From Brevundimonas sp. (GTDB taxonomy: Bacteria > Actinomycetota > Actinomycetes > Actinomycetales > Cellulomonadaceae), in assembly GCA_039207135.1 (NCBI GenBank), contig JBCECL010000004.1, forward strand, positions 5,165-69,164: a stretch of DNA of 64,000 bases, written 5' to 3'. A program made the translations under genes and the position numbers. Shown here in pieces: positions 1 to 64,000 of this stretch (within the stretch, counting starts at the first letter, position 1; each line of letters begins with the position of its first letter). Below the pieces are notes generated by a model. It was not told where the DNA came from. It did no database searches and saw only the letters and a program-made list of their open reading frames with translations.

Positions 1-9
1 CCGCACCGC

Positions 10-513
10 ATGGCGTACATCCAGGGCGAGGGCAAGCCGGCCGACAAGGAGGCAGGGCCGGGCTGCCCGTTCTGCCGCGTCTCCGACGTGTCCGACGAGG
101 ACGCGTTGGTGGTCGCGCGCGGCGAGACGGCGTTCGTCGTCCTGAACCTCTACCCCTACAACTCGGGCCACCTGCTCGTGTGCCCGTACCGGCACGTCGC
201 GGACTACACGGAGCTGACCTCGCAAGAGGTCGCAGAGGTGGCGGAGCTGACGCGCGTCGCGATGCGGGTGATCCGTGCGGTGTCGGCTCCCGCCGGCTTC
301 AACCTGGGCATGAACCAGGGTGAGGTGGCCGGCGCGGGCATCGACGCGCACCTGCACCAGCACGTCGTGCCGCGATGGCGTGGGGACGCCAACTTCCTGC
401 CGGTCGTGGCGCGCACGCGCGCGATGCCCGAGCTGCTGGCCGACACTCGTGCTCGGCTGGCCGCCGCCTGGCCCGCCGAGCACCCGAGCGAAGGGACGAC
501 CGCGTCGTGCTGA
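10..513 (+). CDS. HIT-family nucleotide hydrolase/phosphorylase (Ap4A phosphorylase-like, Rv2613c-type)
   Basis: 167-aa ORF with the histidine triad HLHQHVVPR and a CPFC motif. It heads the conserved HIT-pgsA1-patA-pimA operon. Confidence 0.85.
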   Translation: MAYIQGEGKPADKEAGPGCPFCRVSDVSDEDALVVARGETAFVVLNLYPYNSGHLLVCPYRHVADYTELTSQEVAEVAELTRVAMRVIRAVSAPAGFNLGMNQGEVAGAGIDAHLHQHVVPRWRGDANFLPVVARTRAMPELLADTRARLAAAWPAEHPSEGTTASC

Positions 514-1118
514 ACCGACTCCGTGGGGCGATGACCCGCATCTTCACGCCGGTCGCCGACAGGCTGCTGGGCTGGGGGATCTCGCCCGATGCGGTGACCA
601 TCACCGGCACGCTCATCGTCGTCGTGACGGCGCTGTGGGCCTTCCCGACGGGCAACCTCCTGCTCGGTTCGCTGATCATCGCGTTCTTCGCGCTGACCGA
701 CTCGCTCGACGGCGTGATGGCGCGCCGCGCGGGTCGCGCCGGTCCCTGGGGTGCGTTCCTGGACTCGACGCTCGACCGGTTCGCCGACGCGGCGATCTTC
801 GCGGGGCTCCTGCTCTGGTACTTCGGCGAGGGCGACTCGACCCCCGCCGCGTCGCTCGCGCTCACCTGCCTGATCCTCGGCTCGATCGTGCCCTACGCGC
901 GGGCCCGCGCCGAGGGCCTCGGCATGACGGCGTCCGGCGGGATCGCCGAGCGCGCCGACCGGCTGTTCGCCGTGCTGATCGCCAGCGCGCTCGTCGGGAT
1001 CGGGCTGCCCGACGCGGTCCTGGTCGTCGTCCTCGCGCTGCTGGCTCTCGCGTCGGCCGTGACCGTGGTGCAGCGCATGGCGATGGTGCACCGCCAGGCC
1101 ACGGCGGTCGCCGAATGA
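507..1118 (+). CDS. pgsA1: CDP-alcohol phosphatidyltransferase (phosphatidylinositol phosphate synthase)
   Basis: Carries the motif DSLDGVMARR..GAFLDSTLDRFAD and several TM helices. GTG 507 overlaps the HIT stop (alternative ATG at 531). The track start at 375 is an in-frame upstream extension. Confidence 0.85.
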   Translation: MLNRLRGAMTRIFTPVADRLLGWGISPDAVTITGTLIVVVTALWAFPTGNLLLGSLIIAFFALTDSLDGVMARRAGRAGPWGAFLDSTLDRFADAAIFAGLLLWYFGEGDSTPAASLALTCLILGSIVPYARARAEGLGMTASGGIAERADRLFAVLIASALVGIGLPDAVLVVVLALLALASAVTVVQRMAMVHRQATAVAE

Positions 1119-2071
1119 GCCTGGACGTCGCCGGCCTCTACAAGTTCGCCTGGCGCGTGGCCGGCCGGCTCCCGGGCTGGCTCGTGCGCGGACTGACCAA
1201 CGCTGCCGCCGACGTGTCCTGGGCGCTGGGCCGCGGGGGCGTGCGACAGCTCGAGTCGAACTACGCGCGCGTGCGTCCCGATCTCGACGCCCGCGCCGTG
1301 CGCCGCCTCAGCCGGCTCGGTATGCGCTCGTACATGCGCTACTTCGGCGAGGCCTTCACGATGCGCTCGCTCACGTGGGAGCAGATCGACGCGCGCGTCC
1401 GTGCCACCGGGACCGAGCCGCTGCGTGCCGTGCTCGCCGAGGGCCGAGCGGTCGGCATGGCGCTCGGCCACCTCGGCAACTGGGACCTCGCGGGAGCGTG
1501 GGCGACCAAGGCCCTCGCACCCGTCACCACGGTGGCCGAGCGGCTCAAGCCCGAGGAGCTCTTCCAGGAGTTCCTGGCGTTCCGCGAGAGCATCGGGCTG
1601 CGCATCCTGGCGCTCGGGGACGGTGACGTCTTCCGCGAGCTGGTCAGGACGGCTCGCTCCGGCCCCTGCCTGCTCCCGTTGCTCGCAGACCGGGACCTGA
1701 CGGCCAAGGGCATCGAGGTCGACTTCGCCGGGAACCGTGCACGCGTCGCCGCGGGGCCGGCGGCGCTCGCCGTGGCCTCGAAGGCGGTGCTCGTCTCGAC
1801 CGTCATCACGTACGAGCGGCTGCACGGTGACCGCCGGCGCGCGGCGGGCACGCCGTGGGGGATCCACATCCAGTTCGGCGCCCCCCTCGAGGTGCCGGCC
1901 GACGTGCCGCGCTCCGAGCAGGTGGCCGTGCTCACGCAGGCGTGGGTCGACGAGCTCGCGGCGGGCATCCAGGCCGAGCCGCAGGACTGGCACATGCTGC
2001 AGAAGGTCTTCATCGCCGACCTCGACCCCGCCAGGTACGCGGCCACGGTCGGTCGGGGGGAGAGCGCATGA
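1115..2071 (+). CDS. patA: HtrB/LpxL-type acyltransferase (phosphatidylinositol mannoside acyltransferase)
   Basis: Starts MSLDVAGLYKF and has the HX4D motif HLGNWD. An ATGA overlap joins it to the pgsA1 stop. Its position matches Rv2611c. Confidence 0.85.
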   Translation: MSLDVAGLYKFAWRVAGRLPGWLVRGLTNAAADVSWALGRGGVRQLESNYARVRPDLDARAVRRLSRLGMRSYMRYFGEAFTMRSLTWEQIDARVRATGTEPLRAVLAEGRAVGMALGHLGNWDLAGAWATKALAPVTTVAERLKPEELFQEFLAFRESIGLRILALGDGDVFRELVRTARSGPCLLPLLADRDLTAKGIEVDFAGNRARVAAGPAALAVASKAVLVSTVITYERLHGDRRRAAGTPWGIHIQFGAPLEVPADVPRSEQVAVLTQAWVDELAAGIQAEPQDWHMLQKVFIADLDPARYAATVGRGESA

Positions 2072-3288
2072 GCACGCCGTCGGTGCGCCCGCTGCGGGTG
2101 GGGATCGTCTGCCCGTACTCCTTCGACGTGCCCGGTGGCGTGCAGTTCCACGTGCGCGACCTCGCCGAGGCCCTGATGGCCCGCGGCCACACGGTCTCGG
2201 TCCTCGCGCCCGCCGACGACGAAACCCCCGTCCCGCCGTACCTGACCGCGGCGGGGCGCGCCGTTCCCGTCCGGTACAACGGGTCGGTCGCGCGGCTCTC
2301 GTTCGGTCCCGTCACGGCTGCTCGCGCGCGCAAGTGGCTCGCGGCCGGGCAGTTCGACGTGCTGCACCTGCACGAGCCCGTGACGCCCAGCCTGTCGATG
2401 CTCGCGCTCTGGATCGCCGACGGCCCCGTCGTGGCGACGTTCCACACCTCGATGACGCGATCGCGTCCGTTGCAGGTCGCGTTCCCGCTCGTGCGGCAGT
2501 CGATGGAGAAGATCGCCGCGCGCATCGCGGTCTCCGAGGACGCGCGTCGCACGCTCGTCGAGCACCTCGGCGGCGACGCGGTCGTCATCCCCAACGGCGT
2601 CTACGTCGACGCGTTCGCCGCGGCCGAGCCCGACCCGCGCTGGACGGGCACCGCGGAGCGGCCGACGCTGGCCTTCCTGGGGCGCCTGGACGAGAGCCGC
2701 AAGGGTCTGGCGGTCATGCTCGGCGCGGTCGCGCACGTGCTGGAGCACGTGCCGGGCGCCCGGTTCCTGGTCGCCGGACGCGGCGAGACAGGCGAGCAGC
2801 AGGCTCGCGAGATCCTCGGCGACAAGGCCGGAGCGGTCGAGTTCCTGGGCGGTGTCTCGGACGAGGACAAGGCTCGGCTCCTCGCGTCGGTCGACGTCTA
2901 CATCGCGCCGCAGACGGGTGGCGAGAGCTTCGGGATCGTGCTCGTCGAGGCGATGAGCGCCGGTGCCGCGGTCGTCGCGAGCGACCTCGGCGCGTTCTCG
3001 CGCGTGCTCGACGACGGCGCGGCGGGCGTCCTGTTCCGCACGGGCGACTCGGCCGACCTGGCTCGCACGCTCGTCGAGGTCCTCGCGGACCCGGAGCGGC
3101 GCGCGCAGGTCGAGGCTCGCGCCAGCTCCGTGGTGCGCAGGTACGACTGGTCCGCGGTCACCGACCAGGTGCTCGCCGTGTACGAGATGGCCGTCGCCGG
3201 CCGGGACGCGCCTGTCGGCGAGGACCCCTCCTCGCTGCGTGGCGCGCGGTTGCTCGAGCTCCGGCGCGGGTGGGGTGAGGGCCGATGA
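2068..3288 (+). CDS. pimA: GT4 glycosyltransferase (phosphatidylinositol alpha-mannosyltransferase)
   Basis: Starts MSTPSVRPLRVGIVCPYSFDVPGGVQFHV and has the EX7E region ESFGIVLVEAMSAG. An ATGA overlap joins it to the patA stop. Confidence 0.9.
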   Translation: MSTPSVRPLRVGIVCPYSFDVPGGVQFHVRDLAEALMARGHTVSVLAPADDETPVPPYLTAAGRAVPVRYNGSVARLSFGPVTAARARKWLAAGQFDVLHLHEPVTPSLSMLALWIADGPVVATFHTSMTRSRPLQVAFPLVRQSMEKIAARIAVSEDARRTLVEHLGGDAVVIPNGVYVDAFAAAEPDPRWTGTAERPTLAFLGRLDESRKGLAVMLGAVAHVLEHVPGARFLVAGRGETGEQQAREILGDKAGAVEFLGGVSDEDKARLLASVDVYIAPQTGGESFGIVLVEAMSAGAAVVASDLGAFSRVLDDGAAGVLFRTGDSADLARTLVEVLADPERRAQVEARASSVVRRYDWSAVTDQVLAVYEMAVAGRDAPVGEDPSSLRGARLLELRRGWGEGR

Positions 3289-3962
3289 CGTGGTCGGAGA
3301 TCGGGTTCGTCGTCCTCGCGGCCGTCGCGATCGTCGCCTGGTGGCTGTGGGTCACGGCTTCACGCCTCGACCGGTTGCACCGCAAGGTGGGCGCGGCGCG
3401 CGCTGTGGTCGACACGCAGCTCGTGCGTCGCGCCACGGTCGCGGCGGAGCTCGCGACGTCGTCGCTGCTCGACCCGGTCAGCTCCGTGCTCGTCGGCGAG
3501 GCCGCGTGGGCTGCGCTGGCGGCCGGCGGGAGCGACGCCGAGACGACGCCGGGGATGCCCGTCGAGCTGCGCGAGCTGCTCGCCGCAGACCCGCGCGATC
3601 CGATCACGCAGTCGTCGCTCGCCCAGCGGATCTCGGAGCGCGGGCGCATCGAGAGCGAGCTGTCCGCGACGCTGCGCGAGGTGCTGTCCGACGAGTCCGA
3701 GGTGGCGGCCATCCGCGCCGAGCCCGGCGGCGAGGAGGTCTTCGACGACCTCGGCTCCGCCTGGTACCGGGTGCAGCTCTCGCGCCGGTTCCACAACGAG
3801 GCGGTCGCGCAGACCCGCCGCATGCGCCGCGGCGTGCTGGTCCGCGCCTTGCGGCTCGCCGGTCACGCCCCCGAGCCGCAGACGCTCGAGCTCGACGACG
3901 AGTGGCCCGACGCGCTCGGCCGGCCCGGCGTGCGCTCGTCCGAGGCGCTGGGCGGCGGCTGA
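3285..3962 (+). CDS. N-terminally membrane-anchored hypothetical protein with weak LemA-like helical region
   Basis: One N-terminal TM helix (GFVVLAAVAIVAWWLWV). The segments RLDRLHRKVGAARAVVDTQL and RRFHNEAVAQTRR resemble LemA. An ATGA overlap joins it to the pimA stop. Confidence 0.6.
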   Translation: MTWSEIGFVVLAAVAIVAWWLWVTASRLDRLHRKVGAARAVVDTQLVRRATVAAELATSSLLDPVSSVLVGEAAWAALAAGGSDAETTPGMPVELRELLAADPRDPITQSSLAQRISERGRIESELSATLREVLSDESEVAAIRAEPGGEEVFDDLGSAWYRVQLSRRFHNEAVAQTRRMRRGVLVRALRLAGHAPEPQTLELDDEWPDALGRPGVRSSEALGGG

Positions 3963-4055
3963 GACGGCTCCCGGGCCGCGCTCGCCACGGACTACGATGA
4001 AGAGCGGGCCCCCGGCGGCCCCTCCCACACCGCACCATGATCTGTGAGGCTTGTC

Positions 4056-4958
4056 GTGACCAGCGAGAACACCCAGCCCACCACCGGCACCGCACGCGTG
4101 AAGCGCGGCATGGCCGAGATGCTCAAGGGCGGCGTCATCATGGACGTCGTCACCGCTGAGCAGGCCAAGATCGCCGAGGACGCCGGCGCGGTCGCCGTGA
4201 TGGCGCTCGAGCGGGTCCCCGCGGACATCCGCGCACAGGGCGGCGTCGCGCGCATGAGCGACCCGGACCTGATCGACGGCATCATCGAGGCCGTGTCCAT
4301 CCCCGTGATGGCCAAGGCGCGCATCGGCCACTTCGTCGAGGCGCAGGTGCTGCAGTCGCTCGGCGTCGACTACATCGACGAGTCCGAGGTGCTGACCCCC
4401 GCGGACTACGCGCACCACATCGACAAGTGGGCCTTCACGGCTCCCTTCGTCTGCGGCGCCACCAACCTCGGCGAGGCGCTGCGCCGCATCACCGAGGGCG
4501 CGGCGATGATCCGCTCCAAGGGTGAGGCCGGCACGGGCGACGTCTCGAACGCCACGACCCACATGCGCACGCTGCGTGACCAGATCCGTCGCCTGACCTC
4601 GCTGCCCGAGGACGAGCTGTTCGTCGCGGCCAAGGAGCTGCAGGCGCCGTACGACCTCGTCAAGGAGGTCGCCGAGCTCGGCAAGCTCCCCGTCGTCCTG
4701 TTCACCGCCGGCGGCATCGCGACCCCCGCGGACGCGGCGATGATGATGCAGCTCGGCGCCGAGGGTGTGTTCGTCGGCTCCGGCATCTTCAAGTCGGGCA
4801 ACCCGGCCGAGCGTGCCGCGGCGATCGTCAAGGCGACGACGTTCTTCGACGACCCCGACGTGATCGCCAAGGTCTCGCGCGGCCTGGGTGAGGCCATGGT
4901 CGGCATCAACGTCGAGGACGTCCCGGAGCCGCACCGCCTCGCCGAGCGCGGTTGGTGA
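4056..4958 (+). CDS. pdxS: Pyridoxal 5'-phosphate synthase lyase subunit
   Basis: Contains [48 protein letters not shown] 4056 is preferred over GTG 4044; the true start is uncertain by 12 nt. Confidence 0.95.
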
Positions 4959-5545
4959 CCTCGCACGACGCAGCGCCGGAGGCCGTGGGCGACGAACCGC
5001 CCGCGGCCTCCGGCGCGCTGCCTGCCGACTGGGTGCGGGGCGCCGACGGGCTGCTGTTCCGGCGAGCCGCCCGGGTGATCCTGCTCGACGAGCAGGACCG
5101 CGTCCTGCTGATCCGCGGGCACGACCAGGACCAGCCCGAGCGCTCCTGGTGGTTCACGATCGGCGGCGGGATCGACGCGGGGGAGACCGCGCTCGAGGCG
5201 GCGCTGCGCGAGGTGCACGAGGAGACGGGGATCTCGCTCGTTCCTGACTCGCTCGTCGGCCCGGTCTTCACGCGGTCGGCGATCTTCGACTTCTTCCGTG
5301 AGCACTGCCGGCAGGACGAGCAGATCTTCCTGGCTCGCGTGCACTCGACCGCGTTCGTCGGGATCGACCGGGCGGGTTGGACGGCGCTCGAGCACGACGT
5401 GATCGACGAGCTCGCCTGGTGGTCGCTCGACGAGCTCGCTCGCGTCGAGCTCGAGGTCTTCCCCGAGGGGCTCGACGCCCTCGTTCGGCCGCTGCTGGAC
5501 GGGTGGGACGGGCGCACCGTCCACCTGGGCCTCGCGCGCGAGTAG
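4952..5545 (+). CDS. NUDIX hydrolase
   Basis: Nudix box [24 protein letters not shown]. The start is TTG 4952 or GTG 4955, and either overlaps the pdxS stop. Confidence 0.85.
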
Positions 5546-5580
5546 TCCTCAGGTCAGTCCTCAGGTCAGTCCTCAGGTCA
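5546..5580. repeat. Tandem 12-nt repeat TCCTCAGGTCAG x 2.9
   Basis: Read directly: tcctcaggtcag tcctcaggtcag tcctcaggtca, lying between the convergent NUDIX and kynureninase genes. The third copy contains the kynureninase stop codon (5573-5575). Confidence 0.95.
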
Positions 5581-6802
5581 CCGTGCTGCGGCGCGCGTAG
5601 GCGGGATCGAGGTGCTCGCCCGCGGCGAGCACGCCAGCAAGGTGCTCGGCCGCCCTGAGCATGTCGGCGTGCGTGAGGTACGGCGCCGCGACGCCGAGCC
5701 GGACGATGTCCGGGGCCCGGAAGTCGCCGACCACGCCGCGCGCGATGAGCGCCTGCACCACGCCGTAGGCGTCCGGGTGCCGCAGCGCGACCTGGGAACC
5801 CCGGATCGCGTCGTCGGCCGGTGACGCGTACTGCGACCCGGGCACGAGCGCGTCGATGCACGTGCGCAGGAACGTCGTCAGCGACAGCGACCGCGCGCGG
5901 ATCGCGTCGAGCTCGACCCGGTCGAAGACGCCGAGGGCGGACTCGAGGGCGATCATCGACAGCATCGGCGGCGTACCGATGCGCGCGCGGTCGATCCCGT
6001 CCGCGGGGCGGTACTCGCCGCTCATCGCGAACGGCTGCGCGTGGCCGTGCCAGCCGGGCACGACGTTCTCGAACGCGGCCTGATGGGCCGCGGCGACGTA
6101 CAGGAACGCGGGCGCGCCGGGTCCGCCGTTGAGGTACTTGTAGCCGCAGCCGACGGCGAGGTCGACGTCGTTCGCCGCCAGGCCGACGGGAACTGCGCCG
6201 GCCGAGTGGCACAGGTCCCACACCGCCAACGCGCCCGCCTCGTGCGCCGCCCGCGTCACGGCCGCGAGGTCCCACAGGCGTCCCGTGCGGTAGTCCACGT
6301 GCGAGTAGACGACTGCTGCGACGTCCTGCGTGCCCCTCAGGCGTGCCGCGGCGTCGTCGGGCGAGACGTGCTCGACCCGCAACCCGCGCTGGGCCGCGAC
6401 GCCGTCCAGGACGTACAGGTCGGTCGGGAACGTGTCGGGGTCGGCGAGCACGACCCGCCGACCGGGGCGCAGGTCCGCGACCGCGTGCAGGGCCTGGTGG
6501 AGCCGGACGGTCGTCGAGTCGCCGACGACGACGGTCCCGGGCGCAGCCCCGACGATCGCGGCGACCGCGTCGCCCACCCGGCGCGGCGCGTCCCACCAGC
6601 CGTGCACGTTCCACGCCGCGACGAGGTCCTGACCCCACTGCTGCTCGACGCCGGCTCGAACGGCGTCGGGGACAGAGCGCGGCAGCGCGCCCAGGGAGTT
6701 GCCGTCGAGGTAGACGAGGTCGTCCGGCAGGACGAACAGCTCGCGCAGGTCGGTCGCGGCGTGCGTCGCGTCGAGCGCGGCCGCCAGTTCGCTGAGGCTC
6801 AC
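5573..6802 (-). CDS. kynU: Kynureninase (PLP-dependent, class V aminotransferase fold)
   Basis: Contains LVYLDGNSLGALP..QWGQDLVAAW..AVWDLCHSAGAVP..GCGYKYLNGGPGAPAF. GTG 6802 is preferred; the track start at 6895 adds an Arg/Ser-rich extension. Confidence 0.85.
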   Translation of the reverse strand: MSLSELAAALDATHAATDLRELFVLPDDLVYLDGNSLGALPRSVPDAVRAGVEQQWGQDLVAAWNVHGWWDAPRRVGDAVAAIVGAAPGTVVVGDSTTVRLHQALHAVADLRPGRRVVLADPDTFPTDLYVLDGVAAQRGLRVEHVSPDDAAARLRGTQDVAAVVYSHVDYRTGRLWDLAAVTRAAHEAGALAVWDLCHSAGAVPVGLAANDVDLAVGCGYKYLNGGPGAPAFLYVAAAHQAAFENVVPGWHGHAQPFAMSGEYRPADGIDRARIGTPPMLSMIALESALGVFDRVELDAIRARSLSLTTFLRTCIDALVPGSQYASPADDAIRGSQVALRHPDAYGVVQALIARGVVGDFRAPDIVRLGVAAPYLTHADMLRAAEHLAGVLAAGEHLDPAYARRSTVT

Positions 6803-6870
6803 GCGACCGGAGCCTACGCGTCGTACCGCTCGGTAACTTGCGCGTGACCTTGCGGGGCTACGGTCAGGTG

Positions 6871-8052
6871 ATGGCCTCCGTATCGTCGTCGGCACCCAGT
6901 GCCTCGATCCCTCGTTCCGGCATCCGCACCCTCATGGAGCTGGCGCTGCGCGACCCGGACGCGATCCACCTGGAGATCGGCGAGCCCGACGCCCAGCCCG
7001 CGGACCACGTGGTCGAGGCAGCCGCCCGGGCGGCCCGGGACGGTCGTACCGGCTACACGTCGAGCCTGGGCGTGGGCACCCTGCGGGAGGTCGCGGCGGA
7101 CCGCATCGTGCGGCGCAACGGGTTGGCCGCGACGCCGGCTCAGGTCGTCGTGACGCACGGCGCGATGCACGGCCTCGCGATGACCATGGCCGCGCTGCTG
7201 GCGCCCGGCGACGAGATCCTCGTGCCGGACCCGATGTTCCCCAACTGGGCGATGGCGGCGGCGGCCGTGGGCGCTCGTGTGGTGACGTACCCGACCAGGG
7301 CGTCGGACGGGTTCGTGCCGCGCGTCGAGGACGTCGAGCGGGCGGTGACGCCCCGCACGCGCGCCGTCATCGTGTGCTCGCCGAACAACCCGACCGGGGC
7401 CGTGTACCCGGCGTCCGTCCTCGAGCAGCTCGTCGAGACGGCGCGGCGGCACGACCTGTGGGTGCTGTCCGACGAGTGCTACGAGGCGATCACGTTCGGG
7501 GTCCCGCACGTCAGCGCGGCGTCGTTCGACACGGACGGCCGCGTGCTGACGTTCTTCAGCCTCTCGAAGGCGTACGCGATGACGGGGTGGCGGATCGGGT
7601 ACGCGCTCGTCCCGGACGCTGCGGTTGTCGAGCGGCTGGGCCACCTCGCCGAGGCGAGCATCGCGTGCCCGTCCGCCCCCGGGCAGTACGCGGCGATCGC
7701 CGCGCTCACCGGTCCGCAGGAGCACGTGCACGCGGCCGTCGAGTCGTACTGGGACCGGCGCGACCTGGCCGTCGAGCAGCTGCGTGCGTGCGGCGTCCGG
7801 ATCGTCGAGCCCGAGGGTGCCTTCTACCTGATGGCCGACGTCGGCGTCGAGGACACCGACGCGTTCGCTCTGCACCTGCTCGCGCGCAGGCACGTGGCCG
7901 TCGCGCCGGGTGCGACGTTCGGCCACGCGTCGGCCGGGATGGTGCGCATCAGCCTCGCCGCCCCGCGTGACCTGCTCGTCGAAGGGCTCGCGCGCCTTGC
8001 CGACGAGGTGGCGTCGTCGACCGTGGACGCCTCGCGGATCGCGGTCCGGTGA
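6871..8052 (+). CDS. Class I/II PLP-dependent aminotransferase (aspartate aminotransferase-like)
   Basis: Contains [11 protein letters not shown] and [15 protein letters not shown] (PLP-lysine motif). It is divergent from kynU across a 68-bp gap. Confidence 0.85.
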
Positions 8053-8081
8053 TCGCGTCGGGCAACCTAGGATGGCGCACC

Positions 8082-8681
8082 GTGAACCCCACGATCGGAG
8101 TGCTCGCACTGCAGGGAGACGTGCGCGAGCACGTCCACGCGCTCGAGGCGGTCGGCGCCACCGCGGTGGGCGTCCGTCGCCGTTCGGAGCTCGACGCCGT
8201 CGACGCCCTGGTGATCCCCGGGGGCGAGTCGACCACGATCGACAAGCTGCTGCGCGCGTTCGAGCTGTTCGAGCCGATCCAGCAGCGTCTGCGTGACGGG
8301 ATGCCCGCGTACGGGTCGTGCGCCGGGATGATCCTGCTCGCCGACCGTGTGCTCGGCGGGATCGAGGGGCAGCAGACGCTCGGCGGCGTCGACGTCACGG
8401 TGCGCCGCAACGCGTTCGGACGCCAGGTCGACTCGTTCGAGACGGACCTCGCGCTCGAGGGGGTCGACGGTCCGCTGCACGCCGTGTTCATCCGGGCGCC
8501 GTGGGTCGAGGAGGTGGGCCCGGCCGCGCGGGTCGTCGGCCGCGTGGAATCCGGGCCCGCCGCCGGTAGGATCGTTGCGGTCCGTCAGGGGCCCCTGCTC
8601 GTGACCTCGTTCCATCCGGAGGTCACCGGGGACACCCGCGTGCACCAGTCGTTCGTGCAGATCGTCCGCGAGAGCCTGTGA
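8082..8681 (+). CDS. pdxT: Pyridoxal 5'-phosphate synthase glutaminase subunit
   Basis: Contains [28 protein letters not shown] and FHPE. GTG 8082 is the preferred start. Confidence 0.93.
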
Positions 8682-8682
8682 G

Positions 8683-8707
8683 CTCGCGGCCCGTCCGGGC
8701 CGCGGAG
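8683..8707 (+). terminator. GC-rich hairpin downstream of pdxT (no U-tract)
   Basis: CTCGCGGCCC gtcc GGGCCGCGGAG, a 10-bp stem with one bulge that begins 2 nt after the pdxT stop. Confidence 0.45.
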
Positions 8708-8745
8708 CAGGTTCGTCGACGGGGAGCAAAGGGGTAGCAGAGGCG

Positions 8746-9501
8746 ATGTCGGGTCACTCCAAGTGGGCCACCACCAAGCACAAGAAGGCCGTGGTCGACG
8801 CCAAGCGGAGCAAGCTCTTCGCGAAGCTCATCAAGAACATCGAGGTGGCCGCGCGCACCGGCGGCGGTGACCTCGCGGGCAACCCCACGCTGTTCGACGC
8901 GGTCCAGAAGGCCAAGAAGAGCTCGGTCCCGATCGACAACATCAACCGCGCCGTCAAGCGCGGGTCCGGCCAGGAGGCCGGGGGCGCCGACTACACGACG
9001 ATCATGTACGAGGGCTACGGCGCCGGCGGCATCGCCGTCCTGGTCGAGTGCCTCACGGACAACCGCAACCGTGCGGCCTCCGACGTCCGCGTCGCGTTCA
9101 CGCGCAACGGCGGCCAGATGGCCGACCCGGGCTCGGTCTCGTACCTGTTCTCCCGCAAGGGCGTCGTCATCGTGCCCAAGGAGGGCACGGACGAGGACGC
9201 CGTCATGGAGGCGGTCCTCGACGCCGGTGGCGAGGAGGTCAACGACCTCGGAGAGGCGTTCGAGATCCTGTCCGAGGCGACCGACCTCGTGCCCGTGCGC
9301 ACCGCGCTGCAGGAGGCCGGCATCGAGTACGACTCGGCCGACGTCGTCTTCTGGCCCGCGACCCAGATCGAGGTCGACGCCGAGGGCGCGCGCAAGATCC
9401 TGCGGCTGATCGACGCCCTCGAGGACTCCGACGACGTGCAGAACGTCTACGCGAACTTCGACGCCTCCGACGAGGTCATGGCCGAGCTCGAGAACGACTG
9501 A
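8746..9501 (+). CDS. yebC: YebC/PmpR-family transcriptional regulator
   Basis: Starts [37 protein letters not shown]. Confidence 0.95.
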
Positions 9502-9642
9502 CGCCTCACCACCCACGAGCGCGCTTCCTTGCGCGCCGGCGACTCCCGTTCCGGGCGCGTTCGGCACGCGAGGGGGCGCGCTCGTGGCGTCGGTGGGCGT
9601 GTGCGCGGACGGTTGCGCGGTTCGGGGTGCGATGCTGCGACC

Positions 9643-10209
9643 GTGCGCGTGCTCGGAGTGGACCCTGGACTGACCCGGTGCGGTCTGGGCGTCGTCGACG
9701 GGTTGCCCGGCAGGCGATCGACCCTCGTGGCCGTGGGCGTCGCGCGCTCCGACCCGGCCGCCGAGGTCGACCAGCGCCTGCTCGTGATCGAGACGCAGAT
9801 CGAGGAGTGGCTCGAGACGTACGCGCCCGACACGGTCGCCGTCGAGCGCGTCTTCGCGCAGCACAACGTCAGCACGGTGATGGGCACGGCGCAGGTGGCC
9901 GGGATCGCGATGGTCGCCGCCGCCCGGCGCCGGATCCCCGTCGCGCTGCACACCCCGTCGGAGGTCAAGGCCGCCGTCACGGGAAACGGGCGCGCGGACA
10001 AGGTGCAGGTCCAGACGATGGTCGCGCGCCTGCTCTCGCTCGACGCGCTCCCCAAGCCCGCCGACGCGGCCGACGCGCTCGCCCTCGCGATCTGCCACCT
10101 GTGGCGACCGGCAGGCGCGTTGGGTGCGCCGCAGCGGGCGCCCGGGTCCCTGACGGCCGCGCAGCGGGCGTGGGCCGCGGCCGAGCAGGCGGCCCGGACG
10201 CGGCGGTAG
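9643..10209 (+). CDS. ruvC: Crossover junction endodeoxyribonuclease RuvC
   Basis: Starts [19 protein letters not shown]. The track start at 9529 adds an Arg/Gly-rich extension. Confidence 0.92.
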
Positions 10210-10339
10210 CGCCTCGAACCGGTCCGACGCTGGACGACGACTCGCGCGGCGTGTGGTCGTACAGATGTTCGGATGGGTGTGGCAGGCTGGCACCGGTGCG
10301 CGGCAACTGCGCACAGGGGAGCGAGACGAGGAGGCGCGT

Positions 10340-10957
10340 GTGATCGCGTCGGTGCATGGCACGGTGCGCAAGCTGAGGCTCGACGCGGCCGTCATCGAGG
10401 TCAACGGCGTCGGGATGCTCGTCCAGGCCACGCCGGCCACGTTGGCCGGGCTGCGGGTCGGGGCCGACGCCACGCTGCACACCTCTCTCGTCGTGCGTGA
10501 GGACTCGTTGACCCTGTTCGGGTTCGCGGACGACGACGAGCGCGAGGTGTTCGAGATCGTGCAGACCGTCAGCGGCGTCGGTCCGCGGCTCGCGATGGCG
10601 ATGCTCGCGGTGCACACGCCCGACGGGCTCCGGCGTGCGGTGGTCGACGAGGACCTCAAGGCGCTCGAGCGCGTGCCCGGGATCGGCCGCAAGGGCGCTC
10701 AGCGCATCGTCCTCGAGCTCAAGGACCGCATCGGGGCGCCCGCGCCAGCGGTGTCGGGCGGCGTCTCGCCCGCGACGGTGCCGGGGGACCGGCGCGACCA
10801 GGTCGTCGAGGCGCTCGTCGGGCTGGGGTGGACCGCGAAGGTCGCCGACGAGGCGGTGGCGACGGTCCTCGTCGGTGTCGATGGACCGGTCGGGCCGGAC
10901 GAGGTCGCCGGCGTGCTGCGCGCAGCACTTCGCACGCTCGGCGGCGGCCGTGGTTGA
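10340..10957 (+). CDS. ruvA: Holliday junction branch migration complex subunit RuvA
   Basis: Starts [32 protein letters not shown] and contains HhH motifs. A GAGGAGG RBS precedes GTG 10340. Confidence 0.92.
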
Positions 10958-12011
10958 CGGCGTCGACGACGAGCTCGTCACCGAGCGGATCGCAGCGGAG
11001 TCGCTCGTGCGCACGGGCGCGGACGACCTGGAGCGGGCGGCCGAGGCGGCGCTGCGCCCCCGGCGCCTGGACGAGTTCGTCGGGCAGCGCGTGGTGCGCG
11101 AGCAGCTCTCGCTCGTGCTGGAGGCCGCGCGCAACCGCGGGCGAGCGCCCGACCACGTGCTGCTGTCCGGGCCCCCGGGGCTCGGGAAGACGACGCTCGC
11201 GATGATCATCGCGGCCGAGCTGGGCGCCTCCCTGCGCGTCACGAGCGGGCCCGCGATCCAGCACGCGGGCGACCTGGCTGCCGTGCTGTCCTCGCTCGAG
11301 GAGGGCGAGGTGCTCTTCATCGACGAGATCCATCGGCTCGCGCGCCCGGCCGAGGAGCTGCTCTACGTCGCGATGGAGGACTTCCGCGTCGACGTCGTCG
11401 TGGGCAAGGGGGCCGGGGCGAGCGCGATCCCGTTGGCGCTGCCGCCGTTCACGGTCGTCGGGGCGACGACGCGGGCCGGGCTGCTGCCGGCACCGCTGCG
11501 GGACCGGTTCGGCTTCACAGGACATCTCGACTTCTACGACGCGGACGAGCTCGAACGCGTGCTCGTCCGCTCCGCCGGCCTGCTGGGCGTCCCGCTCGAG
11601 CACGATGCCGCGAGCGAGATCGCTTCCCGGTCGCGGGGCACGCCCCGCATCGCGAACCGCCTGCTGCGCCGTGTCCGGGACTGGGCAGAGGTGCGCGGTG
11701 ACGGCAACCTGAGCCTCGCCGCGGCGCGCGCCGCGTTGGCGGTCTACGAGGTCGACGAGCGTGGGCTCGACCGGCTCGACCGGGCGGTCCTGACCGCGCT
11801 GTGCACGAGGTTCGGCGGAGGGCCTGTCGGTCTGACGACCCTCGCGGTCGCCGTCGGAGAGGAGCCGGAGACCGTCGAGACGGTCGCCGAGCCTTTCCTG
11901 TTCCGGGAGGGATTCGTCGGTCGGACGCCCCGCGGGCGCATCGCGATGCCCCAGGCCTGGGCGCATCTGGGCCTCCAAGTTCCGCGCGACCAGCCCGCGC
12001 TGTTCGGCTGA
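10950..12011 (+). CDS. ruvB: Holliday junction DNA helicase RuvB
   Basis: Contains [12 protein letters not shown] and Walker [15 protein letters not shown] 10950 overlaps the ruvA stop. Confidence 0.95.
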
Positions 12012-12192
12012 CGTGTCCTGGCGCACAGATTCGGGCGACTACAGTTTCCTCGGTGGCCCGCAGGGGCCCGGGATGTCGTGCGGTCGATGAGAGCCCGCCG
12101 CGGTCCGGGAACCTCCGACAACGATCGCGCGTTGGAGCGGCGGGCCGCACCGCCTAGACTGCGGCCGACACGCCCGACCCGAAGGAACTCCT

Positions 12193-12657
12193 GTGACCCA
12201 CCACGCCGAAGTGCTCGCTGCCGCCAACAGTGGCAGCGGCGGCAGCAGCAACTACTCGTTCCTGCTGATCCTCGCCCTCGCCGTCGGTGCGTTCTGGCTC
12301 ATGTCGCGCCGCACGCGCAAGCAGCAGAAGTCCCAGCAGGAGTTCCGCAGCTCGCTGGCTCCGGGTGACGAGGTCATGACCGGTTCGGGCCTGTTCGGCA
12401 CCGTCGTCGCCGTCGACGACGAGGCGATCACGCTCGAGTCCGAGCCGGGCGGCGGCCGCACGCGCTGGATCCGTGCCGCCATCGCGAAGAAGATCGAGCC
12501 GCCGGTCCCCGCCGACGCGGACGAGTGGCGTGACGACGCCGATGGCGACGACGCGATCGAGGTGCCGGACGACCTGTCGTCACTGCCGTCGCTCCGCAAG
12601 GACGGCACGCAGGACGGCAAGCCGGCAACCGACGGCGACGAGCCAGAGACCAAGTAA
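12193..12657 (+). CDS. yajC: Preprotein translocase subunit YajC with an acidic C-terminal tail
   Basis: One TM helix followed by LAPGDEVMTGSGLFGTVVAVDDEAITLE. Confidence 0.88.
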   Translation: MTHHAEVLAAANSGSGGSSNYSFLLILALAVGAFWLMSRRTRKQQKSQQEFRSSLAPGDEVMTGSGLFGTVVAVDDEAITLESEPGGGRTRWIRAAIAKKIEPPVPADADEWRDDADGDDAIEVPDDLSSLPSLRKDGTQDGKPATDGDEPETK

Positions 12658-12742
12658 CCGCACGCGCCCGCGGAGGTACACCGCGGGCCCGATCCCATCG
12701 GCCGATCCTTCGCCCGGTGCGCGCACGAGAGAAGACATTCCG

Positions 12743-14686
12743 TTGGCCCCTTCGACACGCCGCAACAGGCCTGTTCGCACGTTGACGTTGCTCGGACTCA
12801 TCATCCTGGCGATCTACGGTGCGATCTTCGCCGGCACCCAGTGGTCCGACGCGACCTGGACCCCCAAGCTCGCGCTCGACCTCGAGGGCGGCACGCAGAT
12901 CGTGCTCAAGCCGATCTCGGAGACTGCGCCGACGAGCGGGCAGATCAACCAGGCGATCAACGTCATCCGGCAGCGAGTGGACGCCTCCGGCGTCTCCGAG
13001 GCCGAGATCACGAGCCAGGGCAGCGGATCGGGTGCCTCGATCGTCGTCGGACTTCCGGGCAAGCCGAGCGAGGAGACGCTCAAGCTCGTCCGCACCTCGG
13101 CACAGATGGAGTTCCGCCCCGTGCTCGCGCAGGGTGCGCCGACGCCGACCACCACGGACGACCCGTCGGCGAGCGCGACCCCCGCACCGTCGGCCAGCGC
13201 GAGCGCAGGCAGCGACCCCGCGCCGAGCGCGTCCGCCACTCCGAGCGCCACGCCCACGCCGGCCTCGACGACGCCCTCGAAGGCCAAGCCTGACAACGCG
13301 AGCGACGCCGCCTACTACGTGACCCCGGCCGTGCAGGAAGAGTTCGACAAGCTCGACTGCACCGACCCCGCCAACCTCACCGGCGGCGTGAACGGCGCCC
13401 CGGACAAGGCGTTCGTGACCTGCGAGTCGCAGACCATCAACGGCAAGCCCGTCGGCGTCGCGAAGTACATCCTCGGCCCGGTCGAGGTCGACGGCGACCG
13501 GATCGCGAGCGCGAGCTCGGGCCACGAGACGCTGCCCGGCGGCGGCATCGGCACCGAGTGGATCGTCTCGCTCAAGTTCGACTCGAAGGGCGCGTCGCAG
13601 TTCACGGACGTCACGGAGCGCCTCGCGAAGGAGAGCTCGCCGCTGAACCAGTTCGGCATCGTGCTCGACGGTCTCGTCGTGTCGGCTCCGGCCGTCAACG
13701 AGGTCATCCCGAACGGCCAGGCGCAGATCTCGGGCAACTTCACGCGCACGAGCGCAGCGAGCCTCGCGCAGCAGCTCAACTTCGGCTCGCTGCCCATGTC
13801 GTTCGAGGTGCAGAGCGAGGAGCAGATCTCCGCCACGCTCGGTGCCGACCAGCTCGAGAAGGGCCTGCTGGCCGGACTCATCGGCCTCGCCCTCGTCGTC
13901 GTGTACTCGCTCTTCCAGTACCGCGCGCTCGGCTTCGTGACGGTGGCGTCCCTCGTGGTCGCCGGCGTGGTCACCTACGGGATCATCACGCTGATGTCGT
14001 GGCGCCAGGGCTACCGGCTCTCGCTGCCCGGTGTCGCGGGTCTGATCGTGGCGATCGGTATCACGGCTGACTCGTTCATCGTGTACTTCGAGCGCATCCG
14101 TGACGAGCTGCGTGAGGGGCGGCTCCTCGGGGCCGGTGTCGAACGCGGATGGGCGCGCGCCAAGCGCACGATCCTGGCGTCCGACGCGGTCAACTTCCTC
14201 GCCGCCATCGTGCTGTACTTCCTGGCCGTCGGTGGTGTGCGTGGCTTCGCGTTCACCCTCGGGCTCACCACGCTCGTCGACGTGCTGATCGTCTTCATGT
14301 TCACGCACCCGGTCATGGAGCTGCTGGCGCGGACGAAGTTCTTCGCGAACGGCCACCCTGCCTCCGGGCTCGACCCGCGGCGCCTCGGGGTTCCGGGCAC
14401 GCGCTACGTCGGCCGCGGCTCGGTCCAGACCGGTCCGCGCACCTCGGGTGCGCCGGCCACGACGGCAGACGCCTCCGCCGAGGCGGAGCAGTCCGAGAGC
14501 AAGGTCCCGGCAACCGTCGGCGGCCCTGCGAGCAAGGCCGGCGCCGCGGCGAGCAAGCCGACCCCCGAGACGGCGGGCATGACGATCGCCGAGCGGCGGG
14601 CCGCGCAGAAGGCGGCCGCCACGAAGGCGACCGCGCCGAAGGACGAGGACGACGCCTCTGGGCGCACCGACGGGAGTGAGGGCTGA
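12743..14686 (+). CDS. secD: Protein translocase subunit SecD
   Basis: Contains LALDLEGGTQIVLKP and the SecD/F 6-TM core. There is a Ser/Thr/Pro/Ala linker and a long Ala/Lys-rich tail. TTG 12743 is preceded by a GAGAGAAG RBS. Confidence 0.9.
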   Translation: MAPSTRRNRPVRTLTLLGLIILAIYGAIFAGTQWSDATWTPKLALDLEGGTQIVLKPISETAPTSGQINQAINVIRQRVDASGVSEAEITSQGSGSGASIVVGLPGKPSEETLKLVRTSAQMEFRPVLAQGAPTPTTTDDPSASATPAPSASASAGSDPAPSASATPSATPTPASTTPSKAKPDNASDAAYYVTPAVQEEFDKLDCTDPANLTGGVNGAPDKAFVTCESQTINGKPVGVAKYILGPVEVDGDRIASASSGHETLPGGGIGTEWIVSLKFDSKGASQFTDVTERLAKESSPLNQFGIVLDGLVVSAPAVNEVIPNGQAQISGNFTRTSAASLAQQLNFGSLPMSFEVQSEEQISATLGADQLEKGLLAGLIGLALVVVYSLFQYRALGFVTVASLVVAGVVTYGIITLMSWRQGYRLSLPGVAGLIVAIGITADSFIVYFERIRDELREGRLLGAGVERGWARAKRTILASDAVNFLAAIVLYFLAVGGVRGFAFTLGLTTLVDVLIVFMFTHPVMELLARTKFFANGHPASGLDPRRLGVPGTRYVGRGSVQTGPRTSGAPATTADASAEAEQSESKVPATVGGPASKAGAAASKPTPETAGMTIAERRAAQKAAATKATAPKDEDDASGRTDGSEG

Positions 14687-15780
14687 TGGCCGCCGGATTC
14701 GCCCAGTGGGGCAACGACCTCTACACGGGGCGTCGGTCGTACGACATCGTCGGGCGTCGCCGCATCTGGTTCACGATCTCGTCGATCCTGGTCGTGCTGT
14801 CGGCGATCGTGCTGGTCAAGCCGGGCCTGAACCCGGGCATCGAGTTCAGCGGCGGTTCGCAGTTCATCGTCTCGAACGTCGACACCAACGACCAGCAGCT
14901 CGCGATCGACACCGTCGTGGCGCTCGAGCCGGGGGAGTCGCCGCAGGTGACCGCGCTCGGCACGGACTCGCTGCGGATCCAGACGGCCCAGCTCTCGAAC
15001 GACGAGGTCGAGAAGGTCAAGGACGCGCTGATGACCGCGTTCAACGTGACCGACGACGACATCAGCAGCTCGTTCATCGGACCGTCGTGGGGCAAGGAGA
15101 TCACGAAGAAGGCCGTCACCGGCATCGTCGTGTTCCTGTTCTTCGTGATGATCGTCATGACGATCTACTTCCGGAACTGGCGGATGGCCGTCGCCGGTCT
15201 GATCGCGCTGTTCCACGACCTGCTCATCACGGTCGGCGTCTACGCCGCGATCGGCTGGGAGGTCACGCCTGCCACGGTCATCGGCTTCCTGACGATCCTC
15301 GGCTACTCGATCTACGACACGGTCGTCGTGTTCGACAAGGTCCGGGAGAACACGGCCGACGCGCTCGACCAGAGCCGGTTCACCTACGCCGAGAAGGCCA
15401 ACCTCGCCGTCAACCAGACGCTGGTCCGCTCGATCAACACGTCGGTCGTCGCGCTCCTGCCCGTCAGCGGCATCCTGTTCGTCGGCGCGTTCATCCTGGG
15501 CGCCGGCACGCTGCGTGACATCGCGCTGGCACTGTTCGTCGGAATGCTCATCGGAACGTTCTCGTCGGTCTTCCTCGCGACGCCGTTCGAGGTCTTCCTG
15601 CGCGAGCGCGAGCCGGCGATCCGCGACCACACCGCCAAGGTGCTCGCCGCGCGGGCAGCCAAGGGCGAGACGGAGGAGGGCCCGGTGCTCGCCGGCTCGG
15701 CACACGCTGCCGGCCAGCTGCGTCCCGGTTCGCACCAGGGCGTCGCGGCGCAGCCGAAGAAGCGCAAGCCCACCCGATGA
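14686..15780 (+). CDS. secF: Protein translocase subunit SecF
   Basis: A TGATG junction joins it to secD. It has the SecD/F membrane core (GFLTILGYSIYDTVVVFD). Confidence 0.93.
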   Translation: MAAGFAQWGNDLYTGRRSYDIVGRRRIWFTISSILVVLSAIVLVKPGLNPGIEFSGGSQFIVSNVDTNDQQLAIDTVVALEPGESPQVTALGTDSLRIQTAQLSNDEVEKVKDALMTAFNVTDDDISSSFIGPSWGKEITKKAVTGIVVFLFFVMIVMTIYFRNWRMAVAGLIALFHDLLITVGVYAAIGWEVTPATVIGFLTILGYSIYDTVVVFDKVRENTADALDQSRFTYAEKANLAVNQTLVRSINTSVVALLPVSGILFVGAFILGAGTLRDIALALFVGMLIGTFSSVFLATPFEVFLREREPAIRDHTAKVLAARAAKGETEEGPVLAGSAHAAGQLRPGSHQGVAAQPKKRKPTR

Positions 15781-16325
15781 GCGGGAGCACCCCCGGCCTC
15801 GAGGCGGCGGCACGCCGGGTCGACGAGCTCGTCCGGCTCGTGCCGGACTTCCCCGAGCCGGGGGTCCTCTTCCGCGACATCACTCCGCTGCTCGCGGACG
15901 CCGCGGCCTTCACCCAGGTGTGCGAGGCGCTCGCCGACCAGGCGGGCGGCGCTATCGACCTCGTCGCGGGGATGGAGGCGCGCGGCTTCCTGTTCGCGGC
16001 GCCGATCGCGATGCACCTGGGTGCTGGGCTGATCCCGGTCCGCAAGGCAGGCAAGCTCCCCGGCCCGTCGGCGTCCGAGAGCTACTCGCTCGAGTACGGC
16101 GACGCGACCATCGAGCTGCACGCGGCCACGGTCCCGGCGGGCGCGCGCGTGCTGATCGTCGACGACGTGCTCGCGACGGGCGGCACGGCCGCGGCGACCG
16201 TCCGGCTCTTCGAACGCTGCGGTGCGCAGGTCGTCGGCCTCTCGTTCCTCATCGAGCTCGAGGCGCTCGGAGGCCGGTCGCTGCTCGACGGCCATGCGGT
16301 GAACACCCTGCTCCGCGTGCCCTGA
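15777..16325 (+). CDS. apt: Adenine phosphoribosyltransferase
   Basis: PRPP-binding motif VLIVDDVLATGGTAAA. An ATGA overlap joins it to secF. Confidence 0.93.
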   Translation: MSGSTPGLEAAARRVDELVRLVPDFPEPGVLFRDITPLLADAAAFTQVCEALADQAGGAIDLVAGMEARGFLFAAPIAMHLGAGLIPVRKAGKLPGPSASESYSLEYGDATIELHAATVPAGARVLIVDDVLATGGTAAATVRLFERCGAQVVGLSFLIELEALGGRSLLDGHAVNTLLRVP

Positions 16326-16429
16326 CTGGGCGTTCGCACGTCACGTCCCTGCCGCGGCCGTAGACTCTGCGGATCGGTTCCCCCGCCGTCGGCCAGCGCG
16401 AGGGAGCCCCTGAGCGCAAGGGGGAGGGC

Positions 16430-18760
16430 TTGAGCGACGACGTCGCCTCGACGGACACCGGTACCGAGGTCGCAGTGACGGACCCGTACGGCACCGGTCG
16501 CGTGCGCTCGCGCCTGTCGCGGTTCGGTGGCCGCAGCGGCCCCGCGTTCCCCGCGCTCGAGCCGGTCCTGCAGGCGGCGCGCACCAACCACCCCAAGGCC
16601 GACCTCGCCGTCGTCGAGCAGGCCTACGTCGTGGCGGAGAAGGCCCACCGCGGTCAGCTGCGCAAGAGCGGCGACCCGTACATCACGCACCCCGTGGCGG
16701 TCGCGACGATCCTCGCCGAGCTCGGCATGACGCCGTCCACCCTGGTCGCGGCGCTGCTGCACGACACGGTCGAGGACACGGACTACTCGCTCGACCAGCT
16801 GCGCCGGGAGTTCGGTCCCGAGGTCGCGATGCTGGTCGACGGCGTCACCAAGCTCGACAAGGTCACCTACGGCGACGCCGCGCAGGCCGAGACGGTCCGC
16901 AAGATGGTGGTCGCGATGTCGAGGGACATCCGCGTCCTGGTCATCAAGCTCGCCGACCGGCTGCACAACGCGCGCACCTGGAAGTTCGTCGCGGCGGCGT
17001 CCGCCGAGAAGAAGGCCCGCGAGACGCTCGAGATCTACGCGCCGCTGGCTCACCGGCTCGGCATGAACACCATCAAGTGGGAGCTCGAGGACCTGTCGTT
17101 CGCGACCCTGTACCCCAAGGTCTACGACGAGATCGTGCACCTCGTCGCCGAGCGGGCACCCGCACGCGAGGAGTACCTCGCGGTGGTCCGTGAGCAGGTC
17201 GGGGCCGACCTGCGGACCGCGAAGATCAAGGCGACGGTCACCGGCCGGCCGAAGCACTACTACTCGATCTACCAGAAGATGATCGTGCGCGGCCGCGACT
17301 TCGCCGACATCTACGACCTGGTCGGCGTGCGCGTCCTCGTCGACACGGTCCGTGACTGCTACGCGGCGCTCGGCTCGCTGCACGCGCGATGGAACCCGGT
17401 CCCCGGCCGGTTCAAGGACTACATCGCGATGCCGAAGTTCAACCTGTACCAGTCGCTGCACACCACGGTCATCGGCCCGGGCGGCAAGCCCGTGGAGATC
17501 CAGATCCGGACGCACGACATGCACCGGAGGGCCGAGTACGGCGTCGCGGCGCACTGGAAGTACAAGGAGAGCGCCAAGAACCAGGGCGCCAGCGCCACGA
17601 CCGACTCGGCCGGCAACGACATGACCTGGCTCCGCCAGCTCGTCGACTGGCAGAAGGAGACGGCCGACCCCTCGGAGTTCCTCGACTCGCTGCGGTTCGA
17701 GATCGCGGGCTCCGAGGTCTACGTCTTCACGCCCAAGGGCGACGTCATGGGCCTGCCGTCCGGCTCGACGCCGGTCGACTTCGCCTACGCCGTGCACACC
17801 GAGGTCGGGCACCGGACCATGGGTGCGCGCGTGAACGGGCGGCTCGTCCCGCTCGACTCGACGCTCGAGAACGGTGACGTCGTCGACGTCTTCACCTCGA
17901 AGTCCGAGACCGCCGGGCCCTCGCGCGACTGGCTCGGGTTCGTCAAGAGCCCGCGCGCGCGCAACAAGATCCGGCAGTGGTTCTCCAAGGAGCGCCGCGA
18001 AGAGGCCATCGAGCACGGCAAGGACGCGATCGCGAAGGCGATGCGCAAGCAGAACCTGCCGATCCAGCGGTTGCTCTCGCACGAGTCGCTCGTGGCTCTG
18101 GCCAACGACATGCGGTACGCGGACGTCTCGGCGCTGTACGCGGCAGTCGGTGAGGGTCAGGTGGCGGCCGCGACGGTCGTCCAGCGGCTCGTGCACTCCA
18201 TGGGCGGCGAGCCCGCCGCCGAGGAGGACATCGCCGAGGTCACGCGCCCCGGGCAGACGAACCGTCGCGCCCGCGCGGGCGACCCGGGCGTCGTGGTCAA
18301 GGGCGTCGACGACATCTGGGTCAAGCTCGCCAAGTGCTGCACGCCGGTGCCGGGCGACGAGATCATGGGCTTCGTGACCCGAGGCGCCGGGGTGAGCGTG
18401 CACCGCACCGACTGCATCAACGTCGAGCAGCTGCTGGCGCAGCCCGAGCGCGTCGTCGACGTCTCGTGGAGCCAGTCGTCGTCGGCGCTGTTCCTGGTGC
18501 AGATCCAGGTCGAGGCGCTGGACCGGTCGCGGCTGCTGTCCGACGTGACCCGCGTGCTGTCCGACAGCCACGTCAACATCCTGTCGGCGTCCGTCTCGAC
18601 CTCACGCGATCGCGTGGCGCTGTCGCGCTTCGTCTTCGAGATGGCGGAGCCGTCGCACCTCGCCTCGGTGCTGTCTGCGGTGCGCAAGGTCGAGGGTGTC
18701 TTCGACGTCTACCGCATCACGGGCGCCAAGGGCGCCGAGGAGCCCTCGATCCGCGCCTGA
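16430..18760 (+). CDS. relA: Bifunctional (p)ppGpp synthetase/hydrolase (RelA/SpoT family)
   Basis: HD domain (HDTVEDT), synthetase region ([11 protein letters not shown]), and TGS and ACT regions. Starts at TTG. Confidence 0.96.
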
Positions 18761-19326
18761 CCGCGGAGCTCAGTCAGCACGTCGAGCGCGGAGCGCACGT
18801 GGCGATGGCCGCGCATCGCCGCGAGCGTGTGCGATGCGAGCAGAGGGTCGAAGCCGAGCGGCACGAGCTCGGACAACGCCGCCAGGGCCTGCGCGGCCGG
18901 CAGGCAGCGGGCGAGATCGGTGCCGGTGCGCTGGATGGACGTGACCCGGATGCCCGCCAGCCGCACCACGTCGTCGTTCGTCAGCTCCGCCTCGTTGGAG
19001 ACGCGTCTGGGGTGCGGCGCGGTGTGCCGAGCGCGGCGCGCGACGAGGACCTCGACGCGGTCCGGGGCGTGGCGACCGGTGTGCACCCACAGCGCCGACG
19101 ACCGTCCGACGACGCTCCTGGGCGGCACGAGGTCGGCGACGGCCAGCGCGCGTACGGCAGGCGTCGGCGCGCAGTCCGCCGTGATCGCGAGATCGCCCCA
19201 CACGAGACGCAGCACCCCGTCGCGCAGCTGCCCGAACCACGCACTCGCGGGCACGCCGTCACGCCTGACGACGACGACGCTCGGCACGGTCGGCGGCGGG
19301 CGGTAGGTGGCGAGCGCGGTGGTCAT
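18709..19326 (-). CDS. Hypothetical protein, AbiEi-antitoxin-like pattern (weak)
   Basis: 205-aa ORF from ATG 19326. The pattern [41 protein letters not shown] resembles the AbiEi/DUF-type family. Its 3' end overlaps the relA 3' end by 52 nt. Confidence 0.55.
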
Positions 19327-19424
19327 CGTGCCAGCATGCACCGCGGCCCGGCGCGCCGTCGGCGCCCTGTGGACGACGACGGCCCGCCCCTCGACGAGGG
19401 ACGGGCCGTCGGACGTCGCTCGCG

Positions 19425-21176
19425 TCAGCGCGCGTCGTCGGCCGCTCGCTGCACCTGCTCGAGCCACGACCGGCGCGCGTCGAGGGCAGCCTGTGCCTCG
19501 GCGATGCGTCGCTTGTCCTTCGCGGCCTTCGCCTTCTCCAGGTCCGCCTCGAGGCCCGCGATGGCCTGCTCGAGCTGCGCGGCCGCACCCTCGGCCCGCG
19601 CGCGGGTCTCGGGGTTGCTGCGCGTCCACTGGGCCTGCTCGGCGTCGCGGATGCTCGTCTCGACGGCACGCAGGCGGCCCTCGACACGCTGGACGTCGGC
19701 ACGCGGGACCTTGCCCGCTGCTTCCCAGCGGTCCTGGATGCCGCGGATCGCCTGCTTGGCCGCGTTGAGGTCGCGGATCGGGACGAGCGCCTCGGCCTCG
19801 GCGAGCAGCGCCTCCTTGACCTGGAGGTTCGCGCGGTACTCCTCGTCGGTCGCCGCGTTCTGCGCGTCGCGGGAGGCGAAGAACGCGTCCTGCGCGGCGC
19901 GGAAGCGGGCCCACAGCGCGTCGTCGTCGGAGCGGCTGGCGCGCCCGGCGAGCTTCCACTGCGACATCAGGTCGCGGAACGCGCCGGCCGTCGCGCCCCA
20001 GTCGGTGCTGTGCTGCAGACGCTCGGCCTCGGCGACCAGGGCCTCCTTGGCGGCCTTCGCGGACGAGTTGCGCTGCTCGAGCTCGGCGAAGAAGTGCCTG
20101 CGCTCACGGTCGAACGTGGTGCGGGCGTGGCTGAACCGCTTCCAGAGCGCCTCCTCGGTGGGGCGGTCGAGTCGCGGTCCGTTGCGCTGGGCGTCCTTCC
20201 ACTGGTCGAGGAGCACGCGAAGCTGCTCGCCCGCGGGGCGCCACTGGATGCGCGACGGCTCGGTCTCGGCGATCTTCTCGGCGGCCTCGACGATCGCGGT
20301 CCGGGACTCGACAGCGGCGGCGCGTGCGGCGAGGCGCTCTGCCTCCGCCGCGACCCGACGCTCCGCTGCAACCGCGCGCAGGCCCTCGAGCCGCGCGCGC
20401 AGGCCGTCGAGGTCGCCGACGGCGGCCGGCTCGGCGATCTCGGACGTGAGGCGCGACAACGTCTGGTCGATCTCCTTGACCGAGAGGTCCGTCGCGGTCA
20501 GGCGAGCCTCGAAGAGCGTCACCTTCGCCTGCAGGTCGAGGTAGCGGCGCACGTACAGCGCGAGCGCCTCCTGCTCCGACGCGCCCGCGAACTGGCCGAC
20601 GACGCGCTCACCGGCGGCTTCACGCACAGAGACGTTGCCCTCGGCGTCCACGCTTCCGAACGTCGCCGCGATCGCTGCCTCGGCCGCGTCGGCGGGCGGG
20701 GGCACGGGTGCCGACGGGGTCGCGGGCGCGGGCGTCGTCGGCGGGTGCGGAACGGGCACCGCGCCGCTCGGGCGGGGGCGGGGGACTGGCCGCGGGCTCG
20801 GGCTCGGCGTGGGCGCCGGCGCTGCGGGTGCCTCGGCCGCGGGCGCGTCTTCGGACGCGGGGGCCTCTGCTGCGGGCGCCGCGTCGGCTGCCGGGGCCTC
20901 GTCGGCGGGTGCGTCGGCTGCCGGGGCCTCGTCGGCAGATGCGTCGGCGGCGGCTGCCTCGGCGGGCGCCTCGTCGGCGGGTGCCTCAGCTGCAGCGGGT
21001 GCGTCGGTCTCCACCGCGGCGGGCTCGGCTGCGGCCTGGGCCTCTGCGTCTGCGTCGGGCTGTTCGAGGGTCGGCGTCTCGTTCACGTCAGCCGCCTGCG
21101 CCGCCGTGGGCTCGTCGGGCGTCTGCCCGCTCGAGTCCTCGCTGGGCACGATCGGCTGGTCCGGGGTCTGCGTCAC
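19425..21176 (-). CDS. DUF349 domain-containing protein
   Basis: Repeated DUF349-like helical units (WKRFSHARTTFDRERRHFF; LWARFRAAQDAFFASRD). The N-terminus is an Ala/Pro/Asp/Glu low-complexity region. A GTGA overlap joins it to the upstream PPIase gene. Confidence 0.85.
   Translation of the reverse strand: MTQTPDQPIVPSEDSSGQTPDEPTAAQAADVNETPTLEQPDADAEAQAAAEPAAVETDAPAAAEAPADEAPAEAAAADASADEAPAADAPADEAPAADAAPAAEAPASEDAPAAEAPAAPAPTPSPSPRPVPRPRPSGAVPVPHPPTTPAPATPSAPVPPPADAAEAAIAATFGSVDAEGNVSVREAAGERVVGQFAGASEQEALALYVRRYLDLQAKVTLFEARLTATDLSVKEIDQTLSRLTSEIAEPAAVGDLDGLRARLEGLRAVAAERRVAAEAERLAARAAAVESRTAIVEAAEKIAETEPSRIQWRPAGEQLRVLLDQWKDAQRNGPRLDRPTEEALWKRFSHARTTFDRERRHFFAELEQRNSSAKAAKEALVAEAERLQHSTDWGATAGAFRDLMSQWKLAGRASRSDDDALWARFRAAQDAFFASRDAQNAATDEEYRANLQVKEALLAEAEALVPIRDLNAAKQAIRGIQDRWEAAGKVPRADVQRVEGRLRAVETSIRDAEQAQWTRSNPETRARAEGAAAQLEQAIAGLEADLEKAKAAKDKRRIAEAQAALDARRSWLEQVQRAADDAR
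20881..20940. repeat. 30-bp tandem duplication inside the DUF349 low-complexity region
   Basis: gcgtcggctgccggggcctcgtcggcgggt followed by gcgtcggctgccggggcctcgtcggcagat (27/30 identical). Further degenerate copies flank it. Confidence 0.9.
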
Positions 21177-21967
21177 TTGACCTTCACTCCCTCGATGATG
21201 ACGTCGTGCACCGGGGTCTCAGACCCCTCCTTGGTGCCCGCGTCGGCGATGGCCGTCAGCACGTCCTGGCCGGACGTGATGTGGCCGAACACGGTGTATC
21301 CGCCCGCCGAGTCCGACGGGATGGTGCTGTCCTTGTAGACAAGGAAGAACTGGCTACCCATGGAGCTGCCGTCGTTGCCGACGCGCGCCATGGCGATGGT
21401 CCCCGCAGGGTAGACGTTGTCGAGGGGGGCGTTCTCGATCGGGCCCCACGAGTAGCCCGGGCCGTCGGTGCCGGTACCGTCCGGCGACCCGCACTGCAGG
21501 ACGTAGATGCCCGACGTGGTCAGACGGTGGCACTTGGTGCCGTCGAAGTAGCCCTTGTCGGCCAGCGTCACGAAGTTCGCGACGGCCTGGGGTGCCTTGA
21601 CGCCGTCGAGGCTGATGCCGATGTTCCCCTGCGACAGGTCGAGGTCGCCGGTCCACGTGCGTGCCTCGGCGAGAGCGGGGTCCGGGGTGTTCGGGTCGCG
21701 CGAGGCGCTCGGCTCAGGCGTGGCGGAGGCGCTCGGCTCGGTGCCGGGGGCGTCGGTCGCGTATGCGGTCGGGGTCGCGGAGGCGGCGGGAGTGTCGTCC
21801 TTGGTGGCGCCGATGACGGCCACGATGCCGACGACGAGGACGAGCGCTCCGAGCACGGAGCCGATCACGATCCGCTGGCGACGGCGGGCAGCCTCGTGCT
21901 CCGCCCGGTGCTGCTGCCACTTCTCGTAACGGCGCTGCTCGTACTCGCGCTCGCGCTTGCTGGACAC
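21173..21967 (-). CDS. Membrane-anchored cyclophilin-type peptidyl-prolyl cis-trans isomerase
   Basis: An N-terminal TM helix followed by GYFDGTKCHRLTTSGIYVLQCGSPDGTGTDGPGYSW..SQFFLVYKD. Confidence 0.92.
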   Translation of the reverse strand: MSSKREREYEQRRYEKWQQHRAEHEAARRRQRIVIGSVLGALVLVVGIVAVIGATKDDTPAASATPTAYATDAPGTEPSASATPEPSASRDPNTPDPALAEARTWTGDLDLSQGNIGISLDGVKAPQAVANFVTLADKGYFDGTKCHRLTTSGIYVLQCGSPDGTGTDGPGYSWGPIENAPLDNVYPAGTIAMARVGNDGSSMGSQFFLVYKDSTIPSDSAGGYTVFGHITSGQDVLTAIADAGTKEGSETPVHDVIIEGVKVK

Positions 21968-22135
21968 CGTCGCTCCTCGCTCTGTCGTGTGCCGTCCGTC
22001 GGGCGCGCGACATGCCGCACCGCACGGGGAACCCCGGACAGTCTAGGCAAGCGAGGGCCTCCTGCCGCCAGCGGGGCCCGGTAGCAGGTCACAGTCACGC
22101 AACGGTCGCCCCGACCAGCCAGGTACGGTCGGCGC

Positions 22136-22855
22136 ATGGAGGTCTTCTCGGTCGTCTCGTCCGTCTTCGGCGCCAGGTGCACGGTCGTGGTCGCGGACGA
22201 CCGCTCGTGCGTCGTCGTCGACCCCGGCGTCGGGGTGGCCGACGAGATCGTCGGGTACGTGCGTGACCACGCGCTCGTTCCCGTCGCGGTGCTCGCCACG
22301 CACGGCCACGTCGACCACACGTGGGACGCGGCAGCCGTCTGCGAGGCGCTCGGCGTGCCGCTGCGCCTGCACGCGGCCGACGCCTACCGGCTGCGCGACC
22401 CGTTCGGCACGCTCGGTTCGCTCGGTGGTGCGTCGCACGATCCCGGTGGTCCGCTCGCCCAGGCGATCGCCTCGGTCGGGGCGCGGCCCGACGCGTACCG
22501 CGAACCGGGCGACGTCCAGCCCTTCGGCTCGGATCGCGACGGCGGTGGCGGCCGCGACGGCGACGTCGCCCTGCAGCTCGGCGGCCTGAGCGTCGTCGCA
22601 CGGCACGCGCCCGGGCACACCGAGGGCTCGACCCTGTACCTGCTCGAGATCGACGGCGAACGGGTCGCGTTCACGGGCGACGTGCTGTTCGCGGGGACCA
22701 TCGGACGGACGGACCTGCCGGGCGGTGACGGCGAGGTCATGACGACCACGCTGCGCGAGGTCGTCTCGGCGCTCCCACCCGAGACCGTGGTCGTGCCCGG
22801 TCACGGGCCGACGAGCGACATCGCGACCGAGCTCGCGCGCAACCCGTACCTCTGA
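22136..22855 (+). CDS. MBL-fold metallo-hydrolase (glyoxalase II-like)
   Basis: Contains ATHGHVDHTWD and APGHTEGS. Its position matches Rv2581c. Confidence 0.88.
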   Translation: MEVFSVVSSVFGARCTVVVADDRSCVVVDPGVGVADEIVGYVRDHALVPVAVLATHGHVDHTWDAAAVCEALGVPLRLHAADAYRLRDPFGTLGSLGGASHDPGGPLAQAIASVGARPDAYREPGDVQPFGSDRDGGGGRDGDVALQLGGLSVVARHAPGHTEGSTLYLLEIDGERVAFTGDVLFAGTIGRTDLPGGDGEVMTTTLREVVSALPPETVVVPGHGPTSDIATELARNPYL

Positions 22856-22901
22856 CGGACAGCAGCCCGGCTCGCGCGCGGCGTCTGGAAAGATCGGCCG
22901 C

Positions 22902-24281
22902 ATGGCGCGACCCACACCTCTGTCCGGATTCCCCGAGTGGCTGCCCGACGGGCGCATCGTCGAGCAGCACGTGCTCGACGTGCTGCGTCGCACGTTCGAG
23001 CTGCACGGGTTCGCCGGGATCGAGACGCGCGCGGTCGAGCCGCTCGACCAGCTGCTGCGCAAGGGCGAGACCTCGAAGGAGGTCTACGTGCTGCGCAGGC
23101 TGCAGGAGGACCCGGACGCGCCGCCCGAGCGCGGGGGCCAGCTGGGGCTGCACTTCGACCTGACGGTGCCGTTCGCGCGGTACGTGCTCGAGAACGCGGG
23201 CCACCTCGCGTTCCCGTTCCGGCGCTACCAGATCCAGAAGGTGTGGCGTGGCGAGCGGCCCCAGGACGGCCGCTTCCGCGAGTTCGTGCAGGCCGACATC
23301 GACGTCGTCGGAGCGGGCGCCCTGCCGTACCACGTCGAGGTCGAGCTGCCCCTGGTGATCGCCGAGGCGCTCGGCGCGCTGCAGTCCATCGGCGTGCCGC
23401 CCGTGCGGATCCTGGTGAACAACCGCAAGGTCGCCGAGGGGTTCTACCGCGGGCTGGGCCTCGAGGACGTCGACGGCGTGCTCCGCTCGATCGACAAGCT
23501 CGACAAGATCGGTCCCGACGCGGTCGCCGCGCTGCTCGTGGCGGAGTGCGGCGCGTCGGACGACCAGGCGGCGGCGTGCCTGGCCCTGGCGGGGATCAGC
23601 GGCGCCGACGAGAGCGTCGTCGACCGCGTGCGCGCGCTCGCCGCTGATCGCGGCGTGGCGCACGACCTGCTCGACGAGGGTCTGGCCGAGCTCGGCGCGC
23701 TCGTCCGCGCGGCGGCCCAGCGGGCGCCGGGCGTCGTCGTCGCGGACCTGAAGATCGCGCGCGGCCTCGACTACTACACGGGTTCCGTCTACGAGACGGT
23801 GCTCGTCGGGCACGAGCAGCTGGGGTCGATCTGCTCGGGTGGCCGGTACGACACCCTCGCGTCCGACGGCGCGAACACCTACCCCGGGGTGGGGCTGTCG
23901 ATCGGCGTCTCGCGGCTCGTCTCGCGGCTGCTCAGCGCCGGCCTCGTGTCGGCGACGCGCTCGGTCCCGAGCGCCGTGCTCGTCGCGGTCAACACCGAGG
24001 ACCAGCGGGAGCGCTCGGACGCCGTCGCCGCCGCGCTCCGTGCCCGCGGCATCCCGGTCGAGGTGGCGCCGGCCGCGGCGAAGTTCGGCAAGCAGATCCG
24101 ACACGCCGATCGTCGGGGGATCCCGTACGTCTGGTTCCCGGGTGACGTCGACGCGGACGGGACCACGAGCCCGGACCAGGTCAAGGACATCCGCTCCGGC
24201 GAGCAGGTCGAGGCGAACCCGCAGGTGTGGGCTCCGTCGGACGACGATCTATGGCCGCGGGTCGTCGCCGCGACGCGTTGA
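22902..24281 (+). CDS. hisS: Histidine--tRNA ligase
   Basis: Contains FPFRRYQIQKVWRGERPQDGRFREFVQADIDVVG and class II aaRS motifs. Confidence 0.96.
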   Translation: MARPTPLSGFPEWLPDGRIVEQHVLDVLRRTFELHGFAGIETRAVEPLDQLLRKGETSKEVYVLRRLQEDPDAPPERGGQLGLHFDLTVPFARYVLENAGHLAFPFRRYQIQKVWRGERPQDGRFREFVQADIDVVGAGALPYHVEVELPLVIAEALGALQSIGVPPVRILVNNRKVAEGFYRGLGLEDVDGVLRSIDKLDKIGPDAVAALLVAECGASDDQAAACLALAGISGADESVVDRVRALAADRGVAHDLLDEGLAELGALVRAAAQRAPGVVVADLKIARGLDYYTGSVYETVLVGHEQLGSICSGGRYDTLASDGANTYPGVGLSIGVSRLVSRLLSAGLVSATRSVPSAVLVAVNTEDQRERSDAVAAALRARGIPVEVAPAAAKFGKQIRHADRRGIPYVWFPGDVDADGTTSPDQVKDIRSGEQVEANPQVWAPSDDDLWPRVVAATR

Positions 24282-24328
24282 CGCGGCCGCCCCCGAACGA
24301 GTGACAGTTGACTCGGACTGCGAACAGA

Positions 24329-24359
24329 GTGACGCGGTCCGAATTGCTCCGTTTATAGT
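24329..24359 (+). promoter_or_regulatory. Candidate promoter of the tad operon in a locally AT-richer patch
   Basis: TATAGT at 24354-24359 with a weak -35-like GTGACG about 19 nt upstream. It lies 45 nt upstream of ATG 24404. Sequence inspection only. Confidence 0.25.
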
Positions 24360-24403
24360 TCCAACCGGTCGGATTGACCGGTAGGTACCGAAACGGGGGA
24401 CGA

Positions 24404-25120
24404 ATGACGGCGAACACCGGTACGGCACCCAAGGACGGTGTGACCGAGCGTCGCCGGGCGCGGGAGGCCCGCGGGCTCGCACCCGCAGGCGGTGCAGCGA
24501 CCGATCGACTGCCGAAGGCGCCACGGGAACGTCGTCCGTTGCTGGCCGTGCTGGCCGTGCTGCTCATCGTCGGCGGCGCGGCGATCGCTGGGCTCGTCGC
24601 GCTGCGGCAGGACTCGCGCGTGCCCGTGCTGATGCTGTCGCACGACGTCGCGGCCGGGCAGGCCATCGCGGCCACCGATCTCGTCACGACGCAGGTCGCG
24701 TCCGAGGGCATCACGCTCGTCGCCGCGGAGGACAAGGACCAGGTGGTCGGGAAGTTCGCCCGCGTCGGGCTCGCCCAGGGCCAGCTCCTCGACAGCAAGA
24801 TGCTCACCGACGTCAGCACGCTGCGTGAGGGGTCCGTCGCCGTCGGGGCGGCGCTCGGCGACGGCCGTGTGCCCGCGAGCGGCCTGCAGGCGGGCGACGT
24901 GGTCCAGCTGATCCGGGTCTCCGATGGCGAGGGCGCCGTGCTCGTGCCCGACGCGCTCGTCTCCTCGGTGCACGAAGGGGACTCCTCGAGCCAGGGTGGG
25001 CTCGTCGTGACGTTCATCGTCGACGCGGCCGCCGGGCCCGGTGTGGCCGCCGTCGCGGCTGACGGCTCCCTGGCCGTCGCGCTCGTGACGCGAGGCACGC
25101 CGATCGGTGAGGACGGCTGA
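24404..25120 (+). CDS. cpaB: SAF-domain Flp pilus assembly protein (CpaB/RcpC-like)
   Basis: A basic N-terminus and one TM helix (LLAVLAVLLIVGGAAIAGLVAL), then a SAF-like region (VLMLSHDVAAGQAIAATDL). It is the first gene of the tad operon. Confidence 0.75.
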   Translation: MTANTGTAPKDGVTERRRAREARGLAPAGGAATDRLPKAPRERRPLLAVLAVLLIVGGAAIAGLVALRQDSRVPVLMLSHDVAAGQAIAATDLVTTQVASEGITLVAAEDKDQVVGKFARVGLAQGQLLDSKMLTDVSTLREGSVAVGAALGDGRVPASGLQAGDVVQLIRVSDGEGAVLVPDALVSSVHEGDSSSQGGLVVTFIVDAAAGPGVAAVAADGSLAVALVTRGTPIGEDG

Positions 25121-25121
25121 C

Positions 25122-25904
25122 GTGCTCGTCACGATCGCCTCGGCCAAGGGATCTCCCGGCGTCACGACGACGGCGCGGATCCTCGCCTCCGTGTGGCCGC
25201 AGGACGTCCTGCTCGTCGATGCCGACCCCGCGGGGGGCGACGTGTCCCTGTGGGCGCCGGCCCCCGACGGCAGCCCGCTCGATCCCGACACCGGGCTCCT
25301 GACGCTCGCGGTCGAGGCGCGCCGCGGCGCGGCCTCGCTCGAGCCGCACGTGCAGACGATCGACGGCGGGCTCCAGGTGGTCGCCGGCGTCCAGCACCCG
25401 GGCCAGATCGCGGGCATGGGTCCGGTGTGGCCGGTGCTCGGTGGCGTCCTGCGCCAGCATGCGGGGACCGTGATCGCCGACGTCGGTCGGCTCACCCCGG
25501 ACAGCCCGGTCCTGCCGTTCGTGCTCGACTCCGACGCGCTCGTGTTCGTCGTGCGACCGACGATCGAGGGATACGCGCACCTTCGCGAGCGGCTGAGGTG
25601 GCTCGCGGACCTCGACACCGGCCTGCGCCCGATGCCCACGGTCGGCGTCGTCGCGGTCACGGAGGCGAAGGACACGGCCGCGGTGCGGGATCTGCACCTG
25701 CTGCTCGCGCACGCCGGTCTGAACGTGCCCGTCCTCGGCGCGGTGGGCGTCGACCAGAAGTCGGCGGACGTCGTCGCGGCCCGGGTCGCGCGGGGGATCG
25801 ACCGATCGCTGCTCGTCCGGTCCGCGCGCCAGCTGGTCGGGCCGGTGCGCGAGCTCGCCGAGTCGCGGTTCTACGCGCGATCGATGGCGAAGGAGCTGTC
25901 GTGA
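25122..25904 (+). CDS. TadZ/CpaE-like ParA/MinD-fold protein with a degenerate Walker A
   Basis: VLVTIASAKGSPGVTTTARILA stands in place of KGGxGKT, with no Walker lysine, followed by LLVDADPAGGD. The alternative start is GTG 25107. Confidence 0.7.
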   Translation: MLVTIASAKGSPGVTTTARILASVWPQDVLLVDADPAGGDVSLWAPAPDGSPLDPDTGLLTLAVEARRGAASLEPHVQTIDGGLQVVAGVQHPGQIAGMGPVWPVLGGVLRQHAGTVIADVGRLTPDSPVLPFVLDSDALVFVVRPTIEGYAHLRERLRWLADLDTGLRPMPTVGVVAVTEAKDTAAVRDLHLLLAHAGLNVPVLGAVGVDQKSADVVAARVARGIDRSLLVRSARQLVGPVRELAESRFYARSMAKELS

Positions 25905-27214
25905 GCCTCGACCAGACACTCGTGCGGCGCCTGCGCGAGGAGGTCGCCGACGTCCTCGCGCGCCAGCGCCGCGACGACGCGGCCGCCGGCCTGCCCGCGA
26001 TGTCGGGGGAGGACGAGCGCCAGTTCGCTCGCGCCGTCATCGCGCGCGTGCTCGACTCGCACGCACGCGGCGAGATGGCCAGCGGCAGGACCCCTCCGAC
26101 CCCGCAGGACGAGGAGGAGATCGCCGCCGGGATCCACGCCGCGCTCTACGGCGTCGGCAGGCTGCAGCCGCTGCTGGACGACCCTGACGTCGAGAACGTC
26201 GACATCAACGGCTACGACAACGTGTTCGTGCAGTACGGCGACGGTCGCGAGGAGAGGTGGGCTCCCGTCGCCGAGTCGGACGACGAGCTCGTCGAGCTCG
26301 TCCAGATCCTCGGCGCGTACTCGGGGCTCACGAGTCGCCCGTTCGACTCGGCGAACCCTCAGCTCGACCTGCGCCTGCCCGACGGCAGCCGGCTCTCGGC
26401 CGTGATGGACGTGTGCGCACGCCCGTCGATCTCGATCCGGCGCGCGCGGCTGTCCCGGGTGCACCTCGACGACCTCGTGCGCTTCGGGTCCGTGACGCCC
26501 GACGTCGCGGCGTTCCTGTCGGCGGCCGTCGCCGCGCGCAAGAACATCATGATCGCCGGCGCGACGAACGCCGGGAAGACCACGCTCCTGCGCGCTCTGG
26601 CCAACGAGATCGCACCGTCCGAGCGGCTCATCACCGTCGAGCGCGCGCTCGAGCTCGGCCTGGGCGAGTTCCCCGACCTGCACCCGAACGTGGTCTCGTT
26701 CGAGGAGCGGCTGCCGAACTCGGAGGGCAACGGCGCGATCCAGATGTCCGAGCTCGTGCGCCGCAGCCTGCGGATGAACCCGAGCCGCGTCATCGTCGGC
26801 GAGGTCCTCGGCGACGAGATCGTGACGATGCTGAACGCGATGAGCCAGGGCAACGACGGCTCGCTGTCGACGATCCACGCGAACAGCTCGATCGAGGTGT
26901 TCAACCGCATCTCGACGTACGCGATCCAGTCCGTCGAGCGCCTGCCCGTCGAGGCCACGATGATGCTCATCGCGGGCGCGATCGACTTCGTCGTGTTCGT
27001 CCAGAAGCAGAACGACTACCTGAGCGGCGGCCGGCTGCGGCGCTACGTCGCGAGCATCCGTGAGGTCAACGGCGTCGACGGCCGGGTGCTGTCGAGCGAG
27101 ATCTTCGCGGCCGGCCCTGACGGCGTCGCGGTCGCCGCGGCACCGATCGCCTCGCTCGACGAGCTGATCGCCGTCGGCTACCAGCCGTCGTACGCGCTCG
27201 GGGGCGTCCGATGA
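25901..27214 (+). CDS. tadA: Tad pilus secretion ATPase (CpaF/TadA family)
   Basis: Walker A GATNAGKTTLLRAL, RVIVGEV and His-box SLSTIHANS. A GTGA overlap joins it to the upstream gene. Confidence 0.93.
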   Translation: MSLDQTLVRRLREEVADVLARQRRDDAAAGLPAMSGEDERQFARAVIARVLDSHARGEMASGRTPPTPQDEEEIAAGIHAALYGVGRLQPLLDDPDVENVDINGYDNVFVQYGDGREERWAPVAESDDELVELVQILGAYSGLTSRPFDSANPQLDLRLPDGSRLSAVMDVCARPSISIRRARLSRVHLDDLVRFGSVTPDVAAFLSAAVAARKNIMIAGATNAGKTTLLRALANEIAPSERLITVERALELGLGEFPDLHPNVVSFEERLPNSEGNGAIQMSELVRRSLRMNPSRVIVGEVLGDEIVTMLNAMSQGNDGSLSTIHANSSIEVFNRISTYAIQSVERLPVEATMMLIAGAIDFVVFVQKQNDYLSGGRLRRYVASIREVNGVDGRVLSSEIFAAGPDGVAVAAAPIASLDELIAVGYQPSYALGGVR

Positions 27215-28068
27215 TCCCGGCCTCGACGCTGGTCGTCATCCTGGGCGGCGCCATCGTGGGCGTCGGGATCCTCCTGCTCATGGTCGCGGCGACGGGAACC
27301 GGACGGAGACCGGCGAAGGTCCGGCGGGGCGGTGGCAGCGCAGCGGTGCGCGCGCGGCGACGCTTCCTGATCGCTGCGGGCGTCGGGCTCGTCACGCTCG
27401 TCGTGACCGGGTGGCCGGTGGCCGCCGTCGGTGCCGCCGCCTTCGCGGTGGCCGCCCCCGCGCTCCTGGGCGGGGCCAAGGCCGAACGCCAGCAGACCGC
27501 GCGGCTCGAGGGCCTGGCGTCGTGGACCGAGTCGTTGCGCGACACGATCGCTGGAGCGGTCGGCCTCGAGCAGGCGATCCCGGCGACGGTCTACGCGGCC
27601 GCCCCGGCGATCCAGCCGCAGCTGCGCCTGCTCGTGGACAGGCTGCGCGTGCGGGTGCCGTTGCCCGTGGCGCTGCGCGGGCTCGCGGACGACCTCGACG
27701 ACCCGAGCGCCGACCTCGTGGTCGCGGCGCTCATCCTCAACGCCCGGCTCCGCGGCCCGGGTCTGCGCCAGGTGCTCACGTCGTTGTCGGAGGCTGCGCG
27801 CGCCGAGCTCGAGATGCGGCAGCGAGTCACGGCGGGTCGCAGCTCGACGCGTCGCTCGGCCCAGATCGTCACGGTGTTCTCGCTCGCGGCCATGACCCTG
27901 CTCACGCTCCTCAACCCCGACTACGTCGCGTCGTACGACACACCGCAGGGACAGCTGGTCCTGACGGTGATCGCAGCCCTGTTCGCCGTCGGGTTCTGGT
28001 GGATGAAGCGGCTGTCGGGCGTCGACATGCCGGCGCGGTTCCTCGTGAGCGAGGAGGACGGACGATGA
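27211..28068 (+). CDS. tadB: Type II secretion system F-family platform protein (TadB-like)
   Basis: Polytopic membrane protein with a T2SSF-like helical domain. ATGA overlap. Confidence 0.8.
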   Translation: MIPASTLVVILGGAIVGVGILLLMVAATGTGRRPAKVRRGGGSAAVRARRRFLIAAGVGLVTLVVTGWPVAAVGAAAFAVAAPALLGGAKAERQQTARLEGLASWTESLRDTIAGAVGLEQAIPATVYAAAPAIQPQLRLLVDRLRVRVPLPVALRGLADDLDDPSADLVVAALILNARLRGPGLRQVLTSLSEAARAELEMRQRVTAGRSSTRRSAQIVTVFSLAAMTLLTLLNPDYVASYDTPQGQLVLTVIAALFAVGFWWMKRLSGVDMPARFLVSEEDGR

Positions 28069-28985
28069 TCGTCGCGCTTCTCGCGGGTGCCGTGGCAGGC
28101 GCCGGCGTGCTGATGTTCGTGCTCGTCGTCGCGCCGCCGCGGTCGCAGCCGGGAAATGCCCTCGCGCGCCTGGACGTGCGGCGCGCAGAGGTGCGAGCGC
28201 GCGCCCAACGCATCGCCGTCGACCCGAACCGCACGGTCGAGGCTCCGTGGGTGCGCACGGTCGGCCGGTCGACGGCCGACGCACTCTCGCGTGCCGGCGT
28301 CGAGCTCGGCCAGCTGCGGTCGGACCTGGCGGTCATCGGCCGGACGCTCGAGATGCATCTCGCGACCTCGGTGCTCGCGGCCGTCGTCGGCTTCTTCCTC
28401 CCGCTCGGCTTCGCCGCGGCCGCGGTGCTCGTGGGCGCACCCGTATCGGTCGCCGCGCCGTTCGGGCTGAGCATCCTCGCGGCGGCTGCCGGGGCGTTGC
28501 TCCCCAGCGTCGTCGTCCGGGGCCAGGCGCGTACCGCGCGCCGCGACTTCCGGCACGTCGTCGGGTCGTTCCTCGACCTCGTCGCGATGAGTCTCGCCGG
28601 CGGACGCGGGGTGCCCGAGGCGCTGCAGAGCGCGTCGGAGCTCAGCGACGGCTGGGGCATGGTCCGGATCCGCAACGCGCTGGGCTCGGCCCGCCTGCAC
28701 GGCCGGACGCCGTGGTCGGCCCTCGGGATGCTCGGCGAGGAGCTCCGGATCGACGAGCTCCGCGACCTCGCGGCCGCTCTCGCCCTGGTCGCCGAGGACG
28801 GCGCGAAGGTGCGCGACTCGCTCTCGGCGCGCGCGGGGTCGCTGCGCCGACGCGAGCTCGCGGAGTCCGAGGGGAAGGCGGGCGAGAGCTCGCAGGCGAT
28901 GCTCGTCGCTCAGCTGCTGCTGTGCGTCGGCTTCCTGATCTTCCTGCTCTACCCGGCCATCGAGGCTGTCTTCAAGGGCGTGTAG
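28065..28985 (+). CDS. tadC: Type II secretion system F-family platform protein (TadC-like)
   Basis: Starts MIVALLAGAVAGAGVLMFVLVV. Second T2SSF-like paralogue. ATGA overlap. Confidence 0.8.
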   Translation: MIVALLAGAVAGAGVLMFVLVVAPPRSQPGNALARLDVRRAEVRARAQRIAVDPNRTVEAPWVRTVGRSTADALSRAGVELGQLRSDLAVIGRTLEMHLATSVLAAVVGFFLPLGFAAAAVLVGAPVSVAAPFGLSILAAAAGALLPSVVVRGQARTARRDFRHVVGSFLDLVAMSLAGGRGVPEALQSASELSDGWGMVRIRNALGSARLHGRTPWSALGMLGEELRIDELRDLAAALALVAEDGAKVRDSLSARAGSLRRRELAESEGKAGESSQAMLVAQLLLCVGFLIFLLYPAIEAVFKGV

Positions 28986-29036
28986 TCGTCGGACACGCTC
29001 CCGCACCGATCCCGTTCACACCAAGAAGGGCACCAC

Positions 29037-29279
29037 ATGTTCTCTCTGTCGCCACTCACACCGCAGGGGTTCCTGGTCATGGAGCTGCGGCGGCGCTACT
29101 CGCGCGCGCTCAGCACCAGCGACCGGGGTGCGTCGGCGATCGAATGGGTCATCATCACGGGCATCCTCGTGGCGATGGCCGCGGCCGTCGGGCTGATCAT
29201 CTACAACGTCGTCCGGGACAAGGCGAACAACATCAACACCCCCGAGGACCCGACGGGCATCAAGGGCGGCGGCGCCTGA
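29037..29279 (+). CDS. flp: Flp-family (type IVc) prepilin
   Basis: The processing-site-like sequence DRG|ASAIEWVIITGILVAMAAAVGLIIY has Glu at +5 and an aromatic residue at +6. The start is ATG 29037 or ATG 29079. Confidence 0.75.
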   Translation: MFSLSPLTPQGFLVMELRRRYSRALSTSDRGASAIEWVIITGILVAMAAAVGLIIYNVVRDKANNINTPEDPTGIKGGGA

Positions 29280-29281
29280 CC

Positions 29282-29707
29282 ATGAACCCGCTGCACCGGC
29301 GACTGCGGCGCGCATCCGGCGACCGCGACGCCGGTGCGTCCTCGGTCGAGCTCGTCCTGTACGCACCCCTGCTCATGCTGATCACGTTCCTGCTCGTGCA
29401 GTTCTCCTTGAGCTGGTACGGCACGTCGGTCGCCGGCGCAGCCGCTCGCGAGGCGGCCCGGGTGGCGCGCAACGGTGGGGGTGCGCCGGCGGCGCTGGAG
29501 CTGGCAGAGCAGCGCGCCCGTGACTACGCGGCGTCGGTGGGGGGTCCCCAGGGGCTGACCGACGTTTCGGTGTCGGTCGTCGCGATCGACGGTGACAGGG
29601 TGCGGGCGACCGTCTCCGGGCACGCGATGGAGATCGTCGGCGGGCTTGCGCCGCGCGTGTCCTCGACGGTCGAGGGCCCGGTCGAGAAGTTCAGGCCGGA
29701 CCGATGA
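29282..29707 (+). CDS. tadE: TadE-like pseudopilin
   Basis: Contains DAGASSVELVLYAPLLMLITFLLVQFSL, then AREAARVA. Confidence 0.8.
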   Translation: MNPLHRRLRRASGDRDAGASSVELVLYAPLLMLITFLLVQFSLSWYGTSVAGAAAREAARVARNGGGAPAALELAEQRARDYAASVGGPQGLTDVSVSVVAIDGDRVRATVSGHAMEIVGGLAPRVSSTVEGPVEKFRPDR

Positions 29708-30126
29708 CGCGCCGCCCCAGCGGAGAGGCGGGCTCGATGGCGGTGGAGATCGTCATCCTCGTGCCTGTGCTCCTTCTCCTGCTCTCGCTCATCGTCGCGA
29801 TGGGACGCTTCGTCACGACCCAGGGCGACGTCCAGGCCGCCGCGCGCGAGTCGGTGCGCGCGGCCACCTTGGCCCGGGACGTGGCCTCGGCGAGGGTGGC
29901 CGCGCAGGAGGCGGCGACGGCGTCCCTTCCCGCCGACGCCGACTGCAGGAACGTCGAGCTCAGCGGCGACTTCACGGCCGGTTCGACGCTCACGGTCACG
30001 TTGCGGTGCGACGTCTCCTGGAAGAACCTCAGCGAGCTCGGTCTGGGCGCCTCGACGACGATCACCGAGAAGAGCTCGGCGCCGCTCGACCGGTTCCGCC
30101 GCACCAGCCCGGGAGGATCGCCGTGA
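29704..30126 (+). CDS. TadE/TadF-like pseudopilin
   Basis: Contains EAGSMAVEIVILVPVLLLLLSLIV. ATGA overlap. Confidence 0.78.
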   Translation: MTRRPSGEAGSMAVEIVILVPVLLLLLSLIVAMGRFVTTQGDVQAAARESVRAATLARDVASARVAAQEAATASLPADADCRNVELSGDFTAGSTLTVTLRCDVSWKNLSELGLGASTTITEKSSAPLDRFRRTSPGGSP

Positions 30127-30578
30127 TCCGGCGGATGCGCGCCGCGACCGCCCAGGAGGAGCGCGGCTCGGTCTCGGTGTTCGTCATCGGTCTGGCCGTC
30201 GCGCTGCTCGTCCTGGCGGGCCTCGTGGTGGACGGCGGACGTGCGGTCAACGCACGGGCGGCGGCGTACGACGACGCCGAGCAGGCCGCCCGGGCGGGGG
30301 CCAACGAGATCGACGTGCTCAGGCTCCGCAACACAGGTCAGGTGGTCATCGATGCGGACGCGGCGACACGCGCGGTCGACGCCTTCCTGGCGGCGCGTGA
30401 CTATCCCGCCGGCTCGGCGGTGACAGTGGTCGGGGCGCGCGAGGTCCGCGTGAAGCTGGACGGCGACGTCAACACGTCGCTCCTGACCCTGATCAACATC
30501 GACTCATTCCACGTGACCGCGACTGCGACCGCACGGGCCGCCATCGGGATCGACGCCGAGATCGGAGGTGCACCGTGA
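30123..30578 (+). CDS. TadG-related (Tad_N-like) pilus assembly protein
   Basis: Contains ERGSVSVFVIGLAVALLVLAGLVVDGGRAVNARAAAYDDAEQAARAGA. GTGA overlap. Confidence 0.72.
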   Translation: MIRRMRAATAQEERGSVSVFVIGLAVALLVLAGLVVDGGRAVNARAAAYDDAEQAARAGANEIDVLRLRNTGQVVIDADAATRAVDAFLAARDYPAGSAVTVVGAREVRVKLDGDVNTSLLTLINIDSFHVTATATARAAIGIDAEIGGAP

Positions 30579-33403
30579 GTGCACAGACGCGAGACACGCA
30601 CGCCGAGGGCGCCGAGCTGCCCGAGAGGGGGCCCGAGCGCTTCCAGCGCGCGAGCGCAGAGCAGGAGCCGCCGCACTCGCGATGGAGCAGCATCGGCGCG
30701 CTGCTGGTGCTCCTCGTGCTCGTCGTCGGCGTGCCCTTCGCGCTCGTGCGCCTCGGCGGCGGTCTGCACGTCCCGACCTCGCTGCCGAGCCGCGAGGACC
30801 TGACGGGAGCCGTCGGCATCGACCAGGTCGTCACGTTGCTGACCTGGATCGTCTGGCTCGCGTGGCTGCAGTTCACGATCTGCGTGGCCGTCGAGCTGCG
30901 CTCCGCGATCCGCGGCGTCGGCATGCCCGCACGCGTGCCGCTGGCCGGGCCGAGCCAGCGGGCCGCGCGCACGCTGGTCGCGGCCGTCCTGCTGCTCGTC
31001 ACGTTCGCCGGGCAGGCGAATGCGGTCACCACGACCGTCGAGCACGCCGGATCGGTCCCCGTGGCCGCGGTGGCGTCGTCCGTCCCGGGCGCCGCCGCGG
31101 TGTCCGCCGAGGCGCCCGCCCAGGAGCACACCGACGAGGGACGGAAGGTCTACCACCTCGGTGACATCGAGCTCGACGAGGACGAAGGGCGCGAGCTGGT
31201 CGGCAAGCTGGTCGCGGTCGTCACGCCGCCGGAGGGCCGGTACCACGACAACCTCTGGGACATCGCGGAACGGCACATGGGCGACGGGCGCCGCTACCAC
31301 GACATCTTCGAGCTCAACAAGGGGCGCGACCAGCCCGACGGGCAGGAGCTCACGCTCGCCCGGCTCATCCAGCCGGGCTGGCTGCTCGTCATGCCCGAGG
31401 ACGCGGCGGGGGTCGAACGGGTGACCGTGACCGTCGTGGCGCCGGTCGCGGAGGAAGCGCCGGTGCTGCCCGTCGACCCGCCGGCCGCCTTGTCCAAGGC
31501 GCCGTCGCAGGCCTCCGAGCCGGCCGTCGCCGCGCCAGCCACGAAGGCGGTCGACGACGCGCAGAGCCTCGTCGGCTCGGGTCTCCTGGCCGCGGGGCTG
31601 CTGGCGGCAGTCGTCGCGCTGCGGAGGCGGCGTCGCACGCCGGCGCCCGGCGACGACGCGGTCGAGATGGAGGTCGCGCTGCGGGTCGGTGCCGACCCAG
31701 AGCGCGCCCGCCGGCTCGACGCAGGACTGCGCGAGCTGTCCGCGCTGCGCTCAGCCGCGGGGCTCGAGCTCCCCGCGGTCTACGCGGCGAGCATCGACGA
31801 CTCACGGCTCACGGTGCACCTCGCGCCCGCCGACCCGAACGCGCCTGCGCCCTGGCGCGCGAGCGATGACGGTCGGCAGTGGCACCGCACCGCGGAGCTC
31901 GACCGGCGCGCGCCCTCGGACGTGCCCGCTCCCTACCCGGGCCTGGTCTCGCTGGGTCGCGGCTCCGACGAGGCCGACGTGCTCATCGACCTCGAGGCGG
32001 CGCAGGGCACGATCTGCATCGCGGGCGACGAAGCCGTCGCGCGCGAGGTGGCCGCGGCGATCGCCGCCGAGCTCGTCACCAACACGTGGTCCGACGCGCT
32101 GCGCGTCACCGGCGTCGACCTCCCCGACGCGTTGTCGGAGATCGGCGGCGAGCGTTACCGCCGCGTCGCGGCCATCGAGGACGGACTTCCGGAGGTGACG
32201 GCCCGGCAGGCCGACGTGCTCGGCACGAACGTCCTCGCGGGCAGGTCGCGCGGCTTGCGCTCGACTCCCGAGTACATCGTCGCCGGCACCGCGCCCTCCG
32301 AAGACTCCGCACGGCGGCTCGCCGAGCTCGCGGCCGACGGGGGTCGCGCGCCGTGGGGCGCCGTCGTCGTCGGCGACGTCCCGGGGGCGCGCTGGCGGAT
32401 CGAGGTGGACTCCGACGGTGCGCTCAGCATCGGCCTGCTCGGCCTGCGCGTCACCGCCAACCGGTTGTCGGCACGTCGCGTCGCCGCGCTCGGCGAGCTC
32501 CTTGCGCCGCCGGAGCCGGACGCGCTGCTCGACCGCGCCGGGAGCGTGGACCTCGAGGGGCACCTGGAACGGCCCGAGCTGCCCGAGCCGCCGCCGACGT
32601 CACGCGCGCTGGGCGTCGCGGACCTCTGGGCCGCACCCGTGCGGGTGCTCGTGCTCGGCAGCCCGCGGGTCGAGGCCGAGGGTCCGATCGACGACGACCG
32701 CCGCGCGCTGTGCACCGAGCTCGTCGTCCACCTCGCGCTGCACCCGGAGGGCGTCCACCCGACCGTGCTCGGTGCGGCGGTATGGCCCCGCGGGGTGACG
32801 ACGGCGGTGCTGAACGCGACTGTGGCTCGGGCTCGCGAGTGGCTCGGCAAGGACGCGCACGGTGCGCCCCACCTGCGGCACACGATGGACGGGAACCTCG
32901 TCCTGGGTGCGCGCGTGGTGCTCGACTGGGACGTCGTGCGGGCGCTCCTGGTGGCGTCGCGGAGCGGTGCGACGCCGGCCGAGGAGCGCGAGCTCTTGCG
33001 CGAGGCGCTCGCGATCGTGCGCGGTGCGACGCTCGAGGACGCTCCGTCCGGGCGCTACTCCTGGCTCGCTCGCGCGCGCCTGGAGCGCGACGCGAGGGCC
33101 CTGCTCGTGGACGCCGCACACCGCCTCGCGGTGCTGTGCCTCGACGACGACCCGGCGGGGGCCAGGGCGGCCGTCACCGCAGGTCTGCGCGTCGCCCCGG
33201 TCGACGAGCTGCTCTGGCGCGACCTGCTGCGGACGGTGTCGCTCGAGTCGGGGCCGGAGGGCGTGCGAGCTGCGGCCGACGAGCTGCAGCGCGAGCTGCG
33301 CGAGGCGGGCATCACCGAGGTCCCCGCCCAGACGGCGGCGCTCCTCGAAGAGCTCGCGCCGTCGGCCGACCCCGGCCGCGCTGGCCGCGGGAGGGGCGCG
33401 TGA
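30575..33403 (+). CDS. Polytopic membrane protein with a LysM domain and a C-terminal SARP-type wHTH + BTAD module
   Basis: 942 aa. Three N-terminal TM helices are followed by a LysM-like segment (YHDNLWDIAERHMGDGRRYHDIFELNKGRDQPDG..LIQPGWLLVMP). A fourth TM helix plus RRRRR follows, then a roughly 300-aa cytoplasmic domain. The C-terminus holds a SARP wHTH (VRVLVLGSPRVEAEG..VHLALHPEGVH..AVWPRG..ARAREWLG) and BTAD (LDWDVVRALL..LREALAIVRGATLED..ELLWRDLLRT). A GTGA overlap joins it to the last tad gene. Confidence 0.75.
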   Translation: MSAQTRDTHAEGAELPERGPERFQRASAEQEPPHSRWSSIGALLVLLVLVVGVPFALVRLGGGLHVPTSLPSREDLTGAVGIDQVVTLLTWIVWLAWLQFTICVAVELRSAIRGVGMPARVPLAGPSQRAARTLVAAVLLLVTFAGQANAVTTTVEHAGSVPVAAVASSVPGAAAVSAEAPAQEHTDEGRKVYHLGDIELDEDEGRELVGKLVAVVTPPEGRYHDNLWDIAERHMGDGRRYHDIFELNKGRDQPDGQELTLARLIQPGWLLVMPEDAAGVERVTVTVVAPVAEEAPVLPVDPPAALSKAPSQASEPAVAAPATKAVDDAQSLVGSGLLAAGLLAAVVALRRRRRTPAPGDDAVEMEVALRVGADPERARRLDAGLRELSALRSAAGLELPAVYAASIDDSRLTVHLAPADPNAPAPWRASDDGRQWHRTAELDRRAPSDVPAPYPGLVSLGRGSDEADVLIDLEAAQGTICIAGDEAVAREVAAAIAAELVTNTWSDALRVTGVDLPDALSEIGGERYRRVAAIEDGLPEVTARQADVLGTNVLAGRSRGLRSTPEYIVAGTAPSEDSARRLAELAADGGRAPWGAVVVGDVPGARWRIEVDSDGALSIGLLGLRVTANRLSARRVAALGELLAPPEPDALLDRAGSVDLEGHLERPELPEPPPTSRALGVADLWAAPVRVLVLGSPRVEAEGPIDDDRRALCTELVVHLALHPEGVHPTVLGAAVWPRGVTTAVLNATVARAREWLGKDAHGAPHLRHTMDGNLVLGARVVLDWDVVRALLVASRSGATPAEERELLREALAIVRGATLEDAPSGRYSWLARARLERDARALLVDAAHRLAVLCLDDDPAGARAAVTAGLRVAPVDELLWRDLLRTVSLESGPEGVRAAADELQRELREAGITEVPAQTAALLEELAPSADPGRAGRGRGA

Positions 33404-33415
33404 GGCGTCCATACG

Positions 33416-33462
33416 ACGGGCAAACGGCCGCAAGGCTGTCCGAAACCCGATAGTTTGCCCGT
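33416..33462 (+). promoter_or_regulatory. 10-bp perfect inverted repeat overlapping a -10-like element upstream of the WXG100 gene
   Basis: ACGGGCAAAC (33416-33425) pairs with GTTTGCCCGT (33453-33462). TAGTTT at 33451-33456 fits the TANNNT pattern. Hexamers GCAAAC, GCAAGG and CGAAAC sit at 33420, 33430 and 33441, spaced 10-11 nt apart. Confidence 0.35.
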
Positions 33463-33508
33463 GTGTGGCGGCGTCATGGGGGCGCCGCACGATCAGAAGG
33501 AGAAGTCC

Positions 33509-33781
33509 GTGGCCGTCGGTGCAGAGCTCAGTACCCTCCAGTCCCTTCACAAGACGTTCGAGGCCAAGGCCGACGAGGCGCAGGAGATCAAGGCGAAGGT
33601 CGACTCCGCTCTTCAGAGCGCCGTCTGGACGGGCAAGTACTCGGAAGACTTCAGGTCTGCCTGGAACGAGTACCGCGCGAACCTCGACAAGCTGCGCGAG
33701 GCGCTCGACGGTGCCGCGAGCGACGTCAAGACGAACCACAACAACATCGCCGCCGCGACGGGCGAGAGCGACCGCATCTGA
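33509..33781 (+). CDS. WXG100-family (ESAT-6-like) protein
   Basis: 90 aa from GTG 33509, preceded by an AAGGAG RBS. It is predicted to be helical, with a central W-T-G motif (SAVWTGKYSEDFRSAW). Confidence 0.8.
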   Translation: MAVGAELSTLQSLHKTFEAKADEAQEIKAKVDSALQSAVWTGKYSEDFRSAWNEYRANLDKLREALDGAASDVKTNHNNIAAATGESDRI

Positions 33782-33789
33782 TCAACGTG

Positions 33790-33823
33790 CAGGCGGCCCG
33801 CCCCGGGTGGGGCGGGCCGCCTG
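33790..33823 (+). terminator. Perfect 15-bp GC hairpin between the WXG100 gene and the FtsK-like ATPase gene
   Basis: CAGGCGGCCCGCCCC gggt GGGGCGGGCCGCCTG, beginning 9 nt after the WXG100 stop. There is no clear U-tract. Confidence 0.6.
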
Positions 33824-33884
33824 TCGCCATGAGCGCATGGCACGACCCGTGCGCGCCGACCCGACCCGTCGACAGGAGGACCAC

Positions 33885-36800
33885 GTGCGTCTGATCCTCA
33901 GCGTCGCCGTACCGGGCGAAGCGGCGCCCGTCGACGTCGTCGCGGAGTGTGCACCCGGTGCGCGTGTCGCGGACCTCGGCGTGGCGCTCGGCGCGGCGCT
34001 GCGGTTCGAGCAGCACAGCGTGGTGCCACGAGGCTCGGGACATCTCGGCGTCGTCGAGGTGACACGCGCCGAGCACGGCGCCACGCTGCCGCTGTGGTGG
34101 CGGGGCACGGAGCTGGAGCCCGAGCAGCCCTTGGAGGCCAGCCCCCTGCGGCAGGGGCACCTGGTCGGCTTGGGGCAGCCGGCCGCTGACCTGTGGGACG
34201 AGCCGTTCGGTGCATGCGAGGTGCGCGTCGTCTCCGGCCGGGGTGCCGGGCGTGTGCACCGGCTCAGCCCGGGCCGGCACGAGGTCGGACGCTCGCGGGC
34301 CGCGTCGGTCCGGCTCGAGGACGGACCCGAGCGCGCGCTGGTCCTGGACGTGGGCGTCGACGGCTCGGTGACCGTGACCGTCGAGCCCGAGGTCGCGGCG
34401 CTGACCGTCCCCGCTCCGCGGCGACTGCGGCCGCTCGACGGCCCGATCGTCGTGCCCGGGGAGCCAGCGCGGGCGGACCGGGCCGGGGGGCGGCGGTACT
34501 CGACGCGCCTGGCCCGCGCGCGCAGCGCGAGCGCCGGCATGCAGGAGATCGATCCCGAGGACGACCGCCCGCTCGTGCACCTCGACCGTGCAGCGGTCCT
34601 GGCCCCCCGTCGGTGGGTGGCGGGGGAGTCGCTCGTCGTCGGCGACACGGTGCTCGAGCTCGCCGAGCTCACCGCACCCGACGCCTCGCTCTCGCCGAGC
34701 GCCGAAGGCGCCACGCTCGACTTCAACCGCCCACCTCGACTGCTCCCGCCGGTGCGGACGAGCGAGTACCGGCTGCCCGCCGAGCCGAGGACGCCCGACC
34801 GGCAGTCCTTCCCGCTCGCGATGGTGCTCCTGCCCGTCATCATGGGCGGCGCGATGTACTGGTTCACGCGGTCGCCGTACTCGCTCATCATCATGGCCCT
34901 GTCGCCGGCGATGGGGATCTCGAACTGGGTCTCGTCGCGCAAGTCGCGTCGGGGGCAGCACGTCGAGGCGGTGCGGACGTTCGCCGAGCGGACAGCGCGC
35001 GTCGAGGCCGACGCGTACGCGGCGCTCACCAGCGAGAGCGCAGCGCGGCGGCGCGAGCTGCCCGACCCCGCGAGCGTCCTGCTGTTCGCGACCGGCCCCC
35101 GGGCGCGGCTGTGGGAGCGGCGACGCACCGACCCGGACTGGCTGCTGGCTCGCGTCGGCACGGCCGACGTCGCGAGCGAGGTCTCCTTGCGCGACCCGTC
35201 GCGCGAGGACCACGAGCGCGTCCAGCACTGGACGGCGGCGGACGTCCCCGTCGCGGTGCCGTTGGCCCAGGTCGGTGTCACGGGGGTCGCGGGGAGCGAC
35301 GACGAGCGTCGACGACTGGCGGGGTGGATGGTCGCGCAGGTGGCCGCGTCGCACTCTCCGGCGGACGTCTCGGTGGTGCTCCTCGCCGAGCCCGGGGGCG
35401 CCGCGGACTGGCGCTGGGTGCGCTGGCTGCCTCATCTGCGACGCGATGCCGGGCCGCTCGTCTCGGTCGGCAACGACGACGAGACCACCGCTCGCCGCGT
35501 CGCCGAGCTGCTCGACCTGGTCGAGCGCCGCCGAGCCGCGTCGCGGTCCGACCAGGGCTTCTCGAGCGCGTCGCTCGTCCTCCCGCCTCCGGTCCTCGTC
35601 GTCCTCGACGGTGCGCGTCGCATCCGCATGCTTCCCGGGCTCGTGACGCTCCTGCGCGAGGGTCCGGCCGTCGGCGTCCTGTTCCTGTGCCTCGACGAGC
35701 AGGAGCGTCAGCTGCCCGAGGAGTGCCGTGCCGTCGTCCGGCTCGACGCGGGCGGCGCGGTGGTCACGGTCGCGGGTCGCGACGCGGTCGAGGGCGTGCG
35801 CGCCGACCTGGTCGACCCGGGCTGGCTCGAGCGGATGGCCAGGGCGGTGGCCCCGATCCGCGACATCAGCAGCGAGGACCTGACGTCGACGGTCCCGACG
35901 ACGTCGCGGCTGCTCGACGTGCTGCAGCTGGACCCGCCGCGCGCCGACGCGGTCGCGCAGGTCTGGGCTCGGGGCGGCCGCACGACGAAGGCGGTCATCG
36001 GCGAGACCGGCGACGGGTTGTTCACGGTCGACGTCAGCGCGGACGGCCCCCACGGGCTCGTCGCGGGGACCACCGGCTCCGGCAAGTCGGAGCTCCTGCA
36101 GACGTTGATCGCGTCGCTCGCGGTCGGCAACCGGCCGGACGAGATGACCTTCGTGCTGGTCGACTACAAGGGCGGCGCGGCGTTCAAGGACTGCAACAAC
36201 CTGCCGCACACGGTCGGCATGGTCACCGACCTGGACACGCACCTGACGACTCGCGCGCTCGAGAGCCTCGCGGCCGAGCTCCGCCGCCGCGAGCACCAGC
36301 TCGCGGCCGCGGGCGCGAAGGACATCGGCGACTACCTCGCGGCGCGTGGACCCGGCGACGAGCCGATGCCCCGCCTGCTGATCGTCATCGACGAGTTCGC
36401 CGCGCTGGTCGCCGAGCTGCCCGACTTCGTCACGGGCCTGGTCGACATCGCCCGCCGAGGTCGGTCGCTCGGCGTGCACCTGCTGCTGGCGACGCAGCGG
36501 CCGGCAGGTGTGGTCAGCGCCGAGATCAAGTCGAACACGAACCTGCGCATCGCCCTGCGGGTCACCGACCGCAACGACAGCCAGGACGTCATCGAGGGGC
36601 CCGAGGCCGCCGAGATCGCGCAGAGCCTGCCGGGTCGCGCGTACGCCCGGCTCGGCCACTCGAGCCTCGTCGCCTTCCAGGCGTCTCGGGTCGGAGGCCG
36701 TCCGCCGGCGGCCACGCGCGGCGGGCAGGTGTCGGTCGCACCCCTCGGCTGGGACGTGCTCGGGCGGCCGCTGCCCGGCCGGCGCGCCGCGGGAGAGGAC

Positions 36801-38492
36801 GACATCGACACCCCCACGGATCTGGCCTCGCTGGTCGCCGCGGTGCGAGACGCCGCGTCCCTCGCGAGCGTCGCGGCGCCGCCGCCGCCGTGGCTGCCCG
36901 CGCTGCCGCCGGTGGTCACGCTCGCGGGTCTCGCGGAGGCCGCTCGGCGCGAGCTGCCGGCCTCGCCCTTCGCGCTCCCGTACGGGCTGCTCGACCTGCC
37001 CTCGCAGCAGCGCCGTGACATCGCGGTGCACGACATCGAGCGTGCCGGCCACCTCGCGGTGCTCGGAGCGGCGCGCTCCGGTCGCTCGACGGTGCTGAGA
37101 ACCCTCGCGGCCGCAGTGGGCGAGCGGCTCTCGCCGCGCGACGTCCACCTGTACGGGGTGGACTGCGGGAACAACGCACTCCTCCCGCTCGTCGGCCTGC
37201 CGCACACCGGCGCCGTCGTGACGCGCGACCAGCCCGAGCGGCTCGCGCGCCTGACGCGCCGCCTGCGCGCCGAGATCTCGCGTCGCCAGCGCCTGCTCGC
37301 CGAGCAGTCGTACGCGGACGTGACCGAGCAGCGGGCGAGCGTCGCTCGCGACGACCGGCTGCCCTACATCGTCGTGCTCCTCGACCGCTGGGAGGGCTTC
37401 GTCCAGGCGTTCGAGGACTACGACCAGGGCGTGCTGCTCGACCTGTGGACGCAGATCCTGCAGGAGGGACCGGGCGCCGGCGTGAAGGTCGTGCTGAGCG
37501 GCGACCGCAGCCTGACCGTCGGACGGATCTCGACGCTGACGGAGAACCGGCTCATGCTGCGCATGTCCGACCCAGGTGACTACTCGGCCGTGGGCATGAC
37601 ACCGCGCCAGGTGCCCGGCGTGATCGGCGACGGGCGCGGGTTCCGTTCGCAGTCGTCGCAGGAGGTCCAGGTCTGCCTCCTGGACGAGGCGCCGGGCGGC
37701 GCGGAGCAGGTCGCGGCGCTCCAGCGCATCGCGCGCGACGCGACCGACCGCGCCGAGCGTGACGGTGACGCTCCTGAGCAGCAGGTGCCGTTCCGGGTCG
37801 ACGACCTGCCGGCCCAGATCACGCTGGCGCGAGCCCTGGCCCTCGGGCCTCGCGCGCTCGCGCGCTCCGCCGTGCCCGCGGGGGTGGGCGGCGACAGCCT
37901 GACCCTGTTCGGCTTCGAGGCCGAGGAGCACGGACCCGGCGTCCTCGTGGTCGGTCCTCGTCGCTCGGGACGCAGCACGGCTCTGATGACGATGGCGACG
38001 TCGGCGCTCGAGCGCGGCTGGGCGGTCGGCACCGTGACGCCTCGGCGAAGCCCGCTGCGCGACCTCGCGGGCTCCGCCGGGCTCGTCGGGGACCTCACGC
38101 TCGAGTCGTCTCGCGACGAGATCCGCGCTCTGCTCGCGGAGCTCGAACCCACCGCGAGCCGCCCGACGCTCCTCGTCGTGGACGACCTCGAGCTGCTGGG
38201 CACGGACAGCAACGCCGCGGAGGCGATCGTGGAGCACCTCGCGACCCTGAGGGACCGTCCGGGCCTCGTCGTGGCCGGCGGGACCACGGACGAGCTGTCG
38301 GGCTCGTACCGCGGCCCGGCTCCCGCGCTGAAGAAGTCCCGCAGCGGGCTCTTGCTGTGCCCAGCCTCGCCGAACGACGGCGACGTGTTCGGCTTGCGGC
38401 TGCCGCGATCGGTCATCGGGGGATCGATGCCGGGTCGCGGGATCGTGTCGCTGGGCGGGCAGTGGCAGAGCGTGCAGGTGCCCGTGCCATGA
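33885..38492 (+). CDS. Type VII secretion FtsK/SpoIIIE-family ATPase (EssC/EccC-like) with an N-terminal FHA-like region
   Basis: 1535 aa from GTG 33885 with an AGGAGGA RBS. The N-terminal soluble region includes EVRVVSGRGAGRVHRLSPGRHEVGRSRAASVRLED. Two TM helices follow (FPLAMVLLPVIMGGAMYWF, YSLIIMALSPAMGISNWV), then three P-loop domains with Walker A GTTGSGKSE, GAARSGRST and GPRRSGRST. Confidence 0.88.
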   Translation: MRLILSVAVPGEAAPVDVVAECAPGARVADLGVALGAALRFEQHSVVPRGSGHLGVVEVTRAEHGATLPLWWRGTELEPEQPLEASPLRQGHLVGLGQPAADLWDEPFGACEVRVVSGRGAGRVHRLSPGRHEVGRSRAASVRLEDGPERALVLDVGVDGSVTVTVEPEVAALTVPAPRRLRPLDGPIVVPGEPARADRAGGRRYSTRLARARSASAGMQEIDPEDDRPLVHLDRAAVLAPRRWVAGESLVVGDTVLELAELTAPDASLSPSAEGATLDFNRPPRLLPPVRTSEYRLPAEPRTPDRQSFPLAMVLLPVIMGGAMYWFTRSPYSLIIMALSPAMGISNWVSSRKSRRGQHVEAVRTFAERTARVEADAYAALTSESAARRRELPDPASVLLFATGPRARLWERRRTDPDWLLARVGTADVASEVSLRDPSREDHERVQHWTAADVPVAVPLAQVGVTGVAGSDDERRRLAGWMVAQVAASHSPADVSVVLLAEPGGAADWRWVRWLPHLRRDAGPLVSVGNDDETTARRVAELLDLVERRRAASRSDQGFSSASLVLPPPVLVVLDGARRIRMLPGLVTLLREGPAVGVLFLCLDEQERQLPEECRAVVRLDAGGAVVTVAGRDAVEGVRADLVDPGWLERMARAVAPIRDISSEDLTSTVPTTSRLLDVLQLDPPRADAVAQVWARGGRTTKAVIGETGDGLFTVDVSADGPHGLVAGTTGSGKSELLQTLIASLAVGNRPDEMTFVLVDYKGGAAFKDCNNLPHTVGMVTDLDTHLTTRALESLAAELRRREHQLAAAGAKDIGDYLAARGPGDEPMPRLLIVIDEFAALVAELPDFVTGLVDIARRGRSLGVHLLLATQRPAGVVSAEIKSNTNLRIALRVTDRNDSQDVIEGPEAAEIAQSLPGRAYARLGHSSLVAFQASRVGGRPPAATRGGQVSVAPLGWDVLGRPLPGRRAAGEDDIDTPTDLASLVAAVRDAASLASVAAPPPPWLPALPPVVTLAGLAEAARRELPASPFALPYGLLDLPSQQRRDIAVHDIERAGHLAVLGAARSGRSTVLRTLAAAVGERLSPRDVHLYGVDCGNNALLPLVGLPHTGAVVTRDQPERLARLTRRLRAEISRRQRLLAEQSYADVTEQRASVARDDRLPYIVVLLDRWEGFVQAFEDYDQGVLLDLWTQILQEGPGAGVKVVLSGDRSLTVGRISTLTENRLMLRMSDPGDYSAVGMTPRQVPGVIGDGRGFRSQSSQEVQVCLLDEAPGGAEQVAALQRIARDATDRAERDGDAPEQQVPFRVDDLPAQITLARALALGPRALARSAVPAGVGGDSLTLFGFEAEEHGPGVLVVGPRRSGRSTALMTMATSALERGWAVGTVTPRRSPLRDLAGSAGLVGDLTLESSRDEIRALLAELEPTASRPTLLVVDDLELLGTDSNAAEAIVEHLATLRDRPGLVVAGGTTDELSGSYRGPAPALKKSRSGLLLCPASPNDGDVFGLRLPRSVIGGSMPGRGIVSLGGQWQSVQVPVP

Positions 38493-38565
38493 CGAGCATG
38501 ACCGGTGAGCGACGACCCTGTCCCGTGCCGGACGGGGACAGGACGCAGGAAGAGGAGAAGACGAC

Positions 38566-38856
38566 GTGACGGACGACGACAAGGTCGAGAACCGGTACCG
38601 CATCGCGCTCGCAGACGCCACGCCCGGCGCCCGGTGGTCCGCGACCGCCGCGGGCACGGCCTTCGCCGCGGTCGAGAGCGCGCTGAAGAACGACGCGTGG
38701 GTCAGCACCACGGCCGACGCCTTCTCGAGCACGTGCGCAGCCAACGAGAAGTCCGCCGGCGCAGCTGCCGGCGACTGCGTCGACGAGATGACCGCGCGGC
38801 ACGGGCGAGAGCCGCTCAAGGTCTCCAAGACCGACTACCGCGCGACCTGGCACTAG
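38566..38856 (+). CDS. Small helical hypothetical protein (possible WXG100-like partner or targeting factor)
   Basis: 96 aa from GTG with a GGAAGAGGAGAAG RBS. It is Ala-rich with no TM helix or signal peptide. DAWVSTTADAF sits where a WXG-like turn would be. Confidence 0.55.
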   Translation: MTDDDKVENRYRIALADATPGARWSATAAGTAFAAVESALKNDAWVSTTADAFSSTCAANEKSAGAAAGDCVDEMTARHGREPLKVSKTDYRATWH

Positions 38857-38865
38857 GGGGACACA

Positions 38866-40968
38866 GTGGCGATGGCCAAGATCGACGTCGTCGGCATGGG
38901 ACGGCTGGTGAGCGGGCTCGAGGACGGCATCGAGACGCTCGACACCGCGCGCGCCGACCTGCGCGGCACGCTCGCGCACTTCTACCTCGACACGGGTCGC
39001 AGCGCCGCGCTGCGGGGACCCGCCGACTGGGCGCGCGACGAGCTCCCGGCTGCCCGTCGTCGCCTCGCGCTCGCGCAGGCGCTCGAGGGCTCGGACCCGT
39101 CGTGGGAGAAGGGCAAGGTCGCGCTCGACGACGTCACGGACATCACGTCGATGGACCCGGACAAGGCGCAGCAGGCCGGGCAGGAGGCCGCGCAGGCGCT
39201 GCGCGACGGCGGGAAGCCCGACGCCGACCTCATCGACCAGATCGTCGAGATGCAGAACGACCCGTACTTCGCCGCGGGTTTCGCGAGTGCGCTCGGCGCG
39301 GACGAGCTCGCCGACGTGGTCGTCAAGCTCTCCTACAACCGGACCTTCCAGGACGGCTCGCACACGCAGGCGCAGCTCGACGCCGCCAACGCCTGGTACG
39401 GCAAGCTCCTGGTCGGCATGTCGACGACGGTGGCCACCGCCACGCGGTCGACGGGTGACCTTGCACTCCCGCCGGGCTACGCCCAGGGCTGGATCGACCA
39501 GATCACCGCCGAGGTGCCGACCTCGCCCTACTACGACGGCGGGGACGGCCGACCGGACCGTGCCAACGCGCTGACGGTGCTGCTGAACTCCGGCCGCTAC
39601 GGCGATGCGTTCCTCGGCCAGATCTCGACCCAGGTCTACGACTACGAGCGCAAGGTCGGTGACGAGCGCGGCAAGGTGTGGGAGCCCCGCGGCAGCGACC
39701 TGACGAGCCCGTTCGGCGTGTACGACGCCCAGGGCCTGCGGTTCCGTGACCCGATGACCGGCGTCATGAACGCCCTCGGCCACAACCCGCAGGCGGCGCA
39801 GTCGTTCCTCGACGGTGGACCTACCCGCACCGTCAAGATCGACGGGCACGACGTCCGGGTCTCCGACCGCCTGGCCTACCTCGTGATCGACCGTCGGTGG
39901 GACATCGACAACACCAACGGCGGCGCGCTCGGGTCGGCCCTCGAGGCGGCCACCACGAAGCTGCGCGACAGCGGACCGGCGGGCCAGGTCTCGGCGGATC
40001 TCGCGTCGCAGACCTTCGCGCTGATCGGGAACAAGACCGGCGAGGGCAAGTCCGGCGGCTTCCTCGGCATCGGTGCTGACGACGGCTGGAAGATGTGGGA
40101 CGGCCTGCGCCCTCACGTCTCGCAGATGCTGGCGTCCTACGGCGCCGACGCCTACCGCGTGATCGCCACCGACGACGACGACCTGACCCAGGGCTGGTCC
40201 GCGCCGGGCAGCGGCCAGCTCTTCGGCGACGACATGCCGTACGGCGCCGTGCTGGACAAGGCACTCCTGGCCAAGATCGTGGGGACGCTCGGCGAGAACC
40301 AGGACGACCTCACGCCGTTCCTGACCGGGCTGTTCCAGGCGCAGAACCTGGCGGTCGGCAAGGGGCTGACCGACGCGCTGAGCGACCAGCCGAACGCCGC
40401 GGCGAACTTCATCACGGGCGGCACGAGCGACGACTCGAACTCCTCGATCACCAACTCCTCCGAGGTCATCGGGTGGGCGCTGGACACGGCGTACTCCGGC
40501 GACAAGGCAGACGAGGAGATGCAGAAGAAGCGGGCCGAGGCGATCGCCGACGCCCTGAGCCTCGCGTCGAGCCTTCCCTTCGTGCCCGAGATCAAGCCGC
40601 AGTGGCTCGCGTGGGGCGCGGACCAGCTCAAGGACAAGACCCTCGACGAGATCCGCAACAGCGCCTCGTCCGACTCGGGCAAGACGTACACGGAGCTCAA
40701 CGCGGACGTCCAGGAGCGGCTCGAGGACGCCACGATGAACCAGCTCCTGCGCAGCGGCTACTTCAGCGACGACGCGGTCCGCCGCGCGGCCGACAAGGGC
40801 TTCACGTTCCGCCCGCCGCCGGCGGACGCGATCGACCCCGGGCCGCCGCCGCAGTTCCGCACGGACTCGTCGGCGTACGTCGACTGGTACAGCACGTCGG
40901 CGCTCAAGTCGATCGTCGCGGAGAAGGTGGTCGGGACGTATCGCGACCAGTGGGGTCTGCCGCTGTGA
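38866..40968 (+). CDS. Large soluble hypothetical protein, candidate T7SS substrate with an LXG-like N-terminus
   Basis: 700 aa with no signal peptide or TM helix. The N-terminus is MAKIDVVGMGRLVSGLEDGIETLDTARADLRGTLAHFY. I recognised no catalytic motif in the rest of the protein. Confidence 0.6.
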   Translation: MAMAKIDVVGMGRLVSGLEDGIETLDTARADLRGTLAHFYLDTGRSAALRGPADWARDELPAARRRLALAQALEGSDPSWEKGKVALDDVTDITSMDPDKAQQAGQEAAQALRDGGKPDADLIDQIVEMQNDPYFAAGFASALGADELADVVVKLSYNRTFQDGSHTQAQLDAANAWYGKLLVGMSTTVATATRSTGDLALPPGYAQGWIDQITAEVPTSPYYDGGDGRPDRANALTVLLNSGRYGDAFLGQISTQVYDYERKVGDERGKVWEPRGSDLTSPFGVYDAQGLRFRDPMTGVMNALGHNPQAAQSFLDGGPTRTVKIDGHDVRVSDRLAYLVIDRRWDIDNTNGGALGSALEAATTKLRDSGPAGQVSADLASQTFALIGNKTGEGKSGGFLGIGADDGWKMWDGLRPHVSQMLASYGADAYRVIATDDDDLTQGWSAPGSGQLFGDDMPYGAVLDKALLAKIVGTLGENQDDLTPFLTGLFQAQNLAVGKGLTDALSDQPNAAANFITGGTSDDSNSSITNSSEVIGWALDTAYSGDKADEEMQKKRAEAIADALSLASSLPFVPEIKPQWLAWGADQLKDKTLDEIRNSASSDSGKTYTELNADVQERLEDATMNQLLRSGYFSDDAVRRAADKGFTFRPPPADAIDPGPPPQFRTDSSAYVDWYSTSALKSIVAEKVVGTYRDQWGLPL

Positions 40969-41549
40969 CGCGGCGAGCGGGTCGCTGGGTCGCAGCGACG
41001 TCGACCCTCGCGGTCGTGCTCGTCGCGCTGGCTGCGTGCACCTCGGACCCCGAGGCGTCGCCGACCGAGATCCCGACGCGCCCTGCCTCGAGCGGCGACC
41101 TCCTGTGCGGCATGAGCCGCACCGACGTCGCGACGGCCACGGGCGTCGACGTCGGCAGCGCAGACGGCGACCTGGCCACGCCCGCTGCCGACGGGGAGCG
41201 GACGTGCGAGGTGCGGCCGACCGACGGCAGCGACGCGGTCGTCTTCGTCTGGGTGGATCCGGCGTCGTCGGCGAGGGGCAAGGACCTGCGAGCGCAGCTG
41301 GACGGCGACGCGGTCGGAGTGGCGAAGCCGGACGTGCGGTTCGACTCGGTCGACGCCGCCGGCTGGCGCGGGGGACCGCAGGGTGCGACACCCGCGATCC
41401 TCGGTGGAACCGTGGTCCTGGCCGACGGCGACCAGGTGGTCAAGGTGACGACCACCCGCAACGGCTCCGGCCGCGACCCGCTCGAGGACGCCCTCGCGCT
41501 CGCGCAGCAGGTCGGGGCGTCGCAGGACGCGTCGGCGCAGGGGCAGTAG
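40965..41549 (+). CDS. Lipoprotein (DUF3558-like cysteine pattern, weak)
   Basis: Signal peptide with lipobox LVALAAC. A GTGA overlap joins it to the 700-aa gene. The mature part has two further Cys residues (LLCGMS, ERTCEV). Confidence 0.7.
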   Translation: MTRRAGRWVAATSTLAVVLVALAACTSDPEASPTEIPTRPASSGDLLCGMSRTDVATATGVDVGSADGDLATPAADGERTCEVRPTDGSDAVVFVWVDPASSARGKDLRAQLDGDAVGVAKPDVRFDSVDAAGWRGGPQGATPAILGGTVVLADGDQVVKVTTTRNGSGRDPLEDALALAQQVGASQDASAQGQ

Positions 41550-41718
41550 TGCAGGGGAATGTTCTCGATCGCTCGCGCGCCGAGCGACGCGTCGGGCGCG
41601 GCCCGTGGCGCGGCTCGGGCGACGTGACCGTTATGGTGGTTTCGCGAACCGACCACGGTTCGGGTCCCTCGCCACGAGGGCCGCGCGCTGCGACGCACGA
41701 CCACGAACGGGAGTACCG

Positions 41719-42360
41719 ATGGCGAGGCTGACGGGGGCGATCGTCGGTGCCCTGCTGGTGTCCCTGGCGGTCGCCGGATGCTCGTCCTCGTCGGGCGACG
41801 AGCCGGACGTCGTCGCCGCGGGCACGACGCCCGCCGTCACGCGAAGCGCGCCGGCGCCCACCGCGAGCCCGAGCGCCGCGCCGACGGCGACGGCGACCCC
41901 GACCAGCGCCGTCACGGACCGGTCCGACCTCGCGCTGGGCATCGCGTTCAAGGACATCCCGCAGGTCCAGGGCGAGCAGGCCGAGGCGGTCGACGCGCTC
42001 ATGAGGTTCCAGGTCGAGTTCTGGCGTTCCCGCGTCGAGGGCAAGGTCTCGCCCGCGGTCAACGACCTCGCGACGGGTGAGGCGCTCGCACAGGTCAAGG
42101 ACGTCGTGGCGACGAACGCGACGGACGGGTGGACTACAGGGGGCGCCATGAGCAACACGTTCGCGGATCTCGCCAGCAGCAAGCACGTCGTCCTCGTCGA
42201 CGTGTGCGTCGACGAGCGCGGCGCCACGTACACCAAGGCCGGCAAGGTGACCTCGGGCGCCGACCTCGACCTCGCGCGGCAGACGTACCGCGCCGAGGTC
42301 GCGCGCCAGCCCGGGGGCGGATGGGCCGTCCAGATGTACGCCCCGGGGAAGTCGTGCTGA
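41719..42360 (+). CDS. Lipoprotein, unknown function
   Basis: Starts MARLTGAIVGALLVSLAVAGCSSS (lipobox), followed by a Pro/Ala/Thr linker and then a globular domain. Confidence 0.7.
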   Translation: MARLTGAIVGALLVSLAVAGCSSSSGDEPDVVAAGTTPAVTRSAPAPTASPSAAPTATATPTSAVTDRSDLALGIAFKDIPQVQGEQAEAVDALMRFQVEFWRSRVEGKVSPAVNDLATGEALAQVKDVVATNATDGWTTGGAMSNTFADLASSKHVVLVDVCVDERGATYTKAGKVTSGADLDLARQTYRAEVARQPGGGWAVQMYAPGKSC

Positions 42361-43367
42361 GGGCCGGGCGGCTCGCGGCCGTGGTGCTCGGCGCGCTCGC
42401 CCTGGTGGCGGCGGCGCCCGGCGCGGTCGCCGCCGACGGCCCCTGCCGTGGATCGTGCGACGGCGGATCGGCCAGCGGGGGCACCAGTGCCGACTCGATA
42501 ACGGTCACGGTGAGCGGGTCGGGCGTGATCCCGGGCCACGGTTCGGTGCCGATCGACACCTCGAAGATCGCGGTGCACCCCCTGTGCTGGTACTCGGCCT
42601 TCGCCACCGGCAAGGAGTACGCGGAGTTCGTCGAGAGCGGCCGGGCGGCCGAGCTCGCGCACCACCACGACGACTACGAGACGGTCGAAGGCTGGGAAGA
42701 GCACCGCGACGACGACAAGGGCCACTGGTACGGGGGCACGTGCTCCAGCGCGTACTGGAAGGGCGAGACCATCGACGGCTTCTTCGAGGCCTCGGAGGCA
42801 TGGTTCGCCGACCACCACGTGGTCTGGGTCGACGGCGGAGACGCCCCGCCCGACCCCTTGGTGACACCCGAGATGCTCGCCGAGGTCGCCCGGAGCGAGA
42901 TGCGCATCCCGAAGGGCGAGCTCCACTGGAACCCGACCAGGGAGGGCGACGCCGCGACGTTCGTCGGCCTCGACACCTGGGTGTGGCTCGACGGTGCGCC
43001 GACGTCGGTCGAGGTCACGGCCTCCGTCTACGGCGGAGCGGTGTGGGCACGCGTCGACGCCACGCTCGACCACATCGATGTGTCGGCCGATGGGGCGCCG
43101 AACCGCCGCTGCGACGACACCGGTACGCCGTGGTCGCCCGGCGCGACGACGACGACGTGCTCGATCGCGTTCGTGCGCTCGAGCGCGACGCAGCCCAGGG
43201 ACTCGGACGGTGTGCGGAGGTCGACCTTGCGAGCCGCCGGCAGCTGGACGGCGTCGTGGGTGTCGAGCCTCGGCGGCGGACGGATTGATCTGCCGGCGCC
43301 CGCACCCGTGGTCACGACGGCCAGGGTGCCGGTCGCAGAGATCGAGTCGGTCGCCACCCAGCCGTAG
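42354..43367 (+). CDS. Secreted hypothetical protein
   Basis: GTG 42354 overlaps the upstream stop. Signal peptide LAAVVLGALALVAAAPGAVAADG. The C-terminal region has the pattern GLDTWVWLD..VTASV..C..GTPW..C..W.ASW. Confidence 0.65.
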   Translation: MLRAGRLAAVVLGALALVAAAPGAVAADGPCRGSCDGGSASGGTSADSITVTVSGSGVIPGHGSVPIDTSKIAVHPLCWYSAFATGKEYAEFVESGRAAELAHHHDDYETVEGWEEHRDDDKGHWYGGTCSSAYWKGETIDGFFEASEAWFADHHVVWVDGGDAPPDPLVTPEMLAEVARSEMRIPKGELHWNPTREGDAATFVGLDTWVWLDGAPTSVEVTASVYGGAVWARVDATLDHIDVSADGAPNRRCDDTGTPWSPGATTTTCSIAFVRSSATQPRDSDGVRRSTLRAAGSWTASWVSSLGGGRIDLPAPAPVVTTARVPVAEIESVATQP

Positions 43368-43413
43368 GCCCGACGCGGTTGACAGTCGTTCGAACACGTG
43401 TTCGCATAGAGAC

Positions 43414-44475
43414 GTGCGATGGGACGGTCAGCGGGACGACGAGGACACGGCACTGCCGGGTCTGGGACTGCGCGGCCTGGTTCGCAGCGTGCGGACACCC
43501 GAGTTCGCCGGGATCACGTTCCACGAGGTGCTCGCGCGCAGCGCGCTGAACAAGGTCCCGGACGCGTCGTCGATGCCGTTCCGCTGGACGGTCAACCCGT
43601 TCCGCGGCTGCACGCACGCCTGCGTCTACTGCTTCGCGCGGCCCACGCACGAGTACCTCGACCTCGACGCGGGCCGCGACTTCGAGACCCAGGTCGTCGT
43701 GAAGACGAACGTCGTCGAGGTGCTCCGGGCGGAGCTGCACCGGGCGTCGTGGAGCCGGGAGACCGTCGCGCTCGGCACCAACACCGACCCGTACCAGCGA
43801 GCCGAGGGCCGCTACGGGTTCATGCCCGGGATCGTCGAGGCCCTCGTCGAGACCCGCACGCCGCTGTCGATCCTCACGAAGGGCACGCTGCTCCGACGAG
43901 ACCTCGACCAGCTGGCGTCGGCCGCATCGCACGTCCCGGTCGGTATCGGCATCTCACTGGCGATCGGCGACGAGAGCCTCCAGCAGGCTCTCGAGCCCGG
44001 TACGCCGACGCCGCGCGCGCGGCTCGACCTCATCCGCGCGGTGCGCGACGCCGGGCTGCCGTGCGGTGTCATGGTCGCTCCCGTGATGCCGTGGCTCACG
44101 GACGGGCGCGACGAGCTCGACGCGCTGCTCGGGCAGCTCGCAGAGGCGGGCGCCACGGGGGTCACCGTGCTGCCGCTGCACCTGCGCGGCCCCGTGAAGC
44201 CCCTGTTCTACGCGTGGCTCGACGAGCACCGCCCCGAGCTCGTGGCGCGCTACCGCTCGCTGTACGGGTCGGGCGCGTACGTGCCGGCCGAGTACGCGCG
44301 CTGGCTCGGCGAGCGCGTGCGACCTCTCGTCGCGAGGCACGGGCTCGGGCCGCGCGGAGGCCACCGCCTCGCCACGGAGGGCACGTACCCCGAGGGCAGC
44401 ATGCAGCCGTCGGCCTCCACCCGGCCGGACGCTGCGCCAGCGGTGGCGACCGTGCTCCAGCCGGCGCTCTTCTAG
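43414..44475 (+). CDS. Rv2578c-family radical SAM protein
   Basis: CX3CX2C motif CTHACVYC. The context between hisS and aspS matches Rv2578c. Confidence 0.85.
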   Translation: MRWDGQRDDEDTALPGLGLRGLVRSVRTPEFAGITFHEVLARSALNKVPDASSMPFRWTVNPFRGCTHACVYCFARPTHEYLDLDAGRDFETQVVVKTNVVEVLRAELHRASWSRETVALGTNTDPYQRAEGRYGFMPGIVEALVETRTPLSILTKGTLLRRDLDQLASAASHVPVGIGISLAIGDESLQQALEPGTPTPRARLDLIRAVRDAGLPCGVMVAPVMPWLTDGRDELDALLGQLAEAGATGVTVLPLHLRGPVKPLFYAWLDEHRPELVARYRSLYGSGAYVPAEYARWLGERVRPLVARHGLGPRGGHRLATEGTYPEGSMQPSASTRPDAAPAVATVLQPALF

Positions 44476-44580
44476 GGCGCCAGCGTGCGACATGCCCGTG
44501 GCTGCCGTCGACCGCCCGGTCACGGACCGGCGGCGACTAGGATCATGCCTGCCCCAAGCCTCTGACCGAAGGACTTCGCT

Positions 44581-46350
44581 GTGCTCCGCACCCACACCGC
44601 CGGCTCGCTCCGAGCCGAGCACATCGGCACGACCGTCACGCTCACGGGCTGGGTGGACCGTCGGCGCGATCACGGCGGCGTGGCGTTCGTGGACCTGCGT
44701 GACGCCTCCGGCATCGCCCAGGTCGTGATCCGCGACGAGGCGGTCGCGCACGGCCTGCGCGCCGAGTACGTGCTCCAGGTGACCGGCGAGATCGGTCGTC
44801 GGCCGGCCGGAAACGAGAACGCGAACCTCGCGACCGGCGAGGTCGAGCTCGTCGCGACCGATGTCGTGGTCCTCAACGAGGCCGCGCCGCTGCCGTTCCA
44901 GGTGTCGTCGTCGCTCGACGAGCCCGTGGGGGAGGAGGCGCGCCTCAAGCACCGCTACCTCGACCTGCGCCGGCCCGCCCCCGCACGGGCGCTGCGCCTG
45001 CGCGCGAAGGCCAACGCGGCCGCCCGCGCGGTGCTGGACGCGCAGGACTTCGTCGAGGTCGAGACGCCGACGCTCACGCGCAGCACCCCCGAGGGTGCCC
45101 GCGACTTCCTGGTGCCCGCGCGGCTCGCGCCCGGCAGCTGGTACGCCCTGCCGCAGTCGCCCCAGCTGTTCAAGCAGTTGCTCATGGTGGCCGGCCTCGA
45201 GCGCTACTACCAGATCGCCCGCTGCTACCGCGACGAGGACTTCCGCGCGGACCGCCAGCCCGAGTTCACGCAGCTCGACGTCGAGATGAGCTTCGTCGAG
45301 CAGGACGACGTGATCGCCCTCGGCGAGCAGATCCTCGTCGCCCTGTGGAAGCTGATCGACGTCGAGATCCCGACGCCGATCCGGCGCATGACGTTCCACG
45401 AGGCCATGGCCAAGTACGGCTCCGACAAGCCCGACCTGCGGTTCGGTCTCGAGCTCGTCGAGCTGACCGACTACTTCAAGGACACGACGTTCCGCGTGTT
45501 CCAGGCCCCGTACGTCGGCGCCGTCGTTCAGCCGGGCGGGGCATCCACGCCGCGCCGCGGGTTCGACGCGTGGCAGGAGTGGGCCAAGCAGCGCGGCGCC
45601 AAGGGCCTCGCGTACGTGACGGTCGGCGAGGACGGCGAGCTCGGCGGTCCGGTCGCCAAGAACATCACCGACGACGAGCGCGCCGGCCTGGTCGCCGCCG
45701 TGGGCGCGAGCCCGGGCGACGCGATCTTCTTCGCCGCGGGCTCCGTCTCCGACGCGCGCGGCCTGCTGGGCGCCGCTCGCCTCGAGATCGGCCGCCGCGG
45801 CGGCTTGATCGACGAGAGCGAGTGGTCGTTCGTGTGGGTCGTCGACGCGCCGCTGTTCAAGCCCACGGGCGAGGACGACGACGTGGCGGTCGGCGGCGGC
45901 GCCTGGACGGCTGTGCACCACGCGTTCACGTCGCCCACCCCCGACTGGATCGACACGTTCGAGCAGGACCCGGGCGCAGCGCTCGCCTACGCGTACGACA
46001 TCGTCTGCAACGGCAACGAGATCGGCGGCGGCTCGATCCGTATCCACCGCCGCGACGTGCAGGAGCGGGTCTTCGAGATCATGGGCATCGGCCCCGACGA
46101 CGCGCAGGAGAAGTTCGGCTTCCTGCTCGACGCGTTCCAGTTCGGCGCGCCGCCGCACGGTGGGATCGCGTTCGGCTGGGACCGCATCGTCGCGCTGCTC
46201 ACGGGCGCCGAGTCGATCCGTGACGTCATCGCGTTCCCGAAGTCGGGCGGCGGCTACGACCCGCTGACGCAGGCGCCTGCGCCCATCACGCCCGAGCAGC
46301 GCCGCGAGGCCGGCGTGGACGCGAAGCCGAAGGCCAAGCCCGCCGAGTGA
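44581..46350 (+). CDS. aspS: Aspartate--tRNA ligase
   Basis: Contains [24 protein letters not shown], an OB-fold N-terminus and GGGSIRIH. Confidence 0.96.
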
Positions 46351-46447
46351 CGTGATCGGTGGCCGCGCGCGTCGCGTGCGGCCACCGACCGGTCTCGCGA
46401 CGTTCCCGCGCCGTCGAGTGCGCTTGTGCCGGCATGGCTGGAGGCGC

Positions 46448-46777
46448 TCACCACCTCGTCGGGAACGAGCTCTGCCCGGTGAGCGACGGGTGGTCCGCGG
46501 GCGCGTCCTCGAGACCGCGCGCGATCTCGACGCGCGGGCTGTCGGGCATCGCCTGGCGTGCTCGGGTCCACAGGCGCCAGAGCACGAAGCCGGCGCCGAT
46601 CGTGACGAGACCGCCCTGGTAGACGATCCACGCCCCGCGCGGATCGTGGTCGACCAGGTAGACGACGAACTGCACCGCGTGGAGCGCGAGGACGGGCGCG
46701 AACACCGCCGTCCAGATGACGGCACGCCTGCGCAGGCGCTTGTAGCGGTCCAGGGTCCGGGCAGGCGTCGACGGCAC
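46448..46777 (-). CDS. Small two-TM membrane protein, unknown function
   Basis: 109 aa with two hydrophobic helices (AVIWTAVFAPVLALHAVQFVVYLV; GGLVTIGAGFVLWRLW). It lies downstream of the MMPL gene on the same strand. Confidence 0.5.
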   Translation of the reverse strand: MPSTPARTLDRYKRLRRRAVIWTAVFAPVLALHAVQFVVYLVDHDPRGAWIVYQGGLVTIGAGFVLWRLWTRARQAMPDSPRVEIARGLEDAPADHPSLTGQSSFPTRW

Positions 46778-46830
46778 GGCGTCTGTCTACCAGGCGGGAC
46801 GTCGGCGGTGCGTGAGCCGACCGGATGACC

Positions 46831-49065
46831 TCAGTGCGTGATCGCGAGCCGCTCGTAGATCCGCGTCGCCCAGGCCGGTGCCCACCAGTTCCACCGGCCG
46901 AGGATCGTCATGGTGGCGGGCACCAGGAGCAGGCGCACGATCGTGGCGTCGATGAGCACCGCGACGGCGAGCGCGAAGCCGACCTGCTTGATCACGAGCA
47001 GCTGACCCGCGACGAAGCCGGCGAAGACGACGATGATGATCGCCGCCGCCGACGTGATGATGGGGCCCGAGCTCTGCAGGCCGCGGCGCACGGCGAGGTC
47101 GTCGGGCGCACCCTGGTCGTGCTGCTCCTTGATGCGCGAGAGGAGGAACACCTCGTAGTCCATCGCGAGCCCGAACGCGAAGGCGATCACGAGCGCGATG
47201 ACGAACGTCTCGATGCCCCCGGTGGACGTGAACCCGAGCAGCCCTTCGAGGTGGCCCTCCTGGAACACCCAGACGAGCACACCGAGCGAGGCCGCCAGCG
47301 AGAGCACGTTGGTCAGCAGCGCCTTGATCGGCAGGACGACCGACCCCGTCATGAGGAACAGCAGCACGAACGTCGCGATCCCGACGATGAGCGCGGCCCA
47401 CACGGCTCCCGCACGAAGCGCGGTCACGAAGTCGATCTGCGCCGCGGCCTGCCCGGTCACCCAGGTCGGGAACGGCGGGTCCAGGTCACGGATCTCCTCC
47501 ACCACCGCGCGTGCGGTCGCTCCGCCGCCGTCGGTCGTGGCCGGGCGCACGCCGATCGCGACGTACGAGCCCACGGCGGTCGGCTCGTCGACGCTCGCGA
47601 CGTCGTCGAGCGCGGCGATGTCGCTCGTCCACGCCTGCGCCTCGTCGAGGGACGCCTCGGCGACGACGGTGATCGAAGGCGCCGTCGACGCGGGGTACTG
47701 GTCGGCGAGGGTCTCCACGAACTCGCGCTGCGTGCTGCCCTCGGGCAGCAGGCGCGTGGTCGAGCTGCGCAGCTCGAGGTGAGCGAGCGGCAGGGCCAGC
47801 GCGCCGAGGACGACGACGGCGCCGCCGAGCACCCACCACGGGCGCCGCTGCACCCGCCCGGCGAGCCGCGAGAACCGGCCTTCGGTCGCGAGCACCTCCG
47901 GCGGGCCGACGAGGAACCGGGACAGCCCGGGGACGCGGGAGAGGAGGCCGGGGCGCATGAGGCGTCGGCCGGTGATGACCAGCAGCGCTGGGACGAGGGT
48001 GAGGGCCGTCGCGGCCGCGACGAGGACGACCGCGACGCCGGCGGCGCCGACCGCGCGCAGGATCTGCGGGCTGAAGACGAGCAGCGCCGAGATCGAGATG
48101 GCCACGATCAGTGCGGAGAACGCGACCGTGCGGCCCGCGGTCGCCATCGTGTTCTCCACGGCCGTCGCTACCGAGCCGTCGCCGCGGCGGCGTCGGGATG
48201 CCCGGCCGCCGTCGACGTCGACGAGCCGGTGCAGCTCCTCGCGGTAGCGCGACACGATGAGGAGCCCGTAGTCGATCGACAGGCCGAGGCCGAGGACCGT
48301 CACGACGTTGACCACCGACGAGTCGAGGTCCATGAGGTAGGACATGCCGTAGAGCGCGCCGAGGCCTCCGGCGATCGACGCGAACGCGCCCGCCATGGGC
48401 ATCGCGGCGGCGAGGAAGCCGCCGAAGACGAGCACCATGATGAGCAGGGCGATCGGCAGCGCGATCGCCTCGCCCGTGCGCAGGTCCACCTCGACCTGGT
48501 CGGTGATCGCCGAGTAGATGAGCGACGACCCGCCCACCACCCCGGTGACCTCCGGCGCGACGCTGCGAAGGTCGTCCGGCACCGCGTCCAGGCGGTGGGC
48601 GACCGCGTCGAGCGCGTGGTCCTCGGTGGACTGCGACAGCGCGGGTTCGAGCTCGACCACGACGAGGAACCCGTCGCCGTCCTTCGCGAGCAGCGGGGCC
48701 GCCGCGGGGTTGTCGATCCCGTCCGGCAGAGCGAGCGGGTCGACCACCGACGCCACGCCGTCGATGTCGCCCAGGTCGGCCCGGGCGGGATCGAGCGCGT
48801 CGTCGAGACCCGGCGTCGCCGGGTCGACGTCGGACAGGATCAGCGTGAGCGACGCCCCGGACTGGTCGGCCTGCGCGAGGATCTCGCGGCCCTGCTGGCT
48901 CTCCGAGCTGGGCACCGTCGGCTCGCCCGTCGTGAGGCGGTCGAACAGGCTCTCCCCGTGCACGCCCAACGCGGCGAACGCGTATCCGAGCACCGCCAGG
49001 ACCAGCCAGACGGCGACGGTCAGGCGAGGGCGGCGGGCAACGGCGTGACCGAGGCGGGCGAACAC
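46831..49065 (-). CDS. MMPL-family (RND-like) membrane transporter
   Basis: 744 aa from GTG 49065 (VFARLGHAVARRPRLTVAVWLVL). It shows the two-fold repeated 6-TM plus soluble-loop architecture. The track ORF up to 50397 is an upstream read-through. Confidence 0.88.
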   Translation of the reverse strand: MFARLGHAVARRPRLTVAVWLVLAVLGYAFAALGVHGESLFDRLTTGEPTVPSSESQQGREILAQADQSGASLTLILSDVDPATPGLDDALDPARADLGDIDGVASVVDPLALPDGIDNPAAAPLLAKDGDGFLVVVELEPALSQSTEDHALDAVAHRLDAVPDDLRSVAPEVTGVVGGSSLIYSAITDQVEVDLRTGEAIALPIALLIMVLVFGGFLAAAMPMAGAFASIAGGLGALYGMSYLMDLDSSVVNVVTVLGLGLSIDYGLLIVSRYREELHRLVDVDGGRASRRRRGDGSVATAVENTMATAGRTVAFSALIVAISISALLVFSPQILRAVGAAGVAVVLVAAATALTLVPALLVITGRRLMRPGLLSRVPGLSRFLVGPPEVLATEGRFSRLAGRVQRRPWWVLGGAVVVLGALALPLAHLELRSSTTRLLPEGSTQREFVETLADQYPASTAPSITVVAEASLDEAQAWTSDIAALDDVASVDEPTAVGSYVAIGVRPATTDGGGATARAVVEEIRDLDPPFPTWVTGQAAAQIDFVTALRAGAVWAALIVGIATFVLLFLMTGSVVLPIKALLTNVLSLAASLGVLVWVFQEGHLEGLLGFTSTGGIETFVIALVIAFAFGLAMDYEVFLLSRIKEQHDQGAPDDLAVRRGLQSSGPIITSAAAIIIVVFAGFVAGQLLVIKQVGFALAVAVLIDATIVRLLLVPATMTILGRWNWWAPAWATRIYERLAITH

Positions 49066-49140
49066 GCTGGCTATCGTCGCAGGTGACTGGAGCCTTGCGC
49101 ACACTCCGCGCACAGCGCCGTCCGGTCCGGCACAGCGATC

Positions 49141-50538
49141 ATGTCGGCGAGGCGCCGTACCCTGCACGGCATGGACCTGTTCGACGCGGCGACCTCGACC
49201 GCCGCGGGGCTGCCCGCCGTCGGCGCCGGTGCACCGCTCGCGGTGCGCATGCGACCGCGCTCGCTCGACGAGGTCGCGGGCCAGGGGCACCTCCTCGTAC
49301 CGGGCTCGCCGCTGCGCCGGCTCGTCGAGCCGGCCGGTGAGGCGGTGCGACGGGCCGCTCCGTCGTCCGTCGTGCTCTGGGGGCCGCCCGGGACGGGCAA
49401 GACGACGTTGGCCTACCTGATCGCGTCGTCGTCGGGACGCCGGTTCGTGGAGCTGTCCGCCGTGACGGCGGGGGTCAAGGACGTGCGGGCGGTGATCGAG
49501 GACGCGCGCCGCGCGCTCGCCACCGACTCGGGCGAGACCGTCCTGTTCATCGACGAGGTGCACCGCTTCACCAAGGCGCAGCAGGACGCGCTCCTGCCGA
49601 GCGTGGAGAACCGCTGGGTCACGCTCGTCGCGGCGACCACCGAGAACCCGTCGTTCTCCGTGAACTCGCCGCTGCTCTCGCGTTCGCTGCTGCTGACGCT
49701 GCAGCCGCTGTCCACCGAGGAGGTGGGCGTCCTGGTCCGGCGCGCCGTGGCGGACGAGAGGGGGTTCGGCGGCACGGTCGAGCTGACGGACGAGGCGCTG
49801 GAGCACCTGCTTCGGCTCGCGGGTGGAGACGCCCGCAAGGCGCTGACGATCCTCGAGGCCGCCGCGGGGGCGGCGTTGTCCGACGCCGACGAGCGCGGCG
49901 AGCCTGCGGTGGTCGGCGTCGCGACCGTCGAACGTGCGGTCGACGTGGCCGCCGTCCGCTACGACCGGGACGGCGACCAGCACTACGACGTCATCAGCGC
50001 GTTCATCAAGTCGATGCGCGGCTCCGACGTCGACGCCGCGCTGCACTACCTGGCCCGGATGATCGCCGCGGGGGAGGACCCGCGCTTCATCGCTCGGCGC
50101 GTCGTGATCGCTGCCGCCGAGGACGTCGGCATGGCAGACCCGAGCGCGCTGCAGACCGCCGTCGCCGCGGCGCAGGCCGTGCAGCTCATCGGCATGCCCG
50201 AGGGGCGGATCATCCTCGCCGAGGCCGTGGTGCACGTCGCGACGGCGCCCAAGTCGAACCGCGCCTACAACGGGATCGACGCGGCGCTCGCCGACGTGCG
50301 GGCGGGGCGGATCGGCTCGGTCCCGCCGCACCTGCGCGACGCCCACTACGCCGGTGCCGGAGCGCTGGGGCACGGGAAGGGCTACGTGTACTCGCACGAC
50401 GAGCCCTCCGGGGTCGCGGCGCAGCAGTACCTGCCCGACGAGCTCGCCGGTGCCCGCTACTACGTGCCGAGCGACCGCGGCTACGAGCGCCAGGTCGCCG
50501 AGCGCCTGGAGCGCATCCGCACGATCCTCGGCCAGTGA
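49141..50538 (+). CDS. rarA: Replication-associated recombination protein A (AAA+ ATPase)
   Basis: Walker [20 protein letters not shown] and an MgsA C-terminal region ([16 protein letters not shown]). Confidence 0.94.
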
Positions 50539-50751
50539 GGGGGCAGTGGCGGATCACGCACGGGCCACTGGTGACCGGATTGGGCTCTGGCGCGCCCAGC
50601 CGGTAAGGTAGATGGGTCGTCCGCTTGGTCGGACGGCCACCTGGGGCCCTAGCCCGCGCGATCAGCTCGCGCATCCACGGTCGGCCCCACGCCCGAACGG
50701 AAATCCTTCCGCACGCGGGTGTGACGTCATCAAACGACAGGAAGTAACTCT

Positions 50752-51378
50752 GTGAGCAGTGTGACCCGCTCGCGTCGCCAGGTCCGCCTGAGCCGCGCGC
50801 TCGGCCTGGCCCTGACGCCCAAGGCCGTCAAGCACTTCGAGAAGCGCCCCTACCCGCCCGGCGAGCACGGCCGTGCGCGTCGTCGCACCGAGTCGGACTA
50901 CGCGGTCCGTCTGCGCGAGAAGCAGCGTCTGCGCGCGCAGTACGCGCTCCGCGAGAAGCAGCTCGCTCGTGCGTACGAGGACGCCCGCAAGGCCCCGGGC
51001 CTGACCGGTGAGGCGCTCGTCGAGAACCTCGAGGTCCGCCTCGACGCCCTCGTGCTCCGCTCGGGCTTCGCCCGCACGATCCTGCAGGCCCGCCAGGCCG
51101 TGACGCACCGTCACATCCTCGTGGACGGCAAGATCGTCGACCGCCCCTCGTTCCGCGTGAAGCCGGGCCAGACGCTCCAGGTCAAGCCGAAGAGCCAGGC
51201 CACCACGCCGTTCCAGGTCGCCGCCGCCGGCGCGCACCGCGACGTGCTGCCGGCCGTCCCGGGCTACCTGGACGTCCAGCTCGAGAAGCTCTCGGCGATC
51301 CTGGTCCGCGCCCCCAAGCGCGCCGAGGTCCCCGTGACGTGCGAGGTCCAGCTGGTCGTCGAGTACTACGCCCGCTGA
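50752..51378 (+). CDS. rpsD: 30S ribosomal protein S4
   Basis: Contains [34 protein letters not shown] and an S4 RNA-binding domain. Confidence 0.96.
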
Positions 51379-51391
51379 TCTGAGCCTCACC

Positions 51392-51428
51392 GAACGCCCC
51401 GCCCGCGCCCAGCGCCGGCGGGGCGTTC
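51392..51428 (+). terminator. Hairpin terminator downstream of rpsD
   Basis: GAACGCCCCGCC, a 13-nt loop, then GGCGGGGCGTTC, giving a perfect 12-bp stem followed by GTCATT. Confidence 0.6.
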
Positions 51429-51539
51429 GTCATTGGCGCCGTCCAGGTGCAGACGCGCGGGCGTCCGCGCGGTCCGGGCAGGTAGGGTTTCGGGCGGGCC
51501 GGTCAGGCCAGCTGGGCAACGGGTCGGGAGGGCCGTCAC

Positions 51540-51905
51540 ATGGTGGGTGACATCGCAGGCATGATCGCTGCGATCGCGTTCGTGCTGCTGGTCGGCCTGC
51601 TGGCCGTCCCGCTGCTCAAGCTCGGCAAGGTGTTCGACGAGACGACGACGTCGGTCAAGGAGCTGACCGAGCACACGGTTCCGGTGCTCGACGAGACGGC
51701 TCTGCTCGTGGCGTCCGGCAACACCCAGCTCGAGAACATCGACACGGTCACGACGGCGGCGGCACAGGTCTCCCAGAACGTCTCCGCACTCACCGCTCTG
51801 TTCGCGGCCACGCTCGGCGCGCCCATGATCCGCGTCGCGGCGTTCTCCTACGGCGTCCGTCGTGCGCTCGGCGGGTTCGCCGCGGGCACGCGCAAGGACC
51901 GCTGA
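51540..51905 (+). CDS. DUF948 domain-containing membrane protein
   Basis: An N-terminal TM helix followed by the helical region KLGKVFDETTTSVKELTEHTVPVLDET. Confidence 0.8.
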   Translation: MVGDIAGMIAAIAFVLLVGLLAVPLLKLGKVFDETTTSVKELTEHTVPVLDETALLVASGNTQLENIDTVTTAAAQVSQNVSALTALFAATLGAPMIRVAAFSYGVRRALGGFAAGTRKDR

Positions 51906-52270
51906 TGCGCCGGCTGTTCTGGGTAGGCGTCGGCGTCGCCGTCACGATCGTCGTCATCCGCAAGGGCCGCGCGATCGCGCTGGAGTACCTCCCCGCGGGC
52001 GCGACGGATGTCGTCGACGGTGCGACGCGGCTGTCGCGGGGCTGGAACACCGCGCGCGCGGAGTTCTCCGCCGGCTTCTCCGAACGCGCGAGGGACCTCA
52101 TGCACGGCGTCGTCGGCGACGCCGACGTGGACGAGCTGCGCGCCCAGCGGCCCGAGCACGTGGACGACCTGCGCCGCAGGTTCCGACCCACGGACGCGCC
52201 GAAGGTCCCCGCCAGCTGGGCCGGGCCGACCGAGGACCCGGACGACGACGGCGACGCGGCGTTCTTCTGA
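51905..52270 (+). CDS. Small membrane-anchored hypothetical protein
   Basis: Starts [27 protein letters not shown] junction joins it to the DUF948 gene. Confidence 0.65.
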
Positions 52271-52331
52271 CCACCAGCACCACCCGCACGACCAGCAGCA
52301 CCAGCACCTGTACCTCGCGAAGAAGGACATC

Positions 52332-55007
52332 ATGCGTACCGCCGAGATCCGCCAGCGTTGGCTCGACTACTTCGAGGGCCGCGGCCACACCGTGGTGCCG
52401 TCGGCCCCGCTCATCTCGCCCGACCCGTCGACGCTCTTCGTCATCGCCGGCATGGTGCCCTTCATCCCGTACATGCTCGGCGAGCAGACCCCGCCGTGGA
52501 ACCGCGCGACCAGCGTGCAGAAGTGCGTGCGCACCCTCGACATCGAGGAGGTCGGCAAGACCACCCGGCACGGCACGTTCTTCCAGATGAACGGCAACTT
52601 CTCGTTCGGGGACTACTTCAAGGAAGGTGCGATCACCTACGCCTGGGACCTCATCACGAGCTCTCCCGCCGCGGGTGGCTACGGCTTCGACCCCGACAAG
52701 ATCTGGGTGACCGTCTACCAGGACGACGACGAGGCACGTGACCTGTGGAAGCAGATCGCGGGCCTGCCCGACGAGCGCATCCAGCGCCGCGGCAAGAAGG
52801 ACAACTACTGGCACACGGGCAGCGCGGGCCCCGGCGGTCCGTGCTCGGAGATCTACGTGGACCGCGGGCCGGAGTTCGGCGTCGAGGGTGGTCCGGTCGC
52901 CGACGAGGACCGCTACGTCGAGATCTGGAACCTCGTCTTCATGCAGTACGCGCTCGACCAGGTGCGCAGCAAGGAGGACTTCCGCGTCACGGGTCCCCTC
53001 AAGCAGCGCAACATCGACACCGGCATGGGCCTGGAGCGCGTCGCGTTCCTGCTCCAGGGCGTCAACAACATGTACGAGATCGACGAGGTCTTCCCCGTCA
53101 TCGCGGGCGCGCAGGAGCTCTCCGGCCGCACGTACGGCGCGGTGCAGGACGACGACGTGCGGATGCGCGTCGTGGCCGACCACGTGCGCTCGGCCCTGAT
53201 GCTCATGGGCGACGGCGTGACGCCCTCGAACGAGGGCCGCGGCTACGTGCTGCGGCGCCTGCTGCGCCGCTCGATCCGCGCGATGCGCCTGCTCGGGGTC
53301 GAGGACCACGCGCTGCCGACCCTGCTGCCGCTCAGCCGTGACGCGATGAGCCCGTCCTACCCGGAGCTCGCGACGAACTTCGACCGCATCAGCCAGGTCG
53401 CCTACGCCGAGGAGGACGCGTTCCGTCGCACGCTCGTGGCGGGCACGACGATCCTCGACACCGCGGTCGCCTCCGCGAAGACGACGAGCGGCACGCTGTC
53501 GGGCAGCGACGCGTTCCAGCTGCACGACACCTACGGCTTCCCGATCGACCTGACGCTCGAGATGGCCGCCGAGCAGGGCGTGGACGTGGACCGCGAGGCG
53601 TTCCGCACGCTCATGCAGGCGCAGCGCGACCGGGCGCGTGCCGACGCGATGTCCAAGCGCGCGGGGCGGGCGGACACGGGTGCGTACCAGGACCTGCACA
53701 AGACGCTGAGCAACGAGAACGGCAAGGCGGTCCAGTTCGTCGGCTACACCGACGCCGAGGCGGTCTCCAAGGTCGTCGGTCTGCTCGTCGACGGCATCCC
53801 GGCGCCGGCGGCCACCGCGCCTGCCGACGTGGAGATCGTGCTGGACGTGACGCCCTTCTACGCCGAGGCCGGCGGTCAGCAGGCCGACACGGGCACGATC
53901 GTGCTCGACGGCGGCGCGCGCATCGAGGTCGACGACGTGCAGGCGCCGGTGAAGGGCCTGTCCGTCCACCACGGTCGCCTGGTCGACGGCACGGTGGCGA
54001 TCGGCGACAGCGGCACCGCGCGGATCGACACCGCGCGGCGCCAGGCCATCGCGCGCGCCCACACCGCGACGCACCTGGTGCACAAGGCGCTGCACGAGTC
54101 GATCGGCGAGACGGCGACGCAGGCCGGTTCGCTCAACGCCCCGAGCCGCCTGCGCTTCGACTTCCGCTCGCCGTCCGCGACCCCGGCCGAGACCGTCGCC
54201 GAGATCGAGGCGCGCGTCAACGAGCGGCTGCAGGACGACCTCGAGGTCACCGACCAGACGATGAACATCGACGAGGCCCGTGCCAAGGGCGCGATGGCGC
54301 TGTTCGGCGAGAAGTACGGCAACGAGGTGCGCGTCGTCTCGATCGGCGGCGACTGGTCGCTCGAGCTGTGCGCCGGCACGCACGTCAAGCGCTCGGGGGA
54401 GCTCGGTCTCGTGACGCTGCTCTCGGAGTCGGCCATCGGATCCGGTGTGCGCCGCGTCGACGCGCTCGTCGGTGCGGGTGCCTACGGCTACCAGGCCAAG
54501 GAGCGCGCGCTCGTCGGCCAGATCTCCGGTCTGCTCGGCGCGCGGCCCGACGAGCTCGCCGACCGCGTGTCCTCGTTGCTCGCTCGCCTCAAGGAGTCGG
54601 AGAAGGAGCTCGGCGCGCTGCGACAGGCGCAGCTCCTGGCAGGCGCGGGCTCGCTCGCGGCCGGTGCCGAGCTCGTGGGCGCGACGCGCGTCGTGACGGC
54701 GGACCTCGGCGAGGTCGGCGGCGACGACGTCCGCACGCTCGTGCTCGACGTCCGCTCGCGGCTCGGCGAGTCCGAGCCTGCCGTCGTCGCGATCGGTGGG
54801 CAGACCAAGGGCCGGCCCGTCGTCGTCGTGGCGACCAACGCGGCCGCGAGGGCTGCCGGCGTTCGCGCGGGTGCCCTCGTCAAGCTCGCCTCGGGCGTGC
54901 TCGGCGGCGGCGGTGGCGGCAAGGACGACCTGGCACAGGGCGGCGGCACCGACGCGTCGAAGCTCGGCGAGGCGCTCGAGGCCGTCCGCACCGCGGTGCG
55001 CGGCTGA
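52332..55007 (+). CDS. alaS: Alanine--tRNA ligase
   Basis: Starts [24 protein letters not shown] and contains [18 protein letters not shown]. The editing domain has HTATHLVH. Confidence 0.97.
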
Positions 55008-55008
55008 C

Positions 55009-55557
55009 GTGGAGCCGATCGTCCGTGGGCCGCGCCTCGGTGTCGACGTCGGGTCGGTCCGGGTGGGGCTCGCGGTCAGCGATCCCGACGGCCTGATCGC
55101 GACCCCGGTCGCGACTCTGGCGCGCGACACGCGGAAGCCCGCGGCTGGACAATTGTCCAAGGACGTCGCGCAGATCGTGCGCGAGGTGCATGAACGAGGT
55201 GCACAGTGTGTGTACGTCGGGCTGCCTCGCCACTTGTCGGGTGCCGAAGGGGCTTCCTCAGAGGCCGCACGCGCGTACGCTGTCTGGTTGGCGCAGGCCA
55301 TCGCACCGGTCACGGTGCGTATGGTCGACGAGCGGATGAGCACGGTGACCGCACATCAGGCGCTGCAGGCGTCCGGCCGATCCGGACGCCGCCACCGGCA
55401 GGTCGTCGACCAGGCGGCCGCGGTGGTCATTCTGCAGTACGCGTTGGACGCAGAACGCGCGACGGGACGACGGCCTGGTGAACAGGTGGTGGCCGCGCGC
55501 GGTGCGGGGGAAGACGACGCGTCGGGGGCTGCGGGTCTCGGAACGACGGTGGAGTGA
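55009..55557 (+). CDS. ruvX: Holliday junction resolvase-like RuvX (YqgF)
   Basis: Contains RLGVDVGSVRVGLAVSDPDGLIATPV. Confidence 0.9.
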   Translation: MEPIVRGPRLGVDVGSVRVGLAVSDPDGLIATPVATLARDTRKPAAGQLSKDVAQIVREVHERGAQCVYVGLPRHLSGAEGASSEAARAYAVWLAQAIAPVTVRMVDERMSTVTAHQALQASGRSGRRHRQVVDQAAAVVILQYALDAERATGRRPGEQVVAARGAGEDDASGAAGLGTTVE

Positions 55558-55564
55558 CGCACAC

Positions 55565-56761
55565 GTGAGCAACAGCCAGACCGAGTGGTGGGCACCGACG
55601 GAGGGCAACGGCCACAGCGCCGACCTCTTCGGTGGCGACCCCACGTCCGAGCAGCCGCGTCGCTCTCGTAGCGGTGGCCGCAAGCGCCAGGAGCGCCAGC
55701 GCAAGCAGCGCCGACGCCGTAGCTTCCTCGTCGTCATCGTGGCGATGGCCCTCGTGCTGGGCTCGGGCTACGTCGTCTACTCGCTGCTCAGCGGGATGGC
55801 CCACGACGGCGGGTCCCCGAGCTCGCAGCCGACGGACTACTCCGGACCGGGCTTCGGCGACACCCAGGTGACGATCAACACCGGCGACACGGGCGCCGAC
55901 ATGGCCGCCACGCTCACCGCCGCCGGCGTCGTCGCCTCGACCGAGGCGTTCACCGACGCGTTCGCCGCGAACCTCGACGCGGCCTCGATCCAGCCCGGCA
56001 CTTACACGCTGCTGCAGCACATGAGCGCGGCCGACGCGGTCGAGGCGCTGCTCAACCCGGCGTCGAAGGACTCGTTCCGGGTGACGATCCCGGAGGGTCT
56101 GACGGCCGAGCAGATCTACGAGCGCATCAGCTCCAAGATGCTGATCCCCGTGGCCGACGTGAAGAAGGCCGCCTCCGACGAGAAGGCGATCGGCCTGCCC
56201 AAGGAGGCGAACGGGAAGGTCGAGGGGTGGCTCTTCCCGGCGACCTACGAGATCTCTCCCGACGCGAGCGCCACCGACGTGCTCAAGCAGATGACCGCGA
56301 AGACCGTCTCGGTCCTCAAGGACAAGGACGTCGCGAAGGCCGACTGGGAGACGGTGCTCAACAAGGCGTCGCTCGTCGAGCGCGAGGCGAAGATGGACGA
56401 GGACCGCCCCAAGATCGCGCGCGCCATCGACAACCGGCTCGCCCAGGGGATGCGGCTCCAGATCAACGCGGCGACCGCCTACGGTGCGGGCAAGCCTGGC
56501 ACCAAGCTCACGACGGCCGACCTCGAGGACACCGAGAACCCGTACAACGTCGAGGTCCACACGGGTCTGCCGCCGACGCCGATCGCCTCTCCGGGCGAGA
56601 AGTCGATCGACGCCGTGCTCAACCCGGCCGAGGGCAAGTGGCTCTACTGGGTGACCGTGAACCTCGACACCGGCGAGACGCTGTTCGCCGAGACGAACGA
56701 GCAGCAGAACGTGAACCGGCAGAAGCTCGACGCGTGGATGGCGGAGCACGGCGACGGATGA
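55565..56761 (+). CDS. mltG: Endolytic murein transglycosylase MltG (YceG-like)
   Basis: A basic N-terminus and one TM helix, then ASLVEREA and NPYNVEVHTGLPPTPIASPG. Confidence 0.9.
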   Translation: MSNSQTEWWAPTEGNGHSADLFGGDPTSEQPRRSRSGGRKRQERQRKQRRRRSFLVVIVAMALVLGSGYVVYSLLSGMAHDGGSPSSQPTDYSGPGFGDTQVTINTGDTGADMAATLTAAGVVASTEAFTDAFAANLDAASIQPGTYTLLQHMSAADAVEALLNPASKDSFRVTIPEGLTAEQIYERISSKMLIPVADVKKAASDEKAIGLPKEANGKVEGWLFPATYEISPDASATDVLKQMTAKTVSVLKDKDVAKADWETVLNKASLVEREAKMDEDRPKIARAIDNRLAQGMRLQINAATAYGAGKPGTKLTTADLEDTENPYNVEVHTGLPPTPIASPGEKSIDAVLNPAEGKWLYWVTVNLDTGETLFAETNEQQNVNRQKLDAWMAEHGDG

Positions 56762-57597
56762 CGCCATCCATCACGCGGCGGGCGGCCGTCCTCGGCCACC
56801 CGGTCGCGCACTCGCTGTCGCCCACCCTGCACCGCGCCGCGTACGAGGCGCTCGGCCTCGAGCACTGGGCCTACGACGCCGTCGACCTCGCGGCCGACGA
56901 CCTGCCCGGCTTCGTCGGGTCGCTCGACGAGTCCTGGGCGGGCCTGTCGCTGACCATGCCGCACAAGCAGGTCGTCCTGCCGCTGCTCGACCACGTCGAG
57001 CCGCTCGCGCAGGTCGTGGGCGCGGTGAACACGGTGCTGCTGTCGGGCTCGGGCTCGTCGCGCACGCTGGTCGGCGCGAACACCGACGTCTACGGCGTCG
57101 TGCGGGCGCTGCGTGAGGGCCTGGACGGTCCCGTCACGTCGGCGGCCGTCGTCGGTGCCGGAGCGACCGCGGCGTCGACCCTCGCAGCGCTCGGCGAGCT
57201 CGGCTGCACCACGCCGGTCGTGTACGTGCGCTCGATGCAGCGCGCCGGCGGGCTCATGCGCGCCGCGCACCGGATGGGTGTGTCGCCCGACTTCCGCCCG
57301 CTCGACCGGGCCGCCGCCGAGCTAGGGCGCGCCTCGGTCGTCGTCTCGACGCTCCCGCACCACGCCGCCGACGCGATCGCCGCGGACCTCGTCGGCCCGG
57401 CCACCGGGGTGCTTCTCGACGTCGCGTACGAGCCCCGCCCGACGGCGCTGCACGTCGCCTGGGTCGAGGCCGGGGGAGTGGCGGTCGGCGGAGAGCGCAT
57501 GCTGCTGCACCAGGCCGTCGAGCAGGTTCGCCTCATGACGGGTCACCCCGGGCCGCTCGCCGCCATGGACGACGCGCTGCGCAGTCGGCTGGGGTAA
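56758..57597 (+). CDS. aroE: Shikimate dehydrogenase
   Basis: Contains AAVLGHPVAHSLSPTLHRAAY and NTDVYG. An ATGA overlap joins it to mltG. Confidence 0.9.
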   Translation: MTPSITRRAAVLGHPVAHSLSPTLHRAAYEALGLEHWAYDAVDLAADDLPGFVGSLDESWAGLSLTMPHKQVVLPLLDHVEPLAQVVGAVNTVLLSGSGSSRTLVGANTDVYGVVRALREGLDGPVTSAAVVGAGATAASTLAALGELGCTTPVVYVRSMQRAGGLMRAAHRMGVSPDFRPLDRAAAELGRASVVVSTLPHHAADAIAADLVGPATGVLLDVAYEPRPTALHVAWVEAGGVAVGGERMLLHQAVEQVRLMTGHPGPLAAMDDALRSRLG

Positions 57598-57677
57598 ATC
57601 GCTCAGGTGTGTCGGCTGCGCTGCCGATGACCCCGTGCAGAGGTGTGCTTCCGCGCACCGTGTTCGGGAGGAGCGCC

Positions 57678-59348
57678 GTGAAGCAGCTGGGAGAGATCCT
57701 GCTCGAGGAAGGCCTCGTCTCCGAGGCGCAGCTCCTCGCGGCACTTGACGAGACGATGACCTCGGGCGCGTCGCTCGGGCGCACCCTGGTGGAGATCGGG
57801 ATCCTCACCGAGGGGCAGCTGGTGCAGGCGCTCGCCGCTCAGGTGGGGATGGACTACGTCGACCTCGACGAGTTCCCCGTCGACCGCCTCGCGGTCGCGA
57901 TGGTCCCGGCGGCGATCTGCCGCAAGTACTCGGTCCTCCCCATCGCGCTGGAGGGCGGGGCCCTGGTCCTCGCGACGGCCGACCCCGGCAACGTCGTCGC
58001 GGTCGACGACGTCCGCTCCGTCGCCGGCCTGCAGGTGGTCTCCGTCATCGCGACGCACGACAACCTCGTCCGCGCCATCGACCGCTACGTGCGCGCCGAC
58101 GACGAGATGGAGAACCTCTCGTCGGCGTTCGAGGACGTCGTCGACAACGAGCCCGACCTGTCCAAGATGGCGGAGGTCGGCGACGACGACGCGCCGATCG
58201 TCCGGTTCGTCAACCTGCTCGTCACCCAGGCGATCACCGACCGCGCATCCGACATCCACATCGAGCCGGCCGAGCACGACCTGCGCGTGCGCTACCGCAT
58301 CGACGGCGTGCTGCACGAGACGCAGCGGGCGCCGAAGCAGATCACCGGCGGCGTCATCAGCCGCGTGAAGATCATGAGCGACATCGACATCGCCGAGCGA
58401 CGCAAGCCGCAGGACGGTCGCATGTCGGTCAACCACAACGGGCGCAAGATCGACCTCCGCGTGGCCACCCTGCCGACGGTGTGGGGCGAGAAGATCGTCA
58501 TGCGAATCCTCGACAACTCGACCGCGAGCCTGGACCTGCGGGACCTGTCGTTCCTCGAGCACAACTACCAGACGTACCGCGACGCCTACACCAAGCCGTA
58601 CGGCATGATCCTCGTGACCGGCCCGACCGGCTCGGGCAAGTCGACGACGCTGTACGCGACGCTGAACGCGGTGTCCCGGCCCGAGATCAACGTCATCACG
58701 GTCGAGGACCCGGTCGAGTACCGCCTGCCGGGCATCAACCAGGTGCAGGTCAACCCGAAGGCGGGTCTGACGTTCGCCGGCGCGCTGCGCTCGATCCTGC
58801 GTTCCGACCCCGACGTCGTCCTGCTCGGTGAGATCCGTGACCACGAGACGGCCCAGATCGCGATCGAGGCGGCCCTCACCGGCCACCTCGTCCTGTCCAC
58901 GCTGCACACGAACGACGCCCCGTCGGCGGTGACGCGACTGACCGAGATGGGCATCGAGCCGTTCCTCGTCGGTTCCGCGCTCGACGCCGTCGTGGCTCAG
59001 CGGCTCGCCCGCAAGCTCTGCGAGAAGTGCAAGGAGCCGTACCGCCCGTCGCCCGAGGAGATGGTCGCCGCAAGGTTCCCCTGGACGCACGGCGAACCCA
59101 TCCCCGAGCTCTTCCGCCCGGGCGGCTGCCAGACGTGCTCGCGCACCGGCTACCGCGGGCGTCTCGCGCTCCACGAGGTGATGCGCGTGACCGAGGAGAT
59201 CGAGCGGCACGCGGTGGCGCACTCCTCGAGCGCGGACATCAACGCGACGGCCGTGCGGCAGGGCATGGTCACGCTCCGCGACGACGGTTGGTACAAGGTC
59301 ATCGCCGGCCTGACGTCGATCGAGGAGATCCTGCGCGTCGTCGCGTGA
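57678..59348 (+). CDS. pilB: Type IV pilus assembly ATPase PilB (GspE family)
   Basis: N-terminal T2SSE_N/MshEN-like repeats, Walker A GPTGSGKSTT, and a tetracysteine motif (CEKCKEPY..CQTCSRTGYRGR). GTG 57678 has a GGGAGGAG RBS. Confidence 0.93.
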   Translation: MKQLGEILLEEGLVSEAQLLAALDETMTSGASLGRTLVEIGILTEGQLVQALAAQVGMDYVDLDEFPVDRLAVAMVPAAICRKYSVLPIALEGGALVLATADPGNVVAVDDVRSVAGLQVVSVIATHDNLVRAIDRYVRADDEMENLSSAFEDVVDNEPDLSKMAEVGDDDAPIVRFVNLLVTQAITDRASDIHIEPAEHDLRVRYRIDGVLHETQRAPKQITGGVISRVKIMSDIDIAERRKPQDGRMSVNHNGRKIDLRVATLPTVWGEKIVMRILDNSTASLDLRDLSFLEHNYQTYRDAYTKPYGMILVTGPTGSGKSTTLYATLNAVSRPEINVITVEDPVEYRLPGINQVQVNPKAGLTFAGALRSILRSDPDVVLLGEIRDHETAQIAIEAALTGHLVLSTLHTNDAPSAVTRLTEMGIEPFLVGSALDAVVAQRLARKLCEKCKEPYRPSPEEMVAARFPWTHGEPIPELFRPGGCQTCSRTGYRGRLALHEVMRVTEEIERHAVAHSSSADINATAVRQGMVTLRDDGWYKVIAGLTSIEEILRVVA

Positions 59349-59440
59349 ACCAGGACGTTTGCCGCGCTCAAGTTGTGCGGCGAGCGGGCCGATGAACCCG
59401 CAACAGGTGTGCCTGATGCAAGTCGACTGGGAGGTCCGAC

Positions 59441-61174
59441 GTGAGCGAGTCCTATGAGTTCCCCGCCGGGGAGCGTGCTCGGCCGCTCCCACCCCACCGG
59501 GCCGCCGGGCCCGTCGCGGGTGACGAGCCGACACCCGGGCGAGTGGTGTTCTCGCCCGTTCCTTCTCAGTCGTCGGTACCGCCGCAGCAGGCGGCCCCGC
59601 AGCCATACGTGGCGCCGCAGGCACCTGCCGCTGGACCGCCGGCTGCGGCACCTTCGTTCGGTGCCCCGCCGACGTTCTCTGCTCCCACCTCGGTCGCCGC
59701 TGCGCGCGCGGCACACGACTCGGTAGCGGTGCAGCCCCAGCGACCCGACCGTCCGGCCGCGGACAGCTACAAGCCGGGTGTCTTCATGCCGGCAGCCGAC
59801 CGCCCGACCGAGATCACCGACCCTGCTGCCGCCGCCGCGCGGCCGCTGCAGCCTGCGGTTGCCGGCTCGGTCGGTTCGACGACCTTCACACCTGCGCCGA
59901 TGCCGACCTGGTCCGAGGCGCCCGAGGTGCCCGCGCAGGCAGCTGCGCCCGAGGTCCCTGCGCAGCCGACGAAGCCGGCGGCCGGCGCCCAGCGCCAGCG
60001 GCCCGGCCGCTCGGTGGGCGGCCAGCAGAAGCAGGACGACGACATCGAGATCGACGCCGTCCTGCACGAGATGGTGCGCCTCGGTGCCTCCGACGTGCAC
60101 TTCACGACGGGCATCGCCCCGATGGTCCGGCTGTCCGGCTCGCTCCGCGCGGTCGAGGGCTTCCCTGCGATGGCACCCGACCCGCTGCGCCGCGTCCTGT
60201 ACTCGATCATGTCCCAGAAGCAGCGTGAGAAGTTCGAGACGAACCTCGAGCTCGACTTCTCCTACGCCGTGCGTGGCCTCGCCCGCTTCCGCGTGAACAT
60301 CTACCAGCAGCGCGAGTCCATCGGTGCCGCGTTCCGTCTGATCCCCTACGAGATCAAGCCGCTGGAAGAGCTCGGCGTCCCGGCCGTGGTGAGCAACTTC
60401 GCGGGCCTCCCGCGTGGCCTCGTCCTGGTCACCGGCCCGACCGGTTCGGGCAAGTCGACGACGCTGGCTGCGATCGTCGACCTCGCGAACCGCACGCGCT
60501 CGGACCACATCATGACCGTCGAGGACCCGATCGAGTTCCTGCACCGCCACAAGAAGTCGCTGGTCAACCAGCGCGAGGTGGGCCAGGACACGCACTCGTT
60601 CGCCAACGCGCTCAAGCACGTCCTGCGCCAGGACCCCGACATCATCCTCGTCGGTGAGATGCGTGACCTCGAGACGATCTCGGTGGCGCTGACCGCCGCC
60701 GAGACCGGTCACCTGGTGTTCGCGACGCTGCACACGCAGGACGCGGCCCAGACCATCGACCGTGTCATCGACGTCTTCCCGTCGCACCAGCAGGACCAGG
60801 TCCGCACCCAGCTCGCCGGTGCGCTCCAGGGCGTCGTCTGCCAGACCCTGTGCAAGCGCGCCGACGGCCCCGGCCGTGCCGTGGCCACCGAGGTCCTCAT
60901 GGCGACGCCCGCGATCCGCAACCTCATCCGTGAGGGCAAGACGCACCAGATCTACTCGGCGATGCAGGCCGGTGCGAAGCAGGGCATGCACACGCTCGAC
61001 CAGCACCTGGCCGAGCTCGTGAAGTCGGGGAAGGTCTCGTACGAGGTGGGCCTGGAGAAGTGCCACCACATCGAGGACTTCAACCGGCTGACGGGCCGCT
61101 TCTCCGGTCAGATGCAGGGTCAGGCACAGCTGGCTGACGCGATGGCGGCGGCTCCGACGGGACAGGCGTTCTGA
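59441..61174 (+). CDS. pilT: PilT-family twitching-motility (retraction) ATPase with a roughly 200-aa Pro/Ala-rich N-terminal extension
   Basis: The core runs from about residue 200: IDAVLHEMVRLGASDVHF, GPTGSGKSTT and the PilT signature AIRNLIREGK. Confidence 0.9.
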   Translation: MSESYEFPAGERARPLPPHRAAGPVAGDEPTPGRVVFSPVPSQSSVPPQQAAPQPYVAPQAPAAGPPAAAPSFGAPPTFSAPTSVAAARAAHDSVAVQPQRPDRPAADSYKPGVFMPAADRPTEITDPAAAAARPLQPAVAGSVGSTTFTPAPMPTWSEAPEVPAQAAAPEVPAQPTKPAAGAQRQRPGRSVGGQQKQDDDIEIDAVLHEMVRLGASDVHFTTGIAPMVRLSGSLRAVEGFPAMAPDPLRRVLYSIMSQKQREKFETNLELDFSYAVRGLARFRVNIYQQRESIGAAFRLIPYEIKPLEELGVPAVVSNFAGLPRGLVLVTGPTGSGKSTTLAAIVDLANRTRSDHIMTVEDPIEFLHRHKKSLVNQREVGQDTHSFANALKHVLRQDPDIILVGEMRDLETISVALTAAETGHLVFATLHTQDAAQTIDRVIDVFPSHQQDQVRTQLAGALQGVVCQTLCKRADGPGRAVATEVLMATPAIRNLIREGKTHQIYSAMQAGAKQGMHTLDQHLAELVKSGKVSYEVGLEKCHHIEDFNRLTGRFSGQMQGQAQLADAMAAAPTGQAF

Positions 61175-62406
61175 TGGCGACCGAGACGAAGACCTTCGAG
61201 TACGCCGTCCGCGACAAGGCCGGCAACGTCGTCAAGGGGCGGGTCGACGCTCCCACGCAGGCCGCCGTCGCGAACCGACTGCGCGAGATGGGCATGGCCG
61301 CCATCTCGATCTCCGAGGTCAGCACGGGCGGGCTCAACACCGAGATCAACATCCCGGGCTTCGGCGGGAACAAGATCTCGCTGAAGGACCTCGCGGTGAT
61401 GTCGCGTCAGCTCGCGACGATGATCGACGCCGGCCTCTCGCTGCTGCGCGCTCTGTCGATCCTCGCGGACCAGACGGAGTCCAAGCCGCTCGCGAAGATC
61501 ATCAGCCAGGTCCGCAACGACGTCGAGGTCGGCACCTCGTTCTCGGTCGCGCTGGCGAAGCACCCGGAGACCTTCCCGCCGCTCATGATCAACATGGTCA
61601 AGGCCGGCGAGGTCGGCGGTTTCCTCGACCAGACGCTGGTCTCGATCGCCGACAACTTCGAGGCCGAGGTCAAGCTCCGCGGAAAGATCAAGTCCGCGAT
61701 GACCTACCCGGTGGTCGTCTTCGTCGTCGCCGTCGTGGCCACCATCGGCATGCTGCTCTTCATCGTCCCGGTGTTCGCCAGCATGTTCGACAATCTCGGC
61801 GGAAAGCTCCCGCTGCCGACGCAGATCCTGATGTGGATCTCGCAGGCGCTGAAGATCGTGATCATCCCGCTGGTGGTCGCGCTCGGTGCATTCACGTTCT
61901 GGTGGGGAAAGCACAAGAACGACCGGGCGGTCCGCGAGAAGGTCGACCCGTACAAGCTCAAGATCCCGGTTTTCGGAAATCTGTTCCGAAAGATCGCGGT
62001 ATCTCGCTTCACCCGAAACTTCGGCACGATGATCCACGCCGGTGTCCCGCTGCTGCAGGCCCTCGACATCGTCGGCGAGACGAGCGGCAACCTGGTCATC
62101 GAACGCGCCGCCAGAGCGGTCCAGGAGTCCGTGCGACGAGGAGAGTCCCTGGCTGGGCCCCTGGCGCAGCACGACGTGTTCCCACCCATGGTCGTGCAGA
62201 TGATCGCCGTCGGTGAGGACACGGGTGCCCTGGACACGATGCTGTCCAAGGTCGCGGACTTCTACGACCAGGAGGTCGAGTCCACGACCGAGCAGCTCAC
62301 GAGCCTGATCGAGCCCCTCATGATCGTCGTGATCGGCGCAATCATCGGCGCCATGGTCATCGCCATGTACATGCCGATCTTCGGAATCTTCAACCTCATC
62401 AAGTGA
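61174..62406 (+). CDS. pilC: Type IV pilus platform protein PilC (T2SSF family)
   Basis: Two T2SSF repeats. A TGATG junction joins it to pilT. Confidence 0.93.
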   Translation: MATETKTFEYAVRDKAGNVVKGRVDAPTQAAVANRLREMGMAAISISEVSTGGLNTEINIPGFGGNKISLKDLAVMSRQLATMIDAGLSLLRALSILADQTESKPLAKIISQVRNDVEVGTSFSVALAKHPETFPPLMINMVKAGEVGGFLDQTLVSIADNFEAEVKLRGKIKSAMTYPVVVFVVAVVATIGMLLFIVPVFASMFDNLGGKLPLPTQILMWISQALKIVIIPLVVALGAFTFWWGKHKNDRAVREKVDPYKLKIPVFGNLFRKIAVSRFTRNFGTMIHAGVPLLQALDIVGETSGNLVIERAARAVQESVRRGESLAGPLAQHDVFPPMVVQMIAVGEDTGALDTMLSKVADFYDQEVESTTEQLTSLIEPLMIVVIGAIIGAMVIAMYMPIFGIFNLIK

Positions 62407-62561
62407 GCGAATAGGCCGAAGGGGTGAATCACGACGATCGCCCCCTCGGATCCTCAAGCCCCGGCCCGTGCCGGTCGATGACTCGGTTGCATGACTGAAC
62501 CGGCCCAGGCCGGACTGACTGTGACAAATCGAAACCACCCGAAAACGACAGGGGAGATGCA

Positions 62562-62987
62562 ATGATTGCTCGCATCCGCAAGGCCATGGACGAGAACGAG
62601 CAGGGCTTCACCCTGATCGAGCTCCTCGTCGTCATGATCATCATCGGCATCCTCGCGGCCATCGCGATCCCGGTGTTCCTCAACCAGCAGGTCAAGGCTG
62701 CCGAGACGGCCGCCAAGGCGGACGCTGCCGCGATCACGAAGGAGATCGTCGCGTACTACGTCGACGGCACCGGCGCGGTCTCGGTCTCCGGCGCGGACAA
62801 GGCGTGGACCCTCACGGGCGCCGCTGGCGACCCCGTCACCGGCAAGCTCTCGGACGGCAACGTGGCTTCGGGCACCGGCACGGACTCGACGACCTGGTGC
62901 GTCCAGGTGGACCCGAGCGGCAAGAACAGCAAGGCGAAGGTCTGGAGCGACGACTCCGTGAAGGGTCTGACCCAGTCCGAGTGCTGA
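62562..62987 (+). CDS. pilA: Type IVa major pilin
   Basis: Leader MIARIRKAMDENEQG|FTLIELLVVMIIIGILAAIAIP. The C-terminus has a Cys..Cys loop (WCVQ...SEC). Confidence 0.92.
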   Translation: MIARIRKAMDENEQGFTLIELLVVMIIIGILAAIAIPVFLNQQVKAAETAAKADAAAITKEIVAYYVDGTGAVSVSGADKAWTLTGAAGDPVTGKLSDGNVASGTGTDSTTWCVQVDPSGKNSKAKVWSDDSVKGLTQSEC

Positions 62988-62997
62988 GGCTGATCTA

Positions 62998-63045
62998 GAC
63001 GAAGGCCCGGTGGGTAGCGGGAACACCGCCCCACCGGGCTTCGTC
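62998..63045 (+). terminator. Hairpin terminator after pilA
   Basis: GACGAAGGCCCGGTGGG, a loop, then CCCACCGGGCTTCGTC, giving a 16-bp stem with one bulge. It begins 11 nt after the pilA stop. Confidence 0.6.
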
Positions 63046-63086
63046 GGTCCCCACATATTGCGCGCGTGAGGTGAACAGGAGTCGAC

Positions 63087-64000
63087 ATGAGGCTGCGTGA
63101 CGCAGGCGGCAGGTCCACGGACGGCGGCTTCTCGCTGATGGAGATCATCGTCGCGATGGTCGTGCTGGGCGCCGTGTCGATGGCGGTGATCGGCGTCATC
63201 ATGTCGGCGCAGGCGCAGGGCGTCTCGAACCGCAACCGCGTCGCAGCCTCGAACCTCGCCTCACGCGAGCTGGACATCGTCCGTGCACAGTTCGTCGCGT
63301 CGAAGACAGCGCCGGTGGCGATCGCCAACGCCGGGCTCGTCGTCAACGCGAACCCTTTGGCCGGCGGCTCGGTCGGCCGACCTCTCGTCGTCGACGGCAC
63401 CGCGTACAGCGTCGAGCGCTCGACCTCCTGGGACATCACCGGGACGGGCAACTCCGCGTGCGAGGGCGGCAGCCTCGTGAAGTACCCCGCACTTCGCGTG
63501 CGCATCAAGGTCACCTGGCCGAACATGGGCTCGGTGCACCCCGTCGAGAACACGGGGGTCCTCACGCCTGACAAGGACACCGGCGTGAGCGGCACGGACT
63601 CGTTCCTGGCCGTCAAGGTCAAGGACCAGGACGCCCAGCCGATCCCGGGCGTGGCTGTCCTCGCGACCGGCGCCGGCGGTACCACGGGCGTCACCGACGA
63701 CAGCGGGTGCGCGGTCATCAAGGTCACGCCCGCCGCGGCCGGGACCTCCTACGTCGTCTCGGTCGCCGACTCCACCTACATCGACATCTCGGGCGCCACC
63801 AACCCGAGCAAGCCGACCGGCGTGATCGTTCCCGGCCAGATCTACACCGGCGCCTCGTTCACGATCGCCAAGCCCGGCTCCGCGCGGGTGATCCTGGCGC
63901 GTGCCGACAGCGGGGCCCTGTCCGACGCCGACGTCGCCGGTTCGCAGATCACGCTCGTCGCCGCCCAGTACTCCGGATCGACCGGCGCGACGACCAAGAC
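63087..64000 (+). CDS. Minor pilin / pseudopilin with a C-terminal beta-sandwich-like region (partial, runs off the window)
   Basis: I translated this by hand because it is not in the track: MRLRDAGGRSTDGG|FSLMEIIVAMVVLGAVSMAVIG. Further on it contains VKVKDQDAQPIPGVAVLATGAGGTTGVTDDSGCAVIKV. The frame stays open to position 64000. Confidence 0.8.
   Translation, partial: MRLRDAGGRSTDGGFSLMEIIVAMVVLGAVSMAVIGVIMSAQAQGVSNRNRVAASNLASRELDIVRAQFVASKTAPVAIANAGLVVNANPLAGGSVGRPLVVDGTAYSVERSTSWDITGTGNSACEGGSLVKYPALRVRIKVTWPNMGSVHPVENTGVLTPDKDTGVSGTDSFLAVKVKDQDAQPIPGVAVLATGAGGTTGVTDDSGCAVIKVTPAAAGTSYVVSVADSTYIDISGATNPSKPTGVIVPGQIYTGASFTIAKPGSARVILARADSGALSDADVAGSQITLVAAQYSGSTGATTK

Follow-up and report, generated by a model that had tools for sequence, protein, structure and literature searches.

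Tad pili of actinobacteria matter for colonization and DNA uptake, and they mark disease-associated plasmids of Cutibacterium acnes. Regulators of the SARP type (the SARP module of AfsR, EmbR, and the DnrI/ActII-ORF4 type) consist of an OmpR-type winged helix followed by a BTAD domain, with NOD/TPR or FHA parts after this module in known members. SARPs activate transcription from direct heptamer repeats that overlap the -35 region, and binding to direct repeats holds for the AfsR type. The transmembrane regulators ToxR, TcpP, and CadC carry an extracytoplasmic domain and a cytoplasmic winged helix on a single polypeptide, and TcpP is encoded beside a type IVb pilus cluster. Translocases of the FtsK/EccC/EssC/TcpA type share a RecA-like core with an N-terminal alpha/beta subdomain, and in EccC a DUF domain directly follows the membrane helices. 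FimV and HubP combine a LysM-like domain on the outside with a membrane anchor and a TPR-type domain in the cytoplasm and are linked to type IV pili (PMC12918733). In Bacillota, Tad and T7SS genes are co-located, and a common regulation has been proposed (PMC11217815).

The protein described here is encoded by the last gene of a Tad operon within a 64,000-nucleotide stretch of DNA (the window; Table 1). Its C-terminus has the winged helix and BTAD in the same order as SARPs, but the module is C-terminal, tethered to a putative four-helix membrane domain and preceded by an FtsK-like pseudo-ATPase, and the gene lies in a pilus operon instead of an antibiotic gene cluster; also unlike in SARPs, sequence searches do not pick up the winged helix, and a direct-repeat target was not found in the candidate promoter regions. 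As in ToxR, TcpP, and CadC, an extracytoplasmic domain and a cytoplasmic winged helix are predicted on one membrane-spanning chain (hydropathy, positive-inside rule, and structural model), whereas the order is reversed, with the putative sensor N-terminal and the DNA-binding part C-terminal, four helices replace one, a BTAD and a pseudo-ATPase are added, and homology is confined to the winged-helix fold. The outer LysM-like domain, membrane anchor, and cytoplasmic TPR-type part recall FimV/HubP; FimV, in contrast, crosses the membrane with a single helix, its cytoplasmic region is long and acidic, and it carries a specific FimV motif at the C-terminus but neither a winged helix nor an ATPase-like fold, whereas here four helices are predicted and a pseudo-ATPase and a SARP module make up the cytoplasmic part. 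Pfam and NCBIfam scans of the protein returned no FimV-type family, and a sequence relation to FimV was not seen. Finally, the middle domain matches the core and subdomain of the FtsK/EccC/EssC/TcpA translocases (Foldseek probability 1.0) and is placed like the DUF domain of EccC, but it lacks Walker A and B, and is a single domain instead of three or four, and profile comparisons found no sequence similarity.

Table 1. Genes of the Tad locus and predicted domains of the terminal gene product (aa, residues of the 942-aa protein)
Feature	Coordinates	Strand	Evidence
Tad operon: cpaB (SAF), tadZ-like, tadA (T2SSE), tadB, tadC, flp-like, tadE, tadE, tadG-like	24374..30578	+	Pfam, frame plot
Terminal gene, whole, 942 aa, GTG start	30575..33403	+	Translation, frame plot
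Predicted N-terminal cytoplasmic tail, aa 1-35, invariant R22-F23	30575..30679	+	Alignment columns; low pLDDT
Three predicted TM helices, aa 36-59, 82-112, 124-150	30680..31024	+	Hydropathy, AlphaFold2, alignment columns
Putative extracytoplasmic LysM-like domain, aa 188-290	31136..31444	+	Profile matches, model secondary structure, pLDDT
Predicted fourth TM helix, then RRRRR, aa 328-354	31556..31636	+	Hydropathy, AlphaFold2
Predicted cytoplasmic FtsK/EccC/EssC-like pseudo-ATPase domain, aa 356-655	31640..32539	+	Model pLDDT 88, Foldseek, motif columns
Winged helix-turn-helix of SARP-like module, aa 686-796	32630..32962	+	Foldseek, alignment columns
BTAD (TPR-like) half of SARP-like module, aa 797-932	32963..33370	+	Pfam, Foldseek, profile search
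WXG100 gene, own AAGGAG, 105 nt 3' of the terminal gene	33509..33781	+	
EssC/EccC-like FtsK-family ATPase gene, start approximate	33891..38492	+	

Gene and operon organization

Third-position GC stays at 0.85-0.98 in a single frame from about 30570 to 33400 (frame plot), so the reading frame is one real gene. Its GTG start at 30575 overlaps the TGA (30576-30578) that ends the upstream Tad/TadG-like gene, the two codons sharing GTGA, and a GGAGG lies 6 nt 5' of the start; NCBI holds an identical protein, which is named hypothetical protein. Of 78 related loci, 37 have a 4-nt overlap at the junction with tadG, and 6 others overlap there by 1 nt. In nearly all family members, the gene appears to be translated together with those of the minor pilins. 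Near aa 307-345, the downstream EssC/EccC-like ATPase has a pair of TM helices, and its single canonical Walker A lies at aa 726; a scan for terminators and promoters between 33300 and 33600 found none. An earlier note on this DNA had described a 942-aa gene whose start overlaps the stop of the last tad gene, with a WXG100/ATPase module beside it; the first point is borne out by the open reading frame, the translation, and the junction sequence, and both genes of the module were found downstream in the window.

Domain architecture

Kyte-Doolittle hydropathy peaks at aa 40-58, 83-106, 130-150, and 331-349, and AlphaFold2 places helices at 36-59, 82-112, 124-150, and 337-352. The loop at aa 108-133, predicted to be cytoplasmic, has 5 Arg and 0 acidic residues, aa 150-335 contain 14 basic against 31 acidic residues, and RRRRR comes directly after TM4, so that by charge bias (the positive-inside rule) the protein is predicted to have four membrane helices with the segment from about 150 to 330 outside the cell. 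The TM1-3 region is strongly conserved across homologues, with W97, F100, and E107 invariant.

The putative LysM-like domain is flanked by disordered Ala/Pro-rich linkers (aa 150-187 and 291-326). The Pfam LysM model (PF01476) scores 12.4 bits on the protein (E 0.16), below its cut-off of 20.9, and no family member among those scanned matches it at E <=0.05. The LysM part of an NCBIfam model (PRK11198) matches aa 225-249 at E 9e-4 and also matches 33 of 40 homologues, and the ectodomain profile matches a solved LysM protein at E 8e-4. The model contains a beta-alpha-alpha-beta core (E212-215, H227-235, H238-248, E270-273; pLDDT 84-97). These three weak but concordant sequence matches, together with the modeled core, suggest that the ectodomain is LysM-like, and it would accordingly bind peptidoglycan.

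No family in Pfam matches aa 356-655. Foldseek relates this region to the FtsK motor, TcpA, EccC, EssC, and EccCb1-D2 (E 3e-6 to 2e-3, probability 1.0, TM up to 0.50), and the fold also resembles the membrane-proximal part of ESX-3 and the core unit plus DUF of the B. subtilis T7SSb. A Walker A GK[ST] occurs in 0 of 118 members, the site reading G484-D-P-x-V-A-x-E, and Walker B is missing from all 118 members examined, the corresponding strand ending in G571. By sequence, the domain is a pseudo-ATPase, in which canonical ATP binding and hydrolysis would be precluded without the Walker motifs. Comparison with the neighboring EssC-like protein gave no evidence of common origin: hmmsearch gave no match between the two, and hhalign against the DUF, D1, D2, and D3 domains of the neighbor gave nothing significant, the best being DUF at E 0.065. 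Searched by itself, the middle domain finds 1,084 clusters (50% identity) at E <=0.001, of which 609 match at E <=1e-10, and this domain, without annotation so far, deserves its own family definition.

In Foldseek searches, the C-terminal part (aa 686-932) superposes on the AfsR and EmbR SARP modules. The match to the AfsR module has E 1e-7 and TM 0.62 over 254 residues with full-length coverage, its alignment comprises 265 columns at 24% identity, and alignments to the AfsR chains and EmbR span 255-265 columns; the winged helix also matches MtrA, KdpE, and RegX3, more weakly. Across 118 members, V745, R752, W756, L757, and G758 of the winged helix are invariant, and at the position of the recognition helix (aa 743-757) 99 of these members retain R746 and 98 retain R754. 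By sequence, the winged helix has neither a Trans_reg_C match in Pfam nor a match among PDB sequence profiles; phmmer with the C-terminus found nothing in the PDB, and the C-terminal profile found only designed and natural TPR proteins there, with neither AfsR nor EmbR. The BTAD half is detected by sequence mainly as TPR, and the Pfam BTAD model (PF03704) stays below its cut-off of 22.1 bits, scoring 10.8 on the whole protein and 18.1 on the C-terminal fragment. The same model matches 25 of 40 homologues at E <=0.05 (best 7e-7), and several distant relatives exceed the threshold. Whole-protein Pfam and NCBIfam scans return the BTAD and LysM matches, both sub-threshold. As modeled, the C-terminus is a complete winged helix plus BTAD module of the AfsR/EmbR type, the winged helix being recognized by structure. 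Between it and the middle domain lies a low-confidence linker (aa 656-685; pLDDT dip at 650-680), and this region varies greatly in length in some relatives, with inserts of about 300 aa. The whole-protein model has a pTM of 0.70, a value that does not resolve the mutual packing of the domains.

The domain assignments of the earlier note all stand. An extracytoplasmic position of the LysM-like segment agrees with hydropathy, charge bias, and the AlphaFold2 helices, a cytoplasmic placement not being predicted, and the FtsK/EccC-like domain without a P-loop is confirmed by the Foldseek matches and the motif columns. The LysM itself holds in the NCBIfam and PDB-profile matches and in the fold core, but not at the Pfam gathering score; similarly, the SARP-like C-terminus stands in its structural matches to AfsR/EmbR and in the BTAD matches of homologues, whereas a Trans_reg_C match by sequence failed to appear.

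Distribution and genomic neighborhood

The gene belongs to a large, conserved family of Actinomycetota. Among 80 loci spanning Cellulomonas, Jiangella, Kribbella, Nocardioides, Aeromicrobium, and Actinomyces, it directly follows cpaB-tadZ-tadA-tadB-tadC-flp-tadE-tadE-tadG in 78, and the Tad gene order of the window is kept in 73-78. It is a standard conserved last gene of one actinobacterial Tad operon type rather than an isolated fusion at a junction. In 141 diverse representatives, the layouts seen most often have the N-terminal membrane region, LysM, middle domain, winged helix, and BTAD in this same order, and the middle domain is always accompanied by winged helix and BTAD. A family member likewise follows the TadG-related gene of a C. 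acnes Tad plasmid; this protein, PAGK_2369, has the same 4-nt overlap and 1037 aa against 942, and tblastn aligns the middle domain only, at 34% identity. A table published in 2013 lists this plasmid relative with LysM and BTAD domains and labels it TadB (PMC3666418). The family already carries LysM/BTAD annotation in databases, and a literature search for a characterized member turned up nothing beyond this table entry and Tad/T7SS papers of a general kind.

In most loci the EssC-like/WXG100 module lies close by, and in some it is absent. An FtsK-like gene lies no more than 10 kb away in 69 of the 80 loci but was not found within that distance in, for example, a Sanguibacter (L032) and a Kribbella (L031) locus, and it changes side and strand by clade, being downstream in some and upstream in others. 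The WXG100 gene always stands beside the tad unit, a position that fits shared control: in Cellulomonas and Jiangella it comes just downstream of the terminal gene, whereas in Actinomyces and in some Kribbella it diverges from cpaB. Because the EssC-like/WXG100 module moves or is missing while the tad linkage is nearly constant, Tad is the obligatory partner.

Search for SARP-type DNA repeats

No family-wide SARP-type direct repeats were found in the candidate promoter regions. In the tadC-flp spacer, direct repeats with a spacing of 10-12 nt gave a mean best match of 5.19/7 against 4.80 in shuffled sequence, and they were not enriched family-wide, being overall not above the shuffled controls; repeats of this period were confined to the tadC-flp spacers of Nocardioides and Jiangella, with perfect repeats in few clades. 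Footprinting upstream of cpaB in Cellulomonas revealed a conserved TATAGT plus CGGAC/GTCCG pattern, and Kribbella has a TTGCAG-N-TGCAA palindrome as its upstream element. The conserved upstream elements are palindromes or clade-specific, and none of these candidate SARP boxes is assignable to the protein.

Functional interpretation

The best reading, taken with some reserve, is that of a SARP-type transcription factor tethered to the membrane and encoded within the Tad operon of many Actinomycetota; the protein probably links pilus or cell wall to gene control. This reading is favored because the SARP module is full-length on AfsR/EmbR, recognition-helix residues are kept, and the modules travel together, and it is weakened because Pfam and PDB profiles fail to pick up the winged helix and direct repeats are not enriched family-wide. 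By analogy, the architecture fits that of a ToxR-like one-component transmembrane regulator as envisaged in the earlier note, and ToxR, TcpP, and CadC would be the nearest working analogies for the mechanism. The outer LysM and the conserved membrane helices would report on the condition of the envelope or the pilus machine; what is sensed may be the local cell wall, the membrane pool of pilins or pseudopilins, or the assembly of the machine. The pseudo-ATPase domain would respond by a change of oligomeric state or partner, which would bring at least two SARP modules to promoter DNA close to the membrane, and these may activate the tad genes and, where present, the adjacent WXG100/EssC-like genes. 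In a bolder and distinctly doubtful extension, the protein would be the link behind the recurrent side-by-side Tad and T7SS-like gene sets of Gram-positives, acting as a wall-anchored sensor whose helices follow the pool of pilins or the activity of the pilus and whose ring-forming pseudo-ATPase drives promoter binding by the SARP modules, so that contact made through the pilus would switch on both the pilus genes and WXG100/EssC secretion.

A serious rival to the regulator, although on balance somewhat unlikely, is a peptidoglycan-anchored scaffold comparable to FimV. The protein would be a structural hub of the Tad machine, FimV/HubP- or ExeA/GspA-like, in which the LysM anchors the complex in the peptidoglycan, the membrane helices touch the TadB/TadC platform or pilins, the pseudo-ATPase and TPR-like BTAD bring in cytoplasmic components such as TadZ or TadA, and the SARP fold makes protein contacts rather than DNA contacts. 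Its place as the last gene of a structural operon, often translationally coupled, and the invariant residues in the membrane segment speak for such a hub, tight coupling to structural genes and strongly conserved membrane helices being features more usual in parts of a machine than in regulators. In its arrangement of LysM, membrane helix, and TPR-like cytoplasmic part, the protein mirrors FimV/HubP (PMC12918733), a BTAD seen by sequence mainly as TPR could serve protein binding only, and the failure to find family-wide SARP-type repeats in the tadC-flp spacer points the same way. However, the full winged helix is kept with its invariant Arg and hydrophobic positions, and the entire SARP module superposes on DNA-binding SARPs. 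In addition, the flp operon of M. tuberculosis is described with seven genes and without any such protein, which suggests an accessory role and argues against a universal part of the assembly (PMC9531140).

It is improbable that the protein is instead an accessory subunit of the T7SS-like system, whose degenerate FtsK-like domain, likened to the degenerate DUF domain of EccC, would co-assemble with the EssC-like ATPase and couple secretion to the Tad pilus. The fold resemblance to EccC/EssC domains, including those of ESX-3 and the B. subtilis T7SSb, and the frequent proximity of an FtsK-like gene are consistent with such a subunit, but that gene swaps side and strand by clade and is missing nearby in L031 and L032, and neither hmmsearch nor hhalign connects the domain to the neighboring protein. 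The suggestion in the earlier note that the T7SS ATPase may be a docking site for the pseudo-ATPase accordingly loses ground, given a tie to tad with few exceptions, a mobile or absent FtsK-like gene, and the insignificant hhalign result. Equally improbable is a sequestered regulator, kept inactive by its membrane part until cleavage in the linker at 656-685, in response to a signal from the cell wall, frees a soluble SARP to act, a scheme that the low confidence and variable length of the linker would allow but for which the conserved neighborhood contains no protease gene or cleavage motif.

Significance

The gene is the sole conserved non-canonical gene of its Tad operon type. If the membrane-tethered transcription factor reading is correct, its product would be the first membrane-tethered SARP and would provide a route by which the state of the envelope or pilus reaches transcription. 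If the product serves as a scaffold instead, it would be the equivalent of FimV or ExeA in Gram-positives, with a transcription-factor fold put to a new use. Under either reading, it is a concrete candidate to explain the co-location of Tad and T7SS genes.

Gene and Operon Context

The gene for the 942-aa protein is an uninterrupted open reading frame of 942 codons, and it is taken to be one real gene rather than a chance ORF because a frame plot shows third-position GC holding at 0.85–0.98 in a single frame over the whole interval, in a window of 70–75% G+C. The overlap of its GTG start with the upstream TGA stop, claimed in the earlier note, was confirmed as GTGA, with GGAGG located 6 nt 5′ of the start, and the gene directly upstream carries a Pfam Tad (TadE/G-like) domain. 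The neighboring WXG100/ATPase module was likewise recovered downstream.

Features of the tad locus and its surroundings in the window
Feature	Position	Description
HisRS gene	22902–24281	flanks tad operon
Likely promoter region	24300–24360	upstream of cpaB
TATAGT	24354–24359	upstream of cpaB
tad gene 1		SAF-domain CpaB-like
tad gene 2		weakly ParA/CbiA-like, in TadZ position
tad gene 3		T2SSE ATPase (TadA/CpaF)
tad genes 4, 5		two T2SSF (TadB, TadC)
tad gene 6		Flp-like, 80 aa
tad genes 7, 8		two TadE, then a TadE/G-like gene; all tad genes upstream of the 942-aa protein gene
GTGA overlap	30575–30578	start/stop junction
942-aa protein gene	30575–33403 (+)	last gene of tad operon
WXG100 gene		105 nt downstream of the 942-aa protein gene
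EssC/EccC-like gene	33891–38492	FtsK/SpoIIIE family, 1,533 aa; after WXG100
DUF6571 gene	38866–40968	700 aa; downstream of EssC-like gene
AspRS gene	44566–46350	flanks tad operon

The EssC/EccC-like protein shows two membrane helices around aa 307–345 and a single canonical Walker A (GTTGSGKS at aa 726), along with two more P-loop-like domains, the last of which also matches nSTAND NTPase models; Pfam reported no FHA domain in it. Of 80 related loci, 28 also have a DUF6571 gene close to the T7SS-like module, and its product could be a substrate or a part of the T7SS. In a Sanguibacter locus (L032), HisRS and AspRS genes likewise bracket tad and the 942-aa protein gene, with no T7SS-like module present, so in the window the ∼11 kb separating this gene from AspRS appears to have been inserted or to be a lineage-specific addition. 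The identical NCBI protein sits, as a hypothetical protein, under a MAG labeled Brevundimonas sp. The contig is probably mis-binned, given its G+C content, nearest relatives that are all Cellulomonas, and its WXG100/EssC genes, a system that the literature reports solely in Actinomycetota and Bacillota, both Gram-positive phyla (PMC11217815).

Membrane Topology and Domains

Hydropathy gives four membrane helices; the 108–133 loop holds five Arg and zero acidic residues, the 150–335 segment is acidic, and RRRRR directly follows the fourth helix. The N-terminus is therefore predicted inside, the LysM segment outside, as proposed earlier, and aa 350 onward inside. A confident AlphaFold2 model of the whole protein, built from 118 homologues (pLDDT 83.6, pTM 0.70), repeats the same helices, leaves linkers at 148–187 and 291–326 disordered, and builds the folded ectodomain around a beta-alpha-alpha-beta core.

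On the sequence alone, Pfam and NCBIfam are nearly blind (BTAD, E 0.64; a local NCBIfam LysM match, E 9e-4), and the protein lies below the Pfam thresholds for both LysM and BTAD. The LysM part of NCBIfam PRK11198 is matched by 33 of 40 homologues, an ectodomain profile reaches E 8e-4 against a LysM protein of solved structure (the whole-protein profile is weaker, E 0.07), and the sub-threshold Pfam match covers the same residues. Because these three lines agree, the ectodomain is assigned as LysM-like by predicted fold and signature, while it is no LysM member by Pfam's own rule.

Foldseek with the full model returned AfsR SARP modules first (E 1e-7, TM 0.62 on a 254-residue chain, 24% identity) and EmbR second, which bears out a complete winged helix plus BTAD at the C-terminus. 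In profile searches the BTAD half was seen by Pfam in 25/40 homologues and read as TPR in one search; the winged helix had no Trans_reg_C match and no PDB sequence match and is visible by structure only. At the recognition-helix position, V745, R746, R752, R754, W756, L757, and G758 are invariant or nearly so. The protein resembles SARPs in its output module and is a SARP relative by fold.

After AfsR and EmbR, the full model matched FtsK motor domains, EccC, EssC, and the membrane-proximal ESX-3 part. A separate model of aa 356–685 (pLDDT 88, pTM 0.84) matched FtsK, the TcpA coupling protein, EccC, EssC, the B. subtilis T7SSb core unit, and EccCb1-D2 (E 3e-6 to 2e-3, probability 1.0, TM up to 0.50). 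The earlier reading of an FtsK/EccC-like domain lacking the P-loop is upheld: Walker A occurs in 0/118 family members, its place is taken by a conserved G484-D-P-x-V-A-x-E loop, and Gly closes the Walker B strand. With these changes in an FtsK-like fold, the middle domain is a conserved pseudo-ATPase, related to the FtsK superfamily by fold but failing its catalytic definition. No Pfam or NCBIfam family covers it.

Family and Synteny

Among 8,000 candidates scored, 958 relatives were found at E up to 1e-3, the closest in Cellulomonas (70–78% identity), then in Jiangella, Phytoactinopolyspora, Kribbella, and others, under database names varying from hypothetical to LysM-domain or BTAD-domain protein. 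The middle domain alone retrieves 1,084 clusters at 50% identity, and its search added 141 representative proteins, usually ordered as N-terminal membrane region, LysM, middle domain, wHTH, and BTAD. Variants lack LysM or have ∼300 extra residues separating the middle domain from the wHTH, which may form an additional ATPase-like domain of greater divergence; in these representatives the middle domain never occurs without the wHTH-BTAD pair. Distant relatives with insert or membrane variants include P0175, P0210, P0150, P0158, P0226, and P0227, and in a few the N-terminal membrane region is not seen. Members also occur on actinobacterial plasmids, and on a C. acnes plasmid the family gene (PAGK_2369) holds the corresponding position and overlaps its upstream neighbor by 4 nt; it was tabulated in 2013 with LysM and BTAD domains (PMC3666418). 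No functional study of any family member was found in the literature.

A scan of species-representative genomes gave 194 relatives, and the survey of 80 loci corroborated the linkage to tad: the gene directly follows tadG in 78, the two exceptions lying at the very start of a sequence, without upstream DNA to judge. The full order cpaB-tadZ-tadA-tadB-tadC-flp-tadE-tadE-tadG is kept in 73–78 of the 80, and tadG and the family gene share 4 nt at their junction in 37 loci and 1 nt in 6. The seven-gene M. tuberculosis flp operon is described without such a protein (PMC9531140), which is therefore not universal in actinobacterial Tad machines. An FtsK-like gene lies within 10 kb in 69/80 loci, but its position varies: Cellulomonas, Jiangella, and Actinomyces carry it downstream, Kribbella and Nocardioides upstream of cpaB. 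Sanguibacter L032 (AspRS directly after the family gene) and Kribbella L031 lack it within that distance.

Upstream Elements

TATAGT is conserved upstream of cpaB, preceded by a CGGAC ... GTCCGA footprint common to the five closest Cellulomonas loci, and other Cellulomonas species retain TATAGTCGTG upstream of cpaB. In Kribbella (L028, L029, L035, L037, L038, L039, L045), the palindrome TTGCAG-N4-6-(C/G)TGCAA, ∼100–300 nt upstream of the cpaB match start and in some loci within a divergent spacer shared with a WXG100 gene, looks like a candidate operator of some dimeric regulator. Nocardioides-type tadC-flp spacers (L044, L046, L049, L051–L054, L062, L066) have a CGGGGAT direct repeat of 12-nt period right after the tadC stop, where a short hairpin is possible, and Jiangella loci (L016–L019, L027) have CCGAACC repeats of 10–11 nt period. 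Both repeats are clade-specific, and no family-wide SARP-type repeat was found in the tadC-flp spacers examined.

Possible Function

As modeled, the architecture matches a one-component transmembrane signaling protein: a wall-binding part lies outside, a conserved module spans the membrane, and the inner face carries a DNA-binding activator module, alike in layout to ToxR, TcpP, and CadC. A membrane-tethered SARP-type regulator is favored because the SARP module is complete and its recognition-helix residues are kept; it would autoregulate tad and perhaps also control the adjacent WXG100/EssC genes, with the pseudo-ATPase acting as an oligomerization or partner-binding switch. The main rival, by analogy, is a hub anchored to peptidoglycan that would work as FimV/HubP or ExeA do. 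The gene's constant, translationally coupled position beside structural genes and its invariant membrane residues would suit such a machine component equally well; the missing family-wide repeat and the clade-specific elements of Cellulomonas and Kribbella also count against a regulator, whereas the intact SARP module and its near-invariant residues argue for DNA binding. Least favored is docking between the pseudo-ATPase and the ATPase of the T7SS, because linkage to the FtsK-like gene is loose and no sequence relation to the neighboring FtsK-like protein is detectable. The earlier observation holds, and its interpretation in part: the domain and context claims stand, and docking is weakened.

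Soluble SARPs, membrane-bound OmpR-type activators, LysM-anchored pilus hubs, and degenerate EccC domains each have precedents. The novelty lies in their being joined in a single conserved Tad-operon protein, and in the unannotated pseudo-ATPase domain; the LysM and BTAD parts were already recorded in database annotation and the 2013 table. In Bacillota, two T7SS subtypes always adjoin Tad genes, and common regulation has been raised as an explanation (Garrett et al.; PMC11217815). The 942-aa protein is a candidate for such a Tad-T7SS regulatory link in Actinomycetota.

What the first reader, a model, noticed from the sequence alone, without database searches (positions are those of the whole stretch)
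33404..43367. Reduced, Firmicutes-flavoured type VII secretion-like module in an actinobacterium with no known T7SS membrane partner
Seen in the sequence: a 90-aa WXG100 protein with a W-T-G turn, followed by a 15-bp hairpin. Next is a 1535-aa protein with an N-terminal soluble FHA-like region, two TM helices and three FtsK/SpoIIIE P-loop domains. Then come a 96-aa helical protein, a 700-aa signal-less protein with an LXG-like N-terminus, a GTGA-coupled lipoprotein, a second lipoprotein and a secreted protein. Established knowledge: actinobacterial T7SSa systems use EccB, EccD, EccE and a mycosin. Firmicute T7SSb systems use EsaA, EssA, EssB and EsaB. N-terminal FHA domains are a hallmark of EssC rather than EccC, and LXG substrates with small helical partners are a T7SSb trait. 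No such partner gene is recognisable anywhere in this 64-kb window. Inference: this is either a third, minimal T7SS architecture or a system that uses unrecognised partners, for example the adjacent 942-aa membrane protein or the extracytoplasmic proteins downstream.
Basis: partly seen in the sequence, partly recalled or inferred. Interest (0 to 1): 0.85.

Follow-up and report, generated by a model that had tools for sequence, protein, structure and literature searches.

The report
Tad-pilus-linked type VII-like secretion module

Summary
At 33509-43367 lie a WXG100 gene, a 16-bp hairpin, a 1535-aa EccC/EssC-type ATPase, a 96-aa helical protein, a 700-aa DUF6571 protein, two lipoproteins and a secreted protein. 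No EccB, EccD, EccE, mycosin, EssA, EssB or EsaA gene is in the 64-kb window.

The module follows a complete Tad/Flp pilus operon (24404-30578). The 942-aa gene is GTGA-coupled to that operon's last gene.

ATPase architecture: YukD/EccD-like ubiquitin-like domain, one phospho-independent FHA domain, 2 TM helices and three P-loop domains, of which only D1 is canonical.

The 942-aa protein has an outward-facing LysM domain, an FtsK/EccC-like fold without a Walker A motif, and a C-terminal SARP module.

In 81 related loci (over 594 species matched):
- a WXG100-like gene is a neighbour in 68;
- Tad genes are neighbours in 37, in all three ATPase clades and at least five gene orders;
- a p942-like protein is a neighbour in about 40.

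The lipoprotein and secreted-protein pair also recurs. The 96-aa/DUF6571/first-lipoprotein set is variable cargo.

The system fits none of the published subtypes T7SSa-j. The LXG claim is not supported. A Tad-adjacent FtsK-family ATPase in Micrococcus luteus is needed for natural transformation, but I could not verify orthology.

The parts
24404..25120 (+). CpaB/RcpC-like Tad protein with a SAF domain; first gene of the Tad operon
   Evidence: Pfam SAF E = 2.4e-6. It is 75% identical to the C. edaphi gene at the same position. It falls in cluster 8, found in 32 loci.
25107..25904 (+). TadZ/CpaE-like (ParA/MinD-like) protein. This is assigned by position and by reading the sequence; it has no Pfam hit.
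   Evidence: No Pfam family. It is conserved between CpaB and TadA in 32 loci. The N-terminal motif 'ASAKGSPGVTTT' is read from the sequence.
25901..27214 (+). TadA/CpaF secretion ATPase
   Evidence: Pfam T2SSE E = 1.9e-30. It is 95% identical to C. edaphi and 70-87% identical across orders.
27211..28068 (+). TadB platform protein
   Evidence: Pfam T2SSF.
28065..28985 (+). TadC platform protein
   Evidence: Pfam T2SSF E = 1.7e-8.
29037..29279 (+). Flp-type prepilin, 80 aa, with processing motif G/ASAIEW
   Evidence: The motif is read from the sequence. It falls in cluster 6, found in 34 loci.
29282..29707 (+). TadE-like minor pilin
   Evidence: Pfam TadE E = 1.4e-11.
29704..30126 (+). TadE/TadF-like minor pilin
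   Evidence: Pfam TadE E = 6e-9.
30123..30578 (+). TadG-like protein; last canonical Tad gene
   Evidence: Pfam Tad (PF13400) E = 1.3e-7.
30575..33403 (+). p942, the candidate coupling and partner subunit. It has 3 TM helices, an extracytoplasmic LysM-like domain, a fourth TM helix, an FtsK/EccC-like pseudo-ATPase fold and a SARP module (wHTH + BTAD).
   Evidence: - Its start overlaps the TadG stop in a GTGA (coordinates).
- AlphaFold2 model: mean pLDDT 75.
- Foldseek: AfsR SARP E = 2e-7, EmbR, FtsK motor E = 1e-4, EccC3, YukB DUF, EccCb1 D2.
- It has no Walker A motif.
- LysM hits are weak.
- Sources name relatives as LysM or BTAD proteins.
- Core-domain homologues occur in 40 loci.
- The short form, c45, matches residues 215-638 at E = 4e-61.
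33509..33781 (+). WXG100 protein, 90 aa, W-T-G motif, single copy
   Evidence: Pfam WXG100 31.5 bits against a cutoff of 27.3. Weak PDB hits to ESAT-6-like MAB_3112 and EsxA. A WXG100-like neighbour is present in 68 of 81 loci.
33789..33824 (+). 16-bp GC-rich hairpin directly after the WXG100 stop codon. It is probably an attenuator or a stabiliser of the transcript's 3' end.
   Evidence: Fold of 33779-33850: -49.9 kcal/mol, z = -4.7. It is conserved in position, with different stem sequences, in 8 loci.
33885..38492 (+). T7SS-type ATPase, 1535 aa. Its architecture is: ubiquitin-like domain, FHA domain, 2 TM helices, DUF region, D1 (canonical), D2 and D3 (Walker A lysine replaced by arginine).
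   Evidence: - Pfam FtsK_SpoIIIE E = 5e-63.
- NCBIfam: EssC 571 bits, EccCa 409, EccCb 303, all below their cutoffs.
- PDB: T. curvata EccC 265 bits, YukB 225, FtsK 68.
- FHA fold.
- Ubiquitin-like domain.
- P-loops.
38566..38856 (+). p96, a small helical protein and divergent WXG100-like partner of the DUF6571 protein
   Evidence: No Pfam hit. hhalign: p96 to c30 90%, c30 to WXG100 92%. It is present in only 6 loci, always immediately before a DUF6571 gene.
38866..40968 (+). DUF6571 protein, 700 aa, with no signal peptide; candidate secreted cargo
   Evidence: Pfam DUF6571 64.5 bits. No TM segment or signal peptide. Present in 16 loci, usually preceded by p96 or c30. No LXG hit.
40965..41549 (+). 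Lipoprotein 1, GTGA-coupled to the DUF6571 gene. It is a variable accessory and may be an immunity or partner protein.
   Evidence: The GTGA overlap and the lipobox are read from the sequence. Its cluster is found in only 5 loci, always after a DUF6571 gene.
41719..42360 (+). Lipoprotein 2, a conserved extracytoplasmic component
   Evidence: Lipobox LAVAGC. hhalign to lipoprotein cluster c18 of the Streptomyces-type loci: 97%, E = 6e-11.
42321..43367 (+). Secreted protein of about 348 aa (family sec412/c32), a conserved extracytoplasmic component. Its start is uncertain.
   Evidence: Signal peptide. Its cluster is found in 20 loci. It is homologous to c32, which lies between TadG and p942 in other orders (hhalign 98.4%, E = 5e-15).

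Best explanation
This is a distinct, Actinomycetota-wide subtype of the type VII (WXG100/Esx) secretion system. It is built into a Tad pilus locus.

Shown by the analyses:
- The motor is an EccC/EssC-type membrane ATPase. Its N-terminus carries a fused YukD/EccD-like ubiquitin-like domain and one phospho-independent FHA domain.
- Only the first of its three P-loop domains is catalytically canonical.
- It is encoded with a single WXG100 protein, which has its own ribosome-binding site and a conserved downstream hairpin.
- It is never encoded with EccB, EccD, EccE, a mycosin, EssA, EssB or EsaA.
- Its recurring neighbours are a LysM membrane protein with an FtsK-like pseudo-ATPase fold (p942), a lipoprotein, a secreted protein of about 340 aa, and a Tad operon.

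Inferred:
- The ATPase hexamer exports WXG100 dimers and helical cargo pairs across the membrane. Here the cargo pair would be the DUF6571 protein with the 96-aa helper.
- p942 plays the role that EssB plays in T7SSb. It would dock on the ATPase in the cytoplasm and tie the complex to peptidoglycan through its LysM domain.
- Because p942 is translationally coupled to the Tad operon, it also links secretion to Tad (pseudo)pilus assembly, physically or through its SARP domain.
For: T7SS identity:
- WXG100 scores above the Pfam cutoff.
- The ATPase's best structure-database hits are T. curvata EccC (265 bits) and B. subtilis YukB/EssC (225 bits). FtsK scores 68 bits.
- NCBIfam EssC scores 571 bits and EccCa plus EccCb score 409 + 303 bits.

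ATPase domains:
- FHA fold: Foldseek probability 1.0. Pfam Yop-YscD_cpl matches 10 of 14 family members.
- Ubiquitin-like domain: a beta-grasp topology in the model. Profile hits to ubiquitin (E = 1e-3), Snm4/EccD N-terminus (9e-3) and EccD5 (0.08). Pfam YukD matches 9 of 28 members, best E = 2.7e-4.

No known partners:
- Pfam scans of the window's 55 called genes found none.
- Four annotated neighbourhoods found none.

Conserved own partners:
- p942 core homologues are in 40 loci, including short forms beside the ATPase in loci without Tad genes.
- Lipoprotein 2 matches c18 and sec412 matches c32.

Tad linkage:
- Tad genes are present in 37 of 81 loci, and in 23 of 34 non-Streptomyces loci with full flanks.
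- The linkage occurs in all three ATPase clades and in at least five different gene orders and orientations.

Cargo logic:
- DUF6571 genes are preceded by small WXG-like genes.
- Sister loci carry a PF21725 T7SS-signal protein and WXG100 genes.

Precedents in the literature:
- YukD promotes association of YukB with the YukC pseudokinase (PMC12637312).
- EssC FHA domains bind the EssB pseudokinase (PMC11217815, section 9).
Against: - There is no experimental evidence of secretion for any member of this family.
- The ATPase scores below the curated cutoffs of both the EccC and EssC models.
- The FtsK-like assignment of the p942 middle domain rests on Foldseek alone. The target-normalised TM-scores are modest (0.3-0.5) and no profile-level sequence similarity to the ATPase was found.
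- About half of the loci, mainly Streptomyces, have neither Tad genes nor a p942-like gene within 10 kb. The coupling is therefore not obligatory.
- The rest of this genome could not be searched for eccB, eccD or mycP.
- The gene calls in related loci came from a home-made caller based on third-codon-position GC content.
Confidence: 0.6

Rival explanations
1. It is a T7SS-like module that works on its own. Its adjacency to the Tad operon reflects only shared regulation or inherited gene order, and the two machines do not cooperate. On this reading p942 would be mainly a membrane-bound SARP-type transcription regulator.
For: - The Streptomyces-type sister loci keep the ATPase, WXG100 genes and T7-signal proteins without any Tad genes within 10 kb.
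- p942 ends in a confident SARP fold.
- Garrett et al. also left open whether the Tad adjacency of T7SSg and T7SSh is coincidental (PMC11217815).
Against: - The linkage survives at least five rearrangements across several orders and all three ATPase clades.
- p942 is translationally coupled to tadG, yet its core domain also occurs beside ATPases that have no Tad genes nearby.
- In other orders the sec412/c32 and c38 genes sit inside the Tad operon, between tadG and p942.
Confidence: 0.2
2. It is an ordinary actinobacterial T7SSa. Its EccB, EccD, EccE and mycosin partners are simply encoded elsewhere in the genome.
For: - The strongest single match among solved structures is an actinobacterial EccC (4nh0).
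- The window covers only 64 kb of the genome.
Against: - The EccCa and EccCb models score below their cutoffs: 409 against 509 bits and 303 against 347 bits.
- EccC lacks N-terminal FHA domains (PMC11217815; the FHA fold is shown here).
- The ubiquitin-like domain that EccD carries in T7SSa is fused to this ATPase.
- None of the 81 related loci, nor the four Pfam-annotated neighbourhoods, shows such partners, and a different partner set is conserved instead.
Confidence: 0.08
3. The ATPase is a DNA translocase that works with the Tad pilus in DNA uptake or transfer. It would not be a protein-secretion motor.
For: - It belongs to the FtsK/SpoIIIE superfamily.
- In Micrococcus luteus a single G327E change in Mlut_07490 lowers natural transformation at least 1000-fold without affecting the comEA/EC promoter. 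Mlut_07490 is an FtsK/SpoIIIE ATPase with 2 TM helices, directly next to the tad-1 cluster (PMC8467076).
- The tad-1 cluster is essential for transformation (PMC4322843).
Against: - The triple-P-loop EccC/EssC architecture is characteristic of protein-secreting T7SS motors.
- Similarity to FtsK is limited to the motor core (residues 715-908, 68 bits). No region beyond D3 remains that could hold a gamma DNA-binding domain.
- A WXG100 gene is the most constant neighbour, in 68 of 81 loci.
- Orthology of Mlut_07490 to this family could not be verified by sequence.
- The M. luteus phenotype is equally explained by a defect in pilus biogenesis.
Confidence: 0.07

Closest known systems
T7SSb (Bacillota: EssC/YukB, EsxA, EsaA, EssA, EssB/YukC, EsaB/YukD)
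   Same: - A membrane ATPase with an N-terminal FHA fold, 2 TM helices and three P-loop domains.
- The best NCBIfam model is EssC (571 bits).
- YukB aligns from the pre-TM region onward.
- A single WXG100 gene, as for the EsxA homodimer.
- A ubiquitin-like module is present.
- Large cargo is encoded with small helical partner genes and a downstream small gene.
   Different: - The EssC model scores below its cutoff (571 against 778 bits).
- There is one FHA domain rather than a tandem pair.
- The ubiquitin-like module is fused to the ATPase rather than being a separate EsaB/YukD protein.
- No EsaA, EssA or EssB genes are present.
- The cargo is DUF6571, not LXG.
- The phylum is Actinomycetota.
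- The module is linked to a Tad operon.
T7SSa / ESX (Actinomycetota: EccB, EccC, EccD, EccE, MycP, EsxA/B)
   Same: - The phylum.
- The strongest match among solved structures is T. curvata EccC.
- A WXG100 substrate.
- The ubiquitin-like fold resembles the EccD N-terminal domain.
   Different: - No EccB, EccD, EccE or MycP genes in this window or in the related loci.
- The EccCa and EccCb models score below their cutoffs.
- The ATPase has an FHA domain.
- There is one WXG100 gene rather than an EsxA/EsxB pair.
- The Walker A lysine is replaced by arginine in D2 and D3.
T7SSd (Olsenella/Bifidobacterium) and T7SSg/T7SSh (Acetivibrio, Paenibacillus), as defined by Garrett, Higginson and Palmer 2024 (PMC11217815)
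   Same: - T7SSd: it is actinobacterial, its ATPase carries FHA domains, and no separate ubiquitin-like gene is present.
- T7SSg and T7SSh: they are always encoded next to a full set of Tad pilus genes.
   Different: - T7SSd has a Ser/Thr kinase (TsdD), TsdH and the 1654-aa TsdI protein, and its FHA domains keep the phosphothreonine-binding residues. None of these holds here.
- T7SSg and T7SSh are from Bacillota, their ATPases lack FHA domains, and they have a free ubiquitin-like TsxB protein plus TsgL or TshG/TshM.
- None of the ten published subtypes has a p942-like LysM/pseudo-ATPase/SARP protein.
Micrococcus luteus tad-1 cluster with the adjacent FtsK/SpoIIIE ATPase Mlut_07490 (PMC4322843, PMC8467076)
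   Same: - A Tad cluster with tadA, tadB, tadC, tadE/F and tadG directly next to a membrane FtsK/SpoIIIE ATPase with 2 TM helices and the P-loop GTTGSGKS.
- The divergent arrangement resembles the one seen here in Streptosporangiales loci.
   Different: - Orthology is not verified by sequence.
- The tad-1 cluster lacks a major Flp pilin gene, whereas the window has one.
- No WXG100 or p942-like gene is reported for M. luteus.
- Its demonstrated role is in natural transformation and surface display of Flp, not in protein secretion.

Membership tests
Type VII secretion system in the broad sense (EccC/EssC-type ATPase plus WXG100) | A membrane-anchored FtsK/SpoIIIE ATPase with three tandem P-loop domains | tested here: met
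   Pfam FtsK_SpoIIIE E = 5e-63. P-loops at residues 728, 1061 and 1357. Aligned to the EssC model over residues 279-1374 and to EssC D2-D3 over 1028-1533.
Type VII secretion system in the broad sense (EccC/EssC-type ATPase plus WXG100) | A WXG100 protein encoded next to the ATPase | tested here: met
   PF06013 scores 31.5 bits against a cutoff of 27.3. A WXG100-like neighbour is present in 68 of 81 related loci.
Type VII secretion system in the broad sense (EccC/EssC-type ATPase plus WXG100) | ATPase-dependent export of the WXG100 protein and other cargo | not testable with these tools
   This needs a secretome comparison between a mutant and the wild type.
T7SSa (ESX) | EccB, EccD, EccE and a mycosin encoded with EccC | tested here: not met
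   No such Pfam family in any of the 55 called window genes or in four annotated neighbourhoods. The rest of the genome could not be searched.
T7SSa (ESX) | The ATPase reaches the EccCa and EccCb equivalog cutoffs | tested here: not met
   TIGR03924 scores 409 bits against a cutoff of 509. TIGR03925 scores 303.5 against 346.6.
T7SSb | The ATPase reaches the EssC equivalog cutoff | tested here: not met
   TIGR03928 scores 570.9 bits against a cutoff of 778.4.
T7SSb | N-terminal FHA domains on the ATPase | tested here: met
   One FHA fold at about residues 110-260. It is a single domain, not a tandem pair, and is preceded by a ubiquitin-like domain.
T7SSb | EsaA, EssA and EssB membrane components, and a separate EsaB/YukD protein | tested here: not met
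   No matching Pfam families in the window. The YukD-like fold exists only as the N-terminal domain of the ATPase.
LXG toxin family | An N-terminal LXG domain (PF04740) | tested here: not met
   No LXG hit at E <= 0.1 for the full protein. None at E <= 1 for the N-terminal 230 residues of nine DUF6571 family members.
T7SSd (PMC11217815) | The Ser/Thr kinase TsdD, TsdH and the large Ig-like TsdI protein; FHA domains with conserved phosphothreonine-binding residues | tested here: not met
   No kinase and no protein of about 1650 aa with a signal peptide in the locus. The family consensus in the FHA region, 'VGSxPxAxVRLxDxxLP', lacks the conserved Arg and Ser-x-x-His residues.
T7SSg / T7SSh (PMC11217815) | Tad pilus genes adjacent; an ATPase without FHA domains; a free ubiquitin-like TsxB protein; Bacillota | tested here: not met
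   Tad adjacency is met. However, the ATPase has an FHA domain and a fused ubiquitin-like domain, and the host is an actinobacterium.
Tad/Flp pilus system | TadA ATPase, TadB and TadC platform proteins, a Flp-type pilin, and TadE/F/G pseudopilins | tested here: met
   T2SSE, two T2SSF, two TadE, Tad (PF13400) and SAF families. Pilin motif G/ASAIEW. No prepilin peptidase gene lies in the locus.
SARP regulators (AfsR/EmbR type) | An OmpR-type winged helix followed by a BTAD helical domain | tested here: met
   Foldseek of the p942 model: AfsR 8hvr_I E = 2e-7 with target TM-score 0.61-0.64, and EmbR E = 4.5e-6. BTAD Pfam hits occur in some relatives. DNA binding was not tested.
FtsK/SpoIIIE DNA translocases | A single motor domain followed by a C-terminal gamma DNA-recognition domain, and four or more TM helices | tested here: not met
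   FtsK aligns only to residues 715-908 (68 bits). The protein has three P-loop domains and ends right after D3. It has 2 TM helices.

The most novel reading that the evidence does not exclude
The Tad apparatus and the T7-type ATPase form one composite machine that spans the envelope. The Tad pseudopilus (TadE/F/G, driven by TadA/B/C) would provide the conduit or piston through the thick wall. p942, together with the conserved lipoprotein and secreted protein, would couple it to the EccC-like motor. On this reading, T7-type export and Tad pilus biogenesis depend on each other in monoderm Actinomycetota, and so would natural DNA uptake of the kind seen in Micrococcus luteus.
Probability: 0.25. 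Interest if true: 0.9.

Novelty: new variant of a known kind. Interest (0 to 1): 0.74.

Why it matters
How T7SS cargo crosses the envelope of monoderm Actinomycetota is unknown. So is what replaces EccB/D/E/MycP in the many genomes that have only 'an FtsK-like ATPase plus WXG100'.

This locus gives a concrete, testable parts list for a widespread subtype. More than 594 representative species matched in the genome scan. The subtype-specific N-terminal module (ubiquitin-like plus FHA) matches 434 protein clusters (50% identity) at E <= 1e-10.

The parts to test are:
- a motor with the ubiquitin-like assembly factor fused on;
- a LysM-anchored pseudo-ATPase/SARP partner;
- two conserved extracytoplasmic proteins;
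- a Tad operon.

The published link between Tad genes and T7SS rests on a few Bacillota genera and was left open as possibly coincidental. Here the same link appears independently, and far more robustly, in another phylum. That strengthens the case for a functional connection.

It may also explain two unexplained results in Micrococcus luteus. A pilin-less tad-1 cluster and its neighbouring FtsK-like ATPase are both needed for competence pili and for transformation.

Tried and rejected
1. Micrococcus orthology. I searched with the Brevibacterium orthologue to pull out Micrococcus Mlut_07490. No Micrococcus protein was among the best 120 hits, so orthology remains unverified.
2. Lookup of the exact window ATPase product in the contig index failed. 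I used relatives instead.
3. Profile-profile comparison of the p942 family with the ATPase family found no sequence similarity. The FtsK-like assignment of p942 therefore rests on fold alone.
4. PDB sequence searches gave nothing informative for the DUF6571 protein or the p942 profile (only a weak LysM hit).
5. LXG, PF21725 (T7SS_signal) and WXG100 models were tested on DUF6571 N-termini. There was no LXG and no T7SS_signal hit, and one weak WXG100 hit (E = 0.045). The 'LXG-like' claim is rejected.
6. hhalign of DUF6571 against the Streptomyces T7-signal protein c16 showed no relation.
7. Literature searches for DUF6571 and for Tad plus EccC in Actinomycetota found no description of this system. 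A search for SCO4508 found one paper, with a single incidental mention that I did not read. Subscription journals are not covered.
8. The Schaalia Esx/Esr paper (PMC13622651) was read. It describes an EsxA/EsxB system with signalling proteins and gives no indication of this architecture in the sections I read.
9. I considered a conjugative or mobile-element origin and rejected it. GC content is flat. The locus lies in conserved core gene order between hisS and aspS.
10. No maximum-likelihood phylogeny against reference EccC and EssC sequences was made, because reference sequences could not be imported. Model scores and an internal neighbour-joining tree were used instead.

Full report
**Setting.**
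The window is 70-75% G+C over most of its length, with no compositional island. Its proteins are closest to Cellulomonas. The ATPase is 81% identical to that of C. edaphi. The 100%-identical database entry is labelled 'MAG: Brevundimonas sp.', which is probably a binning error.

I called genes from third-codon-position GC content and scanned them with Pfam. The region is core chromosome:
- upstream: pdxS/T, ruvC/B, yajC-secDF, apt, relA, a cyclophilin and hisS;
- then the locus of interest;
- downstream: a radical-SAM gene, aspS, an MMPL gene, rpsD, alaS, mltG and aroE;
- at the window's end, a separate type IVa pilus cluster.

Coordinates are in the parts list.
- The WXG100 gene passes the Pfam gathering threshold (31.5 against 27.3 bits).
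- The hairpin after it has a perfect 16-bp stem. Folding 33779-33850 gives -49.9 kcal/mol and z = -4.7.
- The hairpin recurs at the same place, with different stem sequences, in eight Cellulomonas, Actinotalea and Jiangella loci. That argues for a conserved RNA element. It is probably an attenuator or 3'-end stabiliser that lets the WXG100 transcript outnumber the ATPase transcript.
- The lipoboxes, the signal peptide and the GTGA overlap are readable in the sequence.

**The ATPase.**
It is clearly an EccC/EssC-type motor and not a DNA translocase of the FtsK type.
- The best solved relatives are T. curvata EccC (265 bits), B. subtilis YukB (225 bits, aligned from residue 279 through the TM region) and EccC5 (172 bits). 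FtsK reaches 68 bits on the D1 core only.
- NCBIfam scores EssC at 571 bits, EccCa at 409 and EccCb at 303. All three are below their curated cutoffs, so it is an equivalog of neither.
- D1 has a canonical Walker A motif (GTTGSGKS). D2 and D3 have arginine in place of the Walker A lysine (GAARSGRS, GPRRSGRS). This is invariant in a 14-member alignment.

The N-terminal 305 residues were modelled (mean pLDDT 77).
- Residues 110-260 form an FHA sandwich with an inserted helix. Foldseek gives probability 1.0 and target-normalised TM-score about 0.8 to OdhI/GarA, and also matches YscD/PscD.
- Pfam Yop-YscD_cpl matches 10 of 14 members.
- The phosphothreonine-binding Arg and Ser-x-x-His residues are not conserved (consensus). 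The domain is therefore of the phospho-independent EssC/YscD kind.
- Residues 1-100 have a beta-grasp topology.
- A 28-member profile of that segment hits designed ubiquitins (E = 1e-3), the Snm4/EccD N-terminal domain (9e-3) and EccD5 (0.08).
- Pfam YukD matches 9 of 28 members, best E = 2.7e-4.

The ubiquitin-like component is free in T7SSb (EsaB/YukD) and part of EccD in T7SSa. Here it is fused to the motor. In B. subtilis, YukD binds YukB and promotes its association with the YukC pseudokinase (PMC12637312).

Directly upstream lies a full Tad/Flp set:
- a CpaB-like SAF protein;
- a ParA-like TadZ candidate;
- TadA, TadB and TadC;
- an 80-aa Flp-type pilin with the motif G/ASAIEW;
- two TadE/F proteins and a TadG-like protein.

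The 942-aa gene starts within the TadG stop codon (GTGA), so it is translated as the last gene of that operon. C. edaphi and Jiangella show the same order from CpaB to the first lipoprotein.

**Census.**
A pattern scan of one genome per species found more than 594 loci that encode a relative of the ATPase. The best 80 were fetched with 10-kb flanks. I called genes, clustered them and mapped the clusters.
- Of the 81 loci in which my gene caller found the ATPase, 68 have a WXG100-like neighbour.
- 37 have at least two Tad genes.
- 23 of the 34 non-Streptomyces loci with full flanks have Tad genes.

A neighbour-joining tree gives three ATPase clades, and Tad linkage occurs in all three:
- clade A: Cellulomonas, Jiangella, Nocardioides, Actinomyces and Kribbella;
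- clade B: Streptosporangiales and Micromonospora;
- clade C: mainly Streptomyces.

The linkage survives at least five different arrangements:
- same strand, upstream of the ATPase;
- divergent;
- downstream on the same strand;
- convergent;
- with two extra genes inserted between tadG and p942.

Chance adjacency of a 6-kb operon to a given gene in a genome of several megabases is below 1%. Inherited gene order alone would not survive those rearrangements.

The profile of the ubiquitin-like plus FHA module is specific to this architecture. It finds 434 clusters (50% identity) at E <= 1e-10 among 1.84 billion representative proteins.

**The partner set.**
The p942 model (mean pLDDT 75) has the following parts, in order:
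- three TM helices;
- an outward-facing LysM-like domain (weak sequence hits; relatives are named LysM proteins);
- a fourth TM helix followed by an arginine run;
- an alpha/beta region that Foldseek matches to the FtsK motor (E = 1e-4), the EccC3 and YukB 'DUF' pseudo-ATPase domains, and EccCb1 D2 (target TM-score 0.48);
- a C-terminal SARP module matching AfsR (E = 2e-7) and EmbR.

p942 has no Walker A motif. The position is occupied by 'GDEAVARE'. No profile-level sequence similarity to the ATPase was found. The pseudo-ATPase reading is therefore of moderate confidence.

An HMM of the p942 core finds homologues in 40 loci. These include short forms (cluster c45: LysM, TM helix and core, without the SARP module; hhalign E = 4e-61). 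The short forms sit beside the ATPase in the Kineosporia, Actinocrinis, Actinoplanes and Promicromonospora loci, which have no Tad genes nearby. The p942 core therefore follows the ATPase and not only the Tad genes.

- Lipoprotein 2 is homologous to lipoprotein cluster c18 of the Streptomyces-type loci (97%, E = 6e-11).
- The secreted protein is homologous to c32 (98.4%, E = 5e-15).
- In Nocardioides, Serinicoccus, Brevibacterium and Jatrophihabitans-type loci, c32 lies between tadG and p942.

By contrast, p96, DUF6571 and lipoprotein 1 occur in only 6, 16 and 5 loci.
- DUF6571 genes are usually preceded by p96 or by c30.
- p96 matches c30 at 90% and c30 matches WXG100 at 92%.
- This is the usual layout of T7 cargo with a small helical targeting partner.

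Sister loci carry other cargo:
- a protein with the PF21725 'T7SS secretion signal' domain and further WXG100 genes in Streptomyces-type loci;
- a calpain-like protein after a WXG100 gene in Kribbella.

**Known partners are absent.**
None of the following turned up among the 55 called window genes or in four Pfam-annotated neighbourhoods: EccB, EccD, EccE, subtilisin-like mycosin, EssA, EssB, EsaA or free YukD. I could not search the rest of this genome.

**Comparison with the literature.**
Garrett, Higginson and Palmer (PMC11217815) extended T7SSa and T7SSb with subtypes c-j.
- T7SSd is the only new actinobacterial subtype (Olsenella, Bifidobacterium). It has a kinase, TsdH and a 1654-aa Ig-like protein, and its FHA domains keep the phosphothreonine site. 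None of that applies here.
- T7SSg and T7SSh (Acetivibrio, Paenibacillus) are always next to Tad genes, and the authors could not decide whether that is coincidental. Their ATPases lack FHA domains, and they have a free ubiquitin-like protein.

I found no paper describing the present architecture.

From memory only, and unverified: the Streptomyces clade looks like the SCO4508/SCO4509 pair. I base that on its neighbours, which resemble MqnA, a cold-shock protein and a Ser/Thr kinase in the sequences printed. The general idea that a WXG100 gene plus an FtsK-like ATPase can occur without other ESX genes goes back to Pallen (2002).

**A functional lead.**
In Micrococcus luteus the tad-1 cluster (tadA to tadG, with no major pilin gene) is essential for natural transformation and for surface display of the Flp pilin encoded elsewhere (PMC4322843). 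The gene directly next to it, Mlut_07490, is described as an FtsK/SpoIIIE ATPase with two TM helices and the P-loop GTTGSGKS. A re-introduced single change, G327E, lowers transformation at least 1000-fold without repressing the comEA/EC promoter (PMC8467076).

In the window protein the conserved TM1 motif 'MGGAM' spans residues 320-324, so the change could fall in TM1. That is speculation. My attempt to retrieve the Micrococcus protein failed, and orthology is unproven.

**Most likely mechanism.**

*Shown:*
- the domain architecture of the ATPase;
- the partner set and its conservation;
- the genetic coupling to the Tad operon.

*Inferred:*
- The ATPase oligomerises in the membrane, as EccC and EssC do. 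D1 hydrolyses ATP, and D2 and D3 serve as regulatory or substrate-docking modules.
- WXG100 dimers and the DUF6571/p96 pair are exported.
- p942 is the functional counterpart of EssB: a membrane protein whose cytoplasmic pseudo-enzyme domain docks on the motor. The fused ubiquitin-like and FHA domains are the likely docking site, by analogy with YukD, YukB and YukC. Its LysM domain fixes the complex in peptidoglycan.
- A weak domain-fusion hint supports the docking idea. EmbR combines a SARP module and an FHA domain in one chain. The p942 model matches EmbR's SARP part, and the ATPase N-terminal model matches EmbR among its FHA hits.
- Lipoprotein 2 and the secreted protein would form the extracytoplasmic part.

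How the Tad machine takes part is open. It could share regulation through the SARP domain, be assembled together with the T7 module, or act as a wall-spanning pseudopilus that helps export.

**Verdict.**
The finding is real, and richer than first described. It is a widespread, apparently undescribed T7SS subtype of Actinomycetota with a fused ubiquitin-like/FHA motor, its own partner proteins and a robust link to Tad pili.

It is a new variant of a known kind, not a new kind of system. All functional statements remain inferences from sequence, predicted structure and gene neighbourhood.

Noticed in passing
window 57609-64000: A separate type IVa pilus cluster: PilB (T2SSE plus MshEN), a PilT-like ATPase, PilC, and two N-methyl-motif pilins, one of them with an Ig-like domain. 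The organism therefore has at least two type IV filament systems within 35 kb of each other.
   Followed up: no
whole window; proteins P0001 and P0121: The database entries that are 100% identical to the window's ATPase and p942 are labelled 'MAG: Brevundimonas sp.', an alphaproteobacterium. The DNA is about 73% G+C and all close relatives are Cellulomonas. The contig is probably mis-binned.
   Followed up: partly
window 33789-33824 and the same position in L001-L005, L007, L009, L016: The strong hairpin directly after the WXG100 stop codon is conserved in position, but its stem sequence differs from genus to genus. That pattern suggests selection on the structure. No U-tract follows it.
   Followed up: partly
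window 33470-33492; L001 about 9625-9647: An inverted repeat, GGCGGCGTCATGGGGGCGCCGC, lies in the 5' leader of the WXG100 gene and is shared with C. edaphi. A conserved -10-like 'GATAnnGT' motif lies about 50 nt upstream of the start in Cellulomonas loci. Jiangella has a clear TTGCAA-N17-TAGAAT promoter.
   Followed up: no
window 33885-38492, residues 1061-1068 and 1357-1364: The Walker A lysine is replaced by arginine in both D2 and D3 (G-R-S). This is invariant across a 14-member alignment from several orders. It is a family signature that I did not compare systematically with EccC and EssC.
   Followed up: partly
L020-L026, L030, L031, L038-L040, L043, L045, L059, L065 (Streptomyces loci): The sister clade of the ATPase lacks Tad and p942 genes within 10 kb. 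It keeps a strong WXG100 gene (62 bits), a second WXG100-like gene, proteins with the PF21725 T7SS-signal domain and C-terminal TM helices, several unknown proteins of about 210 aa, and the lipoprotein/secreted pair. A Ser/Thr kinase is convergent with the ATPase in 13 loci.
   Followed up: partly
L084 7632-9346 (Kribbella); L083 22874-23494 (Luteipulveratus): In Kribbella a 465-aa calpain-like (Peptidase_C2) gene directly follows a WXG100 gene upstream of the ATPase. It is a candidate protease effector. In Luteipulveratus a Peptidase_A24 prepilin peptidase gene lies 8 kb downstream of the ATPase.
   Followed up: no
window 43414-44475: A radical-SAM gene (spore-photoproduct-lyase-like by a weak hit) sits after the secreted-protein gene here. 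In C. edaphi it sits between lipoprotein 1 and lipoprotein 2. The lipoprotein 2/secreted-protein pair can therefore be separated from the core module by a rearrangement.
   Followed up: no
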